Source: a virus | Direction: 5' to 3' (one strand) | DNA length: 64,000 nucleotides | Virus record (IMG/VR): IMGVR_UViG_3300020185_000014 | Coordinates: 32,001-96,000 of that record | In this document: positions 1 to 64,000 of the stretch, one piece after another | Layout of the letters: every line of letters begins with the position of its first letter | Position numbering within the stretch: the first letter of the stretch is position 1 | Translations under genes and position numbers: made by a program | Notes under the pieces: model-generated | Told to the model about the DNA's origin: nothing | The model's database searches: none | The model's input: the letters and a program-made list of their open reading frames with translations, nothing else

Positions 1-1342
1 GAGATCCGGAGTTTACGCCGGTGACGGTGATATAACCATTACTGACACCATTAATTTTATCGTCGATTGTTGACGCGGGGACTACAATTGCTCTGGGGGA
101 TGAGATAGATGTTTCAGTTCCGGTTTTAATCGGCAATCTTGCTTCCACATCTTCTCCAAACAGAACCCACGAAATTGTTTCGCCGTTCGCATCTTCAGGC
201 ACAATAGTAAACGTCAACGACTGGCCTTCGGTAACATCCCCAGCGACTATACTATATGTTGGAATGGCGATAGGAGTCAAAGAAGTGTCGTTAATTGCTA
301 CAGCTGTTGATGCTAATATCGTTCCGAAAGGGTACGGTTGATCGTAGATGTATGCGTTGAATGTTTGCGTACCTTCTGTTGCTGAGTCAGTGGCGATTTC
401 TAAAGTGTACGTTCCGGTCTGATTGGAAATCGGAATGGATTTTCTACTAGTCGCGGTCGGTATCGGATCGTTCGGATCTTCCACAAAATCATCAGGATCT
501 GTTGATACATGCCCAATACTGAAATATACCGGAGTGTTTGGAATATATGCACCGCTGGTAGTAAATGTCACTTGTTTGTTAGTCGTTTCATCCACAACTT
601 CAGGCGTTGCTGTTAAAGTATAAACAACGGGTGGAGTATATTCAATGTCAATTTCTCCCGTCGCTGTAACTTCTGTAGAAGCGACCGGCGTCATTTTGTC
701 GCTCCCCCAAACAAGATCCGAGATTCCTGGATTTGGTTGCCTCGTCAAAAAGTTTAATCCTACCACGTCAACCAAAAGTAATTTAGCGGCAAGATACATC
801 CCTGCGGGATGTACCATAACTTTGTACAAATCTCTCCATTCAGAAATCGGAACGCCGACTTTGACTAGGATAGCGTACACTTGATAGAGTTTGTCGTCTG
901 TTAAAAATTTAAGAGATTCTGAACCAATTCCCGAAAGAGGGTCGTTAAGTTTAAACACATCAACTTTGGGAAAAATAATCTCTGCGTCTAAATTAAAAAA
1001 GGCACGAAAGAACCATTGTACCGAATACTGAGTCCCCTTCGCTCTGAGCAACTCGCTCGAGAATAGAGCAGTAGACCTTCTATCTAAAAACCGATTACCC
1101 ATGAGAAGTTCATGTTCGATGTAATGCAGTAGGTCTAAGTCGACTTGCGTTATATCGCGAGTTTCCAGCAGATGATGCATAAGTTCTGTCGAATCATTCT
1201 CGTCGAGAAACTCATAATACTTGTTGAGCAGAGTGATAAATTTTGGGAACGAAGCAATGAAATATTCGGGTAGTATTCCCTTCACCGCCGGAGATTGAAA
1301 ATTTAACTCCCTTCGTCCTTTATCGTCAGTTTTAATATGCAT
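1..1342 (-). CDS. gp7: gp7-like baseplate wedge initiator N-terminal region fused to Calx-beta/Ig-like repeats; runs off the left edge (not in the ORF track)
   Basis: Manual translation from ATG at 1342: MHIKTDDKGRRELNFQ..ILPEYF..FPKFITLLNKYYEFL..RAKGTQYSVQWFFRAFF..VHPAGMYL, open to base 1; later TEGTQTF / INDTSLTP repeats. Confidence 0.7.
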   Translation of the reverse strand, partial: MHIKTDDKGRRELNFQSPAVKGILPEYFIASFPKFITLLNKYYEFLDENDSTELMHHLLETRDITQVDLDLLHYIEHELLMGNRFLDRRSTALFSSELLRAKGTQYSVQWFFRAFFNLDAEIIFPKVDVFKLNDPLSGIGSESLKFLTDDKLYQVYAILVKVGVPISEWRDLYKVMVHPAGMYLAAKLLLVDVVGLNFLTRQPNPGISDLVWGSDKMTPVASTEVTATGEIDIEYTPPVVYTLTATPEVVDETTNKQVTFTTSGAYIPNTPVYFSIGHVSTDPDDFVEDPNDPIPTATSRKSIPISNQTGTYTLEIATDSATEGTQTFNAYIYDQPYPFGTILASTAVAINDTSLTPIAIPTYSIVAGDVTEGQSLTFTIVPEDANGETISWVLFGEDVEARLPIKTGTETSISSPRAIVVPASTIDDKINGVSNGYITVTGVNSGS

Positions 1343-1347
1343 AATGT

Positions 1348-1355
1348 TATTTATC
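1348..1355 (-). promoter_or_regulatory. T4-type late promoter variant (GATAAATA)
   Basis: One mismatch to TATAAATA, 5 nt upstream of the gp7-like ATG. Confidence 0.45.
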
Positions 1356-1357
1356 TT

Positions 1358-2062
1358 TTATAAAATAGAGCTGTCGTAACTATATAGTTCCTGTAGATTA
1401 CTCTCCATATCAAAAGCACTTGCTTCGACTTGGGTGATGACGCTACCTGCCGCGCCAATTCGTTTGTATAGATTTATTTTCATTTCAAAATCAAGCGTGT
1501 AGACTATCGTTCTTCGCGCTTCTATCGCACCTTCGTAGTCGTCAGAAAACACAATACCGTCTAGGCGAATTGGATTATCTTCTTTAATATGCGGGAATTC
1601 TGAAAGAGGAACAACTGTTATATTATATTGTGGATCGAAGTACGGTATAATCTGCTCGACGATTTGCAATGCATCGTCTTGACTTTTAGCGTATGCGTTT
1701 AATTGAAACTGCAGATTGAACGGCACTCGTGTATATATTTTAAATGCGTCTGACTCGCCGGTGGTACTTCTTGCATAGTTGGATTTTGGAATTTGTCTAA
1801 CCGCATCATAATTTATCGCCAGAAGTTCAAAAGAAAGTCTTGGCAACTTAATAGCAACTTTTCTTTCTGACGCTTCACCCAAACCCATTTGCTCTATTCT
1901 TTCGATAAAATTTCTTCGGGGAGCATAACTCAGCGGAACCTTTACTGTGTTGATGACATTACCATTCGAACCCTTACGAACAACCGTGATATCGTTAAAC
2001 AGAGAACCGAACGCAGCAACAGACATTCGAATTCGTTGATGGTAAAAATGCTCAGCAAACAT
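1358..2062 (-). CDS. gp15: Tail completion / sheath terminator protein
   Basis: FYHQRIR..AFGSLFNDI..KVPLSYAP..LPRLSFE..DALQIVEQIIPYF..IVYTLDF motifs; 13-14-15 synteny. Confidence 0.93.
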   Translation of the reverse strand: MFAEHFYHQRIRMSVAAFGSLFNDITVVRKGSNGNVINTVKVPLSYAPRRNFIERIEQMGLGEASERKVAIKLPRLSFELLAINYDAVRQIPKSNYARSTTGESDAFKIYTRVPFNLQFQLNAYAKSQDDALQIVEQIIPYFDPQYNITVVPLSEFPHIKEDNPIRLDGIVFSDDYEGAIEARRTIVYTLDFEMKINLYKRIGAAGSVITQVEASAFDMESNLQELYSYDSSIL

Positions 2063-2946
2063 TAGTTAGGATCTCCGAAAGGATTTGATTCGCTAAAATC
2101 GATGAAAGAGTTACCAATGGTTTCTATGTCTAGATTTTGTTCTAGACTATTGATATCTTGAAGTTCTTGTATCAAAGTCGGCGTTGCTGAATTACCGCTT
2201 TCCGACCCGACGACTGCCGCCGAAGTTGTAAATTTAGAAAACTTACTCGAGTTGGAACCGATATGCGCAACATATAACTTTCCGGTTGCGCCGTCCCAAC
2301 GAACAACTTTACCCGTCATGGTTTTATCAGATAATGATTGTGACACAGGTTCTCCGATAACCCACGGTGTGGTAATGTCGGAAGTGTCAAACGTCATTAC
2401 GTTTTGGAAAGCAAACTTATCTTCGATATCGTCGATCTCGGGAACATCGGTGTCAAATTTCTCTTCATTGTACTCAAACAACTCGCAGGTCATTCTAAAC
2501 ACGGGAAGGTTTTTTAACTGGTAAAACGGTTGTTCATCTTCCACTTTCATAACTTGAAAAATAGAATTAGATAACGGAAGTTGGATTAAGTCGCCTTCTC
2601 GCGGTCTATAGAAATCCTTGTTCGCACTTTCGTACGGCACAACTTCAGAATTCCATCTTCTTCTTGCAACAATAAAAGTCGCAGCATCTCTAATTTCTAC
2701 GCCGAACTTTGCAAATATGTCTCCTTCGCCGTCAAACCCTTCAGTGTTTTCAATATACATTTCTATTTTATATGCGCGTTGAAACGAAGAAGAAGGATCG
2801 TCTTTAAATAGTTTATCGAGATTAACCGTTTCTCTCGGAATATAATAAACATCCTGCCCGTACATCTTTAAAGATTCTACAATCAAATCTTCGTAAAGGC
2901 GCTGCTCGTTCCTCGAACCCTGTGCAAAATAATGATTAATGGCCAT
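2062..2946 (-). CDS. gp14: Neck protein
   Basis: EQRLYEDLIVESLKMYGQDVYYIPR, GFDGEGDIFAKFG, RPREGDLI, FYQL, C-terminal DFSESNPFG. Confidence 0.95.
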   Translation of the reverse strand: MAINHYFAQGSRNEQRLYEDLIVESLKMYGQDVYYIPRETVNLDKLFKDDPSSSFQRAYKIEMYIENTEGFDGEGDIFAKFGVEIRDAATFIVARRRWNSEVVPYESANKDFYRPREGDLIQLPLSNSIFQVMKVEDEQPFYQLKNLPVFRMTCELFEYNEEKFDTDVPEIDDIEDKFAFQNVMTFDTSDITTPWVIGEPVSQSLSDKTMTGKVVRWDGATGKLYVAHIGSNSSKFSKFTTSAAVVGSESGNSATPTLIQELQDINSLEQNLDIETIGNSFIDFSESNPFGDPN

Positions 2947-2947
2947 G

Positions 2948-3703
2948 CTAACCCACGAAAAAATCTGGTGGAAGTTCGTGCTCGGATCTCATTTTCTCTT
3001 CGAGCGCCTGTAGTTCTTGTGATGCGTCGTCGTAATATTGCCGACCGTTAATTGTCACGCCGCCAGGAAGTTGAACGCCTTCGAATTTTAACATGTTCAT
3101 ACCCCATTGTTGTTTAATCAACGAGGTTACATAGTTCTTAATGAACATGTCGTTATATACGCTTGTGTGTTGTGTTTCGTCGACGATCGAATAAACTTCA
3201 GCGACTAGGTATGACCCCTCTCTAATATCTCCGTCGTTAAAATCGCCTTCAATATACAAACGGTTTTGTCTGCGAGAGAAATGAACTTGAGGTCGACCGT
3301 GTAGTTGTTGATCGATCAAACTAAGATACTGCCGCATCTGATAAAAATAATTCAAATCACCGGCGAAACTCATAAAGTCGCCCATGTTGTTTAGAAACAT
3401 TTGATAGCGAATGTCAAACATCCCTTGACCAGTACCGAATGATGAGGCCACCGGAAATAACGCAGAAAGGTAGACCACATCAGATGATATCGGAATGTAC
3501 TGATTAGCAACATCTTCAGCAGTCACTAAATGAGACATATAAGTTTTGATTGTTGCGTCGCTGTGAAACTCTCGGTATAACTGTAGAGCATCGTCGACTT
3601 TGTCTTCTACTTGATCGACATCGACATTTACTTCTAAGACGGGTTCACCCAACCTGCGAAGGCAATATTCAATCAATCCGTCTCGGGATGTAATAACTGC
3701 CAT
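2948..3703 (-). CDS. gp13: Neck protein
   Basis: YCLRRLGEPVLEVNV..Q, IKQQWGMN..KFEGVQLPGGVTING, C-terminal PPDFFVG. Confidence 0.95.
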   Translation of the reverse strand: MAVITSRDGLIEYCLRRLGEPVLEVNVDVDQVEDKVDDALQLYREFHSDATIKTYMSHLVTAEDVANQYIPISSDVVYLSALFPVASSFGTGQGMFDIRYQMFLNNMGDFMSFAGDLNYFYQMRQYLSLIDQQLHGRPQVHFSRRQNRLYIEGDFNDGDIREGSYLVAEVYSIVDETQHTSVYNDMFIKNYVTSLIKQQWGMNMLKFEGVQLPGGVTINGRQYYDDASQELQALEEKMRSEHELPPDFFVG

Positions 3704-3736
3704 AATTAATTCTCTTTAATTAAATTTCCATGTTTT

Positions 3737-3744
3737 TATTTATA
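3737..3744 (-). promoter_or_regulatory. T4-type late promoter TATAAATA upstream of gp13
   Basis: Exact gp55-dependent consensus in the intergenic gap. Confidence 0.85.
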
Positions 3745-3745
3745 G

Positions 3746-5041
3746 TTATCTGAACCTGTTCGCGCCGTGAATCCAAATAACTAAAGACCACCTTTCGCCG
3801 GATTCGATTTTCTTAACGCGGTGCAATGAATAACTCGGGAACATATTGATAGAACCCACCTCTCTATTACCTTCTCGTAGAACGCCGTTGTCCCAAATTT
3901 CAAGTTCTCCTCCGGTGTACCCCTCACTAAGAGGAACCGAAATAGATATTTTTCTTGTAGAACTATTTTCCGCTCCCATATCAATGTGCCAATCATAGTG
4001 CGCTTCATCTTCTGCTTGGTATTGCAACAATTGTAGAGAGTGTGTTATTCCCATCAAGTCGTATCGGTAATACTCAGCATTCGCTGTCGCGACCGCAGAT
4101 AATATTTTATCGAATATCCATTCCGTGCTATCGTTCAATATTAATTCGAATAGGTTTACCTCTCGTATGTCAGACTTGTATTCTTTGGTTGAATCTGAAC
4201 CGACTGGAGGTTTTATAGAGTAAAGGTCTTCGGCGGATTTAATTATTGCGTCGCATTCTTCTTTCGAGAATGCAAACTCTGGTCTGAATTTCGAGTTGTA
4301 AGAAAACAGTCCAGGGCATAACGAGTCGTGCGTTGTTATCATTAAACCGTTTTTAATTATTTTTGATTGCGGTAACGAATATTCTTTAACTGGATCTGCT
4401 GCAGCGGGTTCTTGCGTTTTGGTCGGAGTGTAATCAAGGACAGGTGTTTTTTTCTCTTCGATGCCCGACATCATTTCCCTTCCGTCAAATTTAAGATGTT
4501 GGTTTTCGCCGTCCGCCCTAACAAAATGAAAGAATACCTGAACCTGCCACTCGCCCTTATATTCTTCTCTCCAGTGAGGAACCTCACAACCTTTGTACAA
4601 AACTAAATCACCTTGGTTGATTGTGATTGGAGACGATTCGGATTTTCCGAAATAATTCTGCACTGACCCGAAATAGATCGGCCATACTGTGTTATCGGGA
4701 GCAAACCCTAGCGTCAGAGTTCCTGAGACTTCGCAGGAGGGGCGATCGACGTGTGGGGTAAGGGTTTCTCCGTGCCGATAAATTCTAACGTAGGTGTACG
4801 TTGGAGAGAGTATAAACCCGAGTTGCCTTGAAAGTGGGTCTGATATTTTAACAGCAATTTCATCAAATATATCACAACCATAGATTGAATCAGAAAGAGG
4901 GCACTGATCATCTTTTTGCGTTTGCCCCTGTTCGTGAAGTTCGAACACGTATTTCACTAATTCGTTACAATCGTGTTTTCCGATTACATCCGATAAGTAA
5001 ACAAAACCCTTTTCGTCGAAATGAGATCTAACCGCCACCAT
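3746..5041 (-). CDS. Tandem two-domain 2OG-Fe(II) dioxygenase
   Basis: Domain 1: RIY..L.PHVDRPSCEVS..GD..LYKG.EVPHWR. Domain 2: YDWHID..RKIS..GGEL..FPSY.LHRV..GERWSLV.W. Confidence 0.85.
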   Translation of the reverse strand: MVAVRSHFDEKGFVYLSDVIGKHDCNELVKYVFELHEQGQTQKDDQCPLSDSIYGCDIFDEIAVKISDPLSRQLGFILSPTYTYVRIYRHGETLTPHVDRPSCEVSGTLTLGFAPDNTVWPIYFGSVQNYFGKSESSPITINQGDLVLYKGCEVPHWREEYKGEWQVQVFFHFVRADGENQHLKFDGREMMSGIEEKKTPVLDYTPTKTQEPAAADPVKEYSLPQSKIIKNGLMITTHDSLCPGLFSYNSKFRPEFAFSKEECDAIIKSAEDLYSIKPPVGSDSTKEYKSDIREVNLFELILNDSTEWIFDKILSAVATANAEYYRYDLMGITHSLQLLQYQAEDEAHYDWHIDMGAENSSTRKISISVPLSEGYTGGELEIWDNGVLREGNREVGSINMFPSYSLHRVKKIESGERWSLVIWIHGANRFR

Positions 5042-5079
5042 AATATAACTCTATCAAATAATAGTTATTTAGGTTGGTG

Positions 5080-5334
5080 TTAGGCGATGCCCTGTCCGCC
5101 TTGCCGCGTCCAAACCCCGCCCATATTTTTATAAAGACTGTTATCGCCTTTATTAAAAGCAAGCAACGACGTTGAAGGGAAATCATCGACGGAGTCGTAC
5201 GCGAGAACAAAGTTATTCGAGACTAGGGATGCTTTGATTGCCCGAATAACATCAATCGCTTCTTCCTCGGTCATCCCCGCAATCTTTTTCTGCAGTTCGG
5301 ATAGTGTGTGCGTTATGTCTATCGGCGTCGTCAT
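5080..5334 (-). CDS. Small protein consisting only of the shared N-terminal module of the array
   Basis: YDSVDDFP..LLAFNKGDNSLYKNMGGVW matches the module of its neighbours. Confidence 0.65.
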   Translation of the reverse strand: MTTPIDITHTLSELQKKIAGMTEEEAIDVIRAIKASLVSNNFVLAYDSVDDFPSTSLLAFNKGDNSLYKNMGGVWTRQGGQGIA

Positions 5335-6518
5335 TAAACTTGATGCCCAGCGTGAGTCGACTTTGATTGTGATAAATCGCCGACATCAAGAGAAGAAACG
5401 AACGGGTTTGCAAACGGAAACTTATCGACCAGATTAGATACTACCGGTTCTGAACCGCCCATCGTGTATCCAAATGTGAAAGAAGAAACCCCTGCCGCGT
5501 TCATTCTTGCCGTTCCGAGTGTTCCGATATTCGCAGATGAAATCGCATCACTCGCGAACGGAAACTTATATATTTCGTTTCTGATTGATACCGGAGAATT
5601 GATTTGTCCACCAGAAGTGAACCCCGCAACTTCAGAAGAAATTCCTGCTGCATAATTTCTGCTAACGGAGAGGTTTCCGACATGTACAGCGTCGTTGTCT
5701 GTTTGGAACGAAAACCTCTCTACTCGGTTTTGATATCCGTATGAGGGAGTATAACCGCCGGAAGAGTAACCGTGAGTCAAAGAAGAATGCCCTGCTCGCC
5801 CGTATTGGTTCGTGTATGTTGTGAGGTCCGCCGAATGAATACCAGAAGTTTCGGAAGAAAATCTAAATTTCTGAATTTCTCCTGTACCAACGCCAACCGG
5901 AAGATTACTTCTACTTGTTAGATAACCATAATGTTCAGAAGAACTCGCCGCTTGTTGAGTAATTGTTTTCGACAGATCGCCAACGATCGCGCCATCGGCA
6001 AAGGCAGCGAATGAGAACTTCTCGATAGATAATCTTCCTGGAGAACCGCCAGCAACGAAACCGTCAGACTGACTAGAATTTCCAGCAACAAAATTTCTCG
6101 CAACAGCAAGGTTGCCGATCGCCGTGGCAGTTCCTTCAGATGCAAATGGATATCGATCAATAGTCGTTAATCGATATCCTGATGCCCCGCCCGAAGTAAA
6201 TGCAAAATCATCACCTGGAAATGCTTTTCGATCTGAGTCTAAATTTATTAACAATTCCCAATCTGAACCGGTGTTGAGATATAATCCATTATTCATACCG
6301 AACGATTGGATAATTGCGGTCATACCCTCAAGGTTTGAGTCTAGGGGTAGTGCCGCGATGCTGTCATAATAATTTACAAACTCTCTTTCTTTCCACGGAG
6401 AAATTGAATTGACTGCATCGATCAACTGCAGGAGTTCTAGTGCTTCCGCAGAATCGTTTACAAAAAGATCAAACGCCGAATCTAGTTGAGTTAATATTAT
6501 ATTTTTATTAATTGCCAT
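5334..6518 (-). CDS. Shared module plus six-repeat Kelch-like beta-propeller (paralog 1)
   Basis: ~47-aa repeats G(Y/F)xxGG..I(D/E)(K/R)FxF..VGDL..AG.SS; ends GHQV. Confidence 0.75.
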   Translation of the reverse strand: MAINKNIILTQLDSAFDLFVNDSAEALELLQLIDAVNSISPWKEREFVNYYDSIAALPLDSNLEGMTAIIQSFGMNNGLYLNTGSDWELLINLDSDRKAFPGDDFAFTSGGASGYRLTTIDRYPFASEGTATAIGNLAVARNFVAGNSSQSDGFVAGGSPGRLSIEKFSFAAFADGAIVGDLSKTITQQAASSSEHYGYLTSRSNLPVGVGTGEIQKFRFSSETSGIHSADLTTYTNQYGRAGHSSLTHGYSSGGYTPSYGYQNRVERFSFQTDNDAVHVGNLSVSRNYAAGISSEVAGFTSGGQINSPVSIRNEIYKFPFASDAISSANIGTLGTARMNAAGVSSFTFGYTMGGSEPVVSNLVDKFPFANPFVSSLDVGDLSQSKSTHAGHQV

Positions 6519-6528
6519 GAAGCATCCT

Positions 6529-6819
6529 TTATGGGATTTCAGGTTCGGGTTCGGGTTCGGGTGCTATAAAATCAGTTAACGTAACTGGTTTCCAATTTTT
6601 ACCATTCGAAACGAAGATAGTTTGTGTATCTGTATCATAGTACATATGACTGAAATTTTGTAACGATGCTACCGGTAAAGTAGCGCCCGTTCCGACAACA
6701 GTATATCCATCGTTTTTGAGCAAAAGTGCTTGCAGTTTGGACAACGCGGTCGTTTCTGTTGCGGTCGATCCTACTATGGTATTTGCATTATTAACGAGAT
6801 TTGATATATTGATAAACAT
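6529..6819 (-). CDS. Module-only protein with (PE)n tail
   Basis: MFINISNL..TLP..MYYDTDTQTIFVSNGKNW; ends PEPEPEPEIP. Confidence 0.7.
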   Translation of the reverse strand: MFINISNLVNNANTIVGSTATETTALSKLQALLLKNDGYTVVGTGATLPVASLQNFSHMYYDTDTQTIFVSNGKNWKPVTLTDFIAPEPEPEPEIP

Positions 6820-8009
6820 TATACTTGATGCCCTACTGTGTTATGCCGCGACCCGACTAAATCTCCTGCAGCGGTTATTGTTACCGGCGAAGCGCTGAAT
6901 GGAAATGATTCTATTGTACTTATAGAAGGCGAGAATCCTCCAGAAATATATCCGTCGGTCCTAGAGGATTGACCAGAAACTAGTCGTTTCGCAGTCGACA
7001 AATCTCCGACATCGATAGAAGAATATGGTGAGTTGAACGAAAACCTTTCGATGTTCTGCAAAGAAAAGGCGTCAAACCCACCAGAAACATAACCATGAGT
7101 CTCGGAGGAATTTCCTGCCGCTTTTGAGTTCGCCACTGTTAAATTAGTAATATAGGCAGAAGATGTGAATGCGACGAAACTGAACCTGTCCACTGAGGTT
7201 AAGTTGATGCTGGTCGTTTCGTTAATACCGCCAGCGACATATCCGAAATCAAAATCCGAAATTCCGATTGCCTCTGACTTTCCTATCAGCGACCCCGAAA
7301 CATATAAATTTCCGTGAAGACTGGATTGTGTTTCGTTAGCAAAGGGGAATTTATATATTCTCCTCATTGCTTGTGTTAATTGCGGTTGCGAAGTAACATC
7401 GCCCCCTGCCGCGAATCCTATCGCATGTGCATTGGTTGAAAGACCTGCCGATTTCGAACGTTCGAATTCTAGATCACCGACCAACAGAGAATTGGTAGTG
7501 TTAACAAATTCGAATTTCTCAATTTCGCTAATTACTGCGCCGGTGCTAACCTTACCGCCGGTGGAATATCCTCTTAATTCTGACGACTGTCCCGCTAATT
7601 CTATTTTTCCTGCAGTCAAATCACCCAAAGTTAAAGCGTTGGTAAAACTAGAAAACGGAAACCGCTCAATCGAAGAACTGAATCCTGGGTTCAAACCGCC
7701 CGATACAAATCCGTAATCGTCTCCTTGAAAACGTCTACTCTCATCTAGTAATGCACCGAGCACGATGGGTTTCCACTTGTTTCTATGAGAAACATAGAAC
7801 GCATCCGAATCGCGATTGAATGCAATGATGCCTTCGTTCGATACTGTTGCGCTGTCGAAATCGTGTATATGTCTATATTGGACTGCGTGTGAATATGCTT
7901 TTGAAAATTTGTCGAGACTGTTTAATCTCACCTGCTCTGTCGAGTTCGCCGTTCCGCTAGCGACTCTGGCGTTTATCGTATCAAGTAAATCTTTAATATT
8001 AATTGTCAT
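6819..8009 (-). CDS. Shared module plus beta-propeller (paralog 2)
   Basis: MTINIKDL..NEGIIAF..FYVSHRNKW, then FQG and six GG repeats; ends GHQV. Confidence 0.75.
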   Translation of the reverse strand: MTINIKDLLDTINARVASGTANSTEQVRLNSLDKFSKAYSHAVQYRHIHDFDSATVSNEGIIAFNRDSDAFYVSHRNKWKPIVLGALLDESRRFQGDDYGFVSGGLNPGFSSSIERFPFSSFTNALTLGDLTAGKIELAGQSSELRGYSTGGKVSTGAVISEIEKFEFVNTTNSLLVGDLEFERSKSAGLSTNAHAIGFAAGGDVTSQPQLTQAMRRIYKFPFANETQSSLHGNLYVSGSLIGKSEAIGISDFDFGYVAGGINETTSINLTSVDRFSFVAFTSSAYITNLTVANSKAAGNSSETHGYVSGGFDAFSLQNIERFSFNSPYSSIDVGDLSTAKRLVSGQSSRTDGYISGGFSPSISTIESFPFSASPVTITAAGDLVGSRHNTVGHQV

Positions 8010-8016
8010 AACACGC

Positions 8017-9171
8017 TCAGTACTGCTGGGAAGAACCCTTGTTCTTTTCTATTGATAAATCACCTACATCGATCGAAGTTCCGTCAGTGTAGAAAGAGAA
8101 TTTCTGTATGACTTTCGAACGACTCGCCTCGCCGCCGCCGGCAATAAACCCTCTTTCTGTTGACGACGTTCCCCCAGAGAAATTTTCTGTTTGTATTGTT
8201 AAATCACCAACATCAGAAGCATTAACGTCCGAAGAGAACGGAAACTTATCAACAATATTGTTATTTATTAGGTCAGTATAAACGTTGTATCCATAACCTT
8301 GCATTGAAGATAACCCAGCGCCGTTATTTGAAGCACTAGAAAGGTTTGCTGAGTTAACGGCATTTGCTACAGATGCGGTGAATGTTACTTTATCGATTAC
8401 GTTATTACTCGCCCCGTCACCGCCGGTGAAATATGCAGAGGTGTTAGAAGAACTTCCCGCAGAACCTGTTTTCATGGCAGTTAAATCGCCAACATCGAGC
8501 GCATCAACCTCGCTGATAAAAGAAAACCTATCAAGAACGTCACTATTAGCAGGAGTGGAACCACCTGCAGTGTAACCAAACCCATACGACGCAGAGGAGG
8601 CACCGCCCGCAGAAGAACGCGCGGTTGTTAAATTAGCAACTGATTCAAGCACCGCAGGAGAAGCAAATGAAAACTTTTCAATGGTCGATAATAATCCAGC
8701 ATCCAAACCGCCAGAACTATATCCATCTGTCTTTGACGATTGTCCTGCTGAACTCATTCGTCCGGCGAATAATTGCGCGCCATGACTGATCGAATTACCG
8801 TCAGTGACAAAGGAAAATCGATCAATGTTATTGGTTAACGACCCGACATTACCGCCGGAATAGAACCCCGCGATTTCTCCTTGGAATATATCTTGTTGGT
8901 TCCCGAGTCTACGATAACCATCCGAATCTCTCATGTAGAGCGTTTTACTATGAACGTCAAAAAATATTCTCGCTCTTCCAGATTCTATATCGGGGTCATC
9001 TCCGGCGCTTAATGGGAATGTTGATGAATGGTTATAACTTGATAGTGATGATATGCTAGCATCTGAAACAAGTTCGGACAAATAACGTAACGACTGTGTT
9101 GATGTATCGGAATCACTTTCGATGCACTGCTGTTGTAAATTAACAATAAACCCTGTAATGTTAGTAATCAT
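8017..9171 (-). CDS. Shared module plus beta-propeller (paralog 3)
   Basis: FQGEIAGFYSGG, then six repeats IDRFSF / IEKFSF..DVGDL. Confidence 0.75.
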   Translation of the reverse strand: MITNITGFIVNLQQQCIESDSDTSTQSLRYLSELVSDASISSLSSYNHSSTFPLSAGDDPDIESGRARIFFDVHSKTLYMRDSDGYRRLGNQQDIFQGEIAGFYSGGNVGSLTNNIDRFSFVTDGNSISHGAQLFAGRMSSAGQSSKTDGYSSGGLDAGLLSTIEKFSFASPAVLESVANLTTARSSAGGASSASYGFGYTAGGSTPANSDVLDRFSFISEVDALDVGDLTAMKTGSAGSSSNTSAYFTGGDGASNNVIDKVTFTASVANAVNSANLSSASNNGAGLSSMQGYGYNVYTDLINNNIVDKFPFSSDVNASDVGDLTIQTENFSGGTSSTERGFIAGGGEASRSKVIQKFSFYTDGTSIDVGDLSIEKNKGSSQQY

Positions 9172-9172
9172 G

Positions 9173-9535
9173 TCAACTCTCTAGTATTGTCAATTCGACC
9201 CACTTAAACCCTTTCGACACATAAAACATCAGATCTGCCTCAGAATAAACGATGCATCCGATGTTCTCGAAAGTTGGTGTTGGGAACGTTGATTGAGATT
9301 GATGAGTGACTGCAGTTTCAAGTGCGGATAGTCTTCGCTGCCTGAGTTTGTGAAGTTGCATAATATCATCCGCTGGACCCGATCCAACATTTTGGTATGT
9401 TTCGAGAATTGCAGTCAGTATTAATAACGTTTCTCGGTGATGTTCAAACACAGCATTGTCGCTCGCCGCTTGCAACGATAGACGCTGGTACGCGGCGAGA
9501 GCAACTATTTGTAGTTTTTCGAGATTCAGGATCAT
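9173..9535 (-). CDS. Module-only protein
   Basis: FPTP..NIGCIVYSEADLMFYVSKGFKW. Confidence 0.65.
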   Translation of the reverse strand: MILNLEKLQIVALAAYQRLSLQAASDNAVFEHHRETLLILTAILETYQNVGSGPADDIMQLHKLRQRRLSALETAVTHQSQSTFPTPTFENIGCIVYSEADLMFYVSKGFKWVELTILES

Positions 9536-10698
9536 TAATTTTGATGCCCTGTTGAAGCATATTTTGCGGCAGTTAGTGATCCCACGTCGCTCGCGTCACC
9601 ATCCGACGCGAAGGGAAAACTCTCAATATTGTCCGTTGATGTTGTTGTAAAACCGCCAGCAACCCATCCACTCACGTTAGAAGATTGTCCCGCAGATTCT
9701 CTCTTCGCGGACGCGAGATTTCCAACGGTAGTAAATGTTGAAGAACCGGAAAATGGAAACTTTTCGATGCTCGATATATTGGATCCAGATAACCCGCCGC
9801 TAACGTATCCGTGGGTTGTAGAAGATTGTCCAGTAGTGAAGGATCTTGATGCGTTCAGGTCACCCACGCCGGTCGTAGCAAAAGAGAACCAGAACGGAAA
9901 TTTATCAACGGCAGTTGTGTTGCTCGCGCCGATTCTTCCTCCGCTTCGATACCCATCATATTCTGAAGTTTGTCCTGCGGTCGCCGCAACGTTTTCGGTT
10001 AACGCGCCGACTTCTGTAGCATCAGTTCCTGCAGAAAAAGAAAATTTGTCAATGGCATCAGTAAACCCTGCCCCTATATTTCCGCCCGCAACATACCCAT
10101 GCCCCTTACCCATGTCCGTCTGACCGGAAACTTCAGATCTACTCGAAACGAGGTTAGAAACATCGGTAGCAACGAACGGCGAGTTGTAAGAAAACTTTTC
10201 TATTTTATCCGTCGGTCCTGGTTGCCCGCCGGCAACAAACCCGAACCCATTAACTCGATCAGACATTCCAGCACTTTTTGAACGCGTGGAAGATAAATTA
10301 ACAACGGATGCCGAATTTGATCCTGAGGGAAAATCGAATGATACAACCAACCTCGATTGAGACGCATCTCCGGATGAATATCCTTTCAGCGTGCCTTGAA
10401 ACGGCGTGATTGCTGGAAATTGATTGACGAAATTAGATTCATCTAGGGGAATACTGTTCCAATCGAAATTATGAGAAACTTTCCATGTATCCAGCGTTTC
10501 GTCATATATCATATTGCCGAAAGTTTTTTCTTCTGGGAGTGGTATACTATAGTTATGGTATGAAAAGAAATTCTGTAGATTCCTAATCAATTCAGTTCCT
10601 CGGGTTAAACGTCCGAGTTCTACGTTTGTATCCGCGCTGTCGGCGAGATCGATCTTTTCTTGTAGTTTAAAGATTATGTTTTCAATATTAATTGCCAT
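9535..10698 (-). CDS. Shared module plus beta-propeller (paralog 4); start revised to MAINIEN
   Basis: ATG at 10698 aligns with paralog N-termini; six GG repeats; ends GHQN. Confidence 0.75.
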   Translation of the reverse strand: MAINIENIIFKLQEKIDLADSADTNVELGRLTRGTELIRNLQNFFSYHNYSIPLPEEKTFGNMIYDETLDTWKVSHNFDWNSIPLDESNFVNQFPAITPFQGTLKGYSSGDASQSRLVVSFDFPSGSNSASVVNLSSTRSKSAGMSDRVNGFGFVAGGQPGPTDKIEKFSYNSPFVATDVSNLVSSRSEVSGQTDMGKGHGYVAGGNIGAGFTDAIDKFSFSAGTDATEVGALTENVAATAGQTSEYDGYRSGGRIGASNTTAVDKFPFWFSFATTGVGDLNASRSFTTGQSSTTHGYVSGGLSGSNISSIEKFPFSGSSTFTTVGNLASAKRESAGQSSNVSGWVAGGFTTTSTDNIESFPFASDGDASDVGSLTAAKYASTGHQN

Positions 10699-10700
10699 GG

Positions 10701-11273
10701 TTATACAACCTTCCAATTGTTTAATTCTCTATTTCTTAACATCAACTTGCTGGCATGTGTATCGAAAAGAATATTAACACTACTGTCTAACGCGGTCAAT
10801 ACCTCTGCAGAATCTACAAGTCTCGTGTGAATCAATCCCGAAGACTGCCGCTCGCACATATTGAATATATCGGTTAAGTCAAACGGATGTGAATTGCTAT
10901 CTAGTGCGTATATGTTATTATTAGTGGTCTGTAGTGCCGTGGTTAAATCGTATAGATCATCGCTTGGATATGTCCAAGCAGAATCATCATTTAAATTCAT
11001 CAACAGATTCCACGAAGATCCGTTGCTGAGATATATCTCATTATCCAAACCTGTATTCGTACCGCGAAAACTGATCGCTGATCCTTTGTTTGAGGAATCT
11101 GCAGGAAACGGAAATCCAGATCCGGTTCGCGTATATTCTGAACTTAAATAATAATTCTTGGTTCCATAAAAGTTCGCCGCACGTTCCAATACTAGAATAT
11201 CAGTGGTCGGCGTCAACTCATCAATATCAGATATTGCTATCGTTAAAACGCTTTTAAGATTATCGATATTCAT
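10701..11273 (-). CDS. Protein with one full and one degenerate copy of the shared module
   Basis: FPADSSNKGSAISF..IYLSNGSSW, then ..ILFDTHASKLMLRN..NW. Confidence 0.65.
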   Translation of the reverse strand: MNIDNLKSVLTIAISDIDELTPTTDILVLERAANFYGTKNYYLSSEYTRTGSGFPFPADSSNKGSAISFRGTNTGLDNEIYLSNGSSWNLLMNLNDDSAWTYPSDDLYDLTTALQTTNNNIYALDSNSHPFDLTDIFNMCERQSSGLIHTRLVDSAEVLTALDSSVNILFDTHASKLMLRNRELNNWKVV

Positions 11274-12418
11274 CAGTGTTGCGCTCCGGCAGATCCATGT
11301 TTCGATGCAGTTAGATTAGCAACTGAAATACCAGTTAGTCCGGACTGGAATGAATACTTCTCAGTAGATGCAGTTAACCCGCCAGATGGCGATGTATTAC
11401 CTCCGGCAACATAACCATGTTGTTTCGAAGACGCTCCAGTACCAGAAGATAGTAACCTATTAATAGACAAGTTTCCAATATCTGATATCTCTACCGGTGA
11501 ATTTGAAAACGCATACTTGTAAACGTTGTCAGATCCTAACGGAGAAAGTCCGCCAGAAACATATCCATGAGTTAATGATGAGTTGCCTGCTGCTTGAGTG
11601 ACTGGCGATGGCAACCCTCCAACAGTAGTCGCGTTCGCGTTTGACGCAAATGAAAATTGTTCTAAACGTGTTCCGTAGTTGACATATCCTTTGCTGCCCG
11701 TAGTGTCTGAAGAACCTGCGCCGAATTCGCAACCAGAGGTCAATCCACCCCACGCAGCGCCTGAAGTAGAAGAGGCGAAATTAAATTTCTCTACCCTAGT
11801 TACAGCGTTCTGCCCGCCCATTGTATACCCTGCGGCATTGATTACATCAGATGCCCCTGCGACTCTGCCCTTGGGTTCGGTTAGACTCCCTGCGGTGGTT
11901 GCGCTATTCGATGACGTGAATGAGAATTTTTGAATAGCATCGGTGCCGGCACCGCCGCTGACATATCCGTCTTCGTTTGTAGTGTCTGAATGTCCAGCAA
12001 GATGATTCGCTGCCGTGGATAAACTTCCTACATTGACGCCGTTGTTATCGCTAGAGAATGAATATTTCTCAACAACATCATTGGCGATTGGACCGCCGCC
12101 CATGGCGAAACCATATTTCGTACCCTGGAACGCAGGTGCGGCCACGTGTTTTAGGAGCGGTTTCCAATACCTTTTGTCAGAAAAAAATAAATTCTTTTCA
12201 TCTTTAACGTATGCAATCTGTTCTGGGTCAGTTACGTCGTCGAGTAAATTCGGCAACGCTCCTGCCGAATCATACATATGAATCGGATTGCCGTCGCCGC
12301 GAATAGCAATTTTAAGGAGATAAATCAAATCTTGCGAATGCGAACTGGCAGTCGATTCGTTAATTTGCTTTTGCGATATCTTTAATATATTTTTAATATT
12401 AAATGGAGTATTCGGCAT
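11273..12418 (-). CDS. Shared module plus beta-propeller (paralog 5)
   Basis: YDSAGALP..IAYVKDEKNLFFSDKRYW, FQG, six countable repeats; ends GAQH. Confidence 0.75.
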   Translation of the reverse strand: MPNTPFNIKNILKISQKQINESTASSHSQDLIYLLKIAIRGDGNPIHMYDSAGALPNLLDDVTDPEQIAYVKDEKNLFFSDKRYWKPLLKHVAAPAFQGTKYGFAMGGGPIANDVVEKYSFSSDNNGVNVGSLSTAANHLAGHSDTTNEDGYVSGGAGTDAIQKFSFTSSNSATTAGSLTEPKGRVAGASDVINAAGYTMGGQNAVTRVEKFNFASSTSGAAWGGLTSGCEFGAGSSDTTGSKGYVNYGTRLEQFSFASNANATTVGGLPSPVTQAAGNSSLTHGYVSGGLSPLGSDNVYKYAFSNSPVEISDIGNLSINRLLSSGTGASSKQHGYVAGGNTSPSGGLTASTEKYSFQSGLTGISVANLTASKHGSAGAQH

Positions 12419-12426
12419 TTTAGTTC

Positions 12427-12726
12427 CTATTCGTTAAGGTCGAATGCGATATTCCAAAAATCGCCACTGCATACATAAAGAAAATTTCCGGAACTAACGT
12501 CATCTGTTTTCGTAACAGCGAGCATACCTTTTAGATTGTCATGGGGGACGGGCAACGCTTCAAAGTTCTCATAGACCCTTCCGATATCAATTTTATTATA
12601 TTCGCTATCTCTTAAATCTTGAATCGCTTCCCATGAAACCAAAAGATCTAACGGGGATTGCGCTATCCCGATATTACCTGCGCGAGCAGACATTACTGCT
12701 GATAAATTTTGTGTGTTAATTTTCAT
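12427..12726 (-). CDS. Module-only protein
   Basis: MKINTQNL..YENFEALP..NLKGMLAV..LYVCSGDFW. Confidence 0.7.
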   Translation of the reverse strand: MKINTQNLSAVMSARAGNIGIAQSPLDLLVSWEAIQDLRDSEYNKIDIGRVYENFEALPVPHDNLKGMLAVTKTDDVSSGNFLYVCSGDFWNIAFDLNE

Positions 12727-13106
12727 AACAACGCCGGCACGAATAATTGGACATACCTAGAATTTAGAGGGAATGGTGTTGGTTCTTCTCTCGTTCCGAT
12801 ATCCTCAAAAATTTTAACCCAAGCAGATCCAGTACACAACCATAATTCCATGGTGGAATTGTATCGATATAATACTGAACTGGCGTTTAATAATGATTCG
12901 AAATACACGGTGGCGACCATGCCTTGCAACGGAAGTTCAGCAGTCGGTAAATCTGCAGAACTATCGTAATATATCCGCGCAACCTTTTTCTTAGTGGATT
13001 CGTTTACAATCTGAAGAAAATGCTGTACCGGATCAGTTTCCGAAATAGCATTCGCTTGCGTTTGTATTAAATCTCTAGTGGCGAGTGCCGCTCTACTTAA
13101 TGTCAT
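12723..13106 (-). CDS. Module-only protein
   Basis: YYDSSADLP..LQGMVATV..LWLCTGSAW. Confidence 0.7.
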   Translation of the reverse strand: MTLSRAALATRDLIQTQANAISETDPVQHFLQIVNESTKKKVARIYYDSSADLPTAELPLQGMVATVYFESLLNASSVLYRYNSTMELWLCTGSAWVKIFEDIGTREEPTPFPLNSRYVQLFVPALL

Positions 13107-14019
13107 TTTCCTTTACCGTCTTGGCAACTGTTCCAGAATACGAGATAAACTCTTTCGCTTCTGATTTAAACCCCATCAGACCCATACGGATTTGATCTAC
13201 GTGCAATACATCTATCAATTCAGCGACGACAGATTCAACGAATCCGTGAAGACCGACCGTCGTCCAATCTGAACTTGCTTCTTCTTCAGTGACATAATGT
13301 CTAATCCTTGCTTGCATTTTAGTTGGATTAACTCCAATCTGCTCAAGGTATTCTTGTTCGCCTTTTGTTATATGTCCCTGTTGCCTAACATCTCGAATAC
13401 ATTGTACTACACTTCTTTTTAAGTGGGACTTCGATTCTTCTTTTTCGAAATCTTGCTCAGTAAACCCATCAAACTTCTGTTTCATTTCTTCATAGAGTTC
13501 GTTTAGAGCAAGAACATCTTTCATCGCGCCTTCAATATATGTCATTCCAGAAGCGTTCTTTTCTTTTCTTTCTGCGATATTAAGTTTCAAATCTATTTCT
13601 TTCCAATAGTCTAATGAACCTGATTCTATTTTTTCTTGCATCTTTTTTATCGCAACTTCATTTTTAACTTGACGCCATTTCGCTTCATCTAGAGCCATTT
13701 TCTTTCGACTCATTTCTGCAGCAATCTGCCGCACATTTTTATAATCGCTATGGTAAGAAAGATTAATATGTCGCCAATCCCACTGCGAGTGGGATCGGTT
13801 CCATAAATTCTGCAACTCGTTGGTATTCTCTAATGCCGCATCGACCATTTGAGCATTTTCGGCGAGCGTCTTTCCTCCGAAACTTTTAGTTGCTGCGAGT
13901 TGCCCCTTTCCAAATACCATAGAAACGGGCACGTGCATTTCATTTTTGTCTTCGACGATTGTTACGTCTTTAACAATTTCTTCATATGTCCCAGGAAGTT
14001 TCACCTTACTCATTAACAA
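13093..14019 (-). CDS. Uncharacterised coiled-coil-rich protein heading the late array operon
   Basis: 308-aa helical, E/K-rich ORF with GGAG RBS directly behind a late promoter. Confidence 0.75.
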   Translation of the reverse strand: MLMSKVKLPGTYEEIVKDVTIVEDKNEMHVPVSMVFGKGQLAATKSFGGKTLAENAQMVDAALENTNELQNLWNRSHSQWDWRHINLSYHSDYKNVRQIAAEMSRKKMALDEAKWRQVKNEVAIKKMQEKIESGSLDYWKEIDLKLNIAERKEKNASGMTYIEGAMKDVLALNELYEEMKQKFDGFTEQDFEKEESKSHLKRSVVQCIRDVRQQGHITKGEQEYLEQIGVNPTKMQARIRHYVTEEEASSDWTTVGLHGFVESVVAELIDVLHVDQIRMGLMGFKSEAKEFISYSGTVAKTVKENDIK

Positions 14020-14046
14020 TCTCCATTAAATAATATCATCATTCAA

Positions 14047-14054
14047 TATTTATA
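14047..14054 (-). promoter_or_regulatory. T4-type late promoter TATAAATA for the 14019-3746 operon
   Basis: Exact consensus; downstream genes abut or overlap. Confidence 0.85.
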
Positions 14055-14065
14055 CTCCCAAATCA

Positions 14066-15697
14066 CTATACTGCTTTGGTAGATATGTTCAATACCGTAT
14101 CAGAATTGATTGGACTGTATAGATATTTTCCTGCACCCCCGAGCAAAGAGCGATAGTTCGCTGGATCGTGCGACGGTTCTGATATCTCGCCGTTAATAGC
14201 ATTATTCATAATCCACGCTTTCGCTTGCTCCGGAGTTGCTTGTGGATTGATTTGTAACATCATAGCAAGGACGCCCGCGACTTGCGGAGCCGCTTGACTG
14301 GTACCGGAGTAGACCCCAGACTTGAATGTCGTATTTGGCGGATATGGCCAAGCATTGATATTATTGCTCGCAAACCCTGCGGCAATTTTAGTGCCAGGAG
14401 CATATATGTCCACACCTGGACCAGTTTCGGAACTTTCGTTTTTCTGTTCTTTATTATTGCTTTTATCGACATCACGGTCAATATTACCAACGACAATAAC
14501 TTTGCTAAGAGTTTCTTTTTGCGATGTTGTAGTGCCGAGTGCTGCACCGCCTGGACCCTTTCCGCGGTTGTAAAAATAAGTTACACCGCTGACGACTACA
14601 GAGTTATCGTGATCCTGTCCGCCATCGAGATCGACTTTAAACGACCTGTTACCAGCGCTGGTGATATAGTGGATACCGTCATCAATAGCGTCTTCAATCT
14701 CCGCTTGAACGGCACTCGAAAAACTGTTAAACCTACGGTTCGTCGTTGCCCCTTGTGCAAAAGGATCTACAAACCCAAGCGCCGCGCGTTTTGCTTGTGT
14801 GTTGATCGCTGTGCCGGTGTATGTTGATCCTCGGTATGTGATTGAAGTGACATCTGAAAAATTGTATGATCTTGAATAAGACCAACTTGCATTAACAACG
14901 GTCGGGCGTTTTACACCGAGATTCGCGTCAACAGATTTATTATTATGCCATGCCCGAAGTAGTTGGAAAGAAACCAACGGGTCAATTTTCCATGAGGAAG
15001 TGATGTTAGTTAGATCGTAAATTGCTGCATTCTTCGCCCATCCATACTGTTTTCCGGCGACAATACTAGCGCAATGCGTACCGTGATTGTCTAATCTGGT
15101 GGCGCTGTAGTAATTACTAGGGAGCGATCCTGAGACTCCTGGAGTAGAATACCAGTCGTATTCTACAACTCGACTATTACCGTCGGCGTCGTTGAATTCG
15201 GGGTGGGTTAAGTGTACTCCAGTATCTTGAATCACTACGTCAACACCAGTTCCATCTAAGACATAACGATGATTGTCGTCGCTGGGTAAAATTCCATTAG
15301 CGCCATTGGGTCCCAAATCATCCCCATGCCAATTCGGCCATAATGCATTGTCTTTCTCAACAACGCGACGAAGACCCCAGTTGGTGTAATCCGCAAACCC
15401 TGGAACAACAAATTTGTCGAACCTGCCTGTTTGGATAATATCGGGTTCGATCATTAAAGTTTCGTCATCGTCAAAGGGTAACTCGATCGCAACAACGCGA
15501 GAGTCTAACCTTAATAACGCTGCTTCTTCATCCGATAACATATAGACTGTATTTCTTCTAGATAAAGGCATCGCGTCAGCAACATCTATGGGTCTAGCGG
15601 GTATGGTTTCAGAACCAAATGCACTGACCATTTCTTGATTAAATTGCCCAACATCAATACCCTTTACGAGAGTTACAATATATTGTTTTTCCGACAT
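14066..15697 (-). CDS. Subtilisin-family (S8) serine protease with N-terminal propeptide-like region
   Basis: Triad motifs VDVVIQDTG, HGTHCASIVAG, SGTSQAAPQVAG; oxyanion SAGN. Confidence 0.92.
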   Translation of the reverse strand: MSEKQYIVTLVKGIDVGQFNQEMVSAFGSETIPARPIDVADAMPLSRRNTVYMLSDEEAALLRLDSRVVAIELPFDDDETLMIEPDIIQTGRFDKFVVPGFADYTNWGLRRVVEKDNALWPNWHGDDLGPNGANGILPSDDNHRYVLDGTGVDVVIQDTGVHLTHPEFNDADGNSRVVEYDWYSTPGVSGSLPSNYYSATRLDNHGTHCASIVAGKQYGWAKNAAIYDLTNITSSWKIDPLVSFQLLRAWHNNKSVDANLGVKRPTVVNASWSYSRSYNFSDVTSITYRGSTYTGTAINTQAKRAALGFVDPFAQGATTNRRFNSFSSAVQAEIEDAIDDGIHYITSAGNRSFKVDLDGGQDHDNSVVVSGVTYFYNRGKGPGGAALGTTTSQKETLSKVIVVGNIDRDVDKSNNKEQKNESSETGPGVDIYAPGTKIAAGFASNNINAWPYPPNTTFKSGVYSGTSQAAPQVAGVLAMMLQINPQATPEQAKAWIMNNAINGEISEPSHDPANYRSLLGGAGKYLYSPINSDTVLNISTKAV

Positions 15698-15723
15698 TGT
15701 AATTTCCTTATTATTTTATTAGA

Positions 15724-18700
15724 TTAAAATTGATAAATTAAAACTGAAACCGCGCCAGAGTCGAACGATGTAAATATGTCAAAGTGTGTAGCAAAATTTC
15801 TCACACTTGCACCGGTTGCGCCAGTTGCGTTGTTTCCTTGATATGTGGTTATTACCGAATAATCGGTTATTGCGTTGTATGGAGTTGTGAATGTTATGCT
15901 ATACTGACCGGCAGCAATTTTACTAGCAGAATCAATACCAATCGATCCGGACCAAGCGGGAGTCTCTCCGAGAGTCAGACTTCCACCAATCTTCGGAACA
16001 ATTCCCGTTTCCCATGTCGCAGACCCATTTCCCGCGCTCTTTAGTAATTGCCCTGCAGACCCATTGTCCCCAACAACATCACCTATATCTAGCGCATTTA
16101 TTTCTGCTAGAACAATATCCAACACCGTTGATGAATCTGTACCTGTCTCTATTCTAGAATTGATATAATCTGAATCTATTAACCCGATAACACCTAAAGA
16201 ATCAACTGCTGGCACGACTCTCGCGTTAATATAATCCGAATCGATTAATTGTATTGCTTCAGAAGAATCTAAAAATAAACTGCGGTCGATCGTTGCGTTA
16301 ATGTAATTTGAGTTAATTATTCCAGTGACATATGACGAGTTAATTATTCCAGTGACATATGACGAGTTAATTATTCCAGTGACATATGACGAGTTAATTA
16401 TTCCAGTGACATATGACGAGTTAATTATTCCAGTGACGTCGGCGCTATCAAATGTGTTGCCGTCGATTAAAGCGAGAACTTGATTTTGAGTGAGTCCTCC
16501 TCCCCCTCCTCCGCCGCCGGCAACAACTTCAGTCCATTCAGCATGACCATTACCCAAAGATTTTAGATAATAACCGGCAACGCCGTTGTCGCCGATAATG
16601 TCGCCTATATCTAGCGCATTTATTTCTGCTAGAACAATATCCAACACCGTTGATGAATCTGTACCTGTCTCTATTCTAGAATTGATATAATCCGAATCTA
16701 TTAACGCAAGAACACCCAACGAGTCGACTGCCGGATCAACTCTCGCGTTAATATAATCTGAATCTATTAACCCGATAACCGCCAACGAATCAACTGCAGG
16801 CACGACTCTCGCGTTAATATAATCTGAATCGATTAATTGTATTGCTTCAGAAGAATCTAAAAATAAACTGCGATCGATTCTATCATTAATAAACCCAGGA
16901 GTGATCGCCGTTTGTAAAAATGCTGAATCGAGGACGTCTAGAACAGTTGGAACGACGACAGAAGAATCTACTTGAATAACTGACCAATCAAAATTAGAAC
17001 CGCCAGCGCTCCTCAAATAAGTGCCCTGAGCGCCATATCCTATGCCGAAGACCTCATTAAAGTCGATGACCTGAATATTCGCTTGAATCAAATCTCGAAC
17101 GAACTGTGTTATTTCCGCAGAATCTAACCCAATTTCTTGTATAAGGTTAACTGCTTCTAAAGAATCAATCGAATTCTTATGAATCAAATCAATAGTAGCG
17201 ACCGAATCGACACCAGAAACATTTCCTAATTCAAATGTGATTCTACTTAAAATATAATCCGAATCAATTAGTTGGATCGTTTCGTTAGAATCAAAAGATA
17301 CGCGATTATTGATATAATCAGAGTCGATCAAATTGTATATGCTGTTTGAGTCTAGACCGAAACTTCCGAAGGTTGCCCAGTTTGCTTGCCCGTTTCCGCG
17401 ACTGACTAAGAATTGTCCAGTAGATCCGTTTCCGCCGACCAAATCACCGACATCGAGCGTTTGAATGGTTGCTTGAACTAAGTCGGTCGCTGTTGTATTG
17501 ATAGTTGAAATTACCAAAGGAGTTAGGAAACTCGTATCGACTGTTTCGATTATCAAATCAATAACTGCTGGCGAGTCTACAGTTCCTACACCGCCGCCGC
17601 CAACAACAGCGTCAACCCGAAAGTTAATATAGTCCGAATCAATGATCGTTGTGATTGTACTTGGGTCTACCAAAGAATTAATATATGACGAATTAATAAG
17701 GTTAAGCACTTCGAGAGAGTCGACTGAAGTATTTTTGATCTGGTCTTCGATCTCTACGGACAAATTAACCCAAGTCGTATCGCCATTACCGAGAGATTTT
17801 AAATACTGTCCTGCATTTCCATTTCCTCCGACAATATCACCCAAGTCGATAGATTGAATCTTTGCATCAACAAGAGCAGAAGAAACATCAACAACGGTCT
17901 GATAGAAAAATGCCGAGTCGACAGTTTCGTAGATTATGTCGACAACTTCACCCGAATCAATTTCAAACGTCGCGCGAGCATTGATATAATCGGCATCGAT
18001 GAACGCAATTATTTGAGCAGAGTCTAAAACATTAGGAAGTTCCACTCCAGGAATTTCCACGTTACCTTTAACGATATTGGTTATCTGAATAATCGTATCG
18101 GAATCTTTGTCTAATCTCGACCAATAATATGTTCCGTCGCCCTTTGCATGTAGAACATCTGCAGGCGCGCCGACAGAATCAATAAATGAAGAAAGGTTGA
18201 AGTCTATTCGATCATTAACATAATCAGAGTCAACGATCAACGGAATGGCGTTTGTTGTTTGTAGCAGTTGAGCGCTGTTGAGCGACGTAGTATTAAAAAT
18301 ACCAGTTATCAGTTCTGAATCAAATTCTATTAGAGTTTTCCACGTGAAACTTGAATGACCGTCATACTTTAAATATTGTCCGGTCAGTCCAGGTTCATTT
18401 GTCAAATTATCCGTTAAATTAAAAACCTGCAACTTTGCATCAACAATATCATTTAAATATGCAGAGTCGACATACTGCGGTCTCGCGTTTTGGATAAAAG
18501 CGGAGTCGACAATAGTTAATATGTAAGCAGAATCAATTAAACTGAGTGTTGCTAGGCTGTCTATCCCGCCGCCCGCGCCAAAGTCTTCGGGCAATGTGTT
18601 AACTAAAAAACTCTGAGTGATCTGCGATTCAATATACGCTTGGTCTATAATGGTTTGGATAGTCGCCGAGTTGATTTCCGTCCTAGCGTTTACATAGTCC

Positions 18701-19710
18701 GAATCAATTAGAGTGATGATGTGCTCAGAATCTAATCCAAGCGATGTGATCGTTTTCCAAACTGCCCCGCCGGTTCCGCTTGAAATAAAGTATTGCCCTG
18801 CATGTTCTGCCTGATCGACTAGGTCTTCAAGGTCGATAGTTTGTATCTTAGCATCAACAACATCATTCAAATATGCAGAGTCGACATACTGCGGTCTCGC
18901 CCGCTGAATGAAAGCAGAATCAACGATCGATAGGATAAAATAAGAATCACAAAATTCACTTATCAAATCAATAACTGCGGGCGAGTCGACAGTTCCCACA
19001 CCGCCACCGCCGCCGGTGTTAGTAACTCTAGCATCAATATAGGCGGTATTGACTGTTTGTGTTATTAGATTAATTGCAGCGACTGAATCAATATTGGTAT
19101 CGACCCGAGCGTTGATATAGTCAGAATCGATTAAAGTTATTATTCTATCTGAGTCGAGACCTAGCGAACCGAACGTTTGCCATCTAAATGAGTTGTCGCC
19201 GTTGCTGATAAGAAACTGATCATTCAACCCAGGACTTCCAATAAAGTCCATTATGTCGATAACTTGAATCGATGCATCAATGGCATCATAAATCGGATCA
19301 AAGTTGACTCGAGTATTTACATAGTCCGAGTCAACTAACTGAATTATCTCAGAAGAATCTAACCCAATTCCAAGTCGAATCAACGACCAATTATCTTTAG
19401 CGTTTAATAGATTACCTGTATTAGAATCGCGATATTCGCCCGCCAGCATACTGTACTTGTAGTATTGTTGCCCATCTATGGTAGACAAAGAATCGTGGGC
19501 AGAATCGATATTTGTTTTTTGAACATAAACGATCATGCCGTCTTGCAATCGCTGCCCGCTGATGTTAGATAAACGATCCGCGGAGTCGCCTGTTATTGTA
19601 CGAATCCCGCCGCGAATTTCTGCATCGAGAACAATTGGGTGTTTAGCAGAAGGACTCCACGTTCCTGGCCATTGGTTGATCGTCAACCCATATGTATCTT
19701 TAACCGCCAT
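15724..19710 (-). CDS. Large repetitive Asp-Ser-rich virion fibre-like protein
   Basis: 1328 aa; recurring LIDSDYINARV units separated by GQ(Y/F)LxSxGxGxxxW segments. Confidence 0.7.
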   Translation of the reverse strand: MAVKDTYGLTINQWPGTWSPSAKHPIVLDAEIRGGIRTITGDSADRLSNISGQRLQDGMIVYVQKTNIDSAHDSLSTIDGQQYYKYSMLAGEYRDSNTGNLLNAKDNWSLIRLGIGLDSSEIIQLVDSDYVNTRVNFDPIYDAIDASIQVIDIMDFIGSPGLNDQFLISNGDNSFRWQTFGSLGLDSDRIITLIDSDYINARVDTNIDSVAAINLITQTVNTAYIDARVTNTGGGGGVGTVDSPAVIDLISEFCDSYFILSIVDSAFIQRARPQYVDSAYLNDVVDAKIQTIDLEDLVDQAEHAGQYFISSGTGGAVWKTITSLGLDSEHIITLIDSDYVNARTEINSATIQTIIDQAYIESQITQSFLVNTLPEDFGAGGGIDSLATLSLIDSAYILTIVDSAFIQNARPQYVDSAYLNDIVDAKLQVFNLTDNLTNEPGLTGQYLKYDGHSSFTWKTLIEFDSELITGIFNTTSLNSAQLLQTTNAIPLIVDSDYVNDRIDFNLSSFIDSVGAPADVLHAKGDGTYYWSRLDKDSDTIIQITNIVKGNVEIPGVELPNVLDSAQIIAFIDADYINARATFEIDSGEVVDIIYETVDSAFFYQTVVDVSSALVDAKIQSIDLGDIVGGNGNAGQYLKSLGNGDTTWVNLSVEIEDQIKNTSVDSLEVLNLINSSYINSLVDPSTITTIIDSDYINFRVDAVVGGGGVGTVDSPAVIDLIIETVDTSFLTPLVISTINTTATDLVQATIQTLDVGDLVGGNGSTGQFLVSRGNGQANWATFGSFGLDSNSIYNLIDSDYINNRVSFDSNETIQLIDSDYILSRITFELGNVSGVDSVATIDLIHKNSIDSLEAVNLIQEIGLDSAEITQFVRDLIQANIQVIDFNEVFGIGYGAQGTYLRSAGGSNFDWSVIQVDSSVVVPTVLDVLDSAFLQTAITPGFINDRIDRSLFLDSSEAIQLIDSDYINARVVPAVDSLAVIGLIDSDYINARVDPAVDSLGVLALIDSDYINSRIETGTDSSTVLDIVLAEINALDIGDIIGDNGVAGYYLKSLGNGHAEWTEVVAGGGGGGGGLTQNQVLALIDGNTFDSADVTGIINSSYVTGIINSSYVTGIINSSYVTGIINSSYVTGIINSNYINATIDRSLFLDSSEAIQLIDSDYINARVVPAVDSLGVIGLIDSDYINSRIETGTDSSTVLDIVLAEINALDIGDVVGDNGSAGQLLKSAGNGSATWETGIVPKIGGSLTLGETPAWSGSIGIDSASKIAAGQYSITFTTPYNAITDYSVITTYQGNNATGATGASVRNFATHFDIFTSFDSGAVSVLIYQF
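16082..16875. repeat. Near-identical internal duplication (~16082-16280 vs ~16604-16875)
   Basis: IDRSLFLDSSEAIQLIDSDYINARV..TDSSTVLDIVLAEINALDIGD occurs twice with long identical DNA runs. Confidence 0.85.
16310..16437. repeat. Perfect 27-bp in-frame tandem repeat (~4.7 copies) encoding VTGIINSSY
   Basis: gagttaattattccagtgacatatgac starts at 16310, 16337, 16364, 16391 and (partial) 16418. Confidence 0.95.
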
Positions 19711-21359
19711 CAGTTAATGCTCACATATGTTGATCCAGGTTGTAGGGTGATCCCGTATAAATTATATGCTTCTGATACATAACCAGCAGGAGCATCGTCG
19801 GGTTCCATCAGTATAGTTTGCCCCGTTGTCACCGCGACAGTCGAGAGCAGTGCTGCGCTCGCCCCTGTTTGGAAATTTGTCGGTTGCGTTGCAGAAGAAC
19901 GAACGGCAAAATAAAATGCTTTGGGAGTCGCGGCGGCGTTCTCGATGAATCCGCTGATAGTGTGAGACTGATTTCCCAGAACAGTGGTGTCTGATGTAAA
20001 CGTCGACCCTACAACTACATCCGCCCTTGTTGGAGGATTAGATGTTGAATTCGCGAATATATGAAAACTCGGATATGTAAATGACGCTGACAAACTCGTA
20101 TCGCTCGCTGTTCTCGTTGTGGTATATTCCGTTCCGGACACGCTCGCCGGTCGTGTAAAGGCAGTCGATAATTGTACAGACCGCCCACCGTTATTATCTT
20201 TATGAATCGGATTGGTGAAAGTAAATGTACCAGAATTCAACACATTACTGACCGACCCGCCCGTTGCTGTAACCGTATTTACCCTGTTGCTATTGTTCGA
20301 TATTCCGGAAGTCGATACGTTATATGCGGTTGACGTATACGTTTCTAGAAATGTTTTGCCGCTCAAATTAGACATCGAAATTGAATTAGAAACACTTGAC
20401 CAATTAAAACTAATCGTCGCCGTTTGGGATATAATGCCGCCCAAGTCGTTATTAAATTCGACAGTGGCGCTTGCGCTCCCGCCAGTGTGATTGCTGCTGT
20501 TTGAATATATTTGAGAGATAGCATTAGTCGTAAATGATTGCGTCCAATCGACGGTTCCGGCAGGTGGCAGAGATGGACCAGATGACGTATAATCGCCAAC
20601 GTCAGGGTCAATAATGCCGTTGATGCTTTTCAGCAAGGGTGCGACAGAAGCAACATACTGCGAAGGAAAGTCGTCGGGGTTTGAAACACTAACCGCCCAA
20701 GTGGATGCCGGCGTATCCCACGTCAAACTTTGACCATTCGCCGAGACTGTTGGACTGAACGATGCAAGTTCAAGTTGTAATAATCCGCTTGCATTGAATT
20801 GAGATCGCCTAACAACATAAGAAGTGTCGTTCTCAATCCAACCAGTGTTAATTCTCAGGTCGCCCTCTGTTTCCCAAACCAAATTTGGAACAAAAGTTTC
20901 GACTCTTGCGTTAATGTAATCTGAATCGATTAAAGCAAAAACGCCGTATGAATCAACTGCTGGGTCGACTCTTGTGTTAATATATGCAGAGTCGATTGCT
21001 GTCGTGATTAATGATATAGTCGAGACCGAATCAATACCAACATCGCCGACCCTGGTTGTGACATAGTCAGAGTCAACCAGGGAGAATATATCACCAGAAT
21101 CCAAACCATATTTTATGAGAGTGTTTATTTTCGGCGGTGGACTGCCGATGATGATTCTGTCGATCAGAGTTTGATTTGAGATAACTTTAGTCGCGGAAGA
21201 AGCGCCGACCGCAATGATGTTTGCTTGAGGTACTGCATCGGGTAGACTAATCTGGGAAGCAGAAGAACCGACAATAACTTTTTGCACTATTGTCTGTTTT
21301 GATAGAACCTTCTTAACAGTAGGATTATCAACAACAATGTTAAATACGTGTGATGTCAT
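19710..21359 (-). CDS. Virion structural protein with DS repeats and a Ser/Thr-rich beta domain
   Basis: LVDSDYVTTRV / LIDSDYINARV repeats shared with the next gene; late promoter upstream. Confidence 0.65.
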   Translation of the reverse strand: MTSHVFNIVVDNPTVKKVLSKQTIVQKVIVGSSASQISLPDAVPQANIIAVGASSATKVISNQTLIDRIIIGSPPPKINTLIKYGLDSGDIFSLVDSDYVTTRVGDVGIDSVSTISLITTAIDSAYINTRVDPAVDSYGVFALIDSDYINARVETFVPNLVWETEGDLRINTGWIENDTSYVVRRSQFNASGLLQLELASFSPTVSANGQSLTWDTPASTWAVSVSNPDDFPSQYVASVAPLLKSINGIIDPDVGDYTSSGPSLPPAGTVDWTQSFTTNAISQIYSNSSNHTGGSASATVEFNNDLGGIISQTATISFNWSSVSNSISMSNLSGKTFLETYTSTAYNVSTSGISNNSNRVNTVTATGGSVSNVLNSGTFTFTNPIHKDNNGGRSVQLSTAFTRPASVSGTEYTTTRTASDTSLSASFTYPSFHIFANSTSNPPTRADVVVGSTFTSDTTVLGNQSHTISGFIENAAATPKAFYFAVRSSATQPTNFQTGASAALLSTVAVTTGQTILMEPDDAPAGYVSEAYNLYGITLQPGSTYVSIN

Positions 21360-21395
21360 TACGCCGAGCGCCCAAAAATAAAAAATTCTAAGAAC

Positions 21396-21403
21396 TATTT
21401 ATA
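21396..21403 (-). promoter_or_regulatory. T4-type late promoter TATAAATA
   Basis: Exact consensus, intergenic. Confidence 0.85.
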
Positions 21404-21418
21404 AGTTCCAAGGATCCT

Positions 21419-21775
21419 TTATTTTGTGACAGATGGTGTCACAAATATTTGTCCTTCCATAATACGCTCAGTGATCGTATTGGTGTCGCTGTCTACATGA
21501 GAAATTTCTACATCATAAACATACTTCCTCTTCGCTTTGAGCGAATCGGTTTGGGCGTTAGTTAACGAAAGGTTGACGATGCCGTTAGCTTCCGGAGTAA
21601 CAATTTCAATAGCGAACGCAGTTTTATCTGAATCGGTTGCGCTATAACTAGGACTCAATTTTGCCGCCACAGTGAAATCGCTCAAATCTTTTGGCGTATT
21701 ATCCGAATTGACTAAGTGCAATTGGACCGCTAAATCGCTTCCTTGGTCGATTGTTAAATCTTTATAATGTGCCAT
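21419..21775 (-). CDS. Small Ig/BppU-like virion protein typical of T4-like phages
   Basis: LTIDQGSD..DL..F..G..LSLT..QT..YVYDVEI..RI.EG..VTPSVT pattern. Confidence 0.65.
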   Translation of the reverse strand: MAHYKDLTIDQGSDLAVQLHLVNSDNTPKDLSDFTVAAKLSPSYSATDSDKTAFAIEIVTPEANGIVNLSLTNAQTDSLKAKRKYVYDVEISHVDSDTNTITERIMEGQIFVTPSVTK

Positions 21776-21810
21776 ATTGTTCTCTTTAAATTATTTTTTG
21801 ATACCAATAT

Positions 21811-23733
21811 TTATTGTAATCCGCCACCGCCAAAACCACCACCTTCGATATCAGATAATGCTGTTGCCTGCAACGACCATTGCGTATCCACTACTCTATC
21901 CGTTTCGCCGCTTTTGCTAAAAGTTAATCTTACACTTCCATCGTTTTGTTGGTTTATTTCTCCTTCGCTAGTTCCAGAAAGGGCAGTGAGTCCGAACCAT
22001 AACGCTCTCTTTCCCTTACTTCCGGATGTAACTCCTTGAGCAGAAGTAGTGATACCATCAAAATTATCATCAACGGTAGAGTGGTTTGCGACAAATGTTA
22101 TTGCCCTTGCAGTCGGTGATGTCTCCCAATTGACTTGCTCGCTCAACGAATACTTAACGGTCCATCCGGCAGAAGCAATATCGTTCAACCTAAAACATTC
22201 TCGTCTATTACTATAATCTGTTCCGGTTTCTGGTATCGCAGTCATCGTACTCGTGTTGGTGGTTCCTTCGGATTTATATAAAATAGACACGGTGCTGCTA
22301 TTTCCAGCACCGGTCAGAACAGTACCTGCCCCAGCGGCATATACTATAATGTCCGACCCAGATTCTTCAACCATTAAATATCCTTCGCATCTAGATGCGG
22401 CAGTAGTACCACCAGTAGATACAATACTGCTCATGGAAACTGTATATGGGTTTGTTGAATGGAGCGGATAAACATCCATAGTAGAAGTCACCGGATCCGA
22501 CGCCGTCGAACTGGTATCGTTAATGACAACAGTATCGGATACGCTTCCAGTTGCTGTAGAATTACTATCTGTCGATGCTAATGTTAGGGTTACAGTTTCT
22601 GCACCTTCGGTCGTAGCATCAGCGTTTGCTGTAAACGAAACAGAACCAGTGTTGTTATTGATTGTAATTGTACCAGTTAGTGAAGACAAACTAATATCGT
22701 TTACAGAAACCCCAGTGATTGTATATCCGACCGTCACCCCATTTGAGATATTCGCAGTCGTCACCGTAAAGGTCGCGGCAGAAGAACCATCTTCATTGAT
22801 CGAAGCAACGTCAAAGATTCCGCTAACATAAGTTGGTACGGCAGGTGTCGTGCTAGTATCGTTAATGACAACAGTATCGGATACGCTTCCAACGTCCAAT
22901 GCTAAGGTCAACGTCTCCGCGCCTTCGGTCGTAGCATCAGCGTTTGCTGTAAATGAAACAGAACCAGTGTTGCTATTAATTGTAATTGTTCCGGTTAAAG
23001 ATGGTAGACTAATATCGTTTGCTGTAATTCCTGTGCCGGAAATAGTGTAACCGAGATTCGTACCATTCGGAACATTCGCAGTCGTCACCGTAAAGGTTGC
23101 TGCAGAAGAACCATCTTCATTGATCGAAGCAACGTCGAAGGAACCTGCATATGTTGCTGATGCGGGTGTTAAACTCGTATCAGTAACTTCTATGGTAGCT
23201 GTGTCGAGAACATTGGAATAACCTGTATCTGTTGATAATGCAACTTCCAGAGTAAATGATTCGGTTCCCTCGGTTGTATTATCTTCAACAACTTCGACTG
23301 TAAAACTTTGTGAAGAAATATTGAATGGCGCGCCGCTAAAGACGGTACTGAACGATCCCGAACTTGCAGTAAAATCAGATCCTCCGGACACGATTCTCCA
23401 GATAAAAGTTTTCGCTCCGCCAGAGTTATTTTCTATGAATGAGAAGGTTTGCTGGCGATCATTAGTTTCGTTCTTTATTACAGATTCCGGCGTTAATGCA
23501 TATGAAGAATAGACGACACCATACTCCGCGTTTCTAAATTCGTGTATACTAATCGTCGACGCATCTGTTGCATCGATACCCGTCCCGTGCAAGTCAGAAT
23601 AGGTTGCGTTCAAAGTGAGACCGGTCGCATTGCGAATATCGGTATCGTTTAACGAAACTTCTGTCTGGTGGGTTCCTCCGACAGCAACGTGGATATCGTT
23701 AAGCGATATATCATTTATTGGTATATTAGCCAT
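21811..23733 (-). CDS. Putative fibre-tip adhesin (gp38-like N-terminus) with Calx-beta/Ig-like repeats
   Basis: ISLNDIH..GG..SLND..TISIHEFRN N-terminus; repeats ADATTEGAET..VVINDTS; directly downstream of the S74 fibre gene. Confidence 0.6.
   Translation of the reverse strand: MANIPINDISLNDIHVAVGGTHQTEVSLNDTDIRNATGLTLNATYSDLHGTGIDATDASTISIHEFRNAEYGVVYSSYALTPESVIKNETNDRQQTFSFIENNSGGAKTFIWRIVSGGSDFTASSGSFSTVFSGAPFNISSQSFTVEVVEDNTTEGTESFTLEVALSTDTGYSNVLDTATIEVTDTSLTPASATYAGSFDVASINEDGSSAATFTVTTANVPNGTNLGYTISGTGITANDISLPSLTGTITINSNTGSVSFTANADATTEGAETLTLALDVGSVSDTVVINDTSTTPAVPTYVSGIFDVASINEDGSSAATFTVTTANISNGVTVGYTITGVSVNDISLSSLTGTITINNNTGSVSFTANADATTEGAETVTLTLASTDSNSTATGSVSDTVVINDTSSTASDPVTSTMDVYPLHSTNPYTVSMSSIVSTGGTTAASRCEGYLMVEESGSDIIVYAAGAGTVLTGAGNSSTVSILYKSEGTTNTSTMTAIPETGTDYSNRRECFRLNDIASAGWTVKYSLSEQVNWETSPTARAITFVANHSTVDDNFDGITTSAQGVTSGSKGKRALWFGLTALSGTSEGEINQQNDGSVRLTFSKSGETDRVVDTQWSLQATALSDIEGGGFGGGGLQ
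22514..23140. repeat. Tandem duplication of a ~105-115 aa Ig-like domain
   Basis: FDVASINEDGSSAATFTVTTAN..GSVSDTVVINDTS twice, with long identical DNA stretches. Confidence 0.85.
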
Positions 23734-23744
23734 TGTATATTATA

Positions 23745-25688
23745 TCAAAGTTTCTTGTTGATTTCGTGTATTGCTGATTGATTTCTAATACCGATGTTTT
23801 TAGCATTAGTGACCAGAGATTTTAACTCTTTGATTTCTTGTCTCAGTTTAGCGATCTCGTCAAGGTCGACCGCGGATGGCGTTTCTTGTACAGTATTAGT
23901 TACACTCGTCAATTTAGTTCCGCCCTGTTCTAGAACATCAATCCGACTTGAGAGTTTCTTCGCCTCTTCTGCGCTCGCAGATAGAACGGTCAGTTCTTTG
24001 ATCGCTTCGACTAAGACCGGAATCACCCCTTCGTATTTGACGGCAAGTTTTCCGTCGGTCGGACGTTTAACCACAATGTCCGGAATGACTTTAATAACTT
24101 GTTGAGCGAGTAACCCGATGTCGTGCCGTCTAACATAATATCCATCAATCCCGCCGCGCTGGTGTATAACTTCCTCGGTCCAGTCGAAAGAAATGCCGTC
24201 GAGTTGCCTAATGACTTCGAGGGGGTTCGGTATTCTTCTAATGTTTTCTTTCATCGTTATATCAGAAGATGAATATGCAACCACGTTCGAGGCAGACCTA
24301 ATCTCTCCAGATGCAACTATAGTTCCACCCGTACCCTGCGTTGTAATTGAACCAGTGATTTGAATATTACCATCACCGGTGATGTCGTTAGAATTTACAT
24401 CCAATCCACCGCCTAACTGTGGTGTTGTATCCTCAACAACACTAGCGATACCGGAGCTCGTATTGCCGACCAGATCAGCGCTATTCAACCATTCGCCGTT
24501 CGAATATTTCAAAACTTGACCGTCGGACGGATTCGTGATAGTAACGTCACCGATATTTTCTAGATTGTCAATAACTGCATCGGGCACAGATGTTAAGTAA
24601 TTCTGATTGGCGACCCATGTTGTTGTAGCATAAGATGCAAGATCGGTTGCTATTAGGTAATTCTGCTCGCCAACCCATGTTTCGGTCGCGTATCCGCTAG
24701 GAATACTGGTTAAGTAATTTTGCTCGCCGACCCATGTTTCGGTCGCGTATCCGCTAGGAATACTGGTTAAGTAATTTTGCTCGCCGACCCATGTTTCGGT
24801 TGCATAATCCTGATCAATTACCCAATTTTGCAAAGAATCTAATCCATCGGATAATGAGGTGAGTGCCGCGCTCGGGTCAAAATTACCAGCGTGGTAAATT
24901 ACGTTTTCAGTTATGCCATCAATCGTATGTACGAATCCATTGGCGTCCGGCGTCCAAATCGCAACCTTATCCGCAACATCATTCTCTGCCTTGATATACA
25001 ACCTCAGATCTTCGCTTCCTGGATTTAAAACATCAGCATAAATCCATAAACGATCTCCGCCGCCGGTATCAAAATCATTTAATCCGAACTGCACTCCATT
25101 ATCAGAACCATGAGGAACCTGTATTCTACGATCCGCCCTAAGTTTAGGAATAGCATCTTCGGTGACCAGCGACAACCCAAGACTAGCGGAATCAATATAA
25201 TTTTTATCCAGGACCCATGTTTCGGTTGCTACGCTTGAATAGAAACTAGGATCATCCCCAATCGCCGCAGCAATTTCGTTTAACGTGTCTAGAGTTTCAG
25301 GTGCACCGTCAATCAGATTAGATATTTGAGTCGCTACATAAGTTTCTGTGGCAAAGGTGCTCGAGAAAACAATCTGAGATTCGGCGATGGAAAGATCACT
25401 TTGAAACTGGGTTATATCCGCCGCTAAGAGCCCCGTAGTGTTCCACAGGGCGGTGTTGATATCATACCTAATGAATTGCCCGTCCAGTGGAGTTTCTGCT
25501 TGGACGTCCTGCAGTTCCATCAGGAGAGGCAAATTACCGCCGAGATTAATTTCATTAATCGCCGAAACCAGATCGCTATTCGCAGAGGTTGTTAAACTAA
25601 CCAAGTCACCTTGGTATGCAGCGACTTGGTTAAACTTGATTCGCCAAGAGTTGATTGTGTCTGTTAATTGTGCTGCAACTATTGCCAT
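23745..25688 (-). CDS. Tail fibre/whisker protein with C-terminal intramolecular chaperone (peptidase S74)
   Basis: SSDITMKENI..L.GISFDW..IGLLAQQV..P.IV..VKYEG..LVEAIKEL; LIDGAPETLDTLNEIAAAI; YATETWV repeats. Confidence 0.85.
   Translation of the reverse strand: MAIVAAQLTDTINSWRIKFNQVAAYQGDLVSLTTSANSDLVSAINEINLGGNLPLLMELQDVQAETPLDGQFIRYDINTALWNTTGLLAADITQFQSDLSIAESQIVFSSTFATETYVATQISNLIDGAPETLDTLNEIAAAIGDDPSFYSSVATETWVLDKNYIDSASLGLSLVTEDAIPKLRADRRIQVPHGSDNGVQFGLNDFDTGGGDRLWIYADVLNPGSEDLRLYIKAENDVADKVAIWTPDANGFVHTIDGITENVIYHAGNFDPSAALTSLSDGLDSLQNWVIDQDYATETWVGEQNYLTSIPSGYATETWVGEQNYLTSIPSGYATETWVGEQNYLIATDLASYATTTWVANQNYLTSVPDAVIDNLENIGDVTITNPSDGQVLKYSNGEWLNSADLVGNTSSGIASVVEDTTPQLGGGLDVNSNDITGDGNIQITGSITTQGTGGTIVASGEIRSASNVVAYSSSDITMKENIRRIPNPLEVIRQLDGISFDWTEEVIHQRGGIDGYYVRRHDIGLLAQQVIKVIPDIVVKRPTDGKLAVKYEGVIPVLVEAIKELTVLSASAEEAKKLSSRIDVLEQGGTKLTSVTNTVQETPSAVDLDEIAKLRQEIKELKSLVTNAKNIGIRNQSAIHEINKKL
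24657..24800. repeat. 57-bp in-frame tandem repeat (~2.5 copies) encoding YATETWVGEQNYLTSIPSG
   Basis: tgctcgcc recurs at 24664, 24721 and 24778. Confidence 0.9.
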
Positions 25689-25915
25689 TACTTATTCTCG
25701 ATTAATTGTAATAGAAGGGTTTTAATCTCGCTGATTTCTTCTTTTAACTCTAAGACAGTTTGATTAATTTCTTCTTGTTCTTGGAGTTTTTTGCGTTTAA
25801 TCAACTTCCTCGCTCGTGCCATTTCTATTTCATGACTGTCAACATTAACATATAATCCGGTTTTATTATTCTTAACAAGTCCAGGAAACCCATCAACTTT
25901 TAAATATTCACTCAT
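25688..25915 (-). CDS. Small conserved coiled-coil protein
   Basis: YLKVDG.PGLV..TG...N..EISEIKTLL pattern, recognised from marine T4-like phages. Confidence 0.7.
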   Translation of the reverse strand: MSEYLKVDGFPGLVKNNKTGLYVNVDSHEIEMARARKLIKRKKLQEQEEINQTVLELKEEISEIKTLLLQLIENK

Positions 25916-25918
25916 ATT

Positions 25919-28900
25919 TTATGTCGCCAGGAATTTGATTCTCAGGTCTTTGATCATCGGAACAGCAGATGAATTGGTAGACTTCATGACGATCTTGAAC
26001 TGCGCTCTGTTAAACGAAGGCAACGTACCGCCGATTCCTCCAGGCAATGCTTCTGCCTCGGAGAACGCAGAAGCAGAAGCACTATGTACTAGTCTAGATT
26101 CTGTCGCTATACTTACCCAATTCAAATCTCGAATATTCTGCCCGTCCGTTCCTGTTCTATAATAGACTTCAATATCTGCTTCTGGCGGGAGGTTGTACTT
26201 AAACAACACCTGCGCGCCGACCGCATCATTCACCAAGTCATAGACGTTGGTGATGTGCTTCGCGGCAGCAGTTCCATCCCTCGGGTCTGTCTCTGAAACT
26301 GTATCTAGGTTTGAATTATTATCGATGCAGTTTCCAACCAACGTTAATGAACAACGCTGGAGATCTACCACAGGAGACACATAATCGTTACCGCTCTTCA
26401 AGTCAACCTTAATAGTCGCCGAAGAATTACCAGACATGTATGCAGTTTCGTTTGTTCCGTTTGCTATAATTCTCGGATTGGCGTATGTGTTATTCTCGTT
26501 AGACGAAATCCTGCTGAAGAACGTGTCTTGTACATATTTGGTTTCTGACCCAGATATAGATTTACCTGTGGATAATTTACTCGAAACGACAACAGATGTT
26601 GAGTTCGGAATAATATTATCAGATTTGACATTCAGAACATCAAACTGGATATTTCTTCCTGCGACAACTTTCGTGCCGCCCACATAAGAACTAAGGGTAG
26701 CGCTGGTCCCGACATTAAACGAATATCCATCAATACCTGCCGCTGTAATAGTATGGTTACCATTTAACGCTGAACCTATGATACCGGCATAAGTTGTTGT
26801 GGGCGTTAACCCTGAAATAATCGCCTGTTCGCCGACATCCAAACCGTGACACATGTGTTTCACAGTCACCACATCACTGCCGTTCGTTGTTTTAATTGGG
26901 TTTTCTTTAAGGAGTTTTCCTGGAACACTAGCGTTATTCAGCAATAAACTTCCGTTGGTTTTGAAACTTGCTCTTGACGTCGAGAACATTAAGTTCATCG
27001 CGCCCGAAGGATTCCAAGTAGTGCCAACCTGCGGCATAAAAAATTGACCAGTCGTTTCTTGTGAAGCAACTTTCTTTGACGTCGAACCGAGAACATAGTC
27101 TTTAACGTCACCAACATATATCTTATAATCTGATGAAGGCGAACTGACAACTAATGCATATTCCGTCCAAGGACTCAGGTATATCGGTTCTTCGAATACA
27201 AAGGAAGTTGGACTCGAGGCGACAGTCGCGAGCAAAGTTGAAGACGTTTCAACAACAACATTAACGTCAGCGCTGTTAACCACAACTGATGATCCTGGTA
27301 CAGCAATTTCTGTTGAAGGCGCGCCGTTAATAATTGGTCGAAGTTTCAACATTACGGGAAGATAATCATCCTTCGCGCTGAAGAATAAATCGATCTTCGT
27401 TAAGACCACACCGAACTGATTGTCCACATAAAAACTTTGTGCCATTGGGTTTTCAGATACCGATACCGCGTCAGTCGACGTTAATGACAATTGATTCGTA
27501 TCAGTGTTAACATAGTCGGAAAGAATCGCTGACATGTTTGCTGCATACGTGCTCGGGTTAACACCCGCGACTGCCTGTTGGTTTTCGCCAATTAAATGTG
27601 GTTGTTCCAACATAATATCAGCAGGGTCAATTCCGTCAAGATAGTTTCTTATATCTCTACCTCTGTATGAAATCGGCATTGATGTATTGCTATACACTGC
27701 GGACACTGGTTCAACATCGCGAGTTGAAGTTACATTTTGTTGATTATTATCAAACACACCTGCCGTAGTGTAATGCGCAACCGCTTTACTTCCCGCAGCA
27801 TTATAATCGTTTGTCGTGATATCTAATAGTTTGAATTCTTTTCTACCCGCGCGGAAACGATTAGTCGTCGTAGATGGAATAAAGAAGGAACCAATTATCT
27901 CGCCCTTTTGATCAGAGACCAAAGGAGTAGAACCATCAGGATGACTCACAATACCGAGATCAGCATAAGTTCCGCCAAGGTCATCGTTTGTTTCTGATAC
28001 TCGTACAAAGGTAGATTCTTCACGGCACCAATCGTCAAAACGTTTGCCGTCAAAGAAAGGAATAAATCTAGTGTTGGGTTTCAACCCAGAAACTTTAAAG
28101 AAGACTTTCTTTGAACGAATCCAAGGGACTAAAGCGACATCAACATAATTGTTGCCGTATCGCGTGCGAATAGTTTCTGAAAAGAATACGCGATTAACAT
28201 GCCCTGCAGAAGAATGCCTGTCGCTGGGTTTTGCCGCAGATGACGTGTAAGTATCTTTCGCAGGTAAACCTGCTCGCGCGCCAACGCCGTTTTGATTCCT
28301 AGGGTAAACTGATTCTGCGGGTTGGTGTAAATCTTCTCCACTTCTTCCCGACCAGTTCCATTCCCACTCGTTCCAGAGCAATGCTTCATTTGTATCGAAA
28401 CGTGTTGCTCCATCAATAGCATGATTGGACCCGACTCCCGTCTGCTTCCAATCATCTGAGGCAGGAGAAAGAGTCAACTCGCCCACATATGCATGACTGT
28501 TGAATGGGTTGACCGCAATTGATTTTGATGCGAGTGTGTTAAATTTCCATGACGCAGAGTCATACGACAAATACACATTATCGCCCCGTACCACAACACC
28601 GCTCGACGAACCATTATCGATAACTAACCTGATGTTGTCTTCGTCGAATCCAGGACGTAGAGTTTTGCTTTCGGGATCGATCGCTCCGGAGTATTCTTTC
28701 GAACCAGTATCAGAACCAATTTGATCGCTAAAATCATCAACCACAAATCCAGACTCTAATCTTAACTCTCCGTCTGAATCAAACAATTGAGATAGTTTAC
28801 TTTCCATTTCTAGAAAACTTAACGAGGTAGATTGTTCTAGTTTATCGACTTTGTTTTCTAGATCTCGAATATCCGCCATCGTATATCGTCGATGATCAAC

Positions 28901-31186
28901 TTGAGTGACGCTGATGTCTTTAGCGTCGAACGTATTTGCATTAAGAACAACTTTGTACAATGTCAAAGCATTCTCGGGAGTTGCTTTGAATTTAGGATGT
29001 TCATCTTGCTCACCCATCAGTAACGAGAGTTCACCGTTCTGATCAATCAGCACTTTATCCGCTCTTGGTAAATAGTATTCAACATCCGCAGTTAAGTTAT
29101 TGGTGTTAGGCGGCAACTCTTTAGTGTTAACAAACGTTCCGTCAGCATTTTTGTCTGGGCGAAAATCAATTACATTCCGCAGAGAAACTTTCGTGCCGTC
29201 TGTTTGTGTGTAAGTTGGAATATCTTTATAATCAATACCGCTGAAAGATTGCGAAGAATAAAAATTACCGGAAGACGTTCTTGTAAAATATTTAAACTTA
29301 ACAAAAATCGAAGTCGTCGGAGCGTCAGTCTCTTTTAGGATTAACCGCCCTTGCTCGTAGTAGTTATCTCGCTGTCCGTCGTCTAACGCAAACATAGGAG
29401 ATAGATCTTCGCCGCTAATATCGACAGCTGTAATTTGACTAACCGAGTAAATGTCGAAGAGACCGAGGTCGACATACCGCGTACCGTCCGAACCAGTCGT
29501 TAATGAATACGTTTGCTGATGTTCGACTAAATTCTTCATCGCAACCGCGCCGCTTGAATTGTTCACTACGGCATAGATTGTATAATTGATGTTTAAACTT
29601 AATCCTGATATTTGAGCAGTTCGATTGTTGTTCGAAAGCGTAACCGTCAATGCTTGTCGCGTTGTCGAATCACGGGCAGCGATCCAAGAAGATGTGTCTG
29701 TAAAAGATTCTGTTCCACTAACAGAAATCGTTGCAGTGCCCGATGAATTTGTTAGAGATACGAACGCGCGTTGGGTGTTAATACTGATTGAAGTAATCGA
29801 TCCTGGTCTTGGTCTTGGCAATGAGAACAATAAATTGTCGTTCGCAGCATCTTGCATTTTCAGACCCTGTGCGGATGAAGCAACCACAGTAAAATATTTA
29901 CCTGTGTCTCCGACGCTGCGGATATCTCGTAATTGACCTGTGGTCATAACAACATCAAGAAGATATACTTTTAAATTCGCCCCATGCGTCTCGACCGATT
30001 TGATCTTTGCTGTGCCGGCGGCACCGGTAGCATTTGATGATGTGTATAAATTAACAGAACTGAATAACGATGGTAAACCTTGATTGCCGTCGGCGATTAG
30101 ATAATTTCCATAATCAACATTAATTGAATTGTTTTGTACTGTTTGAGTTTTGGTTGGTTTCGGAAACACTAACCGAGTCGACGATGGCGTGTGCGCTCTA
30201 TGACCTTTAACATATGCAGTACCAGCAGATACCACTAAATCTAATTTAGATGCATCTGTGTTATCTTCCATATGCATAAAGAACGGTTCTGAAATATAAT
30301 TACCAGATTCTTCAAACGTTCTTTGTGCGAGAAGATTTTTGATTTGATTATAACCTTCGAAAGAAGATACAGTATCGACAATGATATTATTCTCAACTGA
30401 CGCAACCTTGATGAAGGTTTCATCTGATTGCACGTCTGATTCTTCAACCAAGACTAAGTTGATTCTGTATCGATCTGCGCCAGGAGATGAAGTGTTCGGG
30501 TTATCGCCAGCATTATCGTACAAAGTAGAATCGTCGTCGACAGTTACAATATCCTGTACTACTTTATATCCAACTGAAGCATTGATACCGCTGCTTGTAT
30601 ATTTGCTCAAGAAAATACTTTGTTTACTAGCATGGACAAAATGACCGACCGCAAAAAAGTCACCCTCGTCGATGGTAAATTCTGTTCCGCTTCCGACTTC
30701 AGAGACGGTCATTGACCAACCGCCGCCGACTAAGATCTCTCCAGGAATAAATTCTGTGGTGGTTGCGCCCGTATTTTCAGTACCCTGTGAAATGTATTGG
30801 ACATAAACTGTATTTGGATCAGAGTTCGCTGCAGAAACAGCAAGGATTATCTTCGCCTCAATTCCCGCAGCACTGCCCGTGACTGTTAATCCAGCGGGTA
30901 TTGCCGAAAAAGAAGTTTGACCAGATGGCGCCGAGAAAGCAGAAATTTTAGCAAACCGTTTCTTCGAGTTAATGTGGGTCGAACCGGCATTAACCGCAGC
31001 GCCGCCTTTAAAGACGTTCTCGCCGAGTCTTTGCATTTCTTTTTGAAGGATAGTTTGAAGTTGCGTTAATTCTCTTGCTTGCAGCGCTTTGCCGCTCCTG
31101 AAAAGAATTTTATGAAATCCTTTTTCTTCGTCCCAATCATCCTTATAGGTTGTTGAGAGAGTATTCTTATTGTACGTCGTTGGCAT
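25919..31186 (-). CDS. Large VrlC/DUF4815-like virion (baseplate-associated) protein
   Basis: Y.DD..KGFHKILFRSG.ALQARELTQLQTILQ, PGADRY, RT.EESGNY, RYTM.DI..LE, GFVVD.F, P.AQSF. Confidence 0.8.
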   Translation of the reverse strand: MPTTYNKNTLSTTYKDDWDEEKGFHKILFRSGKALQARELTQLQTILQKEMQRLGENVFKGGAAVNAGSTHINSKKRFAKISAFSAPSGQTSFSAIPAGLTVTGSAAGIEAKIILAVSAANSDPNTVYVQYISQGTENTGATTTEFIPGEILVGGGWSMTVSEVGSGTEFTIDEGDFFAVGHFVHASKQSIFLSKYTSSGINASVGYKVVQDIVTVDDDSTLYDNAGDNPNTSSPGADRYRINLVLVEESDVQSDETFIKVASVENNIIVDTVSSFEGYNQIKNLLAQRTFEESGNYISEPFFMHMEDNTDASKLDLVVSAGTAYVKGHRAHTPSSTRLVFPKPTKTQTVQNNSINVDYGNYLIADGNQGLPSLFSSVNLYTSSNATGAAGTAKIKSVETHGANLKVYLLDVVMTTGQLRDIRSVGDTGKYFTVVASSAQGLKMQDAANDNLLFSLPRPRPGSITSISINTQRAFVSLTNSSGTATISVSGTESFTDTSSWIAARDSTTRQALTVTLSNNNRTAQISGLSLNINYTIYAVVNNSSGAVAMKNLVEHQQTYSLTTGSDGTRYVDLGLFDIYSVSQITAVDISGEDLSPMFALDDGQRDNYYEQGRLILKETDAPTTSIFVKFKYFTRTSSGNFYSSQSFSGIDYKDIPTYTQTDGTKVSLRNVIDFRPDKNADGTFVNTKELPPNTNNLTADVEYYLPRADKVLIDQNGELSLLMGEQDEHPKFKATPENALTLYKVVLNANTFDAKDISVTQVDHRRYTMADIRDLENKVDKLEQSTSLSFLEMESKLSQLFDSDGELRLESGFVVDDFSDQIGSDTGSKEYSGAIDPESKTLRPGFDEDNIRLVIDNGSSSGVVVRGDNVYLSYDSASWKFNTLASKSIAVNPFNSHAYVGELTLSPASDDWKQTGVGSNHAIDGATRFDTNEALLWNEWEWNWSGRSGEDLHQPAESVYPRNQNGVGARAGLPAKDTYTSSAAKPSDRHSSAGHVNRVFFSETIRTRYGNNYVDVALVPWIRSKKVFFKVSGLKPNTRFIPFFDGKRFDDWCREESTFVRVSETNDDLGGTYADLGIVSHPDGSTPLVSDQKGEIIGSFFIPSTTTNRFRAGRKEFKLLDITTNDYNAAGSKAVAHYTTAGVFDNNQQNVTSTRDVEPVSAVYSNTSMPISYRGRDIRNYLDGIDPADIMLEQPHLIGENQQAVAGVNPSTYAANMSAILSDYVNTDTNQLSLTSTDAVSVSENPMAQSFYVDNQFGVVLTKIDLFFSAKDDYLPVMLKLRPIINGAPSTEIAVPGSSVVVNSADVNVVVETSSTLLATVASSPTSFVFEEPIYLSPWTEYALVVSSPSSDYKIYVGDVKDYVLGSTSKKVASQETTGQFFMPQVGTTWNPSGAMNLMFSTSRASFKTNGSLLLNNASVPGKLLKENPIKTTNGSDVVTVKHMCHGLDVGEQAIISGLTPTTTYAGIIGSALNGNHTITAAGIDGYSFNVGTSATLSSYVGGTKVVAGRNIQFDVLNVKSDNIIPNSTSVVVSSKLSTGKSISGSETKYVQDTFFSRISSNENNTYANPRIIANGTNETAYMSGNSSATIKVDLKSGNDYVSPVVDLQRCSLTLVGNCIDNNSNLDTVSETDPRDGTAAAKHITNVYDLVNDAVGAQVLFKYNLPPEADIEVYYRTGTDGQNIRDLNWVSIATESRLVHSASASAFSEAEALPGGIGGTLPSFNRAQFKIVMKSTNSSAVPMIKDLRIKFLAT

Positions 31187-31194
31187 ATGTCACC

Positions 31195-32571
31195 TTACAG
31201 TTTAATTACAACTTTAACATCTTCAGTTTGATTTGGATCTCTAGTCACTGCCGCGATGTTGTTAATATAAATCATGTCACCAGAATATATATCAATATCT
31301 GGAGCAATGATTCCACCGGCCGGAAGCAATGTTCCTGACCCAGATCCCGCCCCCTCTTCTGCAGATATTGTTTCCCCTGCGTTAAAAGGCGTGAAACCTG
31401 TTGTTTGATTTTGATAGATCCACGCCATAGTATCATAATGAACCAAGTATGCTTTAGCGCCGGAAGTTTGCCCGACGATTACGCGGTCGCTCAAGAAATC
31501 ATTGGTTACACTAGCAAATTGTAATTTCTGCATGGCATTACCAGATTGATCGGTAAAATTCGCACCAAGAACTGAATTGTATTCTTTGGGGTTTTTAATT
31601 AATGCGACTTGTCTAAAATCATTTTCGGAAAGTATCGTACCGTTTTCTGTGTTTTCAAAATCCGAGTGAAACATCAACGCGTCGCATCGTAATGATTTAG
31701 TCGGGTCTGCTGAAACTCCAGCAGACGGTCCAAGAACAGCACGAACAGAAGCGCCGGATCCATTTCCAATGACCGTAACTTTAGAATTTTTATAACCCGA
31801 ACCATTTAAAACATTACCCGCACCGTCTAAATCTAATTTAACATGCGTAATTACACCGCCAGATAAATTTGCAGTAGCGCTCGCGCCGATGCCGCCCTCG
31901 GTAAAAACCAAATTAACGGTTCCGCTGTAACCCGATCCACCATCCAACACTTCAACACCGAGAATCGCGCCGGAGACTGCATCATCTTGTAATCTTTTTT
32001 GTTCTATTTCCACAGCAGATATTGCCGCATCATCGCTAGCGATGTGTTGAACGGGAATAAAATTACTCGTCATGAAACTGTTAGCATCTCCTGGTCCGAC
32101 TTGATACATGTATTGCCAAACATATCCGTCTGATGTGCTGAACGGTTGCGATTCAACACCCGTGGGTTTAACAGTAGAAGGAATGGCGCCGCCAACCGTG
32201 TTTTTCGCTTGTTCTAAACACGCGTAGACTCGAAGGTTGTCGTTCATGACATAATAAGGGTTCGCAGAAACATTGATTTCGCTCAACTGGTCGCTGTATG
32301 CGTAATACGTTGTTTCCGAAGTCCAGTTAACGCGGGGAATGACCAGCGATGAACCGAAAACTTTTTTATATGACATCAATGAATGTCGAGTCGTCTGTAC
32401 AAAACTAAAAGCAGCAATATCGCTGTCTGCTGTTACTGGGGGAGTATCGGTAGCATTCCAAACATCAGAACGCCCGATCGCAAGATAATAATTATCCTGT
32501 CCGTCCAGAACATTCGTTTTTAACGATTGGAGAAGGTTGCTTTTGAATGAATAAGTAACTGTCGCGGTCAT
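31195..32571 (-). CDS. gp8: Baseplate wedge subunit; start revised to MTATVTY
   Basis: YYLAIGR..W, IPRVNW, YYVMN..VY.CL, DGYVWQYMY, NDFRQVALIKNP, QTEDVKVVI. Confidence 0.9.
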   Translation of the reverse strand: MTATVTYSFKSNLLQSLKTNVLDGQDNYYLAIGRSDVWNATDTPPVTADSDIAAFSFVQTTRHSLMSYKKVFGSSLVIPRVNWTSETTYYAYSDQLSEINVSANPYYVMNDNLRVYACLEQAKNTVGGAIPSTVKPTGVESQPFSTSDGYVWQYMYQVGPGDANSFMTSNFIPVQHIASDDAAISAVEIEQKRLQDDAVSGAILGVEVLDGGSGYSGTVNLVFTEGGIGASATANLSGGVITHVKLDLDGAGNVLNGSGYKNSKVTVIGNGSGASVRAVLGPSAGVSADPTKSLRCDALMFHSDFENTENGTILSENDFRQVALIKNPKEYNSVLGANFTDQSGNAMQKLQFASVTNDFLSDRVIVGQTSGAKAYLVHYDTMAWIYQNQTTGFTPFNAGETISAEEGAGSGSGTLLPAGGIIAPDIDIYSGDMIYINNIAAVTRDPNQTEDVKVVIKL

Positions 32572-32584
32572 TATTACGTTCTCT

Positions 32585-33016
32585 TTAAATGATATTGATT
32601 GTATTTCCCATCGCGGGATGATTTGTACATTGATAATAGAGTGTCGATGGGGCAGACATTGTCGGGGTAAAAATAACGGTTCCTGTATCATCAGCGTTGT
32701 TCGAAACGCCGGTATTGTATGCTGCGCCGCCGTTCGACGATCGTATTTCTAATGGATGCCCGCTCGCGTTGACGATAAAATTATAAGTGCGCCCTCTTTG
32801 CAAATACAATACCGGATTGTTTTCGTTTGTTATGAAAAGACGAGTATCCGCTTGGAAAGTATATGCAGATGCGCCGCCCGCAGTTATATTAAAACTGGAC
32901 TCGAGCGCGCTATAAACTTCATCAAAGTTGTTATTAACTTTAACTGCGCCAGACCGTAGCGTATCGCCGGTTCCATCATTTGCCGAAACACCGACATCGA
33001 TTAATTGTTTTGCCAT
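32585..33016 (-). CDS. Mini virion protein: gp9/gp10-type N-terminal anchor plus cupredoxin-like domain
   Basis: MAKQLIDVG..ANDGTGDTLR....K.N.NF.EVY; GHP..YYQCTNHPAMG. Confidence 0.7.
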   Translation of the reverse strand: MAKQLIDVGVSANDGTGDTLRSGAVKVNNNFDEVYSALESSFNITAGGASAYTFQADTRLFITNENNPVLYLQRGRTYNFIVNASGHPLEIRSSNGGAAYNTGVSNNADDTGTVIFTPTMSAPSTLYYQCTNHPAMGNTINII

Positions 33017-33040
33017 TATTTTTGACCCATTATCAAAATT

Positions 33041-33048
33041 TATTTATA
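33041..33048 (-). promoter_or_regulatory. T4-type late promoter TATAAATA
   Basis: Exact consensus, intergenic. Confidence 0.85.
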
Positions 33049-33051
33049 TCG

Positions 33052-34869
33052 CTATTCGGTGACCACACCAGAAACAGCGCTCAGACTTGCGTCGAAATTT
33101 AATATGCTATTTTTGCTCGGAACAATTGCGCTTTCGTTATCAGGCATGACGCTGATATAAATGCTGTTTGTTCCGGAGACATAACCTTGCGGCAAGAACC
33201 CGACGAGTTTAACTGTTCCTGTGCTCGGTACAACCTCCCCGACGTTGTCAACCATGACGATATCATTCGCCACATCAATGACCTGTAAAATATCGCTATT
33301 TACTTTGTTCTTGATAACGCAGTTTTTGTTGCCATATAAGAAAATAGTTGAAGTGACTGTGGTATTTGCATTGAGGTCGCTAATAGCATCAGGATATACC
33401 AAGGTATAATCTTTCGCTACACCAGCAATGAACTTCAACTGCTGGTTCATCTTAATTGTTGCTCTGGAGGAAAGAATCGCGGCGTTGTTTTCGTCGATGT
33501 AAGTTAACAGGTTCGATCTTCGGAATGCGATACCGAAATTACCGATTGAATTATCGGTAAAGAAATTCCCGATGGCAGTCTTGACTTCAGTTTCAAGCGT
33601 AGAAGGCGAACCAGATAGTGCACCTTCGTTATATTGGAACACGCAAGAAATTTCTATATTGGTAACTGAAGGTTCGACAAACTTAACACCGAAAGAAAGA
33701 ATGCCGAGTTGATTCGACAGCGTTATGATATTTGCTTCGAGTTCGCTTACTCTTGTCTCATAGTCCGACGAAGACGCGTCAAAGGTATCGACAAAAGAAA
33801 TATAAACGTTACCGAAATCTGGATTATCGTTGTCTTCACCGCCCCAGCATTCCACTGATGAAATTAATGCGGGGAATTCTCTTTTAATCAGAGAAGCATA
33901 GTCTGAAGAAGTAACCATTCTGTTTTGAGTTGAATATTGAAACGGCGCGTTTTTTCTAATTGATTCGATTGATTCTTTATCTTTACCGCCATATGATGCA
34001 TTACTTGTAGCGACTAACGTTGATGTGAAAGAACCCGATGGATACTCAACTGGGGATACTGGCGTATCAGAAATGAATACACTCGCGCCATTGCCGTCAC
34101 TTCCGGCAACGGAAAAATACTCGACCACAACTTTATTTCCGGCGGATGGAACATCGCCCAACGTTCCGCCGTTCCCGAAAGATAGTTCGAAGTGCCCGTT
34201 GGGCGCTTCTTTAAGAATATAGATTCTCGATGTAACGTTCAAATCAGAAGATAATTTGATGTTAGTGTAACGAACGAAGTTATTAGATGTCGGAGAATCA
34301 AAAACCTTTATACTGACGCTATCCATATCAACGCTTTCATCTGGGATAACATAGACGCTATTCGTTTCGCCAAAACCGACATTAAACGTTTTGGTTTTTA
34401 ATTCGCCTTCGTAAAATGTTAGATTTTCCCAAGTGTAATTGCCAGAAACCGAAGCATTAGAAACAGCAGACGACCTTGTTCTGAATGTATAGATCTTCTC
34501 TTCGAGAGTGGAGGTGATAGAAAATCCTGCAGGCAAGGTATAAGTCGATGGTGCTCCGACCCTGCCATCGTTGATAGATATGTTCGCATTGAATTTTGCG
34601 GAAGATTTAGTTCCAGGAATATACCCAACATTCGTCGCAAGGCCGACTAGAGAAGAACGTAATTGAGCAGTCGAAATGTATGATTCGTTAAGCGCGAAAT
34701 TTGCAGTTAATGCGTTGAAGTGTGTATTATACGCGAGAACATCTAACAAGTTAGACAGTCCCGATGCTTCAAAATTATAATCCGCAAATTCTTCTTTATT
34801 GAGAAACTGCTTTAGATTGTTTTTAATTGATGTGAAATCTAAACCAGTAGTATTAATCGTTGTCGCCAT
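33052..34869 (-). CDS. gp6: Baseplate wedge subunit
   Basis: LDF..IK.NL, DYNFEASGLS.LLDVLAYNTH, ES.ESIR.NAP..QNRMVT..DY, WGGED. Confidence 0.95.
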   Translation of the reverse strand: MATTINTTGLDFTSIKNNLKQFLNKEEFADYNFEASGLSNLLDVLAYNTHFNALTANFALNESYISTAQLRSSLVGLATNVGYIPGTKSSAKFNANISINDGRVGAPSTYTLPAGFSITSTLEEKIYTFRTRSSAVSNASVSGNYTWENLTFYEGELKTKTFNVGFGETNSVYVIPDESVDMDSVSIKVFDSPTSNNFVRYTNIKLSSDLNVTSRIYILKEAPNGHFELSFGNGGTLGDVPSAGNKVVVEYFSVAGSDGNGASVFISDTPVSPVEYPSGSFTSTLVATSNASYGGKDKESIESIRKNAPFQYSTQNRMVTSSDYASLIKREFPALISSVECWGGEDNDNPDFGNVYISFVDTFDASSSDYETRVSELEANIITLSNQLGILSFGVKFVEPSVTNIEISCVFQYNEGALSGSPSTLETEVKTAIGNFFTDNSIGNFGIAFRRSNLLTYIDENNAAILSSRATIKMNQQLKFIAGVAKDYTLVYPDAISDLNANTTVTSTIFLYGNKNCVIKNKVNSDILQVIDVANDIVMVDNVGEVVPSTGTVKLVGFLPQGYVSGTNSIYISVMPDNESAIVPSKNSILNFDASLSAVSGVVTE

Positions 34870-34871
34870 TA

Positions 34872-35324
34872 TTATCTTAACCTCGATACTGTCGTTTCAA
34901 ATGTCACAGACTCTGACATTCCCAAAATAGAAAATTGAATTGAAACCGAAATTGCATTTAACTCGGGTCGGGCGTTGACTTCTATATCTAGAACCTTCGC
35001 GCGCGGTTCGTGTTTCTCAATTGCTCTTATAATGTTTTGTTTTATTTCGGACTCTGCGGTCTCCCCGCCTGATAACTCAAAAAGAAAATCGTTCAGGTTC
35101 GCTCCGAAAGAAGCATTGAACGGGCGCTCTAAGTTATTAGTTAGAAGTAAATTTTTGATCGCTTGTTTGACTGCCGCAGCGTCTTTCTTCTTATATATGT
35201 CCCCAGTGTTCGTATTTTTAGCGAACGTGAGGTCAATATCTTTATAGGTGCGAGTTATTGACGTCTGCAAACTGACTGTCTGTAAGTCTTCATCTTCATT
35301 CGCTAATATTTTTATTGTTGACAT
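34872..35324 (-). CDS. gp25: Baseplate wedge subunit / sheath initiator
   Basis: YKDIDL.F, AVKQAIKNLLLTN..ERPF..FG, EPRA. Confidence 0.92.
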   Translation of the reverse strand: MSTIKILANEDEDLQTVSLQTSITRTYKDIDLTFAKNTNTGDIYKKKDAAAVKQAIKNLLLTNNLERPFNASFGANLNDFLFELSGGETAESEIKQNIIRAIEKHEPRAKVLDIEVNARPELNAISVSIQFSILGMSESVTFETTVSRLR

Positions 35325-35350
35325 AATTCAAAGAACAATTGATTTAAAGT

Positions 35351-35358
35351 TATTTATA
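35351..35358 (-). promoter_or_regulatory. T4-type late promoter TATAAATA
   Basis: Exact consensus upstream of gp25. Confidence 0.85.
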
Positions 35359-35361
35359 CTA

Positions 35362-35949
35362 CTATGCAGGAAGAATTTCAATCAATTCGTTTTTTGATTG
35401 TAGTTTTCCATTATAGGTTGTTTCTATTTTCTGTTTAAAGGAAATGTCGAATGATGCTGGAACTGTCGGCATTGCAAGAACAACCTGACATGAAAGTTTA
35501 TTGCTAGGATCGAACGTATCATAGTCCAAAACCAGTTTATCAAATTTAAGATAATCTTTCCAATAAACCGCAAGGTCGAACGATTTACGCAAGTCGATTA
35601 CGCCTTTCTTGTCAATCAACTGGTAGACTACTGCTCTTCCGGTTTTCTTTAAATCGTTAATCGAATTCGGAGTGACCGTTTCTTTTAGCGTTGGTCGGTA
35701 AACTCCCTCGGCAACAATTAGGCGATGGGAACTGAAATTATTGTTCTTATTGACCATTAACATCGCTTCAGCATGAAGATATAGTTGTCGTGCTACTTGG
35801 GCGCGGTCCACTTCTATCTGTTCGAATTGCGTACGAGTTCCGGCACTTCCCAAGAATTTAGCGCAAGTGATGCCTGGACCGAGTTTAGTCGACGACGAAA
35901 TTGCGCTTTGGTGATTCGGATTATACTTCGGATCAACTAGATAAATCAT
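35362..35949 (-). CDS. Spike-associated protein, possibly a degenerate peptidase M15-like fold
   Basis: Follows the gp5 C-terminal gene; GVYRP..G.AV..FDKLVLDY pattern without evident Zn ligands. Confidence 0.45.
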   Translation of the reverse strand: MIYLVDPKYNPNHQSAISSSTKLGPGITCAKFLGSAGTRTQFEQIEVDRAQVARQLYLHAEAMLMVNKNNNFSSHRLIVAEGVYRPTLKETVTPNSINDLKKTGRAVVYQLIDKKGVIDLRKSFDLAVYWKDYLKFDKLVLDYDTFDPSNKLSCQVVLAMPTVPASFDISFKQKIETTYNGKLQSKNELIEILPA

Positions 35950-37397
35950 TGTATCTTAAACCTCTTGCTCTTCTTATCTAATGGATTGTTCCCGATAATT
36001 TGCTGTCCGATCTTGCTGTTGCCGTATTGACCTTCAACCCTGCCAATGTTCTTAGGCGCAGTGTTGCTGAATTGAGAAGAGAGTTTACCTTCCGACACAA
36101 GATTAGATGTGAACTTAGAATTCTTCAAATTCGCAGGATCTCTAAGTTTAGATCTGATCTCGTGAATCGTGGGATCGCGATCGAACAAATCTTGATAATC
36201 GTCAGTCTTTAGAATCTTAGATATTAATGAATTAGGATCATCGATTGTCGTATCTATTTGTACATTCCTAATCGCATAATTGCTAATAGAAAGGTGGGGG
36301 ATTACCAACGCAGCGCTGGGCATCGGGGCAGTGGTTGGGATTGTAGCGAACGGCATCACGGTCGGATAAGATCCTGGAGACCCAGACGGTCCGTCTGGAG
36401 CGCTTTTTGCAGCATCTGCTTGTTTTGCCCAACCCGCTTTGTTAGCAAAATCACTAGTGATCGCTTCTTGCGCTTTCCCGATCAAGGTGCCGTAGAACGT
36501 TGTGCCTCCTGCTCCAGACCCCCCAGGAGGTCCAGCAAACGCTTTGCCGTAATGGTCGACTAATTGCCCGCCGATAGTTCCTTTAGCGCCCATGACGCTA
36601 ATATTCATTCCAGAAATATTTGTAGTTTGCGAAGATGCTGCCCACTCGAGCGCTGCCGTAGTAACCAACGAACCGCCTGATGTAAACTCAACGTTCCCTT
36701 CAACAAAATTCTTTTGATCGCCTTTGACCAACAGGTTGTTCTCGCCTAGTATGGTATCGGTATTGGTTCCGACTACTTGACTGCCGCGCGAACCTTTAAT
36801 AACATAATTCTGATTCCCATCAACATTTTTTATATGGTTGTGGTTAATGGTTTCGGTTTTATTACCTGCAGTCGTGACATTAATATTACCACCGACTTCT
36901 AAGTTATAATCTCCAGTGACTTTCACTGTCAAATTACCTTTATAGATTAAGTTTCCCTCGCCCTCAACAATAACAGTATGATCGTCGCCAGTTACTTCAA
37001 CCTTCTTATCGACCGACGAAAACAAAACACTGCCGTCGGCGCGAAGTTCAATACCCGATCCGGACTTGTGTTTAATTAACACTCGCTCGCCGCCAGGAGT
37101 ATCGTCCACCAACCACACATGACCTGCTGGCGTTTCAGAAACTTGACTGTGGGGGTACTGGGACGGGTTCTGTTCAGTTGTAATTGTTTCTACTGCAGTA
37201 TCGCCCCCGAAAGATTTCAGGTTATGTACGGTTTCGCCTTTAGCAGATTTATTGATCGAGTTCCCGAAGAAATATCCTTGACGAGGATACTCACCAGACG
37301 CGTCAATAAATCCATCAGCGGCGATACCTTCACTGTTCTCTCTCGCTTCGCCGATCGTTGCGAGGCGGTTCTTTAAATTATCTGTTTCGGTTGTCAT
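35946..37397 (-). CDS. gp5: gp5 C-terminal part (spike beta-helix)
   Basis: YPHSQV.ET.AGH....DDTPGGER....HKSG; VxGxxxxx repeats (VTGD, VEGE, VGGN, VDGN). Confidence 0.85.
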   Translation of the reverse strand: MTTETDNLKNRLATIGEARENSEGIAADGFIDASGEYPRQGYFFGNSINKSAKGETVHNLKSFGGDTAVETITTEQNPSQYPHSQVSETPAGHVWLVDDTPGGERVLIKHKSGSGIELRADGSVLFSSVDKKVEVTGDDHTVIVEGEGNLIYKGNLTVKVTGDYNLEVGGNINVTTAGNKTETINHNHIKNVDGNQNYVIKGSRGSQVVGTNTDTILGENNLLVKGDQKNFVEGNVEFTSGGSLVTTAALEWAASSQTTNISGMNISVMGAKGTIGGQLVDHYGKAFAGPPGGSGAGGTTFYGTLIGKAQEAITSDFANKAGWAKQADAAKSAPDGPSGSPGSYPTVMPFATIPTTAPMPSAALVIPHLSISNYAIRNVQIDTTIDDPNSLISKILKTDDYQDLFDRDPTIHEIRSKLRDPANLKNSKFTSNLVSEGKLSSQFSNTAPKNIGRVEGQYGNSKIGQQIIGNNPLDKKSKRFKIQ

Positions 37398-39148
37398 AAT
37401 TTGGTCGAATTAATTTCCGCTGGAGTGAAAGGTTTTTGAGATGTAGTGTTTTTAAACAACGATGGTTTGCCGAACATGTCGAGGCAATAATCCCTGACGT
37501 CAAATCCAGGATCTAATTCATCATCATCGATATCATTATGCCCGATAACTTGACCTCCAGGATATGCTGAGTAGAACGCTCTGCAAAACGTTTCGAACGA
37601 ATTCATTTGAACTCTCGTTAACGAAGAAGATGATAAAAATGCTTGCGGGTTATCAGTTCCAGAAGCGCAATTAAACCCACCGACGAAAGCAATTCCAATA
37701 CTATATGTATCGTGGTCATTGACTGCCGCATGTTGCCCGACGACATTGAGGTTCCTTCCCCGTTGTATAGAACCGTCTCTTCGAATGATATAGTGATAAC
37801 CTATCTCGCTCTGCCCGAGTGCAATTTGTTGTTCGTTAATTTCTGAAGATCCAATATCTTTGTTGGTAAACGTTTCCGTCCAATGGACAACGACCTCAGT
37901 TATGTCTCGCGTCACTTGCCTCAGATCTGCTTCTAATTCTTCAACAGTTGTGATATATGAGTAGACTTTCTTGTTATTTTCGTCAAAAGTATCTTTACCA
38001 ATTTCCAATGGGTCTATGAAGACGGACTGCGAAGCGTCCACTATGGTCGATCCTGCGATCGTAGTATTCAGTCTCTCGAGAATTGATTTGATTGCTTGCG
38101 GAGAACTACCAGACTTCTTAGATACGATTTCAACTGCAGCGTCTAATGACCTCTGATCGTCTTGCGATAATGTAATTGCGTCATTAATATCAGAGTCTGA
38201 TAATCCAGGGGCGATTTGTTTAATTTGGTTTGTTGCCTGTTTCGAGAGGTTTTCGCCGAACCCTTGTAGCAATCCGGATTTTGAATTGGAAATACTTGCG
38301 TCAACGCCCTTAGTGTAGTTGTCGGTTTTGATAGAAAGTTCGTTAATGTTTTGCGGTAGGTTTTCCACAGAATTGTTTACAATATCTCCCGATTTACCAG
38401 TTATGCCCGCGAGAGTTGTTTCGAGTTTAGTTTGGTCTACTTCGATGCCCTTTGTTATTGAAGACTGGACGGAGGTTACTGAGTTGGATACATCCGTAAC
38501 CATATCGTCGATGTTTACAGAAATATTATTCGCTCCTGAAGGTGGCGCAGCAAACGAAGAAGAAACATCTGTCATTGCCGCGTTTGCGGTTTCTGCTAAT
38601 TGGTTGACCACATCAACGCTGGCGAAACTGCCGACTTTGCCGGCAAGTCCAGTTAATGTACTTTTCACACCTGCAGGACTAGCGTTGGCAACTACATTCT
38701 GTACGAACCCAGATTTGACTCCTAACCCAGTGATTAAACTCAATGCCGCAGCGAGAGTGCTATTAGTATCCGAAATCAAACTTTCGCTGATGATTCTTAC
38801 ATGCCCGTCGGAATCTGGATCAGACCATTCGACAGAAACTTTACTACCGAAAGAACCTGTAAAAGATTCAATTGTTTCATCGATAGAATTTTTTAGACTC
38901 TCAACACCGTCCGTAACCAAACCTTCGACGCTTGCCGTTTGCAGTTTCTGATCCGCTGATGTTGCTTTACTCGTTAAACTCTTAATGCCGCCGTTCACTT
39001 CTTGGGCAGTATTGCCAACCAACGTTTCTACTGAATTAGTTAGATCCGTTTGCGTCTTATCTGCTTGCGCTTCCACAAAAGAAGGCGACTGGACTTTATT
39101 CTTGAGGTTGCGAACTTCTTCTTTAAATGTAGTTTTATCAATAGGCAT
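37394..39148 (-). CDS. Long helical/Ser-rich protein with C-terminal N-acetylmuramoyl-L-alanine amidase (Amidase_2, T7-lysozyme-like)
   Basis: VVHWT, IGYHYIIRRDG..GR, SIGIAFVGG, GHND, DPGFDV. Confidence 0.85.
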   Translation of the reverse strand: MPIDKTTFKEEVRNLKNKVQSPSFVEAQADKTQTDLTNSVETLVGNTAQEVNGGIKSLTSKATSADQKLQTASVEGLVTDGVESLKNSIDETIESFTGSFGSKVSVEWSDPDSDGHVRIISESLISDTNSTLAAALSLITGLGVKSGFVQNVVANASPAGVKSTLTGLAGKVGSFASVDVVNQLAETANAAMTDVSSSFAAPPSGANNISVNIDDMVTDVSNSVTSVQSSITKGIEVDQTKLETTLAGITGKSGDIVNNSVENLPQNINELSIKTDNYTKGVDASISNSKSGLLQGFGENLSKQATNQIKQIAPGLSDSDINDAITLSQDDQRSLDAAVEIVSKKSGSSPQAIKSILERLNTTIAGSTIVDASQSVFIDPLEIGKDTFDENNKKVYSYITTVEELEADLRQVTRDITEVVVHWTETFTNKDIGSSEINEQQIALGQSEIGYHYIIRRDGSIQRGRNLNVVGQHAAVNDHDTYSIGIAFVGGFNCASGTDNPQAFLSSSSLTRVQMNSFETFCRAFYSAYPGGQVIGHNDIDDDELDPGFDVRDYCLDMFGKPSLFKNTTSQKPFTPAEINSTKL

Positions 39149-39150
39149 AA

Positions 39151-40008
39151 TTAATTCGCCAAGGTTTCCTCATAAGCGATTTCGGCAATATCATTCGCAT
39201 CTTTATAGTTCGACGCTTTCAGATAATATTTAGCGAACGCTTCCGACGCTTCCTCGATGGTTTCGGCGGACGTTAGTTTATAGTTCGCCTTTCGTTTTTT
39301 GTTTCTTAACTCGTGCAACACAAATTGGAGTTGAACCGAAAATCGTTTCCAATCATCTTTAATATTGTACATAGAAGCAAAATTTAACAGGTCTAGAAAC
39401 CGCTTACCCGAACCGTCCTTTGACCATGCACCGATACCCTGCAACGTCGAATCGTTCGAATATAGAATAAACCTCGAAACCAATTGCAACCCAGCAGCGA
39501 TACTTGCTGCTTGAATAACAGTATAACCGTTCTCTATGAAAAATTTAACTGTTTGACTTCTTCTTTTATTGACCGGCGCTTCTCGTGTAGTATCATCGTC
39601 AATATCAGGCAACACCATGTTAATAATTTTTTCTTGGTTGTGTTTGTAATTCTCAAGCGTGTTTTGAGTTTTTGTTTGCGTAGAGGTGGGCAACTCGACT
39701 CTTGGTGTTGAACCAATAATAAGAGGGATTTGCGATGAACGACCATCAATAAAAATACCGAATACCATACTGCCAGGAAGCAATTGTGGAATTCTACCGA
39801 TACCGGAAATGCCGCCTTCAGTGTTCGGCATCAAGACCTGCGCCCATGGTAAATCTTTCTCTGGGACTTCTCCCGTGTACAAGTTATGAATGCCGTTAAT
39901 TCGCACTTTAACACGACCTTCAAATCCTGCCGGAGGAGTCGTATTAATTAGGGTGCCGACAAACCAACGAGTTTCATCACCATAAAAAGTTTTTTTAATT
40001 GAAAACAT
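39151..40008 (-). CDS. gp5: gp5 N-terminal OB-fold fused to a degenerate phage tail lysozyme-like domain
   Basis: WFVG..GRVKVRI.GIH..DLPWA..G..VFG.F.DG..Q.P.I.G; QAASIAAGL..GIGAW..QLQFV.HEL. Confidence 0.8.
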   Translation of the reverse strand: MFSIKKTFYGDETRWFVGTLINTTPPAGFEGRVKVRINGIHNLYTGEVPEKDLPWAQVLMPNTEGGISGIGRIPQLLPGSMVFGIFIDGRSSQIPLIIGSTPRVELPTSTQTKTQNTLENYKHNQEKIINMVLPDIDDDTTREAPVNKRRSQTVKFFIENGYTVIQAASIAAGLQLVSRFILYSNDSTLQGIGAWSKDGSGKRFLDLLNFASMYNIKDDWKRFSVQLQFVLHELRNKKRKANYKLTSAETIEEASEAFAKYYLKASNYKDANDIAEIAYEETLAN

Positions 40009-41342
40009 TATAACACCAAACTCTTATTATTTTTGCTGATGCGCGATACATCGAGAGAAACAATATGCTGCGTATCTCTAAACGTATGCCGTGTTGCGAA
40101 AATCAAATAATCCCCAGACTTCTCAGGATCTAACGGCGATTCGACATTATTCTCCGCGTTGCTAGTTGTAAAATGAATACGAACCATATCTCCAACTGTC
40201 GCCTTCACCAGCATGAACATAGTGCCACTAACAGAAATACTCATCATGTTTTTATACAATGCTGACTTGATTGTTTTATTTTTTACATTCAACGCGAACG
40301 TTGACGCGTCGGGTTCATCATGATAACTCTTAAATTCGCCATATGTTCCGCTCGATGAAACTTGGTGGAAATAAACCGCATTGAATGCATCACTGGCGCT
40401 GCTGTTAAATTGTTGTTGTTCGTCGTACAATAATTGCTCAGACTCTTTGCTGATCGTACCATTATCTTTTAAAGCTTCGATGACGTGCTTTGATGATACG
40501 TGCGAACGATACGATAACCCTGTTCCTATATCAGTGTTTGTATAAAAAGAACCAACACATCCATCATCAATAAAATCTAATGAGTTGTGATTTGATGTTA
40601 AACTGTACGCAAGGATTTGACTGGCCCGGAAAGACTCGTCCAACTCGGTTGCCGTTTGAGTTGCTGCCTGAGAATGAATGAACGGCAGTTTTTCGTTAAA
40701 CGGTTTTTGTTTCAACATTTTTTCTAAGTCGCCGAGTCTGACCCTTTTGTCATGTATTGATGAATATAAGAACAACGGCGACCCCGTTGAAGAGCACGCC
40801 TTCTCTAAGATCCAGGCGCATGCTTCGATAGGGGTCATATATGGAACGATAAGTTTTCGTTGAGCGAGGTTTTTGGTATTGTCCGAAAGGTACGACGCAT
40901 CAACATCGAGTTTTAATTTGGTGTTAATTATCTTTGTAATGATATTCGGAAAGTTGTCTGTATATGAACGACTAAATGGTATCAGGGCATTGAAGTAATT
41001 ATGCACTTCGACCAACTGAAACATCAAAGTTTCTGCCGCATCATTAGACTTAACGCTCTTAATCATATTTGATATGATGAACTTTTTCTCGACTAATCTA
41101 TCTTCGTCTTCTACCGCCGAAGATAAAACTATATTCAAATATTCAGTCCCTTTAAACTGCAGTGATTCGAAAAGTCCAAGGTTGTCTACCATAACCAAAG
41201 TCCCAGTCAGGTATGGTTTTTCTATTGATTCAAAAATTGTCAACTCATAAATTAACTGAGAAACATCAAGTTTCAAATCATCAAACCGATCCGCAGTGAT
41301 GACTGCTTCGGATATTTTAAATTGTTGATCAAGACTAGGCAT
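40008..41342 (-). CDS. Baseplate hub protein (gp27-like)
   Basis: IFESI....LTG...D, VGD.V, SGDYLI..RH.F; lies between gp53 and gp5. Confidence 0.65.
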   Translation of the reverse strand: MPSLDQQFKISEAVITADRFDDLKLDVSQLIYELTIFESIEKPYLTGTLVMVDNLGLFESLQFKGTEYLNIVLSSAVEDEDRLVEKKFIISNMIKSVKSNDAAETLMFQLVEVHNYFNALIPFSRSYTDNFPNIITKIINTKLKLDVDASYLSDNTKNLAQRKLIVPYMTPIEACAWILEKACSSTGSPLFLYSSIHDKRVRLGDLEKMLKQKPFNEKLPFIHSQAATQTATELDESFRASQILAYSLTSNHNSLDFIDDGCVGSFYTNTDIGTGLSYRSHVSSKHVIEALKDNGTISKESEQLLYDEQQQFNSSASDAFNAVYFHQVSSSGTYGEFKSYHDEPDASTFALNVKNKTIKSALYKNMMSISVSGTMFMLVKATVGDMVRIHFTTSNAENNVESPLDPEKSGDYLIFATRHTFRDTQHIVSLDVSRISKNNKSLVL

Positions 41343-41343
41343 A

Positions 41344-42165
41344 TTAATTTCTTACAAGGCGAGCGAACTCTTGCACTATTTTTCTAACAGAATTTGGTTT
41401 TATGATACGAATAGTTTTGACCGATTCGTTCTGCCCTTCGAAGTATTCTTGGTTTGTAACTGCGTTAGCACCGGCGAGCGAGGTTGATAAATCGAACGGG
41501 TCGATGTCGATACGCTCTCCGCTGTTGTTTGTGTAATGATGCGGTGCGTTATGTTCAACTACATTATTATAGAACCCTGATCCGTATATGGAAGAATAAG
41601 TGTATCTAATGTAACTAGGGTTGTAAGGATATAAACCGTTGTCGAAATACATCGTATCAATGTTGGTCATTGAAGATTTGTTACCAGATAAAGATGATAC
41701 ATATTTCAAGACGACTTTCCCGATGTCTAGATTTAAATGTACGACAGAAGCAATCGTATCGTTGTTAATAATTACTTGCTGCCCCGTTGATAACCGTTTG
41801 CCGAGAACAGTCGAACTCGTGAAGAGATCTTTGACTCTGTGGGTTCCGTCTATTTGTACTGAATAATTAGGATAAATCACTTTCGCCTTTTCTTCAACGT
41901 CTTGTCGAGTCAAAGGCCAACCGCATTCACGCAAACTGGGATTGGACAAGAAAAACGTCCAATAATATTCTGTGCTACCATACAACTGATATGACAGCGT
42001 GTCTGGTCTATCGCCGTCCTTTATCACATGATTACTATAGAACGAAACGTCATCGACGAGTTGATCGATTAAGTCAACATAAACCCCCATATTTTCGATG
42101 TAGTTGAAAGTTTTTTCGTTTCCGAAATAATACGGAACCAGGGGAAAATTATTAAAATACGCCAT
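41344..42165 (-). CDS. gp53: Baseplate wedge subunit
   Basis: YF..FP, I.DGDRPD.LS..LYG...YYW.F...N, WP, NE....IRII.P. Confidence 0.92.
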   Translation of the reverse strand: MAYFNNFPLVPYYFGNEKTFNYIENMGVYVDLIDQLVDDVSFYSNHVIKDGDRPDTLSYQLYGSTEYYWTFFLSNPSLRECGWPLTRQDVEEKAKVIYPNYSVQIDGTHRVKDLFTSSTVLGKRLSTGQQVIINNDTIASVVHLNLDIGKVVLKYVSSLSGNKSSMTNIDTMYFDNGLYPYNPSYIRYTYSSIYGSGFYNNVVEHNAPHHYTNNSGERIDIDPFDLSTSLAGANAVTNQEYFEGQNESVKTIRIIKPNSVRKIVQEFARLVRN

Positions 42166-43100
42166 TAGTATCCTTCCACAATTAATTCGCGCGTCAGTGC
42201 GCGAGATTCTGTAAAGTTTAGAGACATCTGGATATCGGTAAAGTTACCGTCCGGATGGAACCCAGCATTTTCAGAGTTATACACGACGCTCACGGTTCTA
42301 AGGTAACAATCTAAAAACTTAGTGGCGATTTCCTTTCCATCATACTCAAACCGAACTTCAAACATGTTTGGAATTTTATAACCCAAAGAAATAGGAACGT
42401 TGTCTGCGGCGGATATCGTTCCAGGGTAAAGTTCTGTCCTGAAGAATTTAATTATGTTTTTTATTTCTTCTGCTTCTTCTTTAGATTTACCAATCATTCG
42501 GAAAGTAAACGGCAGTTCCCTTAGCGGTACAGACTCGAACATCGCCCTTGTGTTTGGGTTGATTACGGTTCTTGTGTTTAGGGCGACCGCGCCGCCAATC
42601 TGATCGCCGAACTTACTTGAAGTTCTACTCAATGCAAGTCGCGCGAGCGGGGTATCGAAACTTTTTGTAGAAAAACTTTCCGCGAATGATTGGACGCCGT
42701 CGGTCATCGATTTAACTGCAGCGCCAGCAATGCTCGCGCCGCTTTGCATTCCACCCTCAAGGGTTGCGCCGAGCGTTCCGAGGTCTAAGTTGCTATACTG
42801 AACTGCGTCAGTGATACTAATATTTTCCGGTAGGTACAGTTCAACTTTCGATCCGTAGTTCTTCGACCTTTCTACACCAGAAACATCGGTTTGACTTTCA
42901 TCTGATCCGCTGTTCTTATTCGCCACGTCAGACGACGCTGGTTCAGATGTTTCGCCGTCCTGCGATTGGAGATACTTTCCAACTTGTTTTGATTGTCTAG
43001 CGATAATTGCTGTCGATATTGGTTCGACTTTTACCAAGCGAAAAATAACTCTTCCTTTATAGTTGTCTTGGTCGACTAGAGGGTATGTGTAGTTTGGCAT
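42165..43100 (-). CDS. gp48: Baseplate tail-tube cap
   Basis: LYLP.I..Y, NP...MF....R...F.F, EAEEI..IIKFFR, C.L..V.V.Y, L.F.E...LTR. Confidence 0.88.
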   Translation of the reverse strand: MPNYTYPLVDQDNYKGRVIFRLVKVEPISTAIIARQSKQVGKYLQSQDGETSEPASSDVANKNSGSDESQTDVSGVERSKNYGSKVELYLPENISITDAVQYSNLDLGTLGATLEGGMQSGASIAGAAVKSMTDGVQSFAESFSTKSFDTPLARLALSRTSSKFGDQIGGAVALNTRTVINPNTRAMFESVPLRELPFTFRMIGKSKEEAEEIKNIIKFFRTELYPGTISAADNVPISLGYKIPNMFEVRFEYDGKEIATKFLDCYLRTVSVVYNSENAGFHPDGNFTDIQMSLNFTESRALTRELIVEGY

Positions 43101-43109
43101 TCCAATCTC

Positions 43110-43138
43110 AATAAATAAGTTTACATGGATTATTTATA
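43110..43138. promoter_or_regulatory. Face-to-face late promoters: AATAAATA (+, 43110-43117) and TATAAATA (-, 43131-43138)
   Basis: Both lie in the 47-bp gap between divergent gp48 and gp4. Confidence 0.7.
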
Positions 43139-43147
43139 GCGAAATAT

Positions 43148-43657
43148 GTGAAAACTTATAAGGGAAAATATAAACCGAAGAATCCTGACAAATATAAAGG
43201 CGACCCAACCGGCGTTGTCTATCGTTCGGGGTGGGAGAGGTCAGTAATGCTCCATTTCGATAACTCATCTGATGTTGTGTCATGGTCAAGCGAAGAAGTG
43301 GTCGTTCCGTATATTTATGACGTCGACAAAACCAGACACCGATATTTCGTCGACTTCTTAGTCACTTACAAAAACGGAACCACGCTTCTAATCGAAGTCA
43401 AACCCAATAAAGAAACCACCCCACCGAAGAAAGTCAATACTCGGAACAAGAAATATATGACCGAAGCATTGACTTATGTTCGAAACATGAACAAGTGGGA
43501 AGCAGCGATTGAGTATTGTAAAGACCGAGGATGGAAGTTTGAGATATGGACCGAAGTAGAACTACGAAACATGGGCATACTTCCCAAACCGTTAAAAAAG
43601 TTGAAACCGCTTCCAGCGTATTCTAAAAAACCTAGAACTCCTAGAAAAAAGTTATAA
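43148..43657 (+). CDS. gp4: Head completion nuclease
   Basis: YKGKYKPKNP.KY.GD....YRS.WE, W.SEE, HRYFVDF, EVKP, N..KW.AA. Confidence 0.95.
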   Translation: MKTYKGKYKPKNPDKYKGDPTGVVYRSGWERSVMLHFDNSSDVVSWSSEEVVVPYIYDVDKTRHRYFVDFLVTYKNGTTLLIEVKPNKETTPPKKVNTRNKKYMTEALTYVRNMNKWEAAIEYCKDRGWKFEIWTEVELRNMGILPKPLKKLKPLPAYSKKPRTPRKKL

Positions 43658-43660
43658 ATA
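43653..43660 (+). promoter_or_regulatory. T4-type late promoter TATAAATA upstream of gp2
   Basis: Exact consensus overlapping the gp4 stop. Confidence 0.8.
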
Positions 43661-43686
43661 ATCCATAAGACATTCCGGTTATTAAT

Positions 43687-44271
43687 ATGAGCAACCTATT
43701 CGCCAGATACGAAAGAGAAGCATTTCGCGCTGGGATTCAACCCAGAACAAAAGAGTCTAGAGAATGGTTTAGAAATAAACTCAAAACGGTTCGGCGGGTT
43801 GACCGTAACAAACTGATGAAAGAAGCGGAATTGGTCAAAACCGATCAAAGTATCGCAGGGCACATGTACATGTTTTCCTATGACCCAAAAACCAAAGACA
43901 CGTTGCCGTATTACGATAAATTTCCTTTGGTAATTGTAGTCGGTCCCGCGAAAGGAGGGTTCTATGGGATCAATCTCCACTATCTTCCTCCCGCACTAAG
44001 AGCGAAGTTTCTTGATGGATTGTTGGACATCACTAACAATAAAAGATACGACGAAACGACCAAATTCAGACTGTCATACAAGTTTCTTAAATCAAGTTCG
44101 AAAATGAAATACTTTGCTCCATGTTTCAAACATTATTTGACGGAACACGTCAGAGGTCAATTCGCAAAGGTATTAGCGCCAGAATATGAGATTGCGGTTT
44201 TCTTACCGACGGCAGACTGGGCGAAAAGTTCATCCGGCAAAATCTATGGCGATTCTAGGAGAATGATTTAA
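43687..44271 (+). CDS. gp2: DNA end protector protein
   Basis: YDPK.K..LPYYD.FPL, G.NLHYL...R, FKHYL..HV. Confidence 0.95.
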   Translation: MSNLFARYEREAFRAGIQPRTKESREWFRNKLKTVRRVDRNKLMKEAELVKTDQSIAGHMYMFSYDPKTKDTLPYYDKFPLVIVVGPAKGGFYGINLHYLPPALRAKFLDGLLDITNNKRYDETTKFRLSYKFLKSSSKMKYFAPCFKHYLTEHVRGQFAKVLAPEYEIAVFLPTADWAKSSSGKIYGDSRRMI

Positions 44272-44939
44272 TGTCATACAGCATCGAACAACTACAAGGG
44301 TTGATTTCCGCCAAAGAGGGATTCGCGCGATCTAATCTGTTCAGAGTAATACTTCCATCGATGTCAAGAATAACGGGAAGCGACAACGCGACTGATATTT
44401 CGTCTAACGAGTTAAACCTCTACTGCAAAAACGTTGCATTACCTGGAAAGCAAATTACAGGAGCAGTCTCAAAGATTGGTCTAATGAGTTTTAATGTGGC
44501 GAATGGTTTCGCTAACGACCCTGTGACCATGACCTTCAGGGTATTCAATCGACCCGATATATTAACATATTTCCGCGAATGGCGTGATACCATTATTACA
44601 GAAGACTATCAGGTCGGGTACTACAACGATTATGTTAAAGGAATCAAAATTCAACTGTTGAAGAAAGGGTTTGCATTTCCGCTCTTCAATAAACAACTAA
44701 ACCTGAACATACCGGAATCAATTAGAAAATCATTGCCGAGTCTAGGTCCAATAAACTTTGCTCAAAATGAAATAGATATAGATTTTAAAACAGACGATCA
44801 GGTGATCTACACCTACGATTTAATTGACGCATATCCGTCTACGTTCACAAGCATCACCCTTTCGGACGACGAGCAGGATGGATTGATAGAGATAACAGTT
44901 TCTTTCGCCTTCAAGGATTTTAAAGAATCTGAAATTTAA
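44271..44939 (+). CDS. Tail tube-fold protein (gp54/gp19-like)
   Basis: GFARSNLFRV, C..V.LPG, F..W, L.DAYP......L, V.F. Confidence 0.75.
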   Translation: MSYSIEQLQGLISAKEGFARSNLFRVILPSMSRITGSDNATDISSNELNLYCKNVALPGKQITGAVSKIGLMSFNVANGFANDPVTMTFRVFNRPDILTYFREWRDTIITEDYQVGYYNDYVKGIKIQLLKKGFAFPLFNKQLNLNIPESIRKSLPSLGPINFAQNEIDIDFKTDDQVIYTYDLIDAYPSTFTSITLSDDEQDGLIEITVSFAFKDFKESEI

Positions 44940-44954
44940 TAATGGAGATTTATA

Positions 44955-45656
44955 ATGGCATTACCTAAACTCAACGACTCGCCGAAGTACTCGATAACGA
45001 TTCCATCAACAAACAAAGAAGTATCTTTCAGACCATACTTGGTTAAAGAAGAGAAGGTCTTAATGATGGCGCTCGAGACTGAAGACCAGAAGAGCGCGTT
45101 AATGGCGATTGCAGATACTATCGAAGCATGTGTATTTGAGAAAATCGACACTCGCAAACTAACAACGTTCGACGTCGAATATATGTTCACTCAAATCCGC
45201 GCGAAATCCGCAGGAGAAACCGCTTCCATCGGAATTAAATGCAATTCGTGTTCGGCGATCAACGATGTTGTAATTAAGTTAGACGACATTAATGTTGATG
45301 TTCCGGTAACAGAAAACATCATTAATTTAACCGACGAAGTATCGATCGAACTTAGATGGCCATCATATTTCGAGATCACCGGATTCGATACAGATAAATC
45401 TCCAAGCGCGGCGGCATTCGAAATGGCGGCACTATGCATAGAAGCGATTATGCACGAAGGTGAACGAACCCTTGCAACAGATTGTAGTAACAAAGAATTA
45501 ATGGAATTTATCGAATCAATGACAACAGAACAGTTTAAGTCTGTTACAGATTATATCGCACTAATGCCTCAAATGCAACACAGAGTTGATTTTGATTGTA
45601 GTAAGTGCGGTGAAGAAAACCATATCGACGTTAAAGGATTGCAGAATTTTTTTTAA
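44955..45656 (+). CDS. gp26: Baseplate hub assembly chaperone
   Basis: MALPKL..P.Y...IPST....FRPYLVKEEK.L, FDVEY.F..IRAKS.GE, two CxxC, ends GLQNFF. Confidence 0.92.
   Translation: MALPKLNDSPKYSITIPSTNKEVSFRPYLVKEEKVLMMALETEDQKSALMAIADTIEACVFEKIDTRKLTTFDVEYMFTQIRAKSAGETASIGIKCNSCSAINDVVIKLDDINVDVPVTENIINLTDEVSIELRWPSYFEITGFDTDKSPSAAAFEMAALCIEAIMHEGERTLATDCSNKELMEFIESMTTEQFKSVTDYIALMPQMQHRVDFDCSKCGEENHIDVKGLQNFF
45647..45654 (+). other. Putative -1 frameshift site (T8 run; T_TTT_TTT then TAA)
   Basis: X_XXY_YYZ heptamer at the last gp26 codons; -1 frame is open into gp51. Confidence 0.7.
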
Positions 45657-45841
45657 TTAACCTCTCTCATGATAATTTGGTTAATCATTTTAGAACCAAT
45701 TTCGAATTAATGCATAGTCACAAATATTCATTGACCGAACTTGATAACATGATGCCTTGGGAGAGGGAAATTTACATAACGCTTTTGACGCAGAGAATTA
45801 AAGAAGAAAACGATTTAAGGAAACAACAAAGTGGCAGATAG
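45653..45841 (+). CDS. gp51: gp51-like segment in the -1 frame of gp26 (not in the ORF track)
   Basis: LINLSHDNLVNHFRTNFELMHSHKYSLTELDNMMPWEREIYITLL..; stop TAG at 45839-45841. Confidence 0.85.
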   Translation, partial: LINLSHDNLVNHFRTNFELMHSHKYSLTELDNMMPWEREIYITLLTQRIKEENDLRKQQSGR

Positions 45842-47159
45842 TAATATCATCATTACAAGTTCAATCGAATCGTTGCGTAGAAGCAACCCCGAAGCACTTC
45901 GTCCGCAAGAATCCTCCGGAGGCGAAGCTGGCGGTGGATCTTCCTTCGATTTATCGCCGTTGGTCGAATTATCTCAACTGATGCTCGCCGAGATTAAATC
46001 TGTTAATATGAATTTCGAATTGTTTTTCGAAAAAATGGAATTAGCGCGGTTGAAATCTAGAGACTCTGGTCCAGCAGAAAGTCCGTCCGCACCCTCCGTT
46101 AATGCGCCGGAAAGTGAGAAAGATGATTCTGGGTTTCTGTTCGACGGGATTGTTGCCGGTTTCATGGCATTTAAATCAACCATCGTATCTTTTGCGTTGA
46201 GGTTTAAAAACTTCATCAAAATTATCGCAAAACCGTTTGTGATAATCACTGCGGCAGTCACAGGCATCCTTGGTTTCATTGAGGGGTTTACAGAAAATGC
46301 AGACGACACTATGGGAGAAAAGATAACCAGAGGGATAATGCGCGGCATCGAGAATATCATAGATGTTATTGTTGCTTGGCCTGCACAGTTATTAGTTGAT
46401 ACTGTAGCGTGGTTGTCCAGAGCTCTCGGGGCAGAAGGCATTGCTGATTACTTAGATAGGGTTGATATAAGAAAGGCATTAGCAGACATGTTCGATTATT
46501 TCGAATCATTCATTGAACCGATTGGCGCGATGATCGATTCTGTAATCGCGGTATTTCAATCCGATCAAGTTAAAGAACTCATCGAGGGAGTCAAAGGTAA
46601 AATTATCGACGGGTTCAATTCTGGAATAGAAACTCTATCCGGCATCATGAACACTATCTTCAGTGCAGTGCAGTGGTTTAGCGAAACTGACATGGAAGAA
46701 AAGGTTGAAGGAGGTCTCGGGTTATTCCGAGATGTCGTAGATGGGATTCAAAAGTGGATCGGTAATCTCGCTTCATCGTTATATGAAGCATTACCAGATT
46801 TTTCCAGTTTTGCAAAGTCGTCTATTTCTTTTGTAAAAGATGCATCGGGCGCGGTAGGGAATTTGTTTAGCGACGATAACACATCGGGCGCGGTAGGGAA
46901 TTTGTTTAGCGACGATAACACATCGGTCACACCACTAACAAGTTCTACGAGGGAAACATCCGCCGCAAGTTTATCAGAAGAATCTAGAATCGCCGCAGCA
47001 CAAAACATTACAGGTCAACAAACATCAGTTAACGTTGTTGATAATAGTGTGAGTTCTACGAGCAATTCTAGTTCATCTGCAGCAATTATGATGGAGACTC
47101 CACCAGCGACAGACCGTTACGATCCAATAAGAGGTCGTAACGGTCTGCGTTTCGCTTAG
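45831..47159 (+). CDS. Tape-measure / gp29-like hub protein
   Basis: Helical, hydrophobic core, low-complexity N/S-rich tail; follows gp26/gp51. Confidence 0.55.
   Translation: MADSNIIITSSIESLRRSNPEALRPQESSGGEAGGGSSFDLSPLVELSQLMLAEIKSVNMNFELFFEKMELARLKSRDSGPAESPSAPSVNAPESEKDDSGFLFDGIVAGFMAFKSTIVSFALRFKNFIKIIAKPFVIITAAVTGILGFIEGFTENADDTMGEKITRGIMRGIENIIDVIVAWPAQLLVDTVAWLSRALGAEGIADYLDRVDIRKALADMFDYFESFIEPIGAMIDSVIAVFQSDQVKELIEGVKGKIIDGFNSGIETLSGIMNTIFSAVQWFSETDMEEKVEGGLGLFRDVVDGIQKWIGNLASSLYEALPDFSSFAKSSISFVKDASGAVGNLFSDDNTSGAVGNLFSDDNTSVTPLTSSTRETSAASLSEESRIAAAQNITGQQTSVNVVDNSVSSTSNSSSSAAIMMETPPATDRYDPIRGRNGLRFA
46843..46926. repeat. Perfect 39-bp in-frame tandem duplication (SGAVGNLFSDDNT x2)
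   Basis: Identical copies at 46843 and 46882. Confidence 0.95.
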
Positions 47160-48049
47160 TCGTCCGCTGCTAACTTGGCGAAGTATGACATGGTATCATC
47201 ATCATCTACGACAGGCGCTTCGGCAATAACTCGTTGAGTCGATTGTTTTTGAACTGGCGCAACTTCCGTTGTATCCATAGCAACTTCTTGCTTGGCGGTA
47301 CGCGGTGCTGCATCTCCTAAGACCATTGCTAGTCTAGCAGAGAGTTCTTCATAAGTCTTGAAGTTTGACGCTTCGGTGAACTCAGTTAAATCATAGAGAG
47401 ACTCATAGATTTGCTCTAGTTCATCGTCGTCTTGCGATAAGACTGAAGGGGTAGAGAATTCTGACTTGTCATAGTTTCGGTATCCTTCGACTTTACGAAT
47501 CTTCAGTTTGAAGGACGCGCCTTCCCAAAAATCGAAAGGGTTGATAGGATCCTCGTCAGCAAATTGAGGTTGCATAACGTCCATGACTTTGTCAAAGATT
47601 TTCTTACCAAACGTGTAGAGAAAAACCTTACCTTCGTTGTCAGGGTTTCCTGAGTCTTGCTCAACAACAATGTTAGCAACATAGTGGAGTCGACGCTTGC
47701 GTTCTCGAGCGATCGCGCGCATTTCGTCACTTTCGGTTGCCCAAAGTTTAGAGTTCATTTCAGAAACAGGATCCTGTTGACCAATGGAAGTCAAAGACTT
47801 CTCAATATACCATTGACCGGTTGGACCTTTGAACCCATGATCCCAATACTTCACCCACGGCAGTTCATTACCGGATGGAGCAGGGAGAAAGCGAATAACG
47901 GCATAACCGTTACCTGCTTTATCTACGGTAGGTTTCCACTGACGATCATCAACGTAAGACTTCTTCTCAGTCGAGGATGTTGTATCAGCGGCAGCAATCA
48001 TCTTACTGATTGCGCTTTTGCGGTTCTTCTTAAGTGTAGCAAATGACAT
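47156..48049 (-). CDS. gp32: Single-stranded DNA-binding protein
   Basis: D.R.WKPT.DKAGNGYAVIRFLP, HGF.GP.G.WYIE.SLT, GKKIFDK, FDFWEGA.FKLK, acidic tail. Confidence 0.97.
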   Translation of the reverse strand: MSFATLKKNRKSAISKMIAAADTTSSTEKKSYVDDRQWKPTVDKAGNGYAVIRFLPAPSGNELPWVKYWDHGFKGPTGQWYIEKSLTSIGQQDPVSEMNSKLWATESDEMRAIARERKRRLHYVANIVVEQDSGNPDNEGKVFLYTFGKKIFDKVMDVMQPQFADEDPINPFDFWEGASFKLKIRKVEGYRNYDKSEFSTPSVLSQDDDELEQIYESLYDLTEFTEASNFKTYEELSARLAMVLGDAAPRTAKQEVAMDTTEVAPVQKQSTQRVIAEAPVVDDDDTMSYFAKLAADD

Positions 48050-48114
48050 AGTATTTCCTTGTATGTACAGAGTATTTTAGTTTGTCCACAATATATTCAT
48101 AATGTATGAGATAT

Positions 48115-48143
48115 ATATTACTAAACTTTTTCGCCAATGTCAA
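48115..48143 (-). promoter_or_regulatory. Sigma70-type promoter for gp32 (TTGACA-17-TAATAT)
   Basis: Perfect -35, 17-bp spacer. Confidence 0.7.
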
Positions 48144-48370
48144 ATCGGCAGTTTATTTGATCGAGGTAGATAATTAAGATCCATCGCTTCAACCTCAACC
48201 TTGTTCGTGATCGCTTCGTTCAGGTATTTTTTGATATCCTGGACTTCGAGCGAATTCTTTTCACAGATTAAAATAATTGCATCCATGTACGGTATTCCTT
48301 TAATCCGTACAGTCTCTTCAATCATCTTACTGAACTTCTTCTTGGTTAACATCAACCCATCAAGTTTCAT
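48140..48370 (-). CDS. gp33: Late transcription coactivator; start revised
   Basis: FS..IE......YMDAI...CE...E......L...K.EVEA..LNYL; GGAG RBS before ATG 48370. Confidence 0.85.
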   Translation of the reverse strand: MKLDGLMLTKKKFSKMIEETVRIKGIPYMDAIILICEKNSLEVQDIKKYLNEAITNKVEVEAMDLNYLPRSNKLPI

Positions 48371-48854
48371 TAGATTCTCCATATACGCCAATGTCTGGAT
48401 ACCAAACACCATGCGATCGTTTAACATTACCTTCGGCATCGAAGACTGGAACAACACTAACGAATTTAATTTTGTGCTGCATATTTTCACCATAATACAT
48501 ATCATTCCAAACACCGGTGGTTAGGTATGATTGCATATTTTTAATATAATTATCAGCAATCTGGTACTCGAGTCGCTGTTTCCAATCTTTTGATTCGCGG
48601 AAGATTTTCATCCCAAGGCGTTTCTCTTGCCAAGTCTTAATCCACATTTTTACTTTGTTTGGATTGAGATAATGTTCTTCGTCGAGATCTCTAATAGTTT
48701 CGTGCACAGAAAGATTCTTCGCCGGACCTTTCGCTTCGCGCGCTTTCCGTAACCGCTCTCCTGCAGCAAGTTTCTGCTCAGGGGTCATAGGTTTGCGTTT
48801 GCGTTTGATCTTAGTCCGTTCAAACTTTTCGGGTTCTTGATATTTTTTATTCAT
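48360..48854 (-). CDS. Conserved hypothetical basic protein; start revised to MNKKY
   Basis: RKPMTPEQK.A..ERL.KARE; YL.TG.W...YGE. Confidence 0.65.
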   Translation of the reverse strand: MNKKYQEPEKFERTKIKRKRKPMTPEQKLAAGERLRKAREAKGPAKNLSVHETIRDLDEEHYLNPNKVKMWIKTWQEKRLGMKIFRESKDWKQRLEYQIADNYIKNMQSYLTTGVWNDMYYGENMQHKIKFVSVVPVFDAEGNVKRSHGVWYPDIGVYGESNET

Positions 48855-49659
48855 GACGAATACCGTTATTAATTTCAACAATAGAGTCAAGGATCTTAAC
48901 TTGACGGTCAAGGCGCTGAGCGACCGCACGCAGCGCGTTCACGTCTTTGGGTAGACAATGTCCGCCGAACCCAAAGTTGCCGTCAGGTCCAGGCACCTGA
49001 GTGTGAGAGCGACCAATTCGGGAATCGATAGTGATAGCGTCGATCATTTGATCGTAACCATCGAAACCGCACGCATTGAAAAGTGCATGCATTTCATTAA
49101 AGAACGTCACCTTGGTCGCTAAGAAACAATTCTCAACATATTTCGAGAACGATGCTTGATCCAACGAGCAATACTTAACTTCGCTGAGCTGTCGCAAGAC
49201 TGGGCGAAACAACTCATCCCAGAATCTACAATCATCCCCACCAAAGATCGCGAATGTCTGATTACGAAATTCTTCTGTCGGGTTACGGTTTATGTTAGAA
49301 CCACCAAGAAATTCTGGTGAGTATGTGATACTAAAATTATTGTCGCTATGAATCTTACTTAACCAAACAGGATCAACAGCGCTCTTAATTAGAAATTTGA
49401 TATTTTTAATTCTACCGTATTTCTTAAAGATATCATCGACGTTATCAGTAACGCACGACCCGTCGTCTGGGTTCGCAGGTGTAGCAACACAAACAATAAC
49501 CGCATCGGGTGGCGAAGTTGCGAAATGCGGAGTATATTTGTGACCCTTAAACGGATCGTCAATAAACAGGGAATCGCGGACGCTCGCCGACGAATGCTCA
49601 CTAAGCGCGCCGTGAATCGCTTCGCCGACGGGTCCATATCCAGCAATAACTATTTTCAT
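48847..49659 (-). CDS. UDP-glucose/GDP-mannose dehydrogenase-like protein lacking the C-terminal domain
   Basis: GYGPVG, VCVATP, IKS, YSPEFL, KY..N.FLA.KV.F.NE, GFGGHCLPKD. Confidence 0.85.
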   Translation of the reverse strand: MKIVIAGYGPVGEAIHGALSEHSSASVRDSLFIDDPFKGHKYTPHFATSPPDAVIVCVATPANPDDGSCVTDNVDDIFKKYGRIKNIKFLIKSAVDPVWLSKIHSDNNFSITYSPEFLGGSNINRNPTEEFRNQTFAIFGGDDCRFWDELFRPVLRQLSEVKYCSLDQASFSKYVENCFLATKVTFFNEMHALFNACGFDGYDQMIDAITIDSRIGRSHTQVPGPDGNFGFGGHCLPKDVNALRAVAQRLDRQVKILDSIVEINNGIRHE

Positions 49660-49685
49660 TTTAGGAACTCTCTATATAATATATT

Positions 49686-49714
49686 ATTGTAACTTATTAG
49701 GTTTTAAATGTCAA
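49686..49714 (-). promoter_or_regulatory. Sigma70-type promoter (TTGACA-17-TACAAT)
   Basis: Near-consensus; the -35 overlaps the ATG of the divergent gene. Confidence 0.75.
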
Positions 49715-49971
49715 ACGAAATATTTGATTTTGGATTTACCGCAGTCAACGAAGATGAGTTGGACGCGGTTCAGAGGGCATCGAAAGAGGCAGAATTAAAT
49801 TATGAGTCGGCGGATAAGTCGCAATCAAAACTCAATGATTTATATAATGCGATACAACCACTCTTGACCAACCTCAAATTGAACCCCGAGAAAGATTATA
49901 TCTATTGGCCTGATAGGTTAACAAAGGTCGAATCTTTCGAAGAATATATATTAGAAATCTACACCAAGTAG
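49708..49971 (+). CDS. Conserved hypothetical T4-like protein
   Basis: FDFGFTAV.EDEL..PLL.NL..NPEK.YIYWP.R. Confidence 0.75.
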   Translation: MSNEIFDFGFTAVNEDELDAVQRASKEAELNYESADKSQSKLNDLYNAIQPLLTNLKLNPEKDYIYWPDRLTKVESFEEYILEIYTK

Positions 49972-50235
49972 ACATACGTTTTCGGCATAGTTATCTGCAT
50001 CAATTTCTCTAGAGAATGATTCTGATGTTTTCACACGCCGTTCCTTCTCGTATATCTCAACAAGAAATCCATCATCGGTGAGGCAAACAATTGCCTCGAT
50101 GGGTTCTTCTCTATGAAAGTGCCGCGATATCTCTACGCGTGTTTTCTTGTTTCCGAATGCCCTATCCCAGTTGCTAGAAAACTTATCACTTTCCACACTG
50201 GTGGGTCTGCGAGACGACCCCTTACCATTCACCAC
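49951..50235 (-). CDS. Hypothetical protein
   Basis: GKGS.RRP..F..NWD..F; AAGGAG RBS. Confidence 0.6.
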   Translation of the reverse strand: MVNGKGSSRRPTSVESDKFSSNWDRAFGNKKTRVEISRHFHREEPIEAIVCLTDDGFLVEIYEKERRVKTSESFSREIDADNYAENVCLLGVDF

Positions 50236-50791
50236 GAGTTTGCTCCTTCCACCAATCAGGTGCGCCGCGATTAGTCCATTTCGACAGCGACTGTTTTGCT
50301 TCTAGGTAATAATTCCTATAAGACGCGACTGAATCGCCCTCAACAATGCATTGTGGGTATTGCTTCATCGCTGGCGTGGGTTGAGTAAACTTTTTGGTTG
50401 TGTCGATATGCATCGGAGGATAGCGCAAGATATCTTCTAGTTTTCTAACAGACTCGTGTTTGCGTCCATATCGATGAGTGTATTCCAAACCTAATTGGAT
50501 CCACAGTTTATACAACCACATGTAATTCGCATGCGATTCTCTGACCCAAAGCGCGGAAGGGTGTGAAACATGACACGCCAAGTACACCTCGCGGTTCATA
50601 TATGGGTCTTCAAGATACCACCGTTTTACATTTCTTCCTGTCGCCGTTTGACCAATCCACATAGTCCCGTCACAAATCCGATGAGCGGTGGATAGCAATT
50701 GCGCATACTCAACACACATTTTACTCGAGTGAGAATCGTTGTGATGTTGTGCGCAGGTCGTCGGGTCTTCATGAAGATAGAATATGTTCAA
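50222..50791 (-). CDS. Pyrimidine-dimer DNA glycosylase (DenV)-family-like protein
   Basis: MNIFYL..DP..CA..H.D.H..KM..E.AQLLST, H..HP...W, YR.YY. Confidence 0.75.
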   Translation of the reverse strand: MNIFYLHEDPTTCAQHHNDSHSSKMCVEYAQLLSTAHRICDGTMWIGQTATGRNVKRWYLEDPYMNREVYLACHVSHPSALWVRESHANYMWLYKLWIQLGLEYTHRYGRKHESVRKLEDILRYPPMHIDTTKKFTQPTPAMKQYPQCIVEGDSVASYRNYYLEAKQSLSKWTNRGAPDWWKEQTRGEW

Positions 50792-50793
50792 TC

Positions 50794-50952
50794 TTACTTT
50801 TCCTCAGTTTGTAAATTCGCTTGTAGTAGTGCTGCATTCCAGAAAGATTTAATTCTGCCGCGCTCACTATGTGATAGACTATTGTATAATCTTTTATCTG
50901 AAGAAGCAACCTTGTTGACCTTCCGCATAATCTTCGCTGTCTTACCGTTCAT
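50794..50952 (-). CDS. Small basic hypothetical protein (52 aa; not in the ORF track)
   Basis: MNGKTAKIMRK..; fills the gap; GGAG upstream. Confidence 0.55.
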   Translation of the reverse strand: MNGKTAKIMRKVNKVASSDKRLYNSLSHSERGRIKSFWNAALLQANLQTEEK

Positions 50953-51625
50953 TCAATAACTCCACTGCTTTAATAACGTCTGGAAAATGCACACCGAGAA
51001 TATCCCAGCACTGATCGGCGATATCCATATGCTCTTTCTGCGTCCCATGACCTCGCCTCAGTTCGCAATAATGGACCCAAGAACGTAAGGTTCCCGCCAT
51101 ATACAAAGTCGTCCCAGTGAGACCCTCCGGAAGCAGGGCGCGCGCTTGTTCTTTGGCGATACCAATATTTAACGCAATCTCGTATGCATCTTTGGAAGAC
51201 TTCGAAAGTTCTGCTTGTAGTTCAGTAAATACTTCTTGCGCTTTTTTCTGTTTAATCGGATCCTCGTCAACCATACTTAATTGACGATTGGTCGGATGCT
51301 GTTTCCTCGCTTCACGGTTTACGTGAAACGTTTCGCTGACAGCATATCTCTGAGAGAATTCTTGAAACGAAAACGAACGATGCCGAAGAATCTGTCGAGC
51401 AATATCTCGAGTTGTTTTAATTTCCATGGTCACAGATACCATCTCGAATGGAGACCAGTGTGATTCCCTGATCAAATAAGAGATAAGTTTTGATGCTGTT
51501 TTAGTATTGTTTTGATTGTTAGGATTACTGACCCTCGCCGCATGAGCGATTAAATCGTTTGCCGTATGACAACCAGTAATCGCTGACGGCGATGACATAG
51601 AGATCAAACTTACATTATGAGTCAT
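50942..51625 (-). CDS. thyX: Flavin-dependent thymidylate synthase; start revised to MTHNV
   Basis: HWSPFE, RQILRHRSFSFQEFSQRY, KEQAR.LP, TQKEH. Confidence 0.96.
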   Translation of the reverse strand: MTHNVSLISMSSPSAITGCHTANDLIAHAARVSNPNNQNNTKTASKLISYLIRESHWSPFEMVSVTMEIKTTRDIARQILRHRSFSFQEFSQRYAVSETFHVNREARKQHPTNRQLSMVDEDPIKQKKAQEVFTELQAELSKSSKDAYEIALNIGIAKEQARALLPEGLTGTTLYMAGTLRSWVHYCELRRGHGTQKEHMDIADQCWDILGVHFPDVIKAVELLNER

Positions 51626-51806
51626 ATGCGCCCTCCATATAGGTTCCCGCAACAGAATAGTATGCAATTACAGTATGCAACGCTGAGATCAACGCTCGGT
51701 CTTGTAATTCTTCGGGATCTTCACTTAACATTAACACTTGAGACTTCAAGTCTTGCGCGACGATATCGTCAGCACATTCATCTTTAAAGATATCACGATA
51801 TATCAT
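51615..51806 (-). CDS. Small hypothetical protein
   Basis: 63-aa ORF with AAGGA RBS between tRNAs and thyX. Confidence 0.6.
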   Translation of the reverse strand: MIYRDIFKDECADDIVAQDLKSQVLMLSEDPEELQDRALISALHTVIAYYSVAGTYMEGAYDS

Positions 51807-51832
51807 TCACAACTTCCTTTCATAAAATATTG

Positions 51833-51906
51833 CTGGCGTGGTTGGGATCGAACCAACGACCGCCTGATTAACAGTCAGGAGCTACTACCGTCTGAGCTAC
51901 ACGCCA
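51833..51906 (-). tRNA. tRNA-Asn (GTT); 3' end reads CAA rather than CCA
   Basis: Acceptor TGGCGTG/CACGCCA, anticodon arm CCTGA-CTGTTAA-TCAGG, T-arm GTTGG-TTCGATC-CCAAC. Confidence 0.9.
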
Positions 51907-51914
51907 ATACAAAA

Positions 51915-51990
51915 TGGTGCCGCCACCAAGAGTCGAACTCGGGACCTACTGATTACAAATCAGTTGCTCTACCAACTGAGCTATGACGGC
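51915..51990 (-). tRNA. tRNA-Thr (TGT), CCA encoded
   Basis: Canonical cloverleaf; ACTGA-TTTGTAA-TCAGT. Confidence 0.95.
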
Positions 51991-52006
51991 AAAATTTTTT
52001 TCAAAT

Positions 52007-52095
52007 TTGATAGTCGCCCCCAGGAAACATTGAGAGTGAAACCCCCGCGCTATCAATGAGCACCTACTCGGTGGAATTGTGCTCTTTCCTCTTTG
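52007..52095 (-). ncRNA. Candidate small structured RNA between tRNA-Ser and tRNA-Thr
   Basis: GC-rich, ORF-free; stems GAGCAC/GTGCTC and TTGATAG-CGC/GCG-CTATCAA; directly behind a late promoter. Confidence 0.4.
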
Positions 52096-52101
52096 TGTTA
52101 T

Positions 52102-52109
52102 TATTTATA
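52102..52109 (-). promoter_or_regulatory. T4-type late promoter TATAAATA inside the tRNA cluster
   Basis: Exact consensus. Confidence 0.75.
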
Positions 52110-52119
52110 AAACTAGAAT

Positions 52120-52210
52120 TGGCGGAAGATGAAGGATTCGAACCTTCGATACCCTATTAAGGTATGCTGGTTTTCAAGACCAGTGCATTCAACCACTCTG
52201 CCAATCTTCC
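52120..52210 (-). tRNA. tRNA-Ser (TGA) with long variable arm, CCA encoded
   Basis: GGAAGAT/ATCTTCC acceptor, CTGGT-CTTGAAA-ACCAG, G discriminator. Confidence 0.95.
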
Positions 52211-52239
52211 TACTCGTTTATATAGTAAACCACTATCCT

Positions 52240-52395
52240 CTATAGAATAACAACGAAACCAACAATTAAAACAAAAATGCTAACGATCGCGGCAACTTCG
52301 CCGGCAATCTGCAGCGCGTCATGCTCGGGAGCAACAGGCGCTGCAGTCTTTTTGTAGATAGAACCAACAGCGTGACTTGATTGAACTTGATACAT
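52240..52395 (-). CDS. Small early membrane protein (51 aa; not in the ORF track)
   Basis: MYQVQ..VAAIVSIFVLIVGFVVIL; TAAGGA RBS; own promoter. Confidence 0.65.
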   Translation of the reverse strand: MYQVQSSHAVGSIYKKTAAPVAPEHDALQIAGEVAAIVSIFVLIVGFVVIL

Positions 52396-52424
52396 TTCGA
52401 TTCCTTATTGTCAATAACAGAGTT

Positions 52425-52470
52425 ATTATGCGCCTTTTTAAACAAAATGTAAAGCGCTAAGTCCTTGATT
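52425..52470 (-). promoter_or_regulatory. Early promoter TTTACA-17-CATAAT with upstream IHF-like box
   Basis: AATCAAGGACTTA-GCGC-TTTACA; paired with the 52889 promoter. Confidence 0.8.
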
Positions 52471-52857
52471 CTACGCGATTAATTTAGTGACTCGTTCGTG
52501 TAGCGCTTGAAGTCGCTCGTTCATATCTTCCATATCAAGGTCCATTTTAACCTTGGTGAACCCTTCATGGTCAACCATATAGAACGCAGGGTTTGCTTGA
52601 TCAAATACCATATCGCCGATCGAAAGAGAACGCGCTTGTTTGCGGAGCGTCACACGCTCAGAGTCATTTCTCCAACCGTCGCGGTTCATCCAATGAAATA
52701 CCATTTCTATGGTGTCGGACTCAATTTCAGCGACGATTTCAAACATGTCGATCATTTCGCTCTTATATGCTTCTGAACCGAAACACATCAGGTCGCGTAC
52801 CACTGGCAGGTTAGCGTCATCGCGATCGTTGATTTGGTAGATAGTGAACTTAGACAT
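52471..52857 (-). CDS. YodL-like early protein
   Basis: FTIYQI..VF...N..RSLSIGDMV..YMVD..GF. Confidence 0.6.
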   Translation of the reverse strand: MSKFTIYQINDRDDANLPVVRDLMCFGSEAYKSEMIDMFEIVAEIESDTIEMVFHWMNRDGWRNDSERVTLRKQARSLSIGDMVFDQANPAFYMVDHEGFTKVKMDLDMEDMNERLQALHERVTKLIA

Positions 52858-52888
52858 ATTTCTTTCTCTTTATTTAATTTATGAGACT

Positions 52889-52934
52889 ATTATGACCTAA
52901 TACCAGGAAAATGTAAAGCGCTAAGTTATTGTTT
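52889..52934 (-). promoter_or_regulatory. Early promoter TTTACA-17-CATAAT with upstream IHF-like box
   Basis: Shares ACTTAGCGCTTTACATTTT (19 nt) with the 52425 promoter. Confidence 0.8.
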
Positions 52935-53612
52935 TTGTTCGTATTTTTTGATAGTGTTTAGCAACATCTCAGTCCAATTATCTCGGTGTTCGATGAATAC
53001 TTGAGGGTCTGCGTCATCTACTGCAATGATAGTGACGAGTTGGGTGATGGGCATGCCGGTTCGCTCTTCCCACATGATTGCATAGGCAGACTCTTGGCAG
53101 AAGTAGTTTTCAACGTATTTTCGTTGCTTTCGTTTTTTACTGGTTTTGAAATCGATGATTGATGGTATTCCATTAAATTCAGCGACACAATCAACGCGGC
53201 CAGCAACCCGTAGATGATCAGAATAGAGAGGAAGTTCTTGTCCATAAATTCGTCCAATCTTTTCATCTAAGATCTCCTTAACGTTATTGAAGTTGCCATA
53301 TATGTTTGGCATATAACCGCTGGCGAAATCCGGATCATTGTTAAGATATTTCTCAATGATTTCATGAACTGCTGTGCCTCTCGTTGCTGCGCGATAAGAA
53401 ATCTTGTCTGCTTCTGCTTCGCCGACTCTTTTTCTCCATGCTTTAATTCCTGCTTCAGAAAGAACGCTCAACACGGTTGTGATGGAAGGATATCGTTTTT
53501 TATCGGGAGTTTCGTATTTTCTGCCAGAATCGTTTGTTTCTGCAGTTAAATCTGCGTATCCGAGATCAATCGGCGCGTGCTCAAATATTACTCTTTCGTT
53601 GTTTTGCTTCAT
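52926..53612 (-). CDS. PD-(D/E)XK (Cas4/RecB-like) exonuclease
   Basis: YPSITTVL, RGT.VH, AGRVDC, IIDFKTS, Q..AYA. Confidence 0.88.
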   Translation of the reverse strand: MKQNNERVIFEHAPIDLGYADLTAETNDSGRKYETPDKKRYPSITTVLSVLSEAGIKAWRKRVGEAEADKISYRAATRGTAVHEIIEKYLNNDPDFASGYMPNIYGNFNNVKEILDEKIGRIYGQELPLYSDHLRVAGRVDCVAEFNGIPSIIDFKTSKKRKQRKYVENYFCQESAYAIMWEERTGMPITQLVTIIAVDDADPQVFIEHRDNWTEMLLNTIKKYEQKQ

Positions 53613-54390
53613 ATGCCCTTCTCTGTTTTCTATTCATTACCATCGGCGCTGGCGGTTCGCCTTGCCTGATATCTTCAGTCGGGTCTTGCTGCGCTTTGCG
53701 TCTAAGTTCTTCGGGAGACTTTCCCTTTAACCTAGCACCTCGCGCATCAAAAAGACCTTTAGTTTTTGATTCGACAGACGTATTATACGTTATTATTTTC
53801 ACATTGTCAAATCGTTCTATTTGAAGGTCATCATGAGTATGATGTAAAACAAACTGGGTATTCTTAAATTCTTTGAAGATACCTTCCCAGATAGGTCGCC
53901 AATTGCCCAGAAGGCGGTAGGTGTTATTCGCTTCTCTATCGCTGGGAAGAATGAGGTCGGTCATGCTTCTCATATTAAAGTCGAATAGTGTATCGAAACC
54001 ATAAAGATGTATTTCATCCGCGTTGTGTTTATTTGCCGCGTAATGCGCCGCCATGTGACCGCAGTTGAAATTTGTGGGGTTGCCTGCATATTTTGGAACG
54101 GTCGTATAAAACGATTTAACCTTACTGGCATATTTGAGATAGAACGCAGACTTTTCTTCCATCCAAATGCGAGGACGAGTTCCGAGAACCCAATCGTATT
54201 GATCCAATGCGATAGAACCTTCGTTAAGCGCCATCATCATTTTAAAGTCGACCATGCATGTAGCATATACCAATTTCGGGTCAATTTCGAACGGGGGCAT
54301 GTTACAAACAAGAATCGTGCCTTCCCTCTGCTCCTCATTGAATAGCGCGCTCTTGTCGCCATTTCCTAAGACGTGTACTATTTTAGACAT
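53581..54390 (-). CDS. Hypothetical protein, possibly Maf/sialyltransferase-like fold
   Basis: VLGNG..CN..I.LYGFD pattern; inside the glycan cluster. Confidence 0.45.
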   Translation of the reverse strand: MSKIVHVLGNGDKSALFNEEQREGTILVCNMPPFEIDPKLVYATCMVDFKMMMALNEGSIALDQYDWVLGTRPRIWMEEKSAFYLKYASKVKSFYTTVPKYAGNPTNFNCGHMAAHYAANKHNADEIHLYGFDTLFDFNMRSMTDLILPSDREANNTYRLLGNWRPIWEGIFKEFKNTQFVLHHTHDDLQIERFDNVKIITYNTSVESKTKGLFDARGARLKGKSPEELRRKAQQDPTEDIRQGEPPAPMVMNRKQRRAYEAKQRKSNI

Positions 54391-55042
54391 CGCTCATCAT
54401 TCCTTTGATCACTTGCTTTCCCTTCTCGCCGGTCCAGTGCATTATTAATTTGTTTGGATTATCTTGACCGTCAATTAATTGTATACGCAACCAATTGTAT
54501 ATATTGGGAAGTGTAGCAATGTGCATCAGGCGCATTAGTGGATTAATCTTAACCAGTTCGTGTAAAACCTCTTGGTCGCCCTTTGCTATACCTTTCTCGC
54601 AGCTCTCTATCCATTTATTGAGAATGTTCGGTTTTCCAATTATCCCAATCACCCCAGAGTTATGCCACGTTTCGCCTCGGCGTTTGCTCCATGGTTTATC
54701 TTCCACCATTGCAATTTTATCGACTTCTAGATATTTAAATATATTCTTTAGATCGCCAAGAACGTGACAGTCGGTATCAACCCAAATTAATTGTTTTGCA
54801 TTAATGATCTTAAGAGTGAGCGGTTTTAAAAACCACCCGTTGTTATCGCCTTTAGGGATATCGACCACATCAGCAAATAATTTAGATTCGATAATGTTTT
54901 GTTTGGTTTCTTCCGATACACCAAAGTTCGCAAACACGATAGGTGTGTCGTTGTGCTTCTTGTAATTTTCTATGAACCACGGTAACATCCATGCAGTGTT
55001 ATCGTCGCAACCTGTTACAAAACACTTATCAAATGAGTTCAT
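54383..55042 (-). CDS. GT-A glycosyltransferase (GT8/GT77-like)
   Basis: VTGCD, WVDTDC, NSGV, GDQEVL, YNW, HWTG. Confidence 0.8.
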   Translation of the reverse strand: MNSFDKCFVTGCDDNTAWMLPWFIENYKKHNDTPIVFANFGVSEETKQNIIESKLFADVVDIPKGDNNGWFLKPLTLKIINAKQLIWVDTDCHVLGDLKNIFKYLEVDKIAMVEDKPWSKRRGETWHNSGVIGIIGKPNILNKWIESCEKGIAKGDQEVLHELVKINPLMRLMHIATLPNIYNWLRIQLIDGQDNPNKLIMHWTGEKGKQVIKGMMSDV

Positions 55043-55673
55043 ACTTCTCGCCGCCGTCCCACTGATGTTTCGCTAAACAACCTTCAGTCTTTTGTATGGT
55101 TGAGAAAGAATCCTTTGCCTCTACTGGCCAAGGATAATATTCTTGCAACCAAGGAAACCTGTTAATGTTAAGGAACACGTCTGTCGGTGCCGCGTCGACC
55201 TTCGCTCTTTCTATTAAGAGTTTCGCACCAGATGGTTTTATACGATATGCATGCGCTCCAGGAAAATACGGTTTGCTGAATAATGAACTGGTTCCAAGAG
55301 ATTCCGGCAATTTGAACTTACCGTAACTGGGCGCGCCGATAGACACACAGTGCTTGTAGGAAATATATTTGGGAATTTTCGCGACAGCAATTGCATCATG
55401 TTCGAATATCTGGTATTCTTCATTATCTTCAACACACCGTTCCCAAAGAGAAAAGTGAGAAAGAAATGCAGAAATGCATTTTTCTTTGTACGAGTATACT
55501 TCTTCAAATAGATCTTCGGGCAACCCCTTGCTCTTAAGAATAGCAGTCGGGTTATCGTTCGGAGTTATCGCATCAAACATCTGTACGTCGTATTCCGGCA
55601 TAGAATTTATACACCGCTGCGCGACTTTAACCGATGGTTCGATAGATTTAATTGTAATTACAAATGATTTCAT
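55029..55673 (-). CDS. GT25-like glycosyltransferase; start revised
   Basis: FVI.I, FDAI, FLSH..LW, IFEHDA, GAHAY.I.P.GA. Confidence 0.8.
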   Translation of the reverse strand: MKSFVITIKSIEPSVKVAQRCINSMPEYDVQMFDAITPNDNPTAILKSKGLPEDLFEEVYSYKEKCISAFLSHFSLWERCVEDNEEYQIFEHDAIAVAKIPKYISYKHCVSIGAPSYGKFKLPESLGTSSLFSKPYFPGAHAYRIKPSGAKLLIERAKVDAAPTDVFLNINRFPWLQEYYPWPVEAKDSFSTIQKTEGCLAKHQWDGGEKYELI

Positions 55674-56389
55674 AAAGTAGTTGTCGATATAATCGGTTGA
55701 ACTCTTGACACGTATGGATACAAACAACCGATCTTATTACCCATCAATTGCCGGCACATGATAGCATCATTAGGCCAAGCGCCGTATTCCGAGGTCAATT
55801 CAATCAATTTATTTGCGCCTTCAGGTTTTATATAGTAGGCAGAATTCCCAGGAAGTCCAGCAGGGTGCTCGGTTTCTTTGATATAAGGAACCGGAACCAC
55901 TTGACTTTTATTTCCCATTTTCTTATCAGAAACTTTAATGTTGTACAGTTCCGCGCTGGGAGTTGCTCCGCGCTGCGGAGCATTCAACGAGGCGATCCAA
56001 CGGGGAGAATCTCTCAGAACATCAACAGGTATTCTCGAATGGAAGATTGCGTCATGCTCACAGATGATTGAAGGTACGTTATCTTGGAATATTTTTTTCC
56101 AGAGCATGTAGTGTGACAAAAAACATGCAATTCTCCTTTTAGGTTCTGCCGTATTATATCCAACTTTCGTCAACCCAGAAGAAAAGTCTTTAACGACCTG
56201 ACCATTCCACGGATAGTTCCATCTTAGATTATATTTTTCCATCAAGTCGTCGACCTGATCAGGGGTGACTGCACGAAAAGGCACAACTTCTATTGAGGAA
56301 TCATTGTGCGCTAACACTGATTCAGCAGCAGTATTTTTTGCCGATACAGATGTCGCTTCATCCATTAAAGTTATAATATAGAGTTGCAT
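55670..56389 (-). CDS. GT25-like glycosyltransferase
   Basis: ACFLSHY.LW, ICEHDA, AYYIKPEGA.KL. Confidence 0.8.
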   Translation of the reverse strand: MQLYIITLMDEATSVSAKNTAAESVLAHNDSSIEVVPFRAVTPDQVDDLMEKYNLRWNYPWNGQVVKDFSSGLTKVGYNTAEPKRRIACFLSHYMLWKKIFQDNVPSIICEHDAIFHSRIPVDVLRDSPRWIASLNAPQRGATPSAELYNIKVSDKKMGNKSQVVPVPYIKETEHPAGLPGNSAYYIKPEGANKLIELTSEYGAWPNDAIMCRQLMGNKIGCLYPYVSRVQPIISTTTL

Positions 56390-57081
56390 TATACACCATG
56401 CGACGTGTTTAGATTTATTGTATTAAATTTTACTGGAGAAGGCAAGAGATATTGAATATTAACATTGCTCGAGTTCAAAATAAAATCAGATTGATCTAAG
56501 TTTCTTTCTGCCACTTTTAACATTTTCTTCGCCCCCTTTGGCGTTAAAGCATATGCGCCAGTACCAGGAACCATAAATGATCCCTTCCACTCGTTTTCTC
56601 TGTAATAGACTAGAGGATAATCAGAAGGGAGATTTTCGACTCCCTGCCCTTGCCATTTATATCCTCTTAGTTGACTTATATTTAACTTATTTGGTGGAGC
56701 AAAAACATACTCCGCATTCAGAATTAAATATTCATCGAAGTCGTGATCGCGCCAATATGAAATAAAGATAGCATCGTGTTCAATAAATGCCATCGGTTCA
56801 TCTTTCTCAACAACCTCTTTCCAAAAGTTTACGTGGTTCATCACGCAACTTAGTTTTGTATAGAAACGATTTTCGTTTTCAGATTTAAAATTAATCAATC
56901 TGCTGTTCTCTATCATGGAAACAGAACGCTGCGATTCATCAACTTTATTTAATGTTTTCGGCGTAACTCCGGAAGTTAGTTTCAGGTCCCATCCAGAAAA
57001 TATTTTAGAAGAACGTTCTGCATCTTCCGCTTGCGCGATAGATTTGGAATGAGAAGGAACATAGATAATTTGACCTTTCAT
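56389..57081 (-). CDS. GT25-like glycosyltransferase
   Basis: SC..NH...W, IEHDA, GTGAYALTP.GA.KML. Confidence 0.78.
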   Translation of the reverse strand: MKGQIIYVPSHSKSIAQAEDAERSSKIFSGWDLKLTSGVTPKTLNKVDESQRSVSMIENSRLINFKSENENRFYTKLSCVMNHVNFWKEVVEKDEPMAFIEHDAIFISYWRDHDFDEYLILNAEYVFAPPNKLNISQLRGYKWQGQGVENLPSDYPLVYYRENEWKGSFMVPGTGAYALTPKGAKKMLKVAERNLDQSDFILNSSNVNIQYLLPSPVKFNTINLNTSHGV

Positions 57082-57098
57082 TTGTTTGCATACCTTTG

Positions 57099-57704
57099 TT
57101 ACGCCGTTTTGCGTTTTACCGTAAAGATTTTGTAATCTCCATCTACAGCAGTATTAATAGAACCTTCATTCACAACAGAAAACCCGCAGTCTTTCACTTT
57201 GCCGATAAAAAAAGATTCGTTTTGTACGTGTATTTTACCATCAACACAAACAGGAAGTTTATCCCAACACCTCAAGGTGAAAATACAATATTCTTTTGAA
57301 GATTGTAACACATTTTCTAATATTTTTAAAGAGTCTTGTTCTCCGAGAAGGTTCAACATTCTAAAACACAAAGTCAGGTCAGACGACTTTTCAATATTCT
57401 GATCAATTAGATTGTGTTTAAATATCTCTAATTTTTCCCCCTTATTTTTTTTCGCTTCTTTTATCATATCTTCGGACAGTTCATACCCACAAAAAACTTT
57501 GACGTTATCTGCATTTTCGATAACATCAGAAAACCTATTAGTGCCAAGGGGGGCGTCTGAAACAGACGATATTTGAGGATTCTCTTTGATAAAATTTTCA
57601 ACCCACGATTGTTCAAACTTCCACTTCTTGCTGTTCTTTCTGCGTGTATCATAATGCGCAGCTCGTTCAGCAGTATAATGGTCTTCAACTAATTTTTTAG
57701 TCAT
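57099..57704 (-). CDS. SAM-dependent methyltransferase-like protein
   Basis: A..YD, DAPLGTNRF (motif I variant), GYELSEDM...A. Confidence 0.65.
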   Translation of the reverse strand: MTKKLVEDHYTAERAAHYDTRRKNSKKWKFEQSWVENFIKENPQISSVSDAPLGTNRFSDVIENADNVKVFCGYELSEDMIKEAKKNKGEKLEIFKHNLIDQNIEKSSDLTLCFRMLNLLGEQDSLKILENVLQSSKEYCIFTLRCWDKLPVCVDGKIHVQNESFFIGKVKDCGFSVVNEGSINTAVDGDYKIFTVKRKTA

Positions 57705-58336
57705 TTCTTATATTCCTTGTATTTTTTTCTTATTTTCCAATAATAGTCAACTGTTTGTTGCGAAACACCATAAAGATGCTCGTGATCTTCTAATATATTT
57801 GAGTTTCTTGAGTTCAAAAACCAAGCATTATTGCAAGACAAAAATTCGTTATCAATTAACTTTATTCCGCCCTTTGTGATAATCACGTTGTCTATGGTCA
57901 GGTCATTATGATTGACATAATTTTTTATGTTTGTTTCTGGTGTGTATTGTAAACCGATCCTCATATGTATATGTTGCAAATAATCCCAGGTCTGAATCCT
58001 AATCGGCAACCCCCGAAGGGTTTTAACGCATTCGTCAATTTCATCTTTCAAAAATTGTCTGTTTACCGGATCCTGCTCAGATTCATCGATATATTCCTCA
58101 GCGATATATAACCCATCAGAAAATAAAACTTCAGGAAAATATTGTTTAACTTCTGATATGGTTTGTATATGTAATCTGAGAGCAACTTGTTCTTTATTGA
58201 AGTTTTGATAAACTTTGATTTTATTCCCGCGCCAATCGGCGAAGATTGAATCTAACCCGTTGGAGTTTTTCAAATTATTTATTGGACGGTTGTTTTTTGT
58301 TGGATGAATATTTTTCAACTCACTTAGCACAAACAA
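57701..58336 (-). CDS. APH/choline-kinase-like phosphotransferase
   Basis: HNDL...NV Brenner-like motif and KLIDNE. Confidence 0.7.
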   Translation of the reverse strand: MFVLSELKNIHPTKNNRPINNLKNSNGLDSIFADWRGNKIKVYQNFNKEQVALRLHIQTISEVKQYFPEVLFSDGLYIAEEYIDESEQDPVNRQFLKDEIDECVKTLRGLPIRIQTWDYLQHIHMRIGLQYTPETNIKNYVNHNDLTIDNVIITKGGIKLIDNEFLSCNNAWFLNSRNSNILEDHEHLYGVSQQTVDYYWKIRKKYKEYKK

Positions 58337-58352
58337 TTCCTATAGTCATCCT

Positions 58353-58703
58353 TCATTCTTCCCCCCTTCTTTCGATGTCGCTCTCTTCGCAGAGCAACCC
58401 GTTTTGTACTTCTAGAATATGACAATATCCCATACCAACATTACATGCTTTGTGCCACGTACCTTTAGGGATTATTTGTGTATCGTTTGGTCCTAATTTA
58501 ACAACCTCTTTAACCCCATCGGGTGATTCTAAGATTATCTCAAGGATTCCCGCCATAACGTACCAGTGCTCGTTTCTTTGATCGTGGCGCTGATCGGACA
58601 AACAAAGTCCAGGCTCGATCACCAATTCTTTAACTTTCACTTGTTTATAATCTAGCAGCGTGTGCCAGATGCCCCAAGGTCTTTCGTTCGTTTCAATCGC
58701 CAT
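58353..58703 (-). CDS. Cupin, mannose-6-phosphate isomerase type II C-terminal-like
   Basis: RPWG, VKEL.I.PG..LS.Q.H..R.EHW, WH, E.DIER. Confidence 0.88.
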   Translation of the reverse strand: MAIETNERPWGIWHTLLDYKQVKVKELVIEPGLCLSDQRHDQRNEHWYVMAGILEIILESPDGVKEVVKLGPNDTQIIPKGTWHKACNVGMGYCHILEVQNGLLCEESDIERRGEE

Positions 58704-58723
58704 TAGAAATGCCCCAAATATGT

Positions 58724-59092
58724 TTAATAATTCCCATGACTCTTATGTTCTAGAATTTCAGAACCGCTCAGATTATTTATCTTCTTTTTTATGTCTGCTC
58801 TGATGTCATTAAAATAATACACTGAGCGAGATAAGTCTATAAACGAATCGCCGAAATCTTTCATTGCTTCGTGATTCCTTTTCCCCTCTTCTACCCCCCA
58901 ACAAATACTGTTCACTTCATGTAACAATTTTTGCATTTTTTCTATAATAGGAGGGAGGTTCAAACCTTTTTTAATTTCTAATAAATGCTCAAGTTCTTGT
59001 TTAGAAGTATCCAATCCATGTTCTATTTTTATTTCTAAGATTGTGATCTTATCTAAAAGTTCTCCGACTGATACTGGTATCTTACATTCCAT
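58724..59092 (-). CDS. DUF6165-like protein
   Basis: PVSVGELLDKITILEIK..N...W..E..R.VY..ND.R..K..IN...S...E.K. Confidence 0.75.
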   Translation of the reverse strand: MECKIPVSVGELLDKITILEIKIEHGLDTSKQELEHLLEIKKGLNLPPIIEKMQKLLHEVNSICWGVEEGKRNHEAMKDFGDSFIDLSRSVYYFNDIRADIKKKINNLSGSEILEHKSHGNY

Positions 59093-59855
59093 TTAAAAAC
59101 CTATTGTACATAACCCCATGCCTTTTTGATCTAACAACGTGATGTGAAACATTTCTCTTGATACTGTAGATATCTATTTTATCGTACGGCAAATAATACT
59201 GCGCTAGATGAAAGAACCCAGAATCTATTCCAACATAATATTCTGAATTCGCTATAGCATTTCCTGCTGCGATAAGAGAAGTTTTCAGCAATTCGTTTCT
59301 AGAGGATCCACCAACCATGACTGCCGGAAGATTATATTCGTTTTCGATTTTCAGTATCTGTAAAGGAGAAAGCTGCCTAGATTTATCTGTTGTGTCCCAT
59401 TGAACAGTAATATATTTTTCGGGTAAAAAATCTAATTTCTTACCGATAGGTTTTAACTCGGGCAACTTCGTCAGATATTTTCCAGCATCAATTAAATCTA
59501 ATTCGTCCACTTTTCCTAAAGGGCATTCTGATAATGTATCGGCATAGTAATATGTTTGCGCTTCTATTCCTTTATCTTTTAGATAAGCAATCCAATCAGT
59601 CTCTGGTAAATTACACACGTCATGAACTTCAATGGATACTAACCCGCCGGACATTTGACATATTTCTGCCCAAGAATCTTTCTTATGCTGCTTGCCGTAT
59701 TTGTCTGAGGTTAAGTGAAGAACAACTTTAGTATTATGCGCTTTGGCATATTGTATGCCTATTAGAGCGCTGTGTAGACGATCTCCAACGCCAGGAGTGG
59801 TATACGCGAAATCTTTTCTAATTAAAGATCGAGAACGGATAGCAATATTTTTCAT
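59082..59855 (-). CDS. GT-B glycosyltransferase (GT9-like)
   Basis: G.GD near N-terminus; YVGIDSG..HLA. Confidence 0.65.
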   Translation of the reverse strand: MKNIAIRSRSLIRKDFAYTTPGVGDRLHSALIGIQYAKAHNTKVVLHLTSDKYGKQHKKDSWAEICQMSGGLVSIEVHDVCNLPETDWIAYLKDKGIEAQTYYYADTLSECPLGKVDELDLIDAGKYLTKLPELKPIGKKLDFLPEKYITVQWDTTDKSRQLSPLQILKIENEYNLPAVMVGGSSRNELLKTSLIAAGNAIANSEYYVGIDSGFFHLAQYYLPYDKIDIYSIKRNVSHHVVRSKRHGVMYNRFLNGM

Positions 59856-60637
59856 AATATTTCTTTCAGCAGTTTCTGTATATTTTCGCCTTTTTCTGGT
59901 AACAGGTCTCTCAAAAAGAAATGAAGAAAATGCGATTCTTTGTGCTTATCTCCCTCTAGAGCAGTATATAATGCATTCCAACGCCAATCTAATTTTTGTA
60001 CTTCGATGCTTTCTTTCTTGAAAAAATAATTCAATGTGATTTGATCTGACTGCCATTTGAATGGACCCTTTCCGTCAACCAAATCTTTCAGATAATAGGA
60101 GTCTAATATCTGTTTAGGCGATTTGTGTTTAATCACATCCATCATTGCTTTAGAATCGTATAGCATTACCCCAGAATTAAAAAACATGCCACCGTTTTCG
60201 CCCCACTCCCATTCTACATCGGATAGAGGTTTTAACATCATATTCGCATATTGAGTAATCTTATCTCTGTATTTCTTATTGATCGGTAAGTCGCCTTCAT
60301 ACACTGAAGCAACAGTTCCATGTAGTTGTTCGAATATCGAGGGAGTGTTTTCTTTGATGTAGATATCTGCGTCTATAACACAGCATTGATCATAATGGGG
60401 AAAATGATTAAATATATTTTCCTTTTCAAAAATCGGCATGTATCCTAATTTTTTCCATCCTCCTGTTTTTCCAGTTCTATCTGTATTGAAAGGGTCAGGA
60501 GTAATTCTAAGGATTGGCCTAGATTGACAAATGTAATCTGCCCCAATATCGTTCGCATACTGGCGAACACTTTCTGTGCAAAAATCATACAAATTTGACC
60601 GTTTGCCAATATAGACTTGATAAATTAATCTTTTCAT
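59852..60637 (-). CDS. GT8-like glycosyltransferase
   Basis: IDADI, FNSGVM, DQ..LN, WNAL, HF.HF. Confidence 0.8.
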   Translation of the reverse strand: MKRLIYQVYIGKRSNLYDFCTESVRQYANDIGADYICQSRPILRITPDPFNTDRTGKTGGWKKLGYMPIFEKENIFNHFPHYDQCCVIDADIYIKENTPSIFEQLHGTVASVYEGDLPINKKYRDKITQYANMMLKPLSDVEWEWGENGGMFFNSGVMLYDSKAMMDVIKHKSPKQILDSYYLKDLVDGKGPFKWQSDQITLNYFFKKESIEVQKLDWRWNALYTALEGDKHKESHFLHFFLRDLLPEKGENIQKLLKEIL

Positions 60638-61422
60638 ATTATCTCTAAAATTTCTTTTATGTTTTCTCCCCTCGATGGAAGATTGTCGCGTTTAAAAAAA
60701 TGAACAAAGTGTGCTTCTTTTTCTTTTCCGTTTTGCAATGCAGTAAATAACGCGTTGAATTTCCAATCAATGTGTTTAACATCGATCTCTTCCTTTTTAA
60801 CCCACCAATTCAACAGAGTTTGATCGGTGCTCCACTTCCACGTACCATCACCGTCAACAAACCTTTTAAACTCTATTCTGTTTAAAAATTCTCGGGCAGT
60901 TTGTCCGCGTAGATATTTGCTAAGGTCGCTCGAGAAAACCATTAACCCCATATTAAAAAACTCAGCTCCAGGAGACCCATGGTGATGCCATTTCCAATCA
61001 ACGTCCTTTAACGTACTATATTGCGATTTGCTGTAGTTTTCAATTTTACTTAGGTGTGTTCCATTAATGGGCATTTCGCGTTCGCAAACTGCGCCGAAAA
61101 CATGATTACCTAATTCATCGAAGATGTTAGGAGAATTTTCTTTAATGTAAATATCGGCATCGATAATCGCTATCTGGTCATAATCGTCAAGATAGTCAAA
61201 GGCGTTTTCTTTCTCGAAGATGGGCAGATACCCGCCGTGTTGTTCCCATGCTCTAGGATTTCTGTTTGTTGCAAAAACATCAGGTTTGATTCTGAGAATA
61301 GGTTTTGTTTGAACGATATGGTCAAACCCATATTTCTCGCAATATTTTTCAGCAGACTCTATACATGCTTCATACAGTTTCGAAGGTTTTCCTACGCAGA
61401 CTTGATATATCATTCTCTTCAT
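60634..61422 (-). CDS. GT8-like glycosyltransferase (close paralog of the neighbour)
   Basis: IDADI, FN.G.M, DQ.LLN, FNAL; co-linear with 59852-60637. Confidence 0.8.
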   Translation of the reverse strand: MKRMIYQVCVGKPSKLYEACIESAEKYCEKYGFDHIVQTKPILRIKPDVFATNRNPRAWEQHGGYLPIFEKENAFDYLDDYDQIAIIDADIYIKENSPNIFDELGNHVFGAVCEREMPINGTHLSKIENYSKSQYSTLKDVDWKWHHHGSPGAEFFNMGLMVFSSDLSKYLRGQTAREFLNRIEFKRFVDGDGTWKWSTDQTLLNWWVKKEEIDVKHIDWKFNALFTALQNGKEKEAHFVHFFKRDNLPSRGENIKEILEII

Positions 61423-61546
61423 TTCTAAGATACTCTTTCCAGTTTTGTATTTTTTTCGGTTTACTACTTAATTTCTTCGAAGAAAATTCGTTTTCATTCT
61501 TGCGTTGCTTTTTGTTTCGAGGATCGAAACGTGCATACTTTGCCAT
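61370..61546 (-). CDS. Small basic hypothetical protein (58 aa; not in the ORF track)
   Basis: MAKYARFDPRNKK..; coupled to the upstream stop (TAGATG). Confidence 0.5.
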   Translation of the reverse strand: MAKYARFDPRNKKQRKNENEFSSKKLSSKPKKIQNWKEYLRNEENDISSLRRKTFETV

Positions 61547-61684
61547 CTACCTGCCTTGACCTCTATATTTTTTATAAGAACGTTTCTTATGTTTGTTAAG
61601 ACCGCTTATATTAAAACGACCACGACCAATTGAAGTTCCTTTCGGCATTTTTTCAACTTTAGCACTTCCGCCATGTAGCGCCAT
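61547..61684 (-). CDS. Small very basic peptide (45 aa; not in the ORF track)
   Basis: MALHGG..KGTSIG.G..NKHKKRSYKKYRGQGR; TAATG overlap with the lysozyme stop. Confidence 0.7.
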   Translation of the reverse strand: MALHGGSAKVEKMPKGTSIGRGRFNISGLNKHKKRSYKKYRGQGR

Positions 61685-62130
61685 TACACATTCTCCAATC
61701 TAGTCATTAATCTTTCCGCGCGGTTGGTTACTTGTCTATGCCACCTAGAATCGCGCCCTTCTACTGCGGCAGTTTTCCAATCACTTTCTAACAATGCCGC
61801 ATTCATTTTCTTGAACTTACTTAAACGAGGTCGACCCATGTTAAACATCATGTTAACAACTATTTGTTGAACTTCCTCTGGAAAATTGTCGAAGTTTCCG
61901 CCAGGAAACAATTGATGGCATTCTGCGATTGCTGTATCCAAATCTTGATCAAAGGCATCCCAAACCCTTTCTTCTGATACTGGAGTTGCCACCGCAACTC
62001 CACTTTCTGCATCATCCGAACAGATTAAATGTCCAACGCCGAATGTCGGTAAACCAAGATGATCCAAGTATACCTCATACTTGACCCCTTCATCGATTTT
62101 CAATTGCTCGAAAACTTCTTTTCTGTTCAT
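61684..62130 (-). CDS. e: GH24 T4-type lysozyme (endolysin)
   Basis: DEG..Y.D.LG.PT.GVGH (E/D/T), NM.FNMG..F..M, SRW..Q..RA. Confidence 0.9.
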   Translation of the reverse strand: MNRKEVFEQLKIDEGVKYEVYLDHLGLPTFGVGHLICSDDAESGVAVATPVSEERVWDAFDQDLDTAIAECHQLFPGGNFDNFPEEVQQIVVNMMFNMGRPRLSKFKKMNAALLESDWKTAAVEGRDSRWHRQVTNRAERLMTRLENV

Positions 62131-62142
62131 AACATAATCTCT

Positions 62143-62382
62143 TTAAATATTAACTGAATTTTGTACTCTGGAACCACTAGACCGTTTAATTCGTTCTAAG
62201 TGATTTTTCCAATCGCCTGAAGTTTTATTCACGATATTTCCTGTATGAGTCACGAGACTCGCAGGACTAGTGTGAATTTGTTTCCAAACTCCTTCTGCTT
62301 GCAATTCTTCTTTTTCTGAAATTTTGAGAAACATATCTTTCGTTTCTCCAGTTTCCACGTTCTTCATTGTATATGTAGGCAT
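62143..62382 (-). CDS. Small conserved protein (FmdB-like N-terminus without Cys)
   Basis: MPTYT.....TGE..W...L..IK. Confidence 0.6.
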   Translation of the reverse strand: MPTYTMKNVETGETKDMFLKISEKEELQAEGVWKQIHTSPASLVTHTGNIVNKTSGDWKNHLERIKRSSGSRVQNSVNI

Positions 62383-62414
62383 TAGCTAACTTTCTCTCCA
62401 CGAGTTCATTTTAT

Positions 62415-62447
62415 AAAAGGTCAGGGTTGCTATTAAACAACCCGACC
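62415..62447 (-). terminator. Rho-independent terminator
   Basis: GGTC-GGGTTGTT-TAAT-AGCAACCC-T-GACC followed by TTTTAT. Confidence 0.75.
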
Positions 62448-62460
62448 AGTAGATATGGGA

Positions 62461-62631
62461 TCACCCCCTTGTGCGATTCTCAACCTGTTCGATAGCGCCA
62501 ATTAGAAAATTTCTTTTCTTCGCCATCTTATAAGATGCGTCAATTTTTCCTCTCTTATTTAAATTACGAATACAATTTCCAAGTTCACGAGAGTCTTTCT
62601 TTAATCGTTCTATTTGATTAGCACTAACCAT
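62461..62631 (-). CDS. Small basic hypothetical protein (56 aa; not in the ORF track)
   Basis: MVSANQIERLKKDSREL..; AGGAG RBS. Confidence 0.65.
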   Translation of the reverse strand: MVSANQIERLKKDSRELGNCIRNLNKRGKIDASYKMAKKRNFLIGAIEQVENRTRG

Positions 62632-62671
62632 AGGCGCTCCTGTATGTTGTTAATTTATTTGTTGAGAATAA

Positions 62672-63106
62672 TCAATCTTGGATTAAATCGGGGAATGCCT
62701 CCTTAATTATTTCTACTGATAATCCTTTCACCGTTTCGGGTTTATTTATCATTGATGCTAGTAACGTAGCATCTCCTGGATCCACAGATTCTAGAATGTT
62801 TAAGAACATCTTTTCTCTGCGCACTTTATCGAGTCTCTCGGATTCTTGTAACCCAGAAACAAAATATTTAAATTTTAGGTGTTGTTTGAGTAGTGATGAT
62901 GGTGGCGGACCTTCTTCATACGGAGTGTACGGAGGCTCGCCCGCAGGAAGGTTCCATTGGATCTTTGGATCAAAGAAACCTCTACACACATCAAACAACG
63001 GCATTGATGCATGCTTCCTGAGTATCTTAATCTTATCTTCTTTAGATGCAGAAGAATCAACTAGATTAAAGATTTCGTGTATTTGCAGTCTGTTGGTACT
63101 GATCAT
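62672..63106 (-). CDS. Conserved hypothetical T4-like protein
   Basis: I.EI..K..KI..L..FDP...W.LP.GEPPY..RE.MF...LE. Confidence 0.7.
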   Translation of the reverse strand: MISTNRLQIHEIFNLVDSSASKEDKIKILRKHASMPLFDVCRGFFDPKIQWNLPAGEPPYTPYEEGPPPSSLLKQHLKFKYFVSGLQESERLDKVRREKMFLNILESVDPGDATLLASMINKPETVKGLSVEIIKEAFPDLIQD

Positions 63107-63204
63107 AAGTTTATCCTACATTATGTATATATAATTGGAGAAGTTACTAGTATTAACATCCCTCCAATTTAAGTGTATTCTACACTCCTCTGATGAGATA
63201 AGCT

Positions 63205-63642
63205 TTATTTTACTAAAGTTTTCTCGGTTTGTAAAGGTAAATGCTTTGAGTTGATTCTGCACATAATCATTTGATTATAATAGTCTTCTCTTAGTAAGAC
63301 GTCATGATCGAATTGTAGTTTCGCTTCGTAGTACGAGCATTCACCTTTGGTTTTACATAACTTTAGGATAATGCGAATATAGTCTTCTTCAGACGCTTCT
63401 GAGACCCTCTCAGCGAGTTTCTTGTTAGACCCGAAGTATTTACGCCAATCAGATTCTACTAAAACCTTTTTCTTTCTTTTACGAGTTTTGGTAATGCCCA
63501 GGGTCTTCGTTCGCCAAAAGAGTTTCTTACCGATATATTTCATACCGGTCGTCTTCTCTTCTATTTCATAAACAAACCCGACCCAACCAGACAAGTCCTC
63601 TTCAGAAGGGTCGAATATCTCCCCTTCATATTGCCATCTCAT
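63205..63642 (-). CDS. Short GIY-YIG nuclease
   Basis: GFVY.I......YIGKK, Y.GS, E...Q, YYN. Confidence 0.8.
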   Translation of the reverse strand: MRWQYEGEIFDPSEEDLSGWVGFVYEIEEKTTGMKYIGKKLFWRTKTLGITKTRKRKKKVLVESDWRKYFGSNKKLAERVSEASEEDYIRIILKLCKTKGECSYYEAKLQFDHDVLLREDYYNQMIMCRINSKHLPLQTEKTLVK

Positions 63643-63770
63643 TCTTCTTCAAACACAACTGCAGTGCCGCACATCGGACAGAATCCTGGTTTCTCGTCTT
63701 CGTTTAAAACTGTCACGGTTAATTCCGCGTCACAGATGCTGCATTCTAATTCAAACATATATCTATCCAT
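63639..63770 (-). CDS. Small zinc-ribbon protein; start revised
   Basis: CSIC..CPMCG. Confidence 0.65.
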   Translation of the reverse strand: MDRYMFELECSICDAELTVTVLNEDEKPGFCPMCGTAVVFEEE

Positions 63771-63772
63771 TG

Positions 63773-64000
63773 TTATTGTATCTCGCAAAACCCTGCGGCG
63801 CAAGCGAGCTCTTGACTTCCAATTGTCATATCTGATTTTTCGTATTCTGATAATAAGGACCAATCAACTTCCTTCGGCATCTGTGCCAGAAGCGCTTTAT
63901 AACCTGCTTCGTCGGTATCTTGATAAGGTGCTTGTGTATAATTGTGATCAGAGAAGGGCAAGAAAGAAACACCAGACATAAAATCGAAGTTCTTATAAAC
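63773..64000 (-). CDS. nrdJ: C-terminus of ribonucleotide reductase, class II (monomeric RTPR-like); truncated by the window edge
   Basis: FD.MSGVSFLP..H.Y.QAPYQ..MP...DW..L..YE..QELACAAGFCEI. Confidence 0.7.
   Translation of the reverse strand, partial: VYKNFDFMSGVSFLPFSDHNYTQAPYQDTDEAGYKALLAQMPKEVDWSLLSEYEKSDMTIGSQELACAAGFCEIQ

What the first reader, a model, noticed from the sequence alone, without database searches (positions are those of the whole stretch)
5080..14054. Eleven consecutive genes share one ~80-aa module: a modular multi-headed appendage system?
Seen: every gene from 13106 to 5080 carries the same divergent module: M-x-(I/L)NI-x-N helix, second helix, Y-x-S-x-x-x-(L/F)P, G-x-hydrophobic, LY(V/L)-S-x-G-x-x-W. 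Five continue through FQG/FPG into six ~47-aa Gly-Gly Kelch-like repeats and end in G-x-Q-x-like termini. Six are headless, one with a second degenerate copy, giving ~12 modules. Headed and headless genes largely alternate, abut, and follow one late promoter and a 308-aa coiled-coil gene. Known: this is the slot beside gp13 where T4 encodes wac fibritin. Inference: the module hetero-oligomerises on the coiled-coil scaffold, with headless subunits as spacers, displaying five diverged propeller (lectin/receptor-binding) heads. I know of no characterised system like this.
Basis: partly seen in the sequence, partly recalled or inferred. Interest (0 to 1): 0.85.

Follow-up and report, generated by a model that had tools for sequence, protein, structure and literature searches.

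The report
Phage gene array: shared anchor, propeller heads
An uncultured marine T4-like phage carries eleven back-to-back late genes that all start with the same ~90-residue domain, five ending in Kelch-type propeller "heads" and six with no head at all. They are most likely a fast-evolving set of small virion appendage or adhesin proteins, but the proposed hetero-complex on the neighbouring 308-aa protein is not supported.

Summary
A profile built only from non-window sequences hits all 11 genes (E 1e-9 to 4e-22; next best window ORF 0.012). It also finds the second copy in the 190-aa gene (iE 1.3e-5), which gives 12 modules. The five heads are six-bladed Kelch-type propellers (AF2 pLDDT 87; TM about 0.9 to KLHL12/KEAP1).

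One T4-type late promoter (14047-14054) precedes the 308-aa gene and the array. T4-homologous gp13, gp14 and gp15 follow.

- **The module elsewhere.** It heads 500-1300-aa fibre-like proteins in other phages, one with an S74 fibre chaperone domain. Its C-terminal half recurs as a tandem hairpin repeat.
- **Related contigs.** The slot between p308 and gp13 holds 0-12 propeller genes, with at least three interchangeable N-terminal adaptor types.
- **Headless genes.** They arose at least three times, keep their order in relatives, and are under purifying selection (pN about 0.2, pS about 0.65).
- **p308.** It is a highly conserved helical-hairpin protein that occurs without any array. Its tree does not track adaptor type.

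Best reading: a paralogous family of anchor-plus-head virion appendage proteins, with anchor-only members. Hetero-oligomerisation on p308 is untested and not favoured. No isolated phage carries the module or p308. I rate it a new variant of a known kind, interest about 0.6.

The parts
14047..14054 (-). T4-type late promoter TATAAATA ahead of the operon
   Evidence: sequence read. The next TATAAATA on this strand is at 3737-3744.
13093..14013 (-). p308 (306 aa from ATG 14013): a conserved all-helical protein with a long antiparallel helical hairpin (residues 87-183). Function unknown; core gene of this phage clade.
12723..13106 (-). Headless module gene, 127 aa
   Evidence: external profile E 8.5e-10; orthologue at 52% identity in the same position in L082/L084
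12427..12726 (-). Headless module gene, 99 aa
   Evidence: E 7.5e-14; orthologues at 72% identity with pN 0.21, pS 0.65
11273..12418 (-). Headed gene, 381 aa: module plus six-bladed propeller
   Evidence: E 4.1e-22; repeats; orthologue in L083
10701..11273 (-). Headless gene, 190 aa, with two tandem module copies (residues 2-94 and 109-188)
   Evidence: iE 6.7e-10 and 1.3e-5; orthologue at 57% identity in L083
9535..10698 (-). Headed gene, 387 aa from ATG 10698 (the ORF is listed from TTG 10716)
   Evidence: phrog_19111
9173..9535 (-). Headless module gene, 120 aa, with an extended helical part
   Evidence: E 1.4e-9
8017..9171 (-). Headed gene, 384 aa
6819..8009 (-). Headed gene, 396 aa. Modelled: module residues 1-93, Kelch-type propeller residues 94-396.
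6529..6819 (-). Headless module gene, 96 aa, with a PEPEPEPEIP tail
   Evidence: E 2.1e-17
5334..6518 (-). Headed gene, 394 aa
5080..5334 (-). Headless module gene, 84 aa
   Evidence: E 1.3e-12
3746..5041 (-). Two-domain 2OG-Fe(II) oxygenase, last gene of the operon; syntenic with p308 in most related contigs
2948..3703 (-). gp13 neck protein (context), with its own late promoter at 3737-3744

Best explanation
The array encodes a fast-evolving paralogous family of small virion appendage proteins, each built as anchor plus optional head.

**The anchor.** It is the ~90-aa N-terminal module. It has a conserved extreme N-terminus (M-x-I-N-I), two helices, and one copy of a widespread beta-hairpin unit (Y-x-S-x-x-x-LP ... 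G ... LY-V-S-x-G-x-x-W).

**The heads.** Five genes append a six-bladed Kelch-type propeller that probably binds a host-surface ligand.

**The anchor-only genes.** Six genes encode the anchor alone and are kept by selection.

**Proposed mechanism (inferred).** Each paralogue docks through the common module at the same class of site on the particle. That site could be the neck or collar, as for T4 fibritin, or the baseplate or tail periphery. The module probably sits in a three-fold (fibre-like) context. A virion would then display several different propeller heads. Anchor-only proteins would occupy or cap sites, or set the number and spacing of heads.

**Shown here:** the shared module, the propeller fold, the late operon, the synteny, the fibre-protein context of the module, and purifying selection on the headless genes.

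**Inferred, not shown:** virion incorporation, oligomeric state, docking site, and ligand.
For: - **Module is real and specific:**
- **Kelch-type propeller:** pLDDT 87; Foldseek E about 1e-20 and TMt about 0.9 to KLHL12/KEAP1. Phage virion proteins with the same fold exist, for example PhiPA3, Noxifer, Phabio and CBB (PMC5259590).
- **Late operon inside the structural block,** between the baseplate/fibre genes and gp13-15.
- **Module profile against 1.84 billion proteins:** 443 hits. The whole module sits at residue 1 of proteins of 84-130 aa, 340-460 aa and 500-1300 aa. The long ones continue through Gly/Ser linkers into fibre-like sequence, and one ends in Peptidase_S74, a fibre chaperone domain.
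- **C-terminal half as a repeat:** it recurs as a 4-15x tandem repeat in long proteins, one of which also carries Pfam Phage_fiber_rpt. Some are signal-peptide-bearing, probably cellular, proteins.
- **Related contigs:** the slot between p308 and gp13 holds arrays of 0-12 propeller genes. Adaptors are interchangeable (this module, an Mtd_N type, a short MVYKISDT type and others) and are mostly uniform within an array. This is the usual pattern of anchor/head mosaicism in receptor-binding proteins.
- **Evolutionary rate:** array proteins evolve much faster than p308 (52-73% against 87% identity in the same relatives), yet pN is far below pS.
- **Headless genes:** they keep their position and length in relatives and show pN 0.17-0.21 against pS about 0.65.
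Against: - There is no direct evidence that any of these proteins is in the virion. No isolated phage carries the module or p308, and only S-SKS1 and one SAG-derived virus carry the propeller family.
- Oligomeric state was not predicted; only monomer models were possible.
- The module part of the model is of middling confidence (pLDDT 51-90).
- Similarity of the hairpin to the T4 foldon, Mtd_N, Collagen_trimer and DUF2793 is at motif level only (E 0.005-0.2).
- The hairpin repeat also occurs in secreted, probably cellular, proteins with signal peptides, so it is not a fibre-only motif.
- The role of the anchor-only proteins is a guess.
Confidence: 0.55

Rival explanations
1. Modules of different paralogues hetero-oligomerise on the 308-aa coiled-coil scaffold, headless subunits act as spacers, and the result is one multi-headed appendage.
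For: - The genes are co-transcribed, abut, and directly follow p308.
- The headless-headless-headed-headless order is conserved in relatives.
- The window has 12 modules and the 155-kb relative G001 has 12 module genes.
- p308 has a long helical hairpin.
Against: - p308 is found in many contigs with no propeller or module genes within 10 kb (L049, L052, L076, L079 and others).
- Module-type arrays fall in at least two separate p308 clades, and identical p308 proteins neighbour mixed adaptor types.
- Propeller arrays exist in S-SKS1 without p308.
- The headed:headless ratio varies (5:6, 10:2, 7:2, and at least 8:1 in the end-truncated G002 array) and module counts range from 9 to 12.
- Modules within one genome are only 14-23% identical, which fits separate homo-oligomers better than one shared hetero-interface.
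Confidence: 0.12
2. Hoc-like decoration. The proteins coat the capsid or tail as non-essential adhesins that bind particles, mucus or cell surfaces non-specifically, rather than acting as receptor-binding proteins at a defined neck or baseplate site.
For: - Copy number varies between relatives from 0 to 12, which suggests dispensability.
- The Kelch-domain protein CBB_552 is part of the mature CBB virion, a phage with whisker-like structures along its tail; the paper does not show that CBB_552 forms those whiskers (PMC5259590).
Against: - The module also heads long fibre-type proteins, including one with an S74 chaperone domain.
- The genomic slot is that of the T4 baseplate-fibre and whisker genes.
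- Nothing tested here separates this reading from the best explanation apart from location on the particle.
Confidence: 0.15
3. The headless genes are assembly factors or chaperones for the adjacent headed genes, as tail-fibre assembly proteins follow fibre genes, and are not virion components.
For: Small genes are interleaved with large ones and translationally coupled. They are conserved under purifying selection.
Against: - They are homologous to the N-terminal domain of their supposed clients, not to any known chaperone family; there were no Pfam or PHROG hits.
- Relatives have 7-10 headed genes with only 1-2 headless.
- Headless forms arose repeatedly from headed ones.
Confidence: 0.1
4. 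The proteins are non-structural late proteins that act inside the cell, with Kelch domains serving as protein-protein interaction modules as in poxviruses.
For: Kelch domains are classically intracellular adaptors. There is no virion evidence.
Against: - A late promoter inside the structural block.
- The fibre context of the module.
- Phage Kelch proteins annotated or detected as virion proteins.
Confidence: 0.06

Closest known systems
Multi-RBP phages with shared N-terminal anchors (e.g. CBA120 TSP1-4, Klebsiella phage PhiK64-1; from my own knowledge, not tested here)
   Same: Several paralogous host-binding proteins are encoded side by side. They have a conserved N-terminal attachment region and divergent C-terminal heads, and heads and anchors are exchanged in a mosaic fashion between phages.
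   Different: Here the heads are Kelch-type propellers, not beta-helix depolymerases. The anchor is an undescribed ~90-aa domain. There are up to 12 paralogues, and a conserved class of anchor-only paralogues exists.
T4 fibritin (wac) collar and whisker protein
   Same: Same genomic slot upstream of gp13 and late expression. The module ends in a hairpin whose motif (Y-V-S-x-x-G-x-W-x-x-L) resembles the foldon AYVRKDGEWV.
   Different: There is no significant sequence similarity (module HMM against wac: E 0.01-0.04 at Z=1; no foldon chain in the PDB profile search at E<=10). There is no long segmented coiled coil. The hairpin sits in the middle of the protein, with a propeller after it, rather than at the C-terminus.
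Kelch-domain virion proteins of jumbo phages (CBB_552, PhiPA3, Noxifer, Phabio)
   Same: Six-bladed Kelch-type propeller in phage structural proteins, sometimes in small gene clusters.
   Different: Only 10-17% identity. The N-terminal parts differ. No array of 5-12 paralogues with a common anchor has been described for them.
Synechococcus phage S-SKS1 propeller gene cluster (phrog_19111)
   Same: Same propeller sequence family (27-40% identity), also clustered in about 5-6 adjacent ORFs.
   Different: The S-SKS1 genes lack the module and the phage lacks p308. All of them are annotated as hypothetical.
Bordetella phage BPP-1 Mtd N-terminal domain (Pfam Mtd_N)
   Same: Mtd_N replaces the module at the N-terminus of homologous propellers in related arrays. 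hhalign aligns the module hairpin with the Mtd_N hairpin in the expected register.
   Different: The profile-profile P-value is 0.06, which is not significant. The module has two extra helices and a different N-terminus.

Membership tests
Kelch-type six-bladed beta-propeller (fold) | Six blades of four antiparallel strands closing into a ring | tested here: met
   The AF2 model has 24 strands in residues 99-395, with pLDDT above 90 over most of the head. Foldseek gives E 1e-19 to 3e-20 and TMt 0.88-0.94 to the KLHL12, KLHL3 and KEAP1 Kelch domains.
Pfam Kelch_1 (sequence family) | Score at or above the Pfam gathering threshold (20.1 bits) | tested here: not met
   The best score is 15.4 bits (E 0.014) on the 396-aa protein. 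The other four headed proteins give no hit. All five headed proteins instead match phrog_19111, of unknown function, at E 1e-7 to 3e-19.
T4 fibritin (wac) | Gene immediately upstream of gp13 in the late structural block | tested here: met
   The array lies upstream of gp13, separated from it by one oxygenase gene. The T4 order is 12-wac-13-14.
T4 fibritin (wac) | C-terminal foldon (Pfam Fibritin_C) and a long trimeric coiled coil | tested here: inconclusive
   - Module HMM against T4 and CC31 wac gives E 0.01-0.04 at Z=1, and the CC31 alignment falls on the foldon hairpin.
- Fibritin_C hits at E 0.11-1 appear only on tandem-repeat relatives.
- The PDB profile search at E<=10 returned no foldon chain.
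- The module has only two short helices.
Pfam Mtd_N / Collagen_trimer / DUF2793 hairpin domains | Significant profile match to the family model | tested here: inconclusive
   - Collagen_trimer: E 0.0047 and 17.4 bits against a 23.8-bit cutoff, on one of 11 modules.
- hhalign against Mtd_N-type N-termini: P 0.061.
- DUF2793: 3.6e-5 and 24 bits against a 27-bit cutoff, only on a tandem-repeat relative.
Multi-RBP anchor/head systems | Several paralogues in one genome with a conserved N-terminal region and divergent C-terminal binding domains | tested here: met
   (shared module; heads 28-31% identical). Adaptors are swapped between related arrays.
Multi-RBP anchor/head systems | Proteins are present on the virion and bind host receptors | not testable with these tools
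   The phage is uncultured (IMG/VR contig) and no proteomic or structural data were available.
Tail-fibre assembly chaperones (for the headless genes) | Match to a known chaperone family (Tfa, gp38, gp57-like) | tested here: inconclusive
   No Pfam or PHROG hit at E<=0.1-1 for the five headless proteins scanned; the 84-aa one was scanned against PHROGs only. They are homologous to the N-termini of the headed proteins instead.

The most novel reading that the evidence does not exclude
The module is a promiscuous oligomerisation domain. Headed and anchor-only paralogues co-assemble combinatorially into appendages that carry one to three heads, possibly different ones. A dozen genes would then generate a much larger repertoire of binding valencies and specificities on one virion. 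This would be a new way for a phage to diversify host recognition. The selected retention of anchor-only genes would be explained by their role as valency setters.
Probability: 0.1. Interest if true: 0.85.

Novelty: new variant of a known kind. Interest (0 to 1): 0.6.

Why it matters
These genes belong to an abundant marine T4-like phage clade with no cultured member. In metagenomes p308 has more than 800 homologues and the propeller family at least 178.

The region between p308 and gp13 is evidently this clade's hot spot for host-interaction diversity. It holds 0-12 propeller genes, with swappable N-terminal adaptors and rapid sequence change.

Defining the module gives a handle for finding the appendage proteins of uncultured marine phages. 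It also supplies candidate anchor and head boundaries for binding studies.

The conserved anchor-only paralogues are an unexplained feature. They could reveal how phages regulate the occupancy or valency of their adhesin sites.

Tried and rejected
The 121-156-kb contigs that hold the closest orthologues (P0003, P0005) could not be fetched.
- **Megablast of the region against isolated phages:** no match.
- **tblastn against isolated phages:** no match for a module-headed long fibre protein (P0139) or for p308.
- **The search for related loci with the single headed protein:** nothing. The 15-sequence alignment was too divergent to search with.
- **Idea that the 308-aa protein is gp13 or a fibritin homologue:** rejected. 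gp13 is at 2948-3703, and the p308 profile scores about 0 bits on T4 wac.
- **p308 fold:** no PDB sequence hit. Foldseek found nothing at E<=0.001. VIA-align returned only generic helical-hairpin matches at Z about 10, which is below the level that means anything for long helices.
- **Foldon and Mtd_N homology of the module hairpin:** could not be established.
- **ESM Atlas:** no usable lead for p308 or the module.
- **Phage C48C1,** the closest isolate by gp14 at 47% identity, has an ordinary tail-fibre gene in this slot and no array.
- **Literature searches:** no description of this array was found.
- **Window-only leave-one-out test:** it did not support the second module copy. The external profile did.
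Full report
**What the window is.** The window is bases 32001-96000 of a 116-kb IMG/VR viral contig, estimated 71% complete. PHROG and Pfam scans identify a T4-like structural block on the minus strand:
- the baseplate genes gp48, gp53, gp5, gp6 and gp8, at 31-43 kb;
- a fibre protein with an S74 chaperone domain (23745-25688);
- large unknown proteins, and an S8 peptidase (14066-15697);
- then the region of the finding;
- a two-domain 2OG-Fe(II) oxygenase (3746-5041);
- gp13 (2948-3703), gp14 (2062-2946) and gp15 (1358-2062).

Window gp13 matches T4 gp13 at E 2.5e-25. The nearest isolate by gp14 is phage C48C1 (Kyanoviridae) at 47% identity, followed by cyanomyophages at about 41%. The host is unknown.

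**Checking the observation.**

The gene set is as described. Eleven minus-strand genes run from 13106 to 5080 with gaps of -16 to +10 nt. In order, with H marking a headed gene, their lengths are 127, 99, 381H, 190, 393H (more likely 387 aa from ATG 10698), 120, 384H, 396H, 96, 394H and 84 aa.

The shared module is statistically solid.
- Pairwise BLAST among the N-termini gives a connected network of weak, in-register matches.
- Leave-one-out HMMs made from the window alone recover 10 of 11 at E <= 1e-3 and the 99-aa gene at E 0.029, with Z equal to the 263 window ORFs.
- The stronger test used 104 non-window sequences, each less than 60% identical to any window module. That profile hits all 11 genes at E 1e-9 to 4e-22, while the best unrelated ORF in six frames scores 0.012.
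- The same profile detects a second module at residues 109-188 of the 190-aa protein (iE 1.3e-5).

The heads are propellers.
- Each headed gene has six I-[ED]-K-F-x-F repeats 46-55 aa apart and ends in G-x-Q-x.
- An AF2 model of the 396-aa protein, built on 107 sequences, has mean pLDDT 87 and shows 24 strands in six blades.
- Foldseek places it with the Kelch domains of KLHL12, KLHL3 and KEAP1 at E about 1e-20 and TMt about 0.9.
- By sequence it stays below the Pfam Kelch_1 threshold (15.4 against 20.1 bits). It belongs to phrog_19111, which has no known function.

The promoter claim also holds. TATAAATA occurs at 14047-14054 ahead of the 308-aa gene and next at 3737-3744 ahead of gp13. The 308-aa gene, the array and the oxygenase therefore look like one late operon. 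Several of the genes have Shine-Dalgarno-like sequences, and others overlap the preceding stop codon.

**What the module is.**

Its consensus has three parts: a conserved extreme N-terminus (MAINI-x-N-L), two helices, and then Y-D-S-x-x-x-LP-x-A-D-S-x-N-E-G-x-I-A-Y-V ... L-Y-V-S-x-G-x-K-W-x-x-L. In the model this is H5-18, H23-38 and four short strands, at pLDDT 51-90.

A profile search of 1.84 billion representative proteins found 443 hits, in two classes.
- *Whole module at residue 1.* These proteins fall into three size groups: 84-130 aa (headless), 340-460 aa (propeller-headed), and 500-1300 aa. The long ones continue through Gly/Ser linkers into fibre-like sequence. One ends in Peptidase_S74, the intramolecular chaperone domain of trimeric fibres and spikes.
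- *C-terminal half only.* This half is repeated 4-15 times in tandem inside long proteins. Some also carry Pfam Phage_fiber_rpt, and some are secreted proteins with signal peptides.

These tandem relatives give sub-threshold Pfam hits to DUF2793, Collagen_trimer, Mtd_N and the foldon part of Fibritin_C. One window module hits Collagen_trimer at E 0.005. The module profile weakly hits the unresolved shaft of the cyanophage P-SCSP1u fibre gp28 (E 0.23; PMC10575957).

I tested the foldon resemblance directly. The module HMM against T4 and CC31 fibritin gives E 0.01-0.04 at Z=1, with the CC31 alignment falling on the foldon hairpin. hhalign against Mtd_N-type N-termini aligns the hairpins in register, but at P 0.06. 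The hairpin half is therefore a member of a diffuse class of short hairpin motifs found in fibres. Homology to the foldon is not established.

**What the relatives show.**

The propeller family has at least 178 metagenomic homologues. Among isolated phages it appears only in S-SKS1, as a cluster of about 5-6 ORFs without the module, and in one SAG-derived marine virus.

p308 behaves quite differently. It has 819 homologues at 57-87% identity, no hit in any isolated phage, and 75 related viral loci.

Mapping module, propeller, p308, oxygenase and neck genes on those loci shows a recurrent block: p308, then 0-12 propeller genes, then the oxygenase, then gp13-gp14-gp15.
- Module-type arrays occur in the window and in L005, L006, L007, L033, L041 and L042.
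- The 155-kb contig G001 has 12 module genes (10 headed, 2 headless), and G003 has 9.
- Other arrays use a short MVYKISDT-type N-terminus (8-9 genes in L018-20 and L071) or an Mtd_N N-terminus (L012, L017). Many other short adaptors exist.
- All of these proteins keep the C-terminal G-x-Q-x strand.
- Many loci have p308 but no propeller gene within 10 kb.
- In some loci p308 directly precedes gp13, and in others it lies between gp13 and gp14.

**The headless genes are real genes.**
- In a module tree they are scattered, and well-supported branches force at least three gains or losses. One headed/headless sister pair has 100/99 support. Head loss, or gain, is therefore recurrent.
- An orthologous headless pair (L005/L007) has pN 0.17 against pS 0.67, lower than for headed pairs.
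- Metagenome contigs L082-L084 have p308 at 87% identity to the window. They keep the order p308, 127x, 99x, 381H, 190x, with orthologues at 52%, 72%, 65-72% and 57% identity. For the 99-aa gene pN is 0.21 against pS 0.65.
- Synonymous sites are saturated, so the ratios are rough. The excess of synonymous change and the conserved lengths still show purifying selection.
- The array proteins diverge far faster than p308 in the same genomes.

**p308.** The AF2 model (47 sequences, pLDDT 77) is all-helical. It has a long antiparallel hairpin at residues 87-183 and a better-defined helical C-terminal domain. Foldseek and VIA-align return only generic helical-hairpin matches, and there is no PDB sequence hit. 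It is unrelated to T4 fibritin.

On a p308 tree, module-type arrays fall in at least two separate clades, interleaved with other adaptor types. Identical p308 proteins neighbour mixed adaptor types. p308 is thus a conserved, neck-adjacent core gene of unknown role, not a partner specific to the module.

**Interpretation.** The best-supported reading is an anchor-plus-head family of small virion appendage proteins. The module is the common attachment domain, probably working in a three-fold fibre-like context. The propellers are diversified binding heads, and the anchor-only members are kept by selection.

Virion incorporation, oligomeric state, attachment site and ligand are all inferred.
- p308 occurs independently of the arrays;
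- p308 phylogeny does not co-segregate with adaptor type;
- the ratio of headed to headless genes varies between relatives;
- modules within one genome are only 14-23% identical.

That model is not excluded, because no multimer prediction could be run.

**Novelty.** Kelch-type propellers in phage virions are known but uncharacterised (PMC5259590). Arrays of receptor-binding paralogues with a shared N-terminal anchor are a known design. Four things are new here:
- the module itself, which has no Pfam or PHROG family;
- the scale of the arrays, at 9-12 paralogues;
- the interchangeable adaptors across an abundant uncultured clade;
- the conserved anchor-only paralogues.

I rate it a new variant of a known kind, with interest 0.6.

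Noticed in passing
window 3746-5041 (-); related loci L008-L079: A two-domain 2OG-Fe(II) oxygenase is the last gene of the operon. It is syntenic with p308 and the propeller arrays in most related contigs, sometimes split into two genes. It may modify the neighbouring structural proteins.
   Followed up: partly
related loci L012, L019, L071; alignment A4: In relatives, every propeller blade carries the consensus S-D-x-N-A-T-D-V-G-D-L. D-x-N-x-T is the extended bacterial N-glycosylation sequon, and it could also be an Asn/Asp hydroxylation site. The motif is degenerate in the window's own five propellers.
   Followed up: no
window 13093-14013 (-): p308 has many invariant polar and aromatic residues (W71, N72, H75, W80, H82, E161-D166, R200, R207, D208, E219-Y222). 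That is unusual for a mere coiled-coil strut. In L029, L030 and L036 it sits between gp13 and gp14.
   Followed up: partly
window 14066-15697 (-): A 543-aa subtilisin-like S8 peptidase (Pfam E 1e-28, phrog_9158) is encoded just upstream of the late promoter, inside the structural block. Sullivan et al. 2010 (PMC3037559) noted S8 peptidases and a Kelch-repeat protein in cyanophages P-HM1 and P-HM2.
   Followed up: no
proteins P0121 and P0125: The hairpin half of the module (LP-x-x-G-x-x-G-D-x-F-Y-N-T ... LYVYNG-x-x-W) is repeated 8-12 times in proteins that have N-terminal signal peptides. These look cellular and Bacteroidota-like, so the motif is shared between phage fibres and bacterial surface proteins.
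   Followed up: no
window, all TATAAATA sites: Seven of the eight TATAAATA matches are on the minus strand, and the eighth (43653-43660) is on the plus strand. Most sit just upstream of genes in the structural block (3737, 14047, 21396, 33041, 35351, 43131, 43653, 52102). This is consistent with T4-type late promoters that define the operons.
   Followed up: partly
N-termini of propeller homologues: Very different adaptor types all begin with an alternating hydrophobic pentapeptide (MAINI, MTIRI, MVYKI, MAFQI, MAQIKI). This suggests a common N-terminal beta-strand docking element across adaptors.
   Followed up: no
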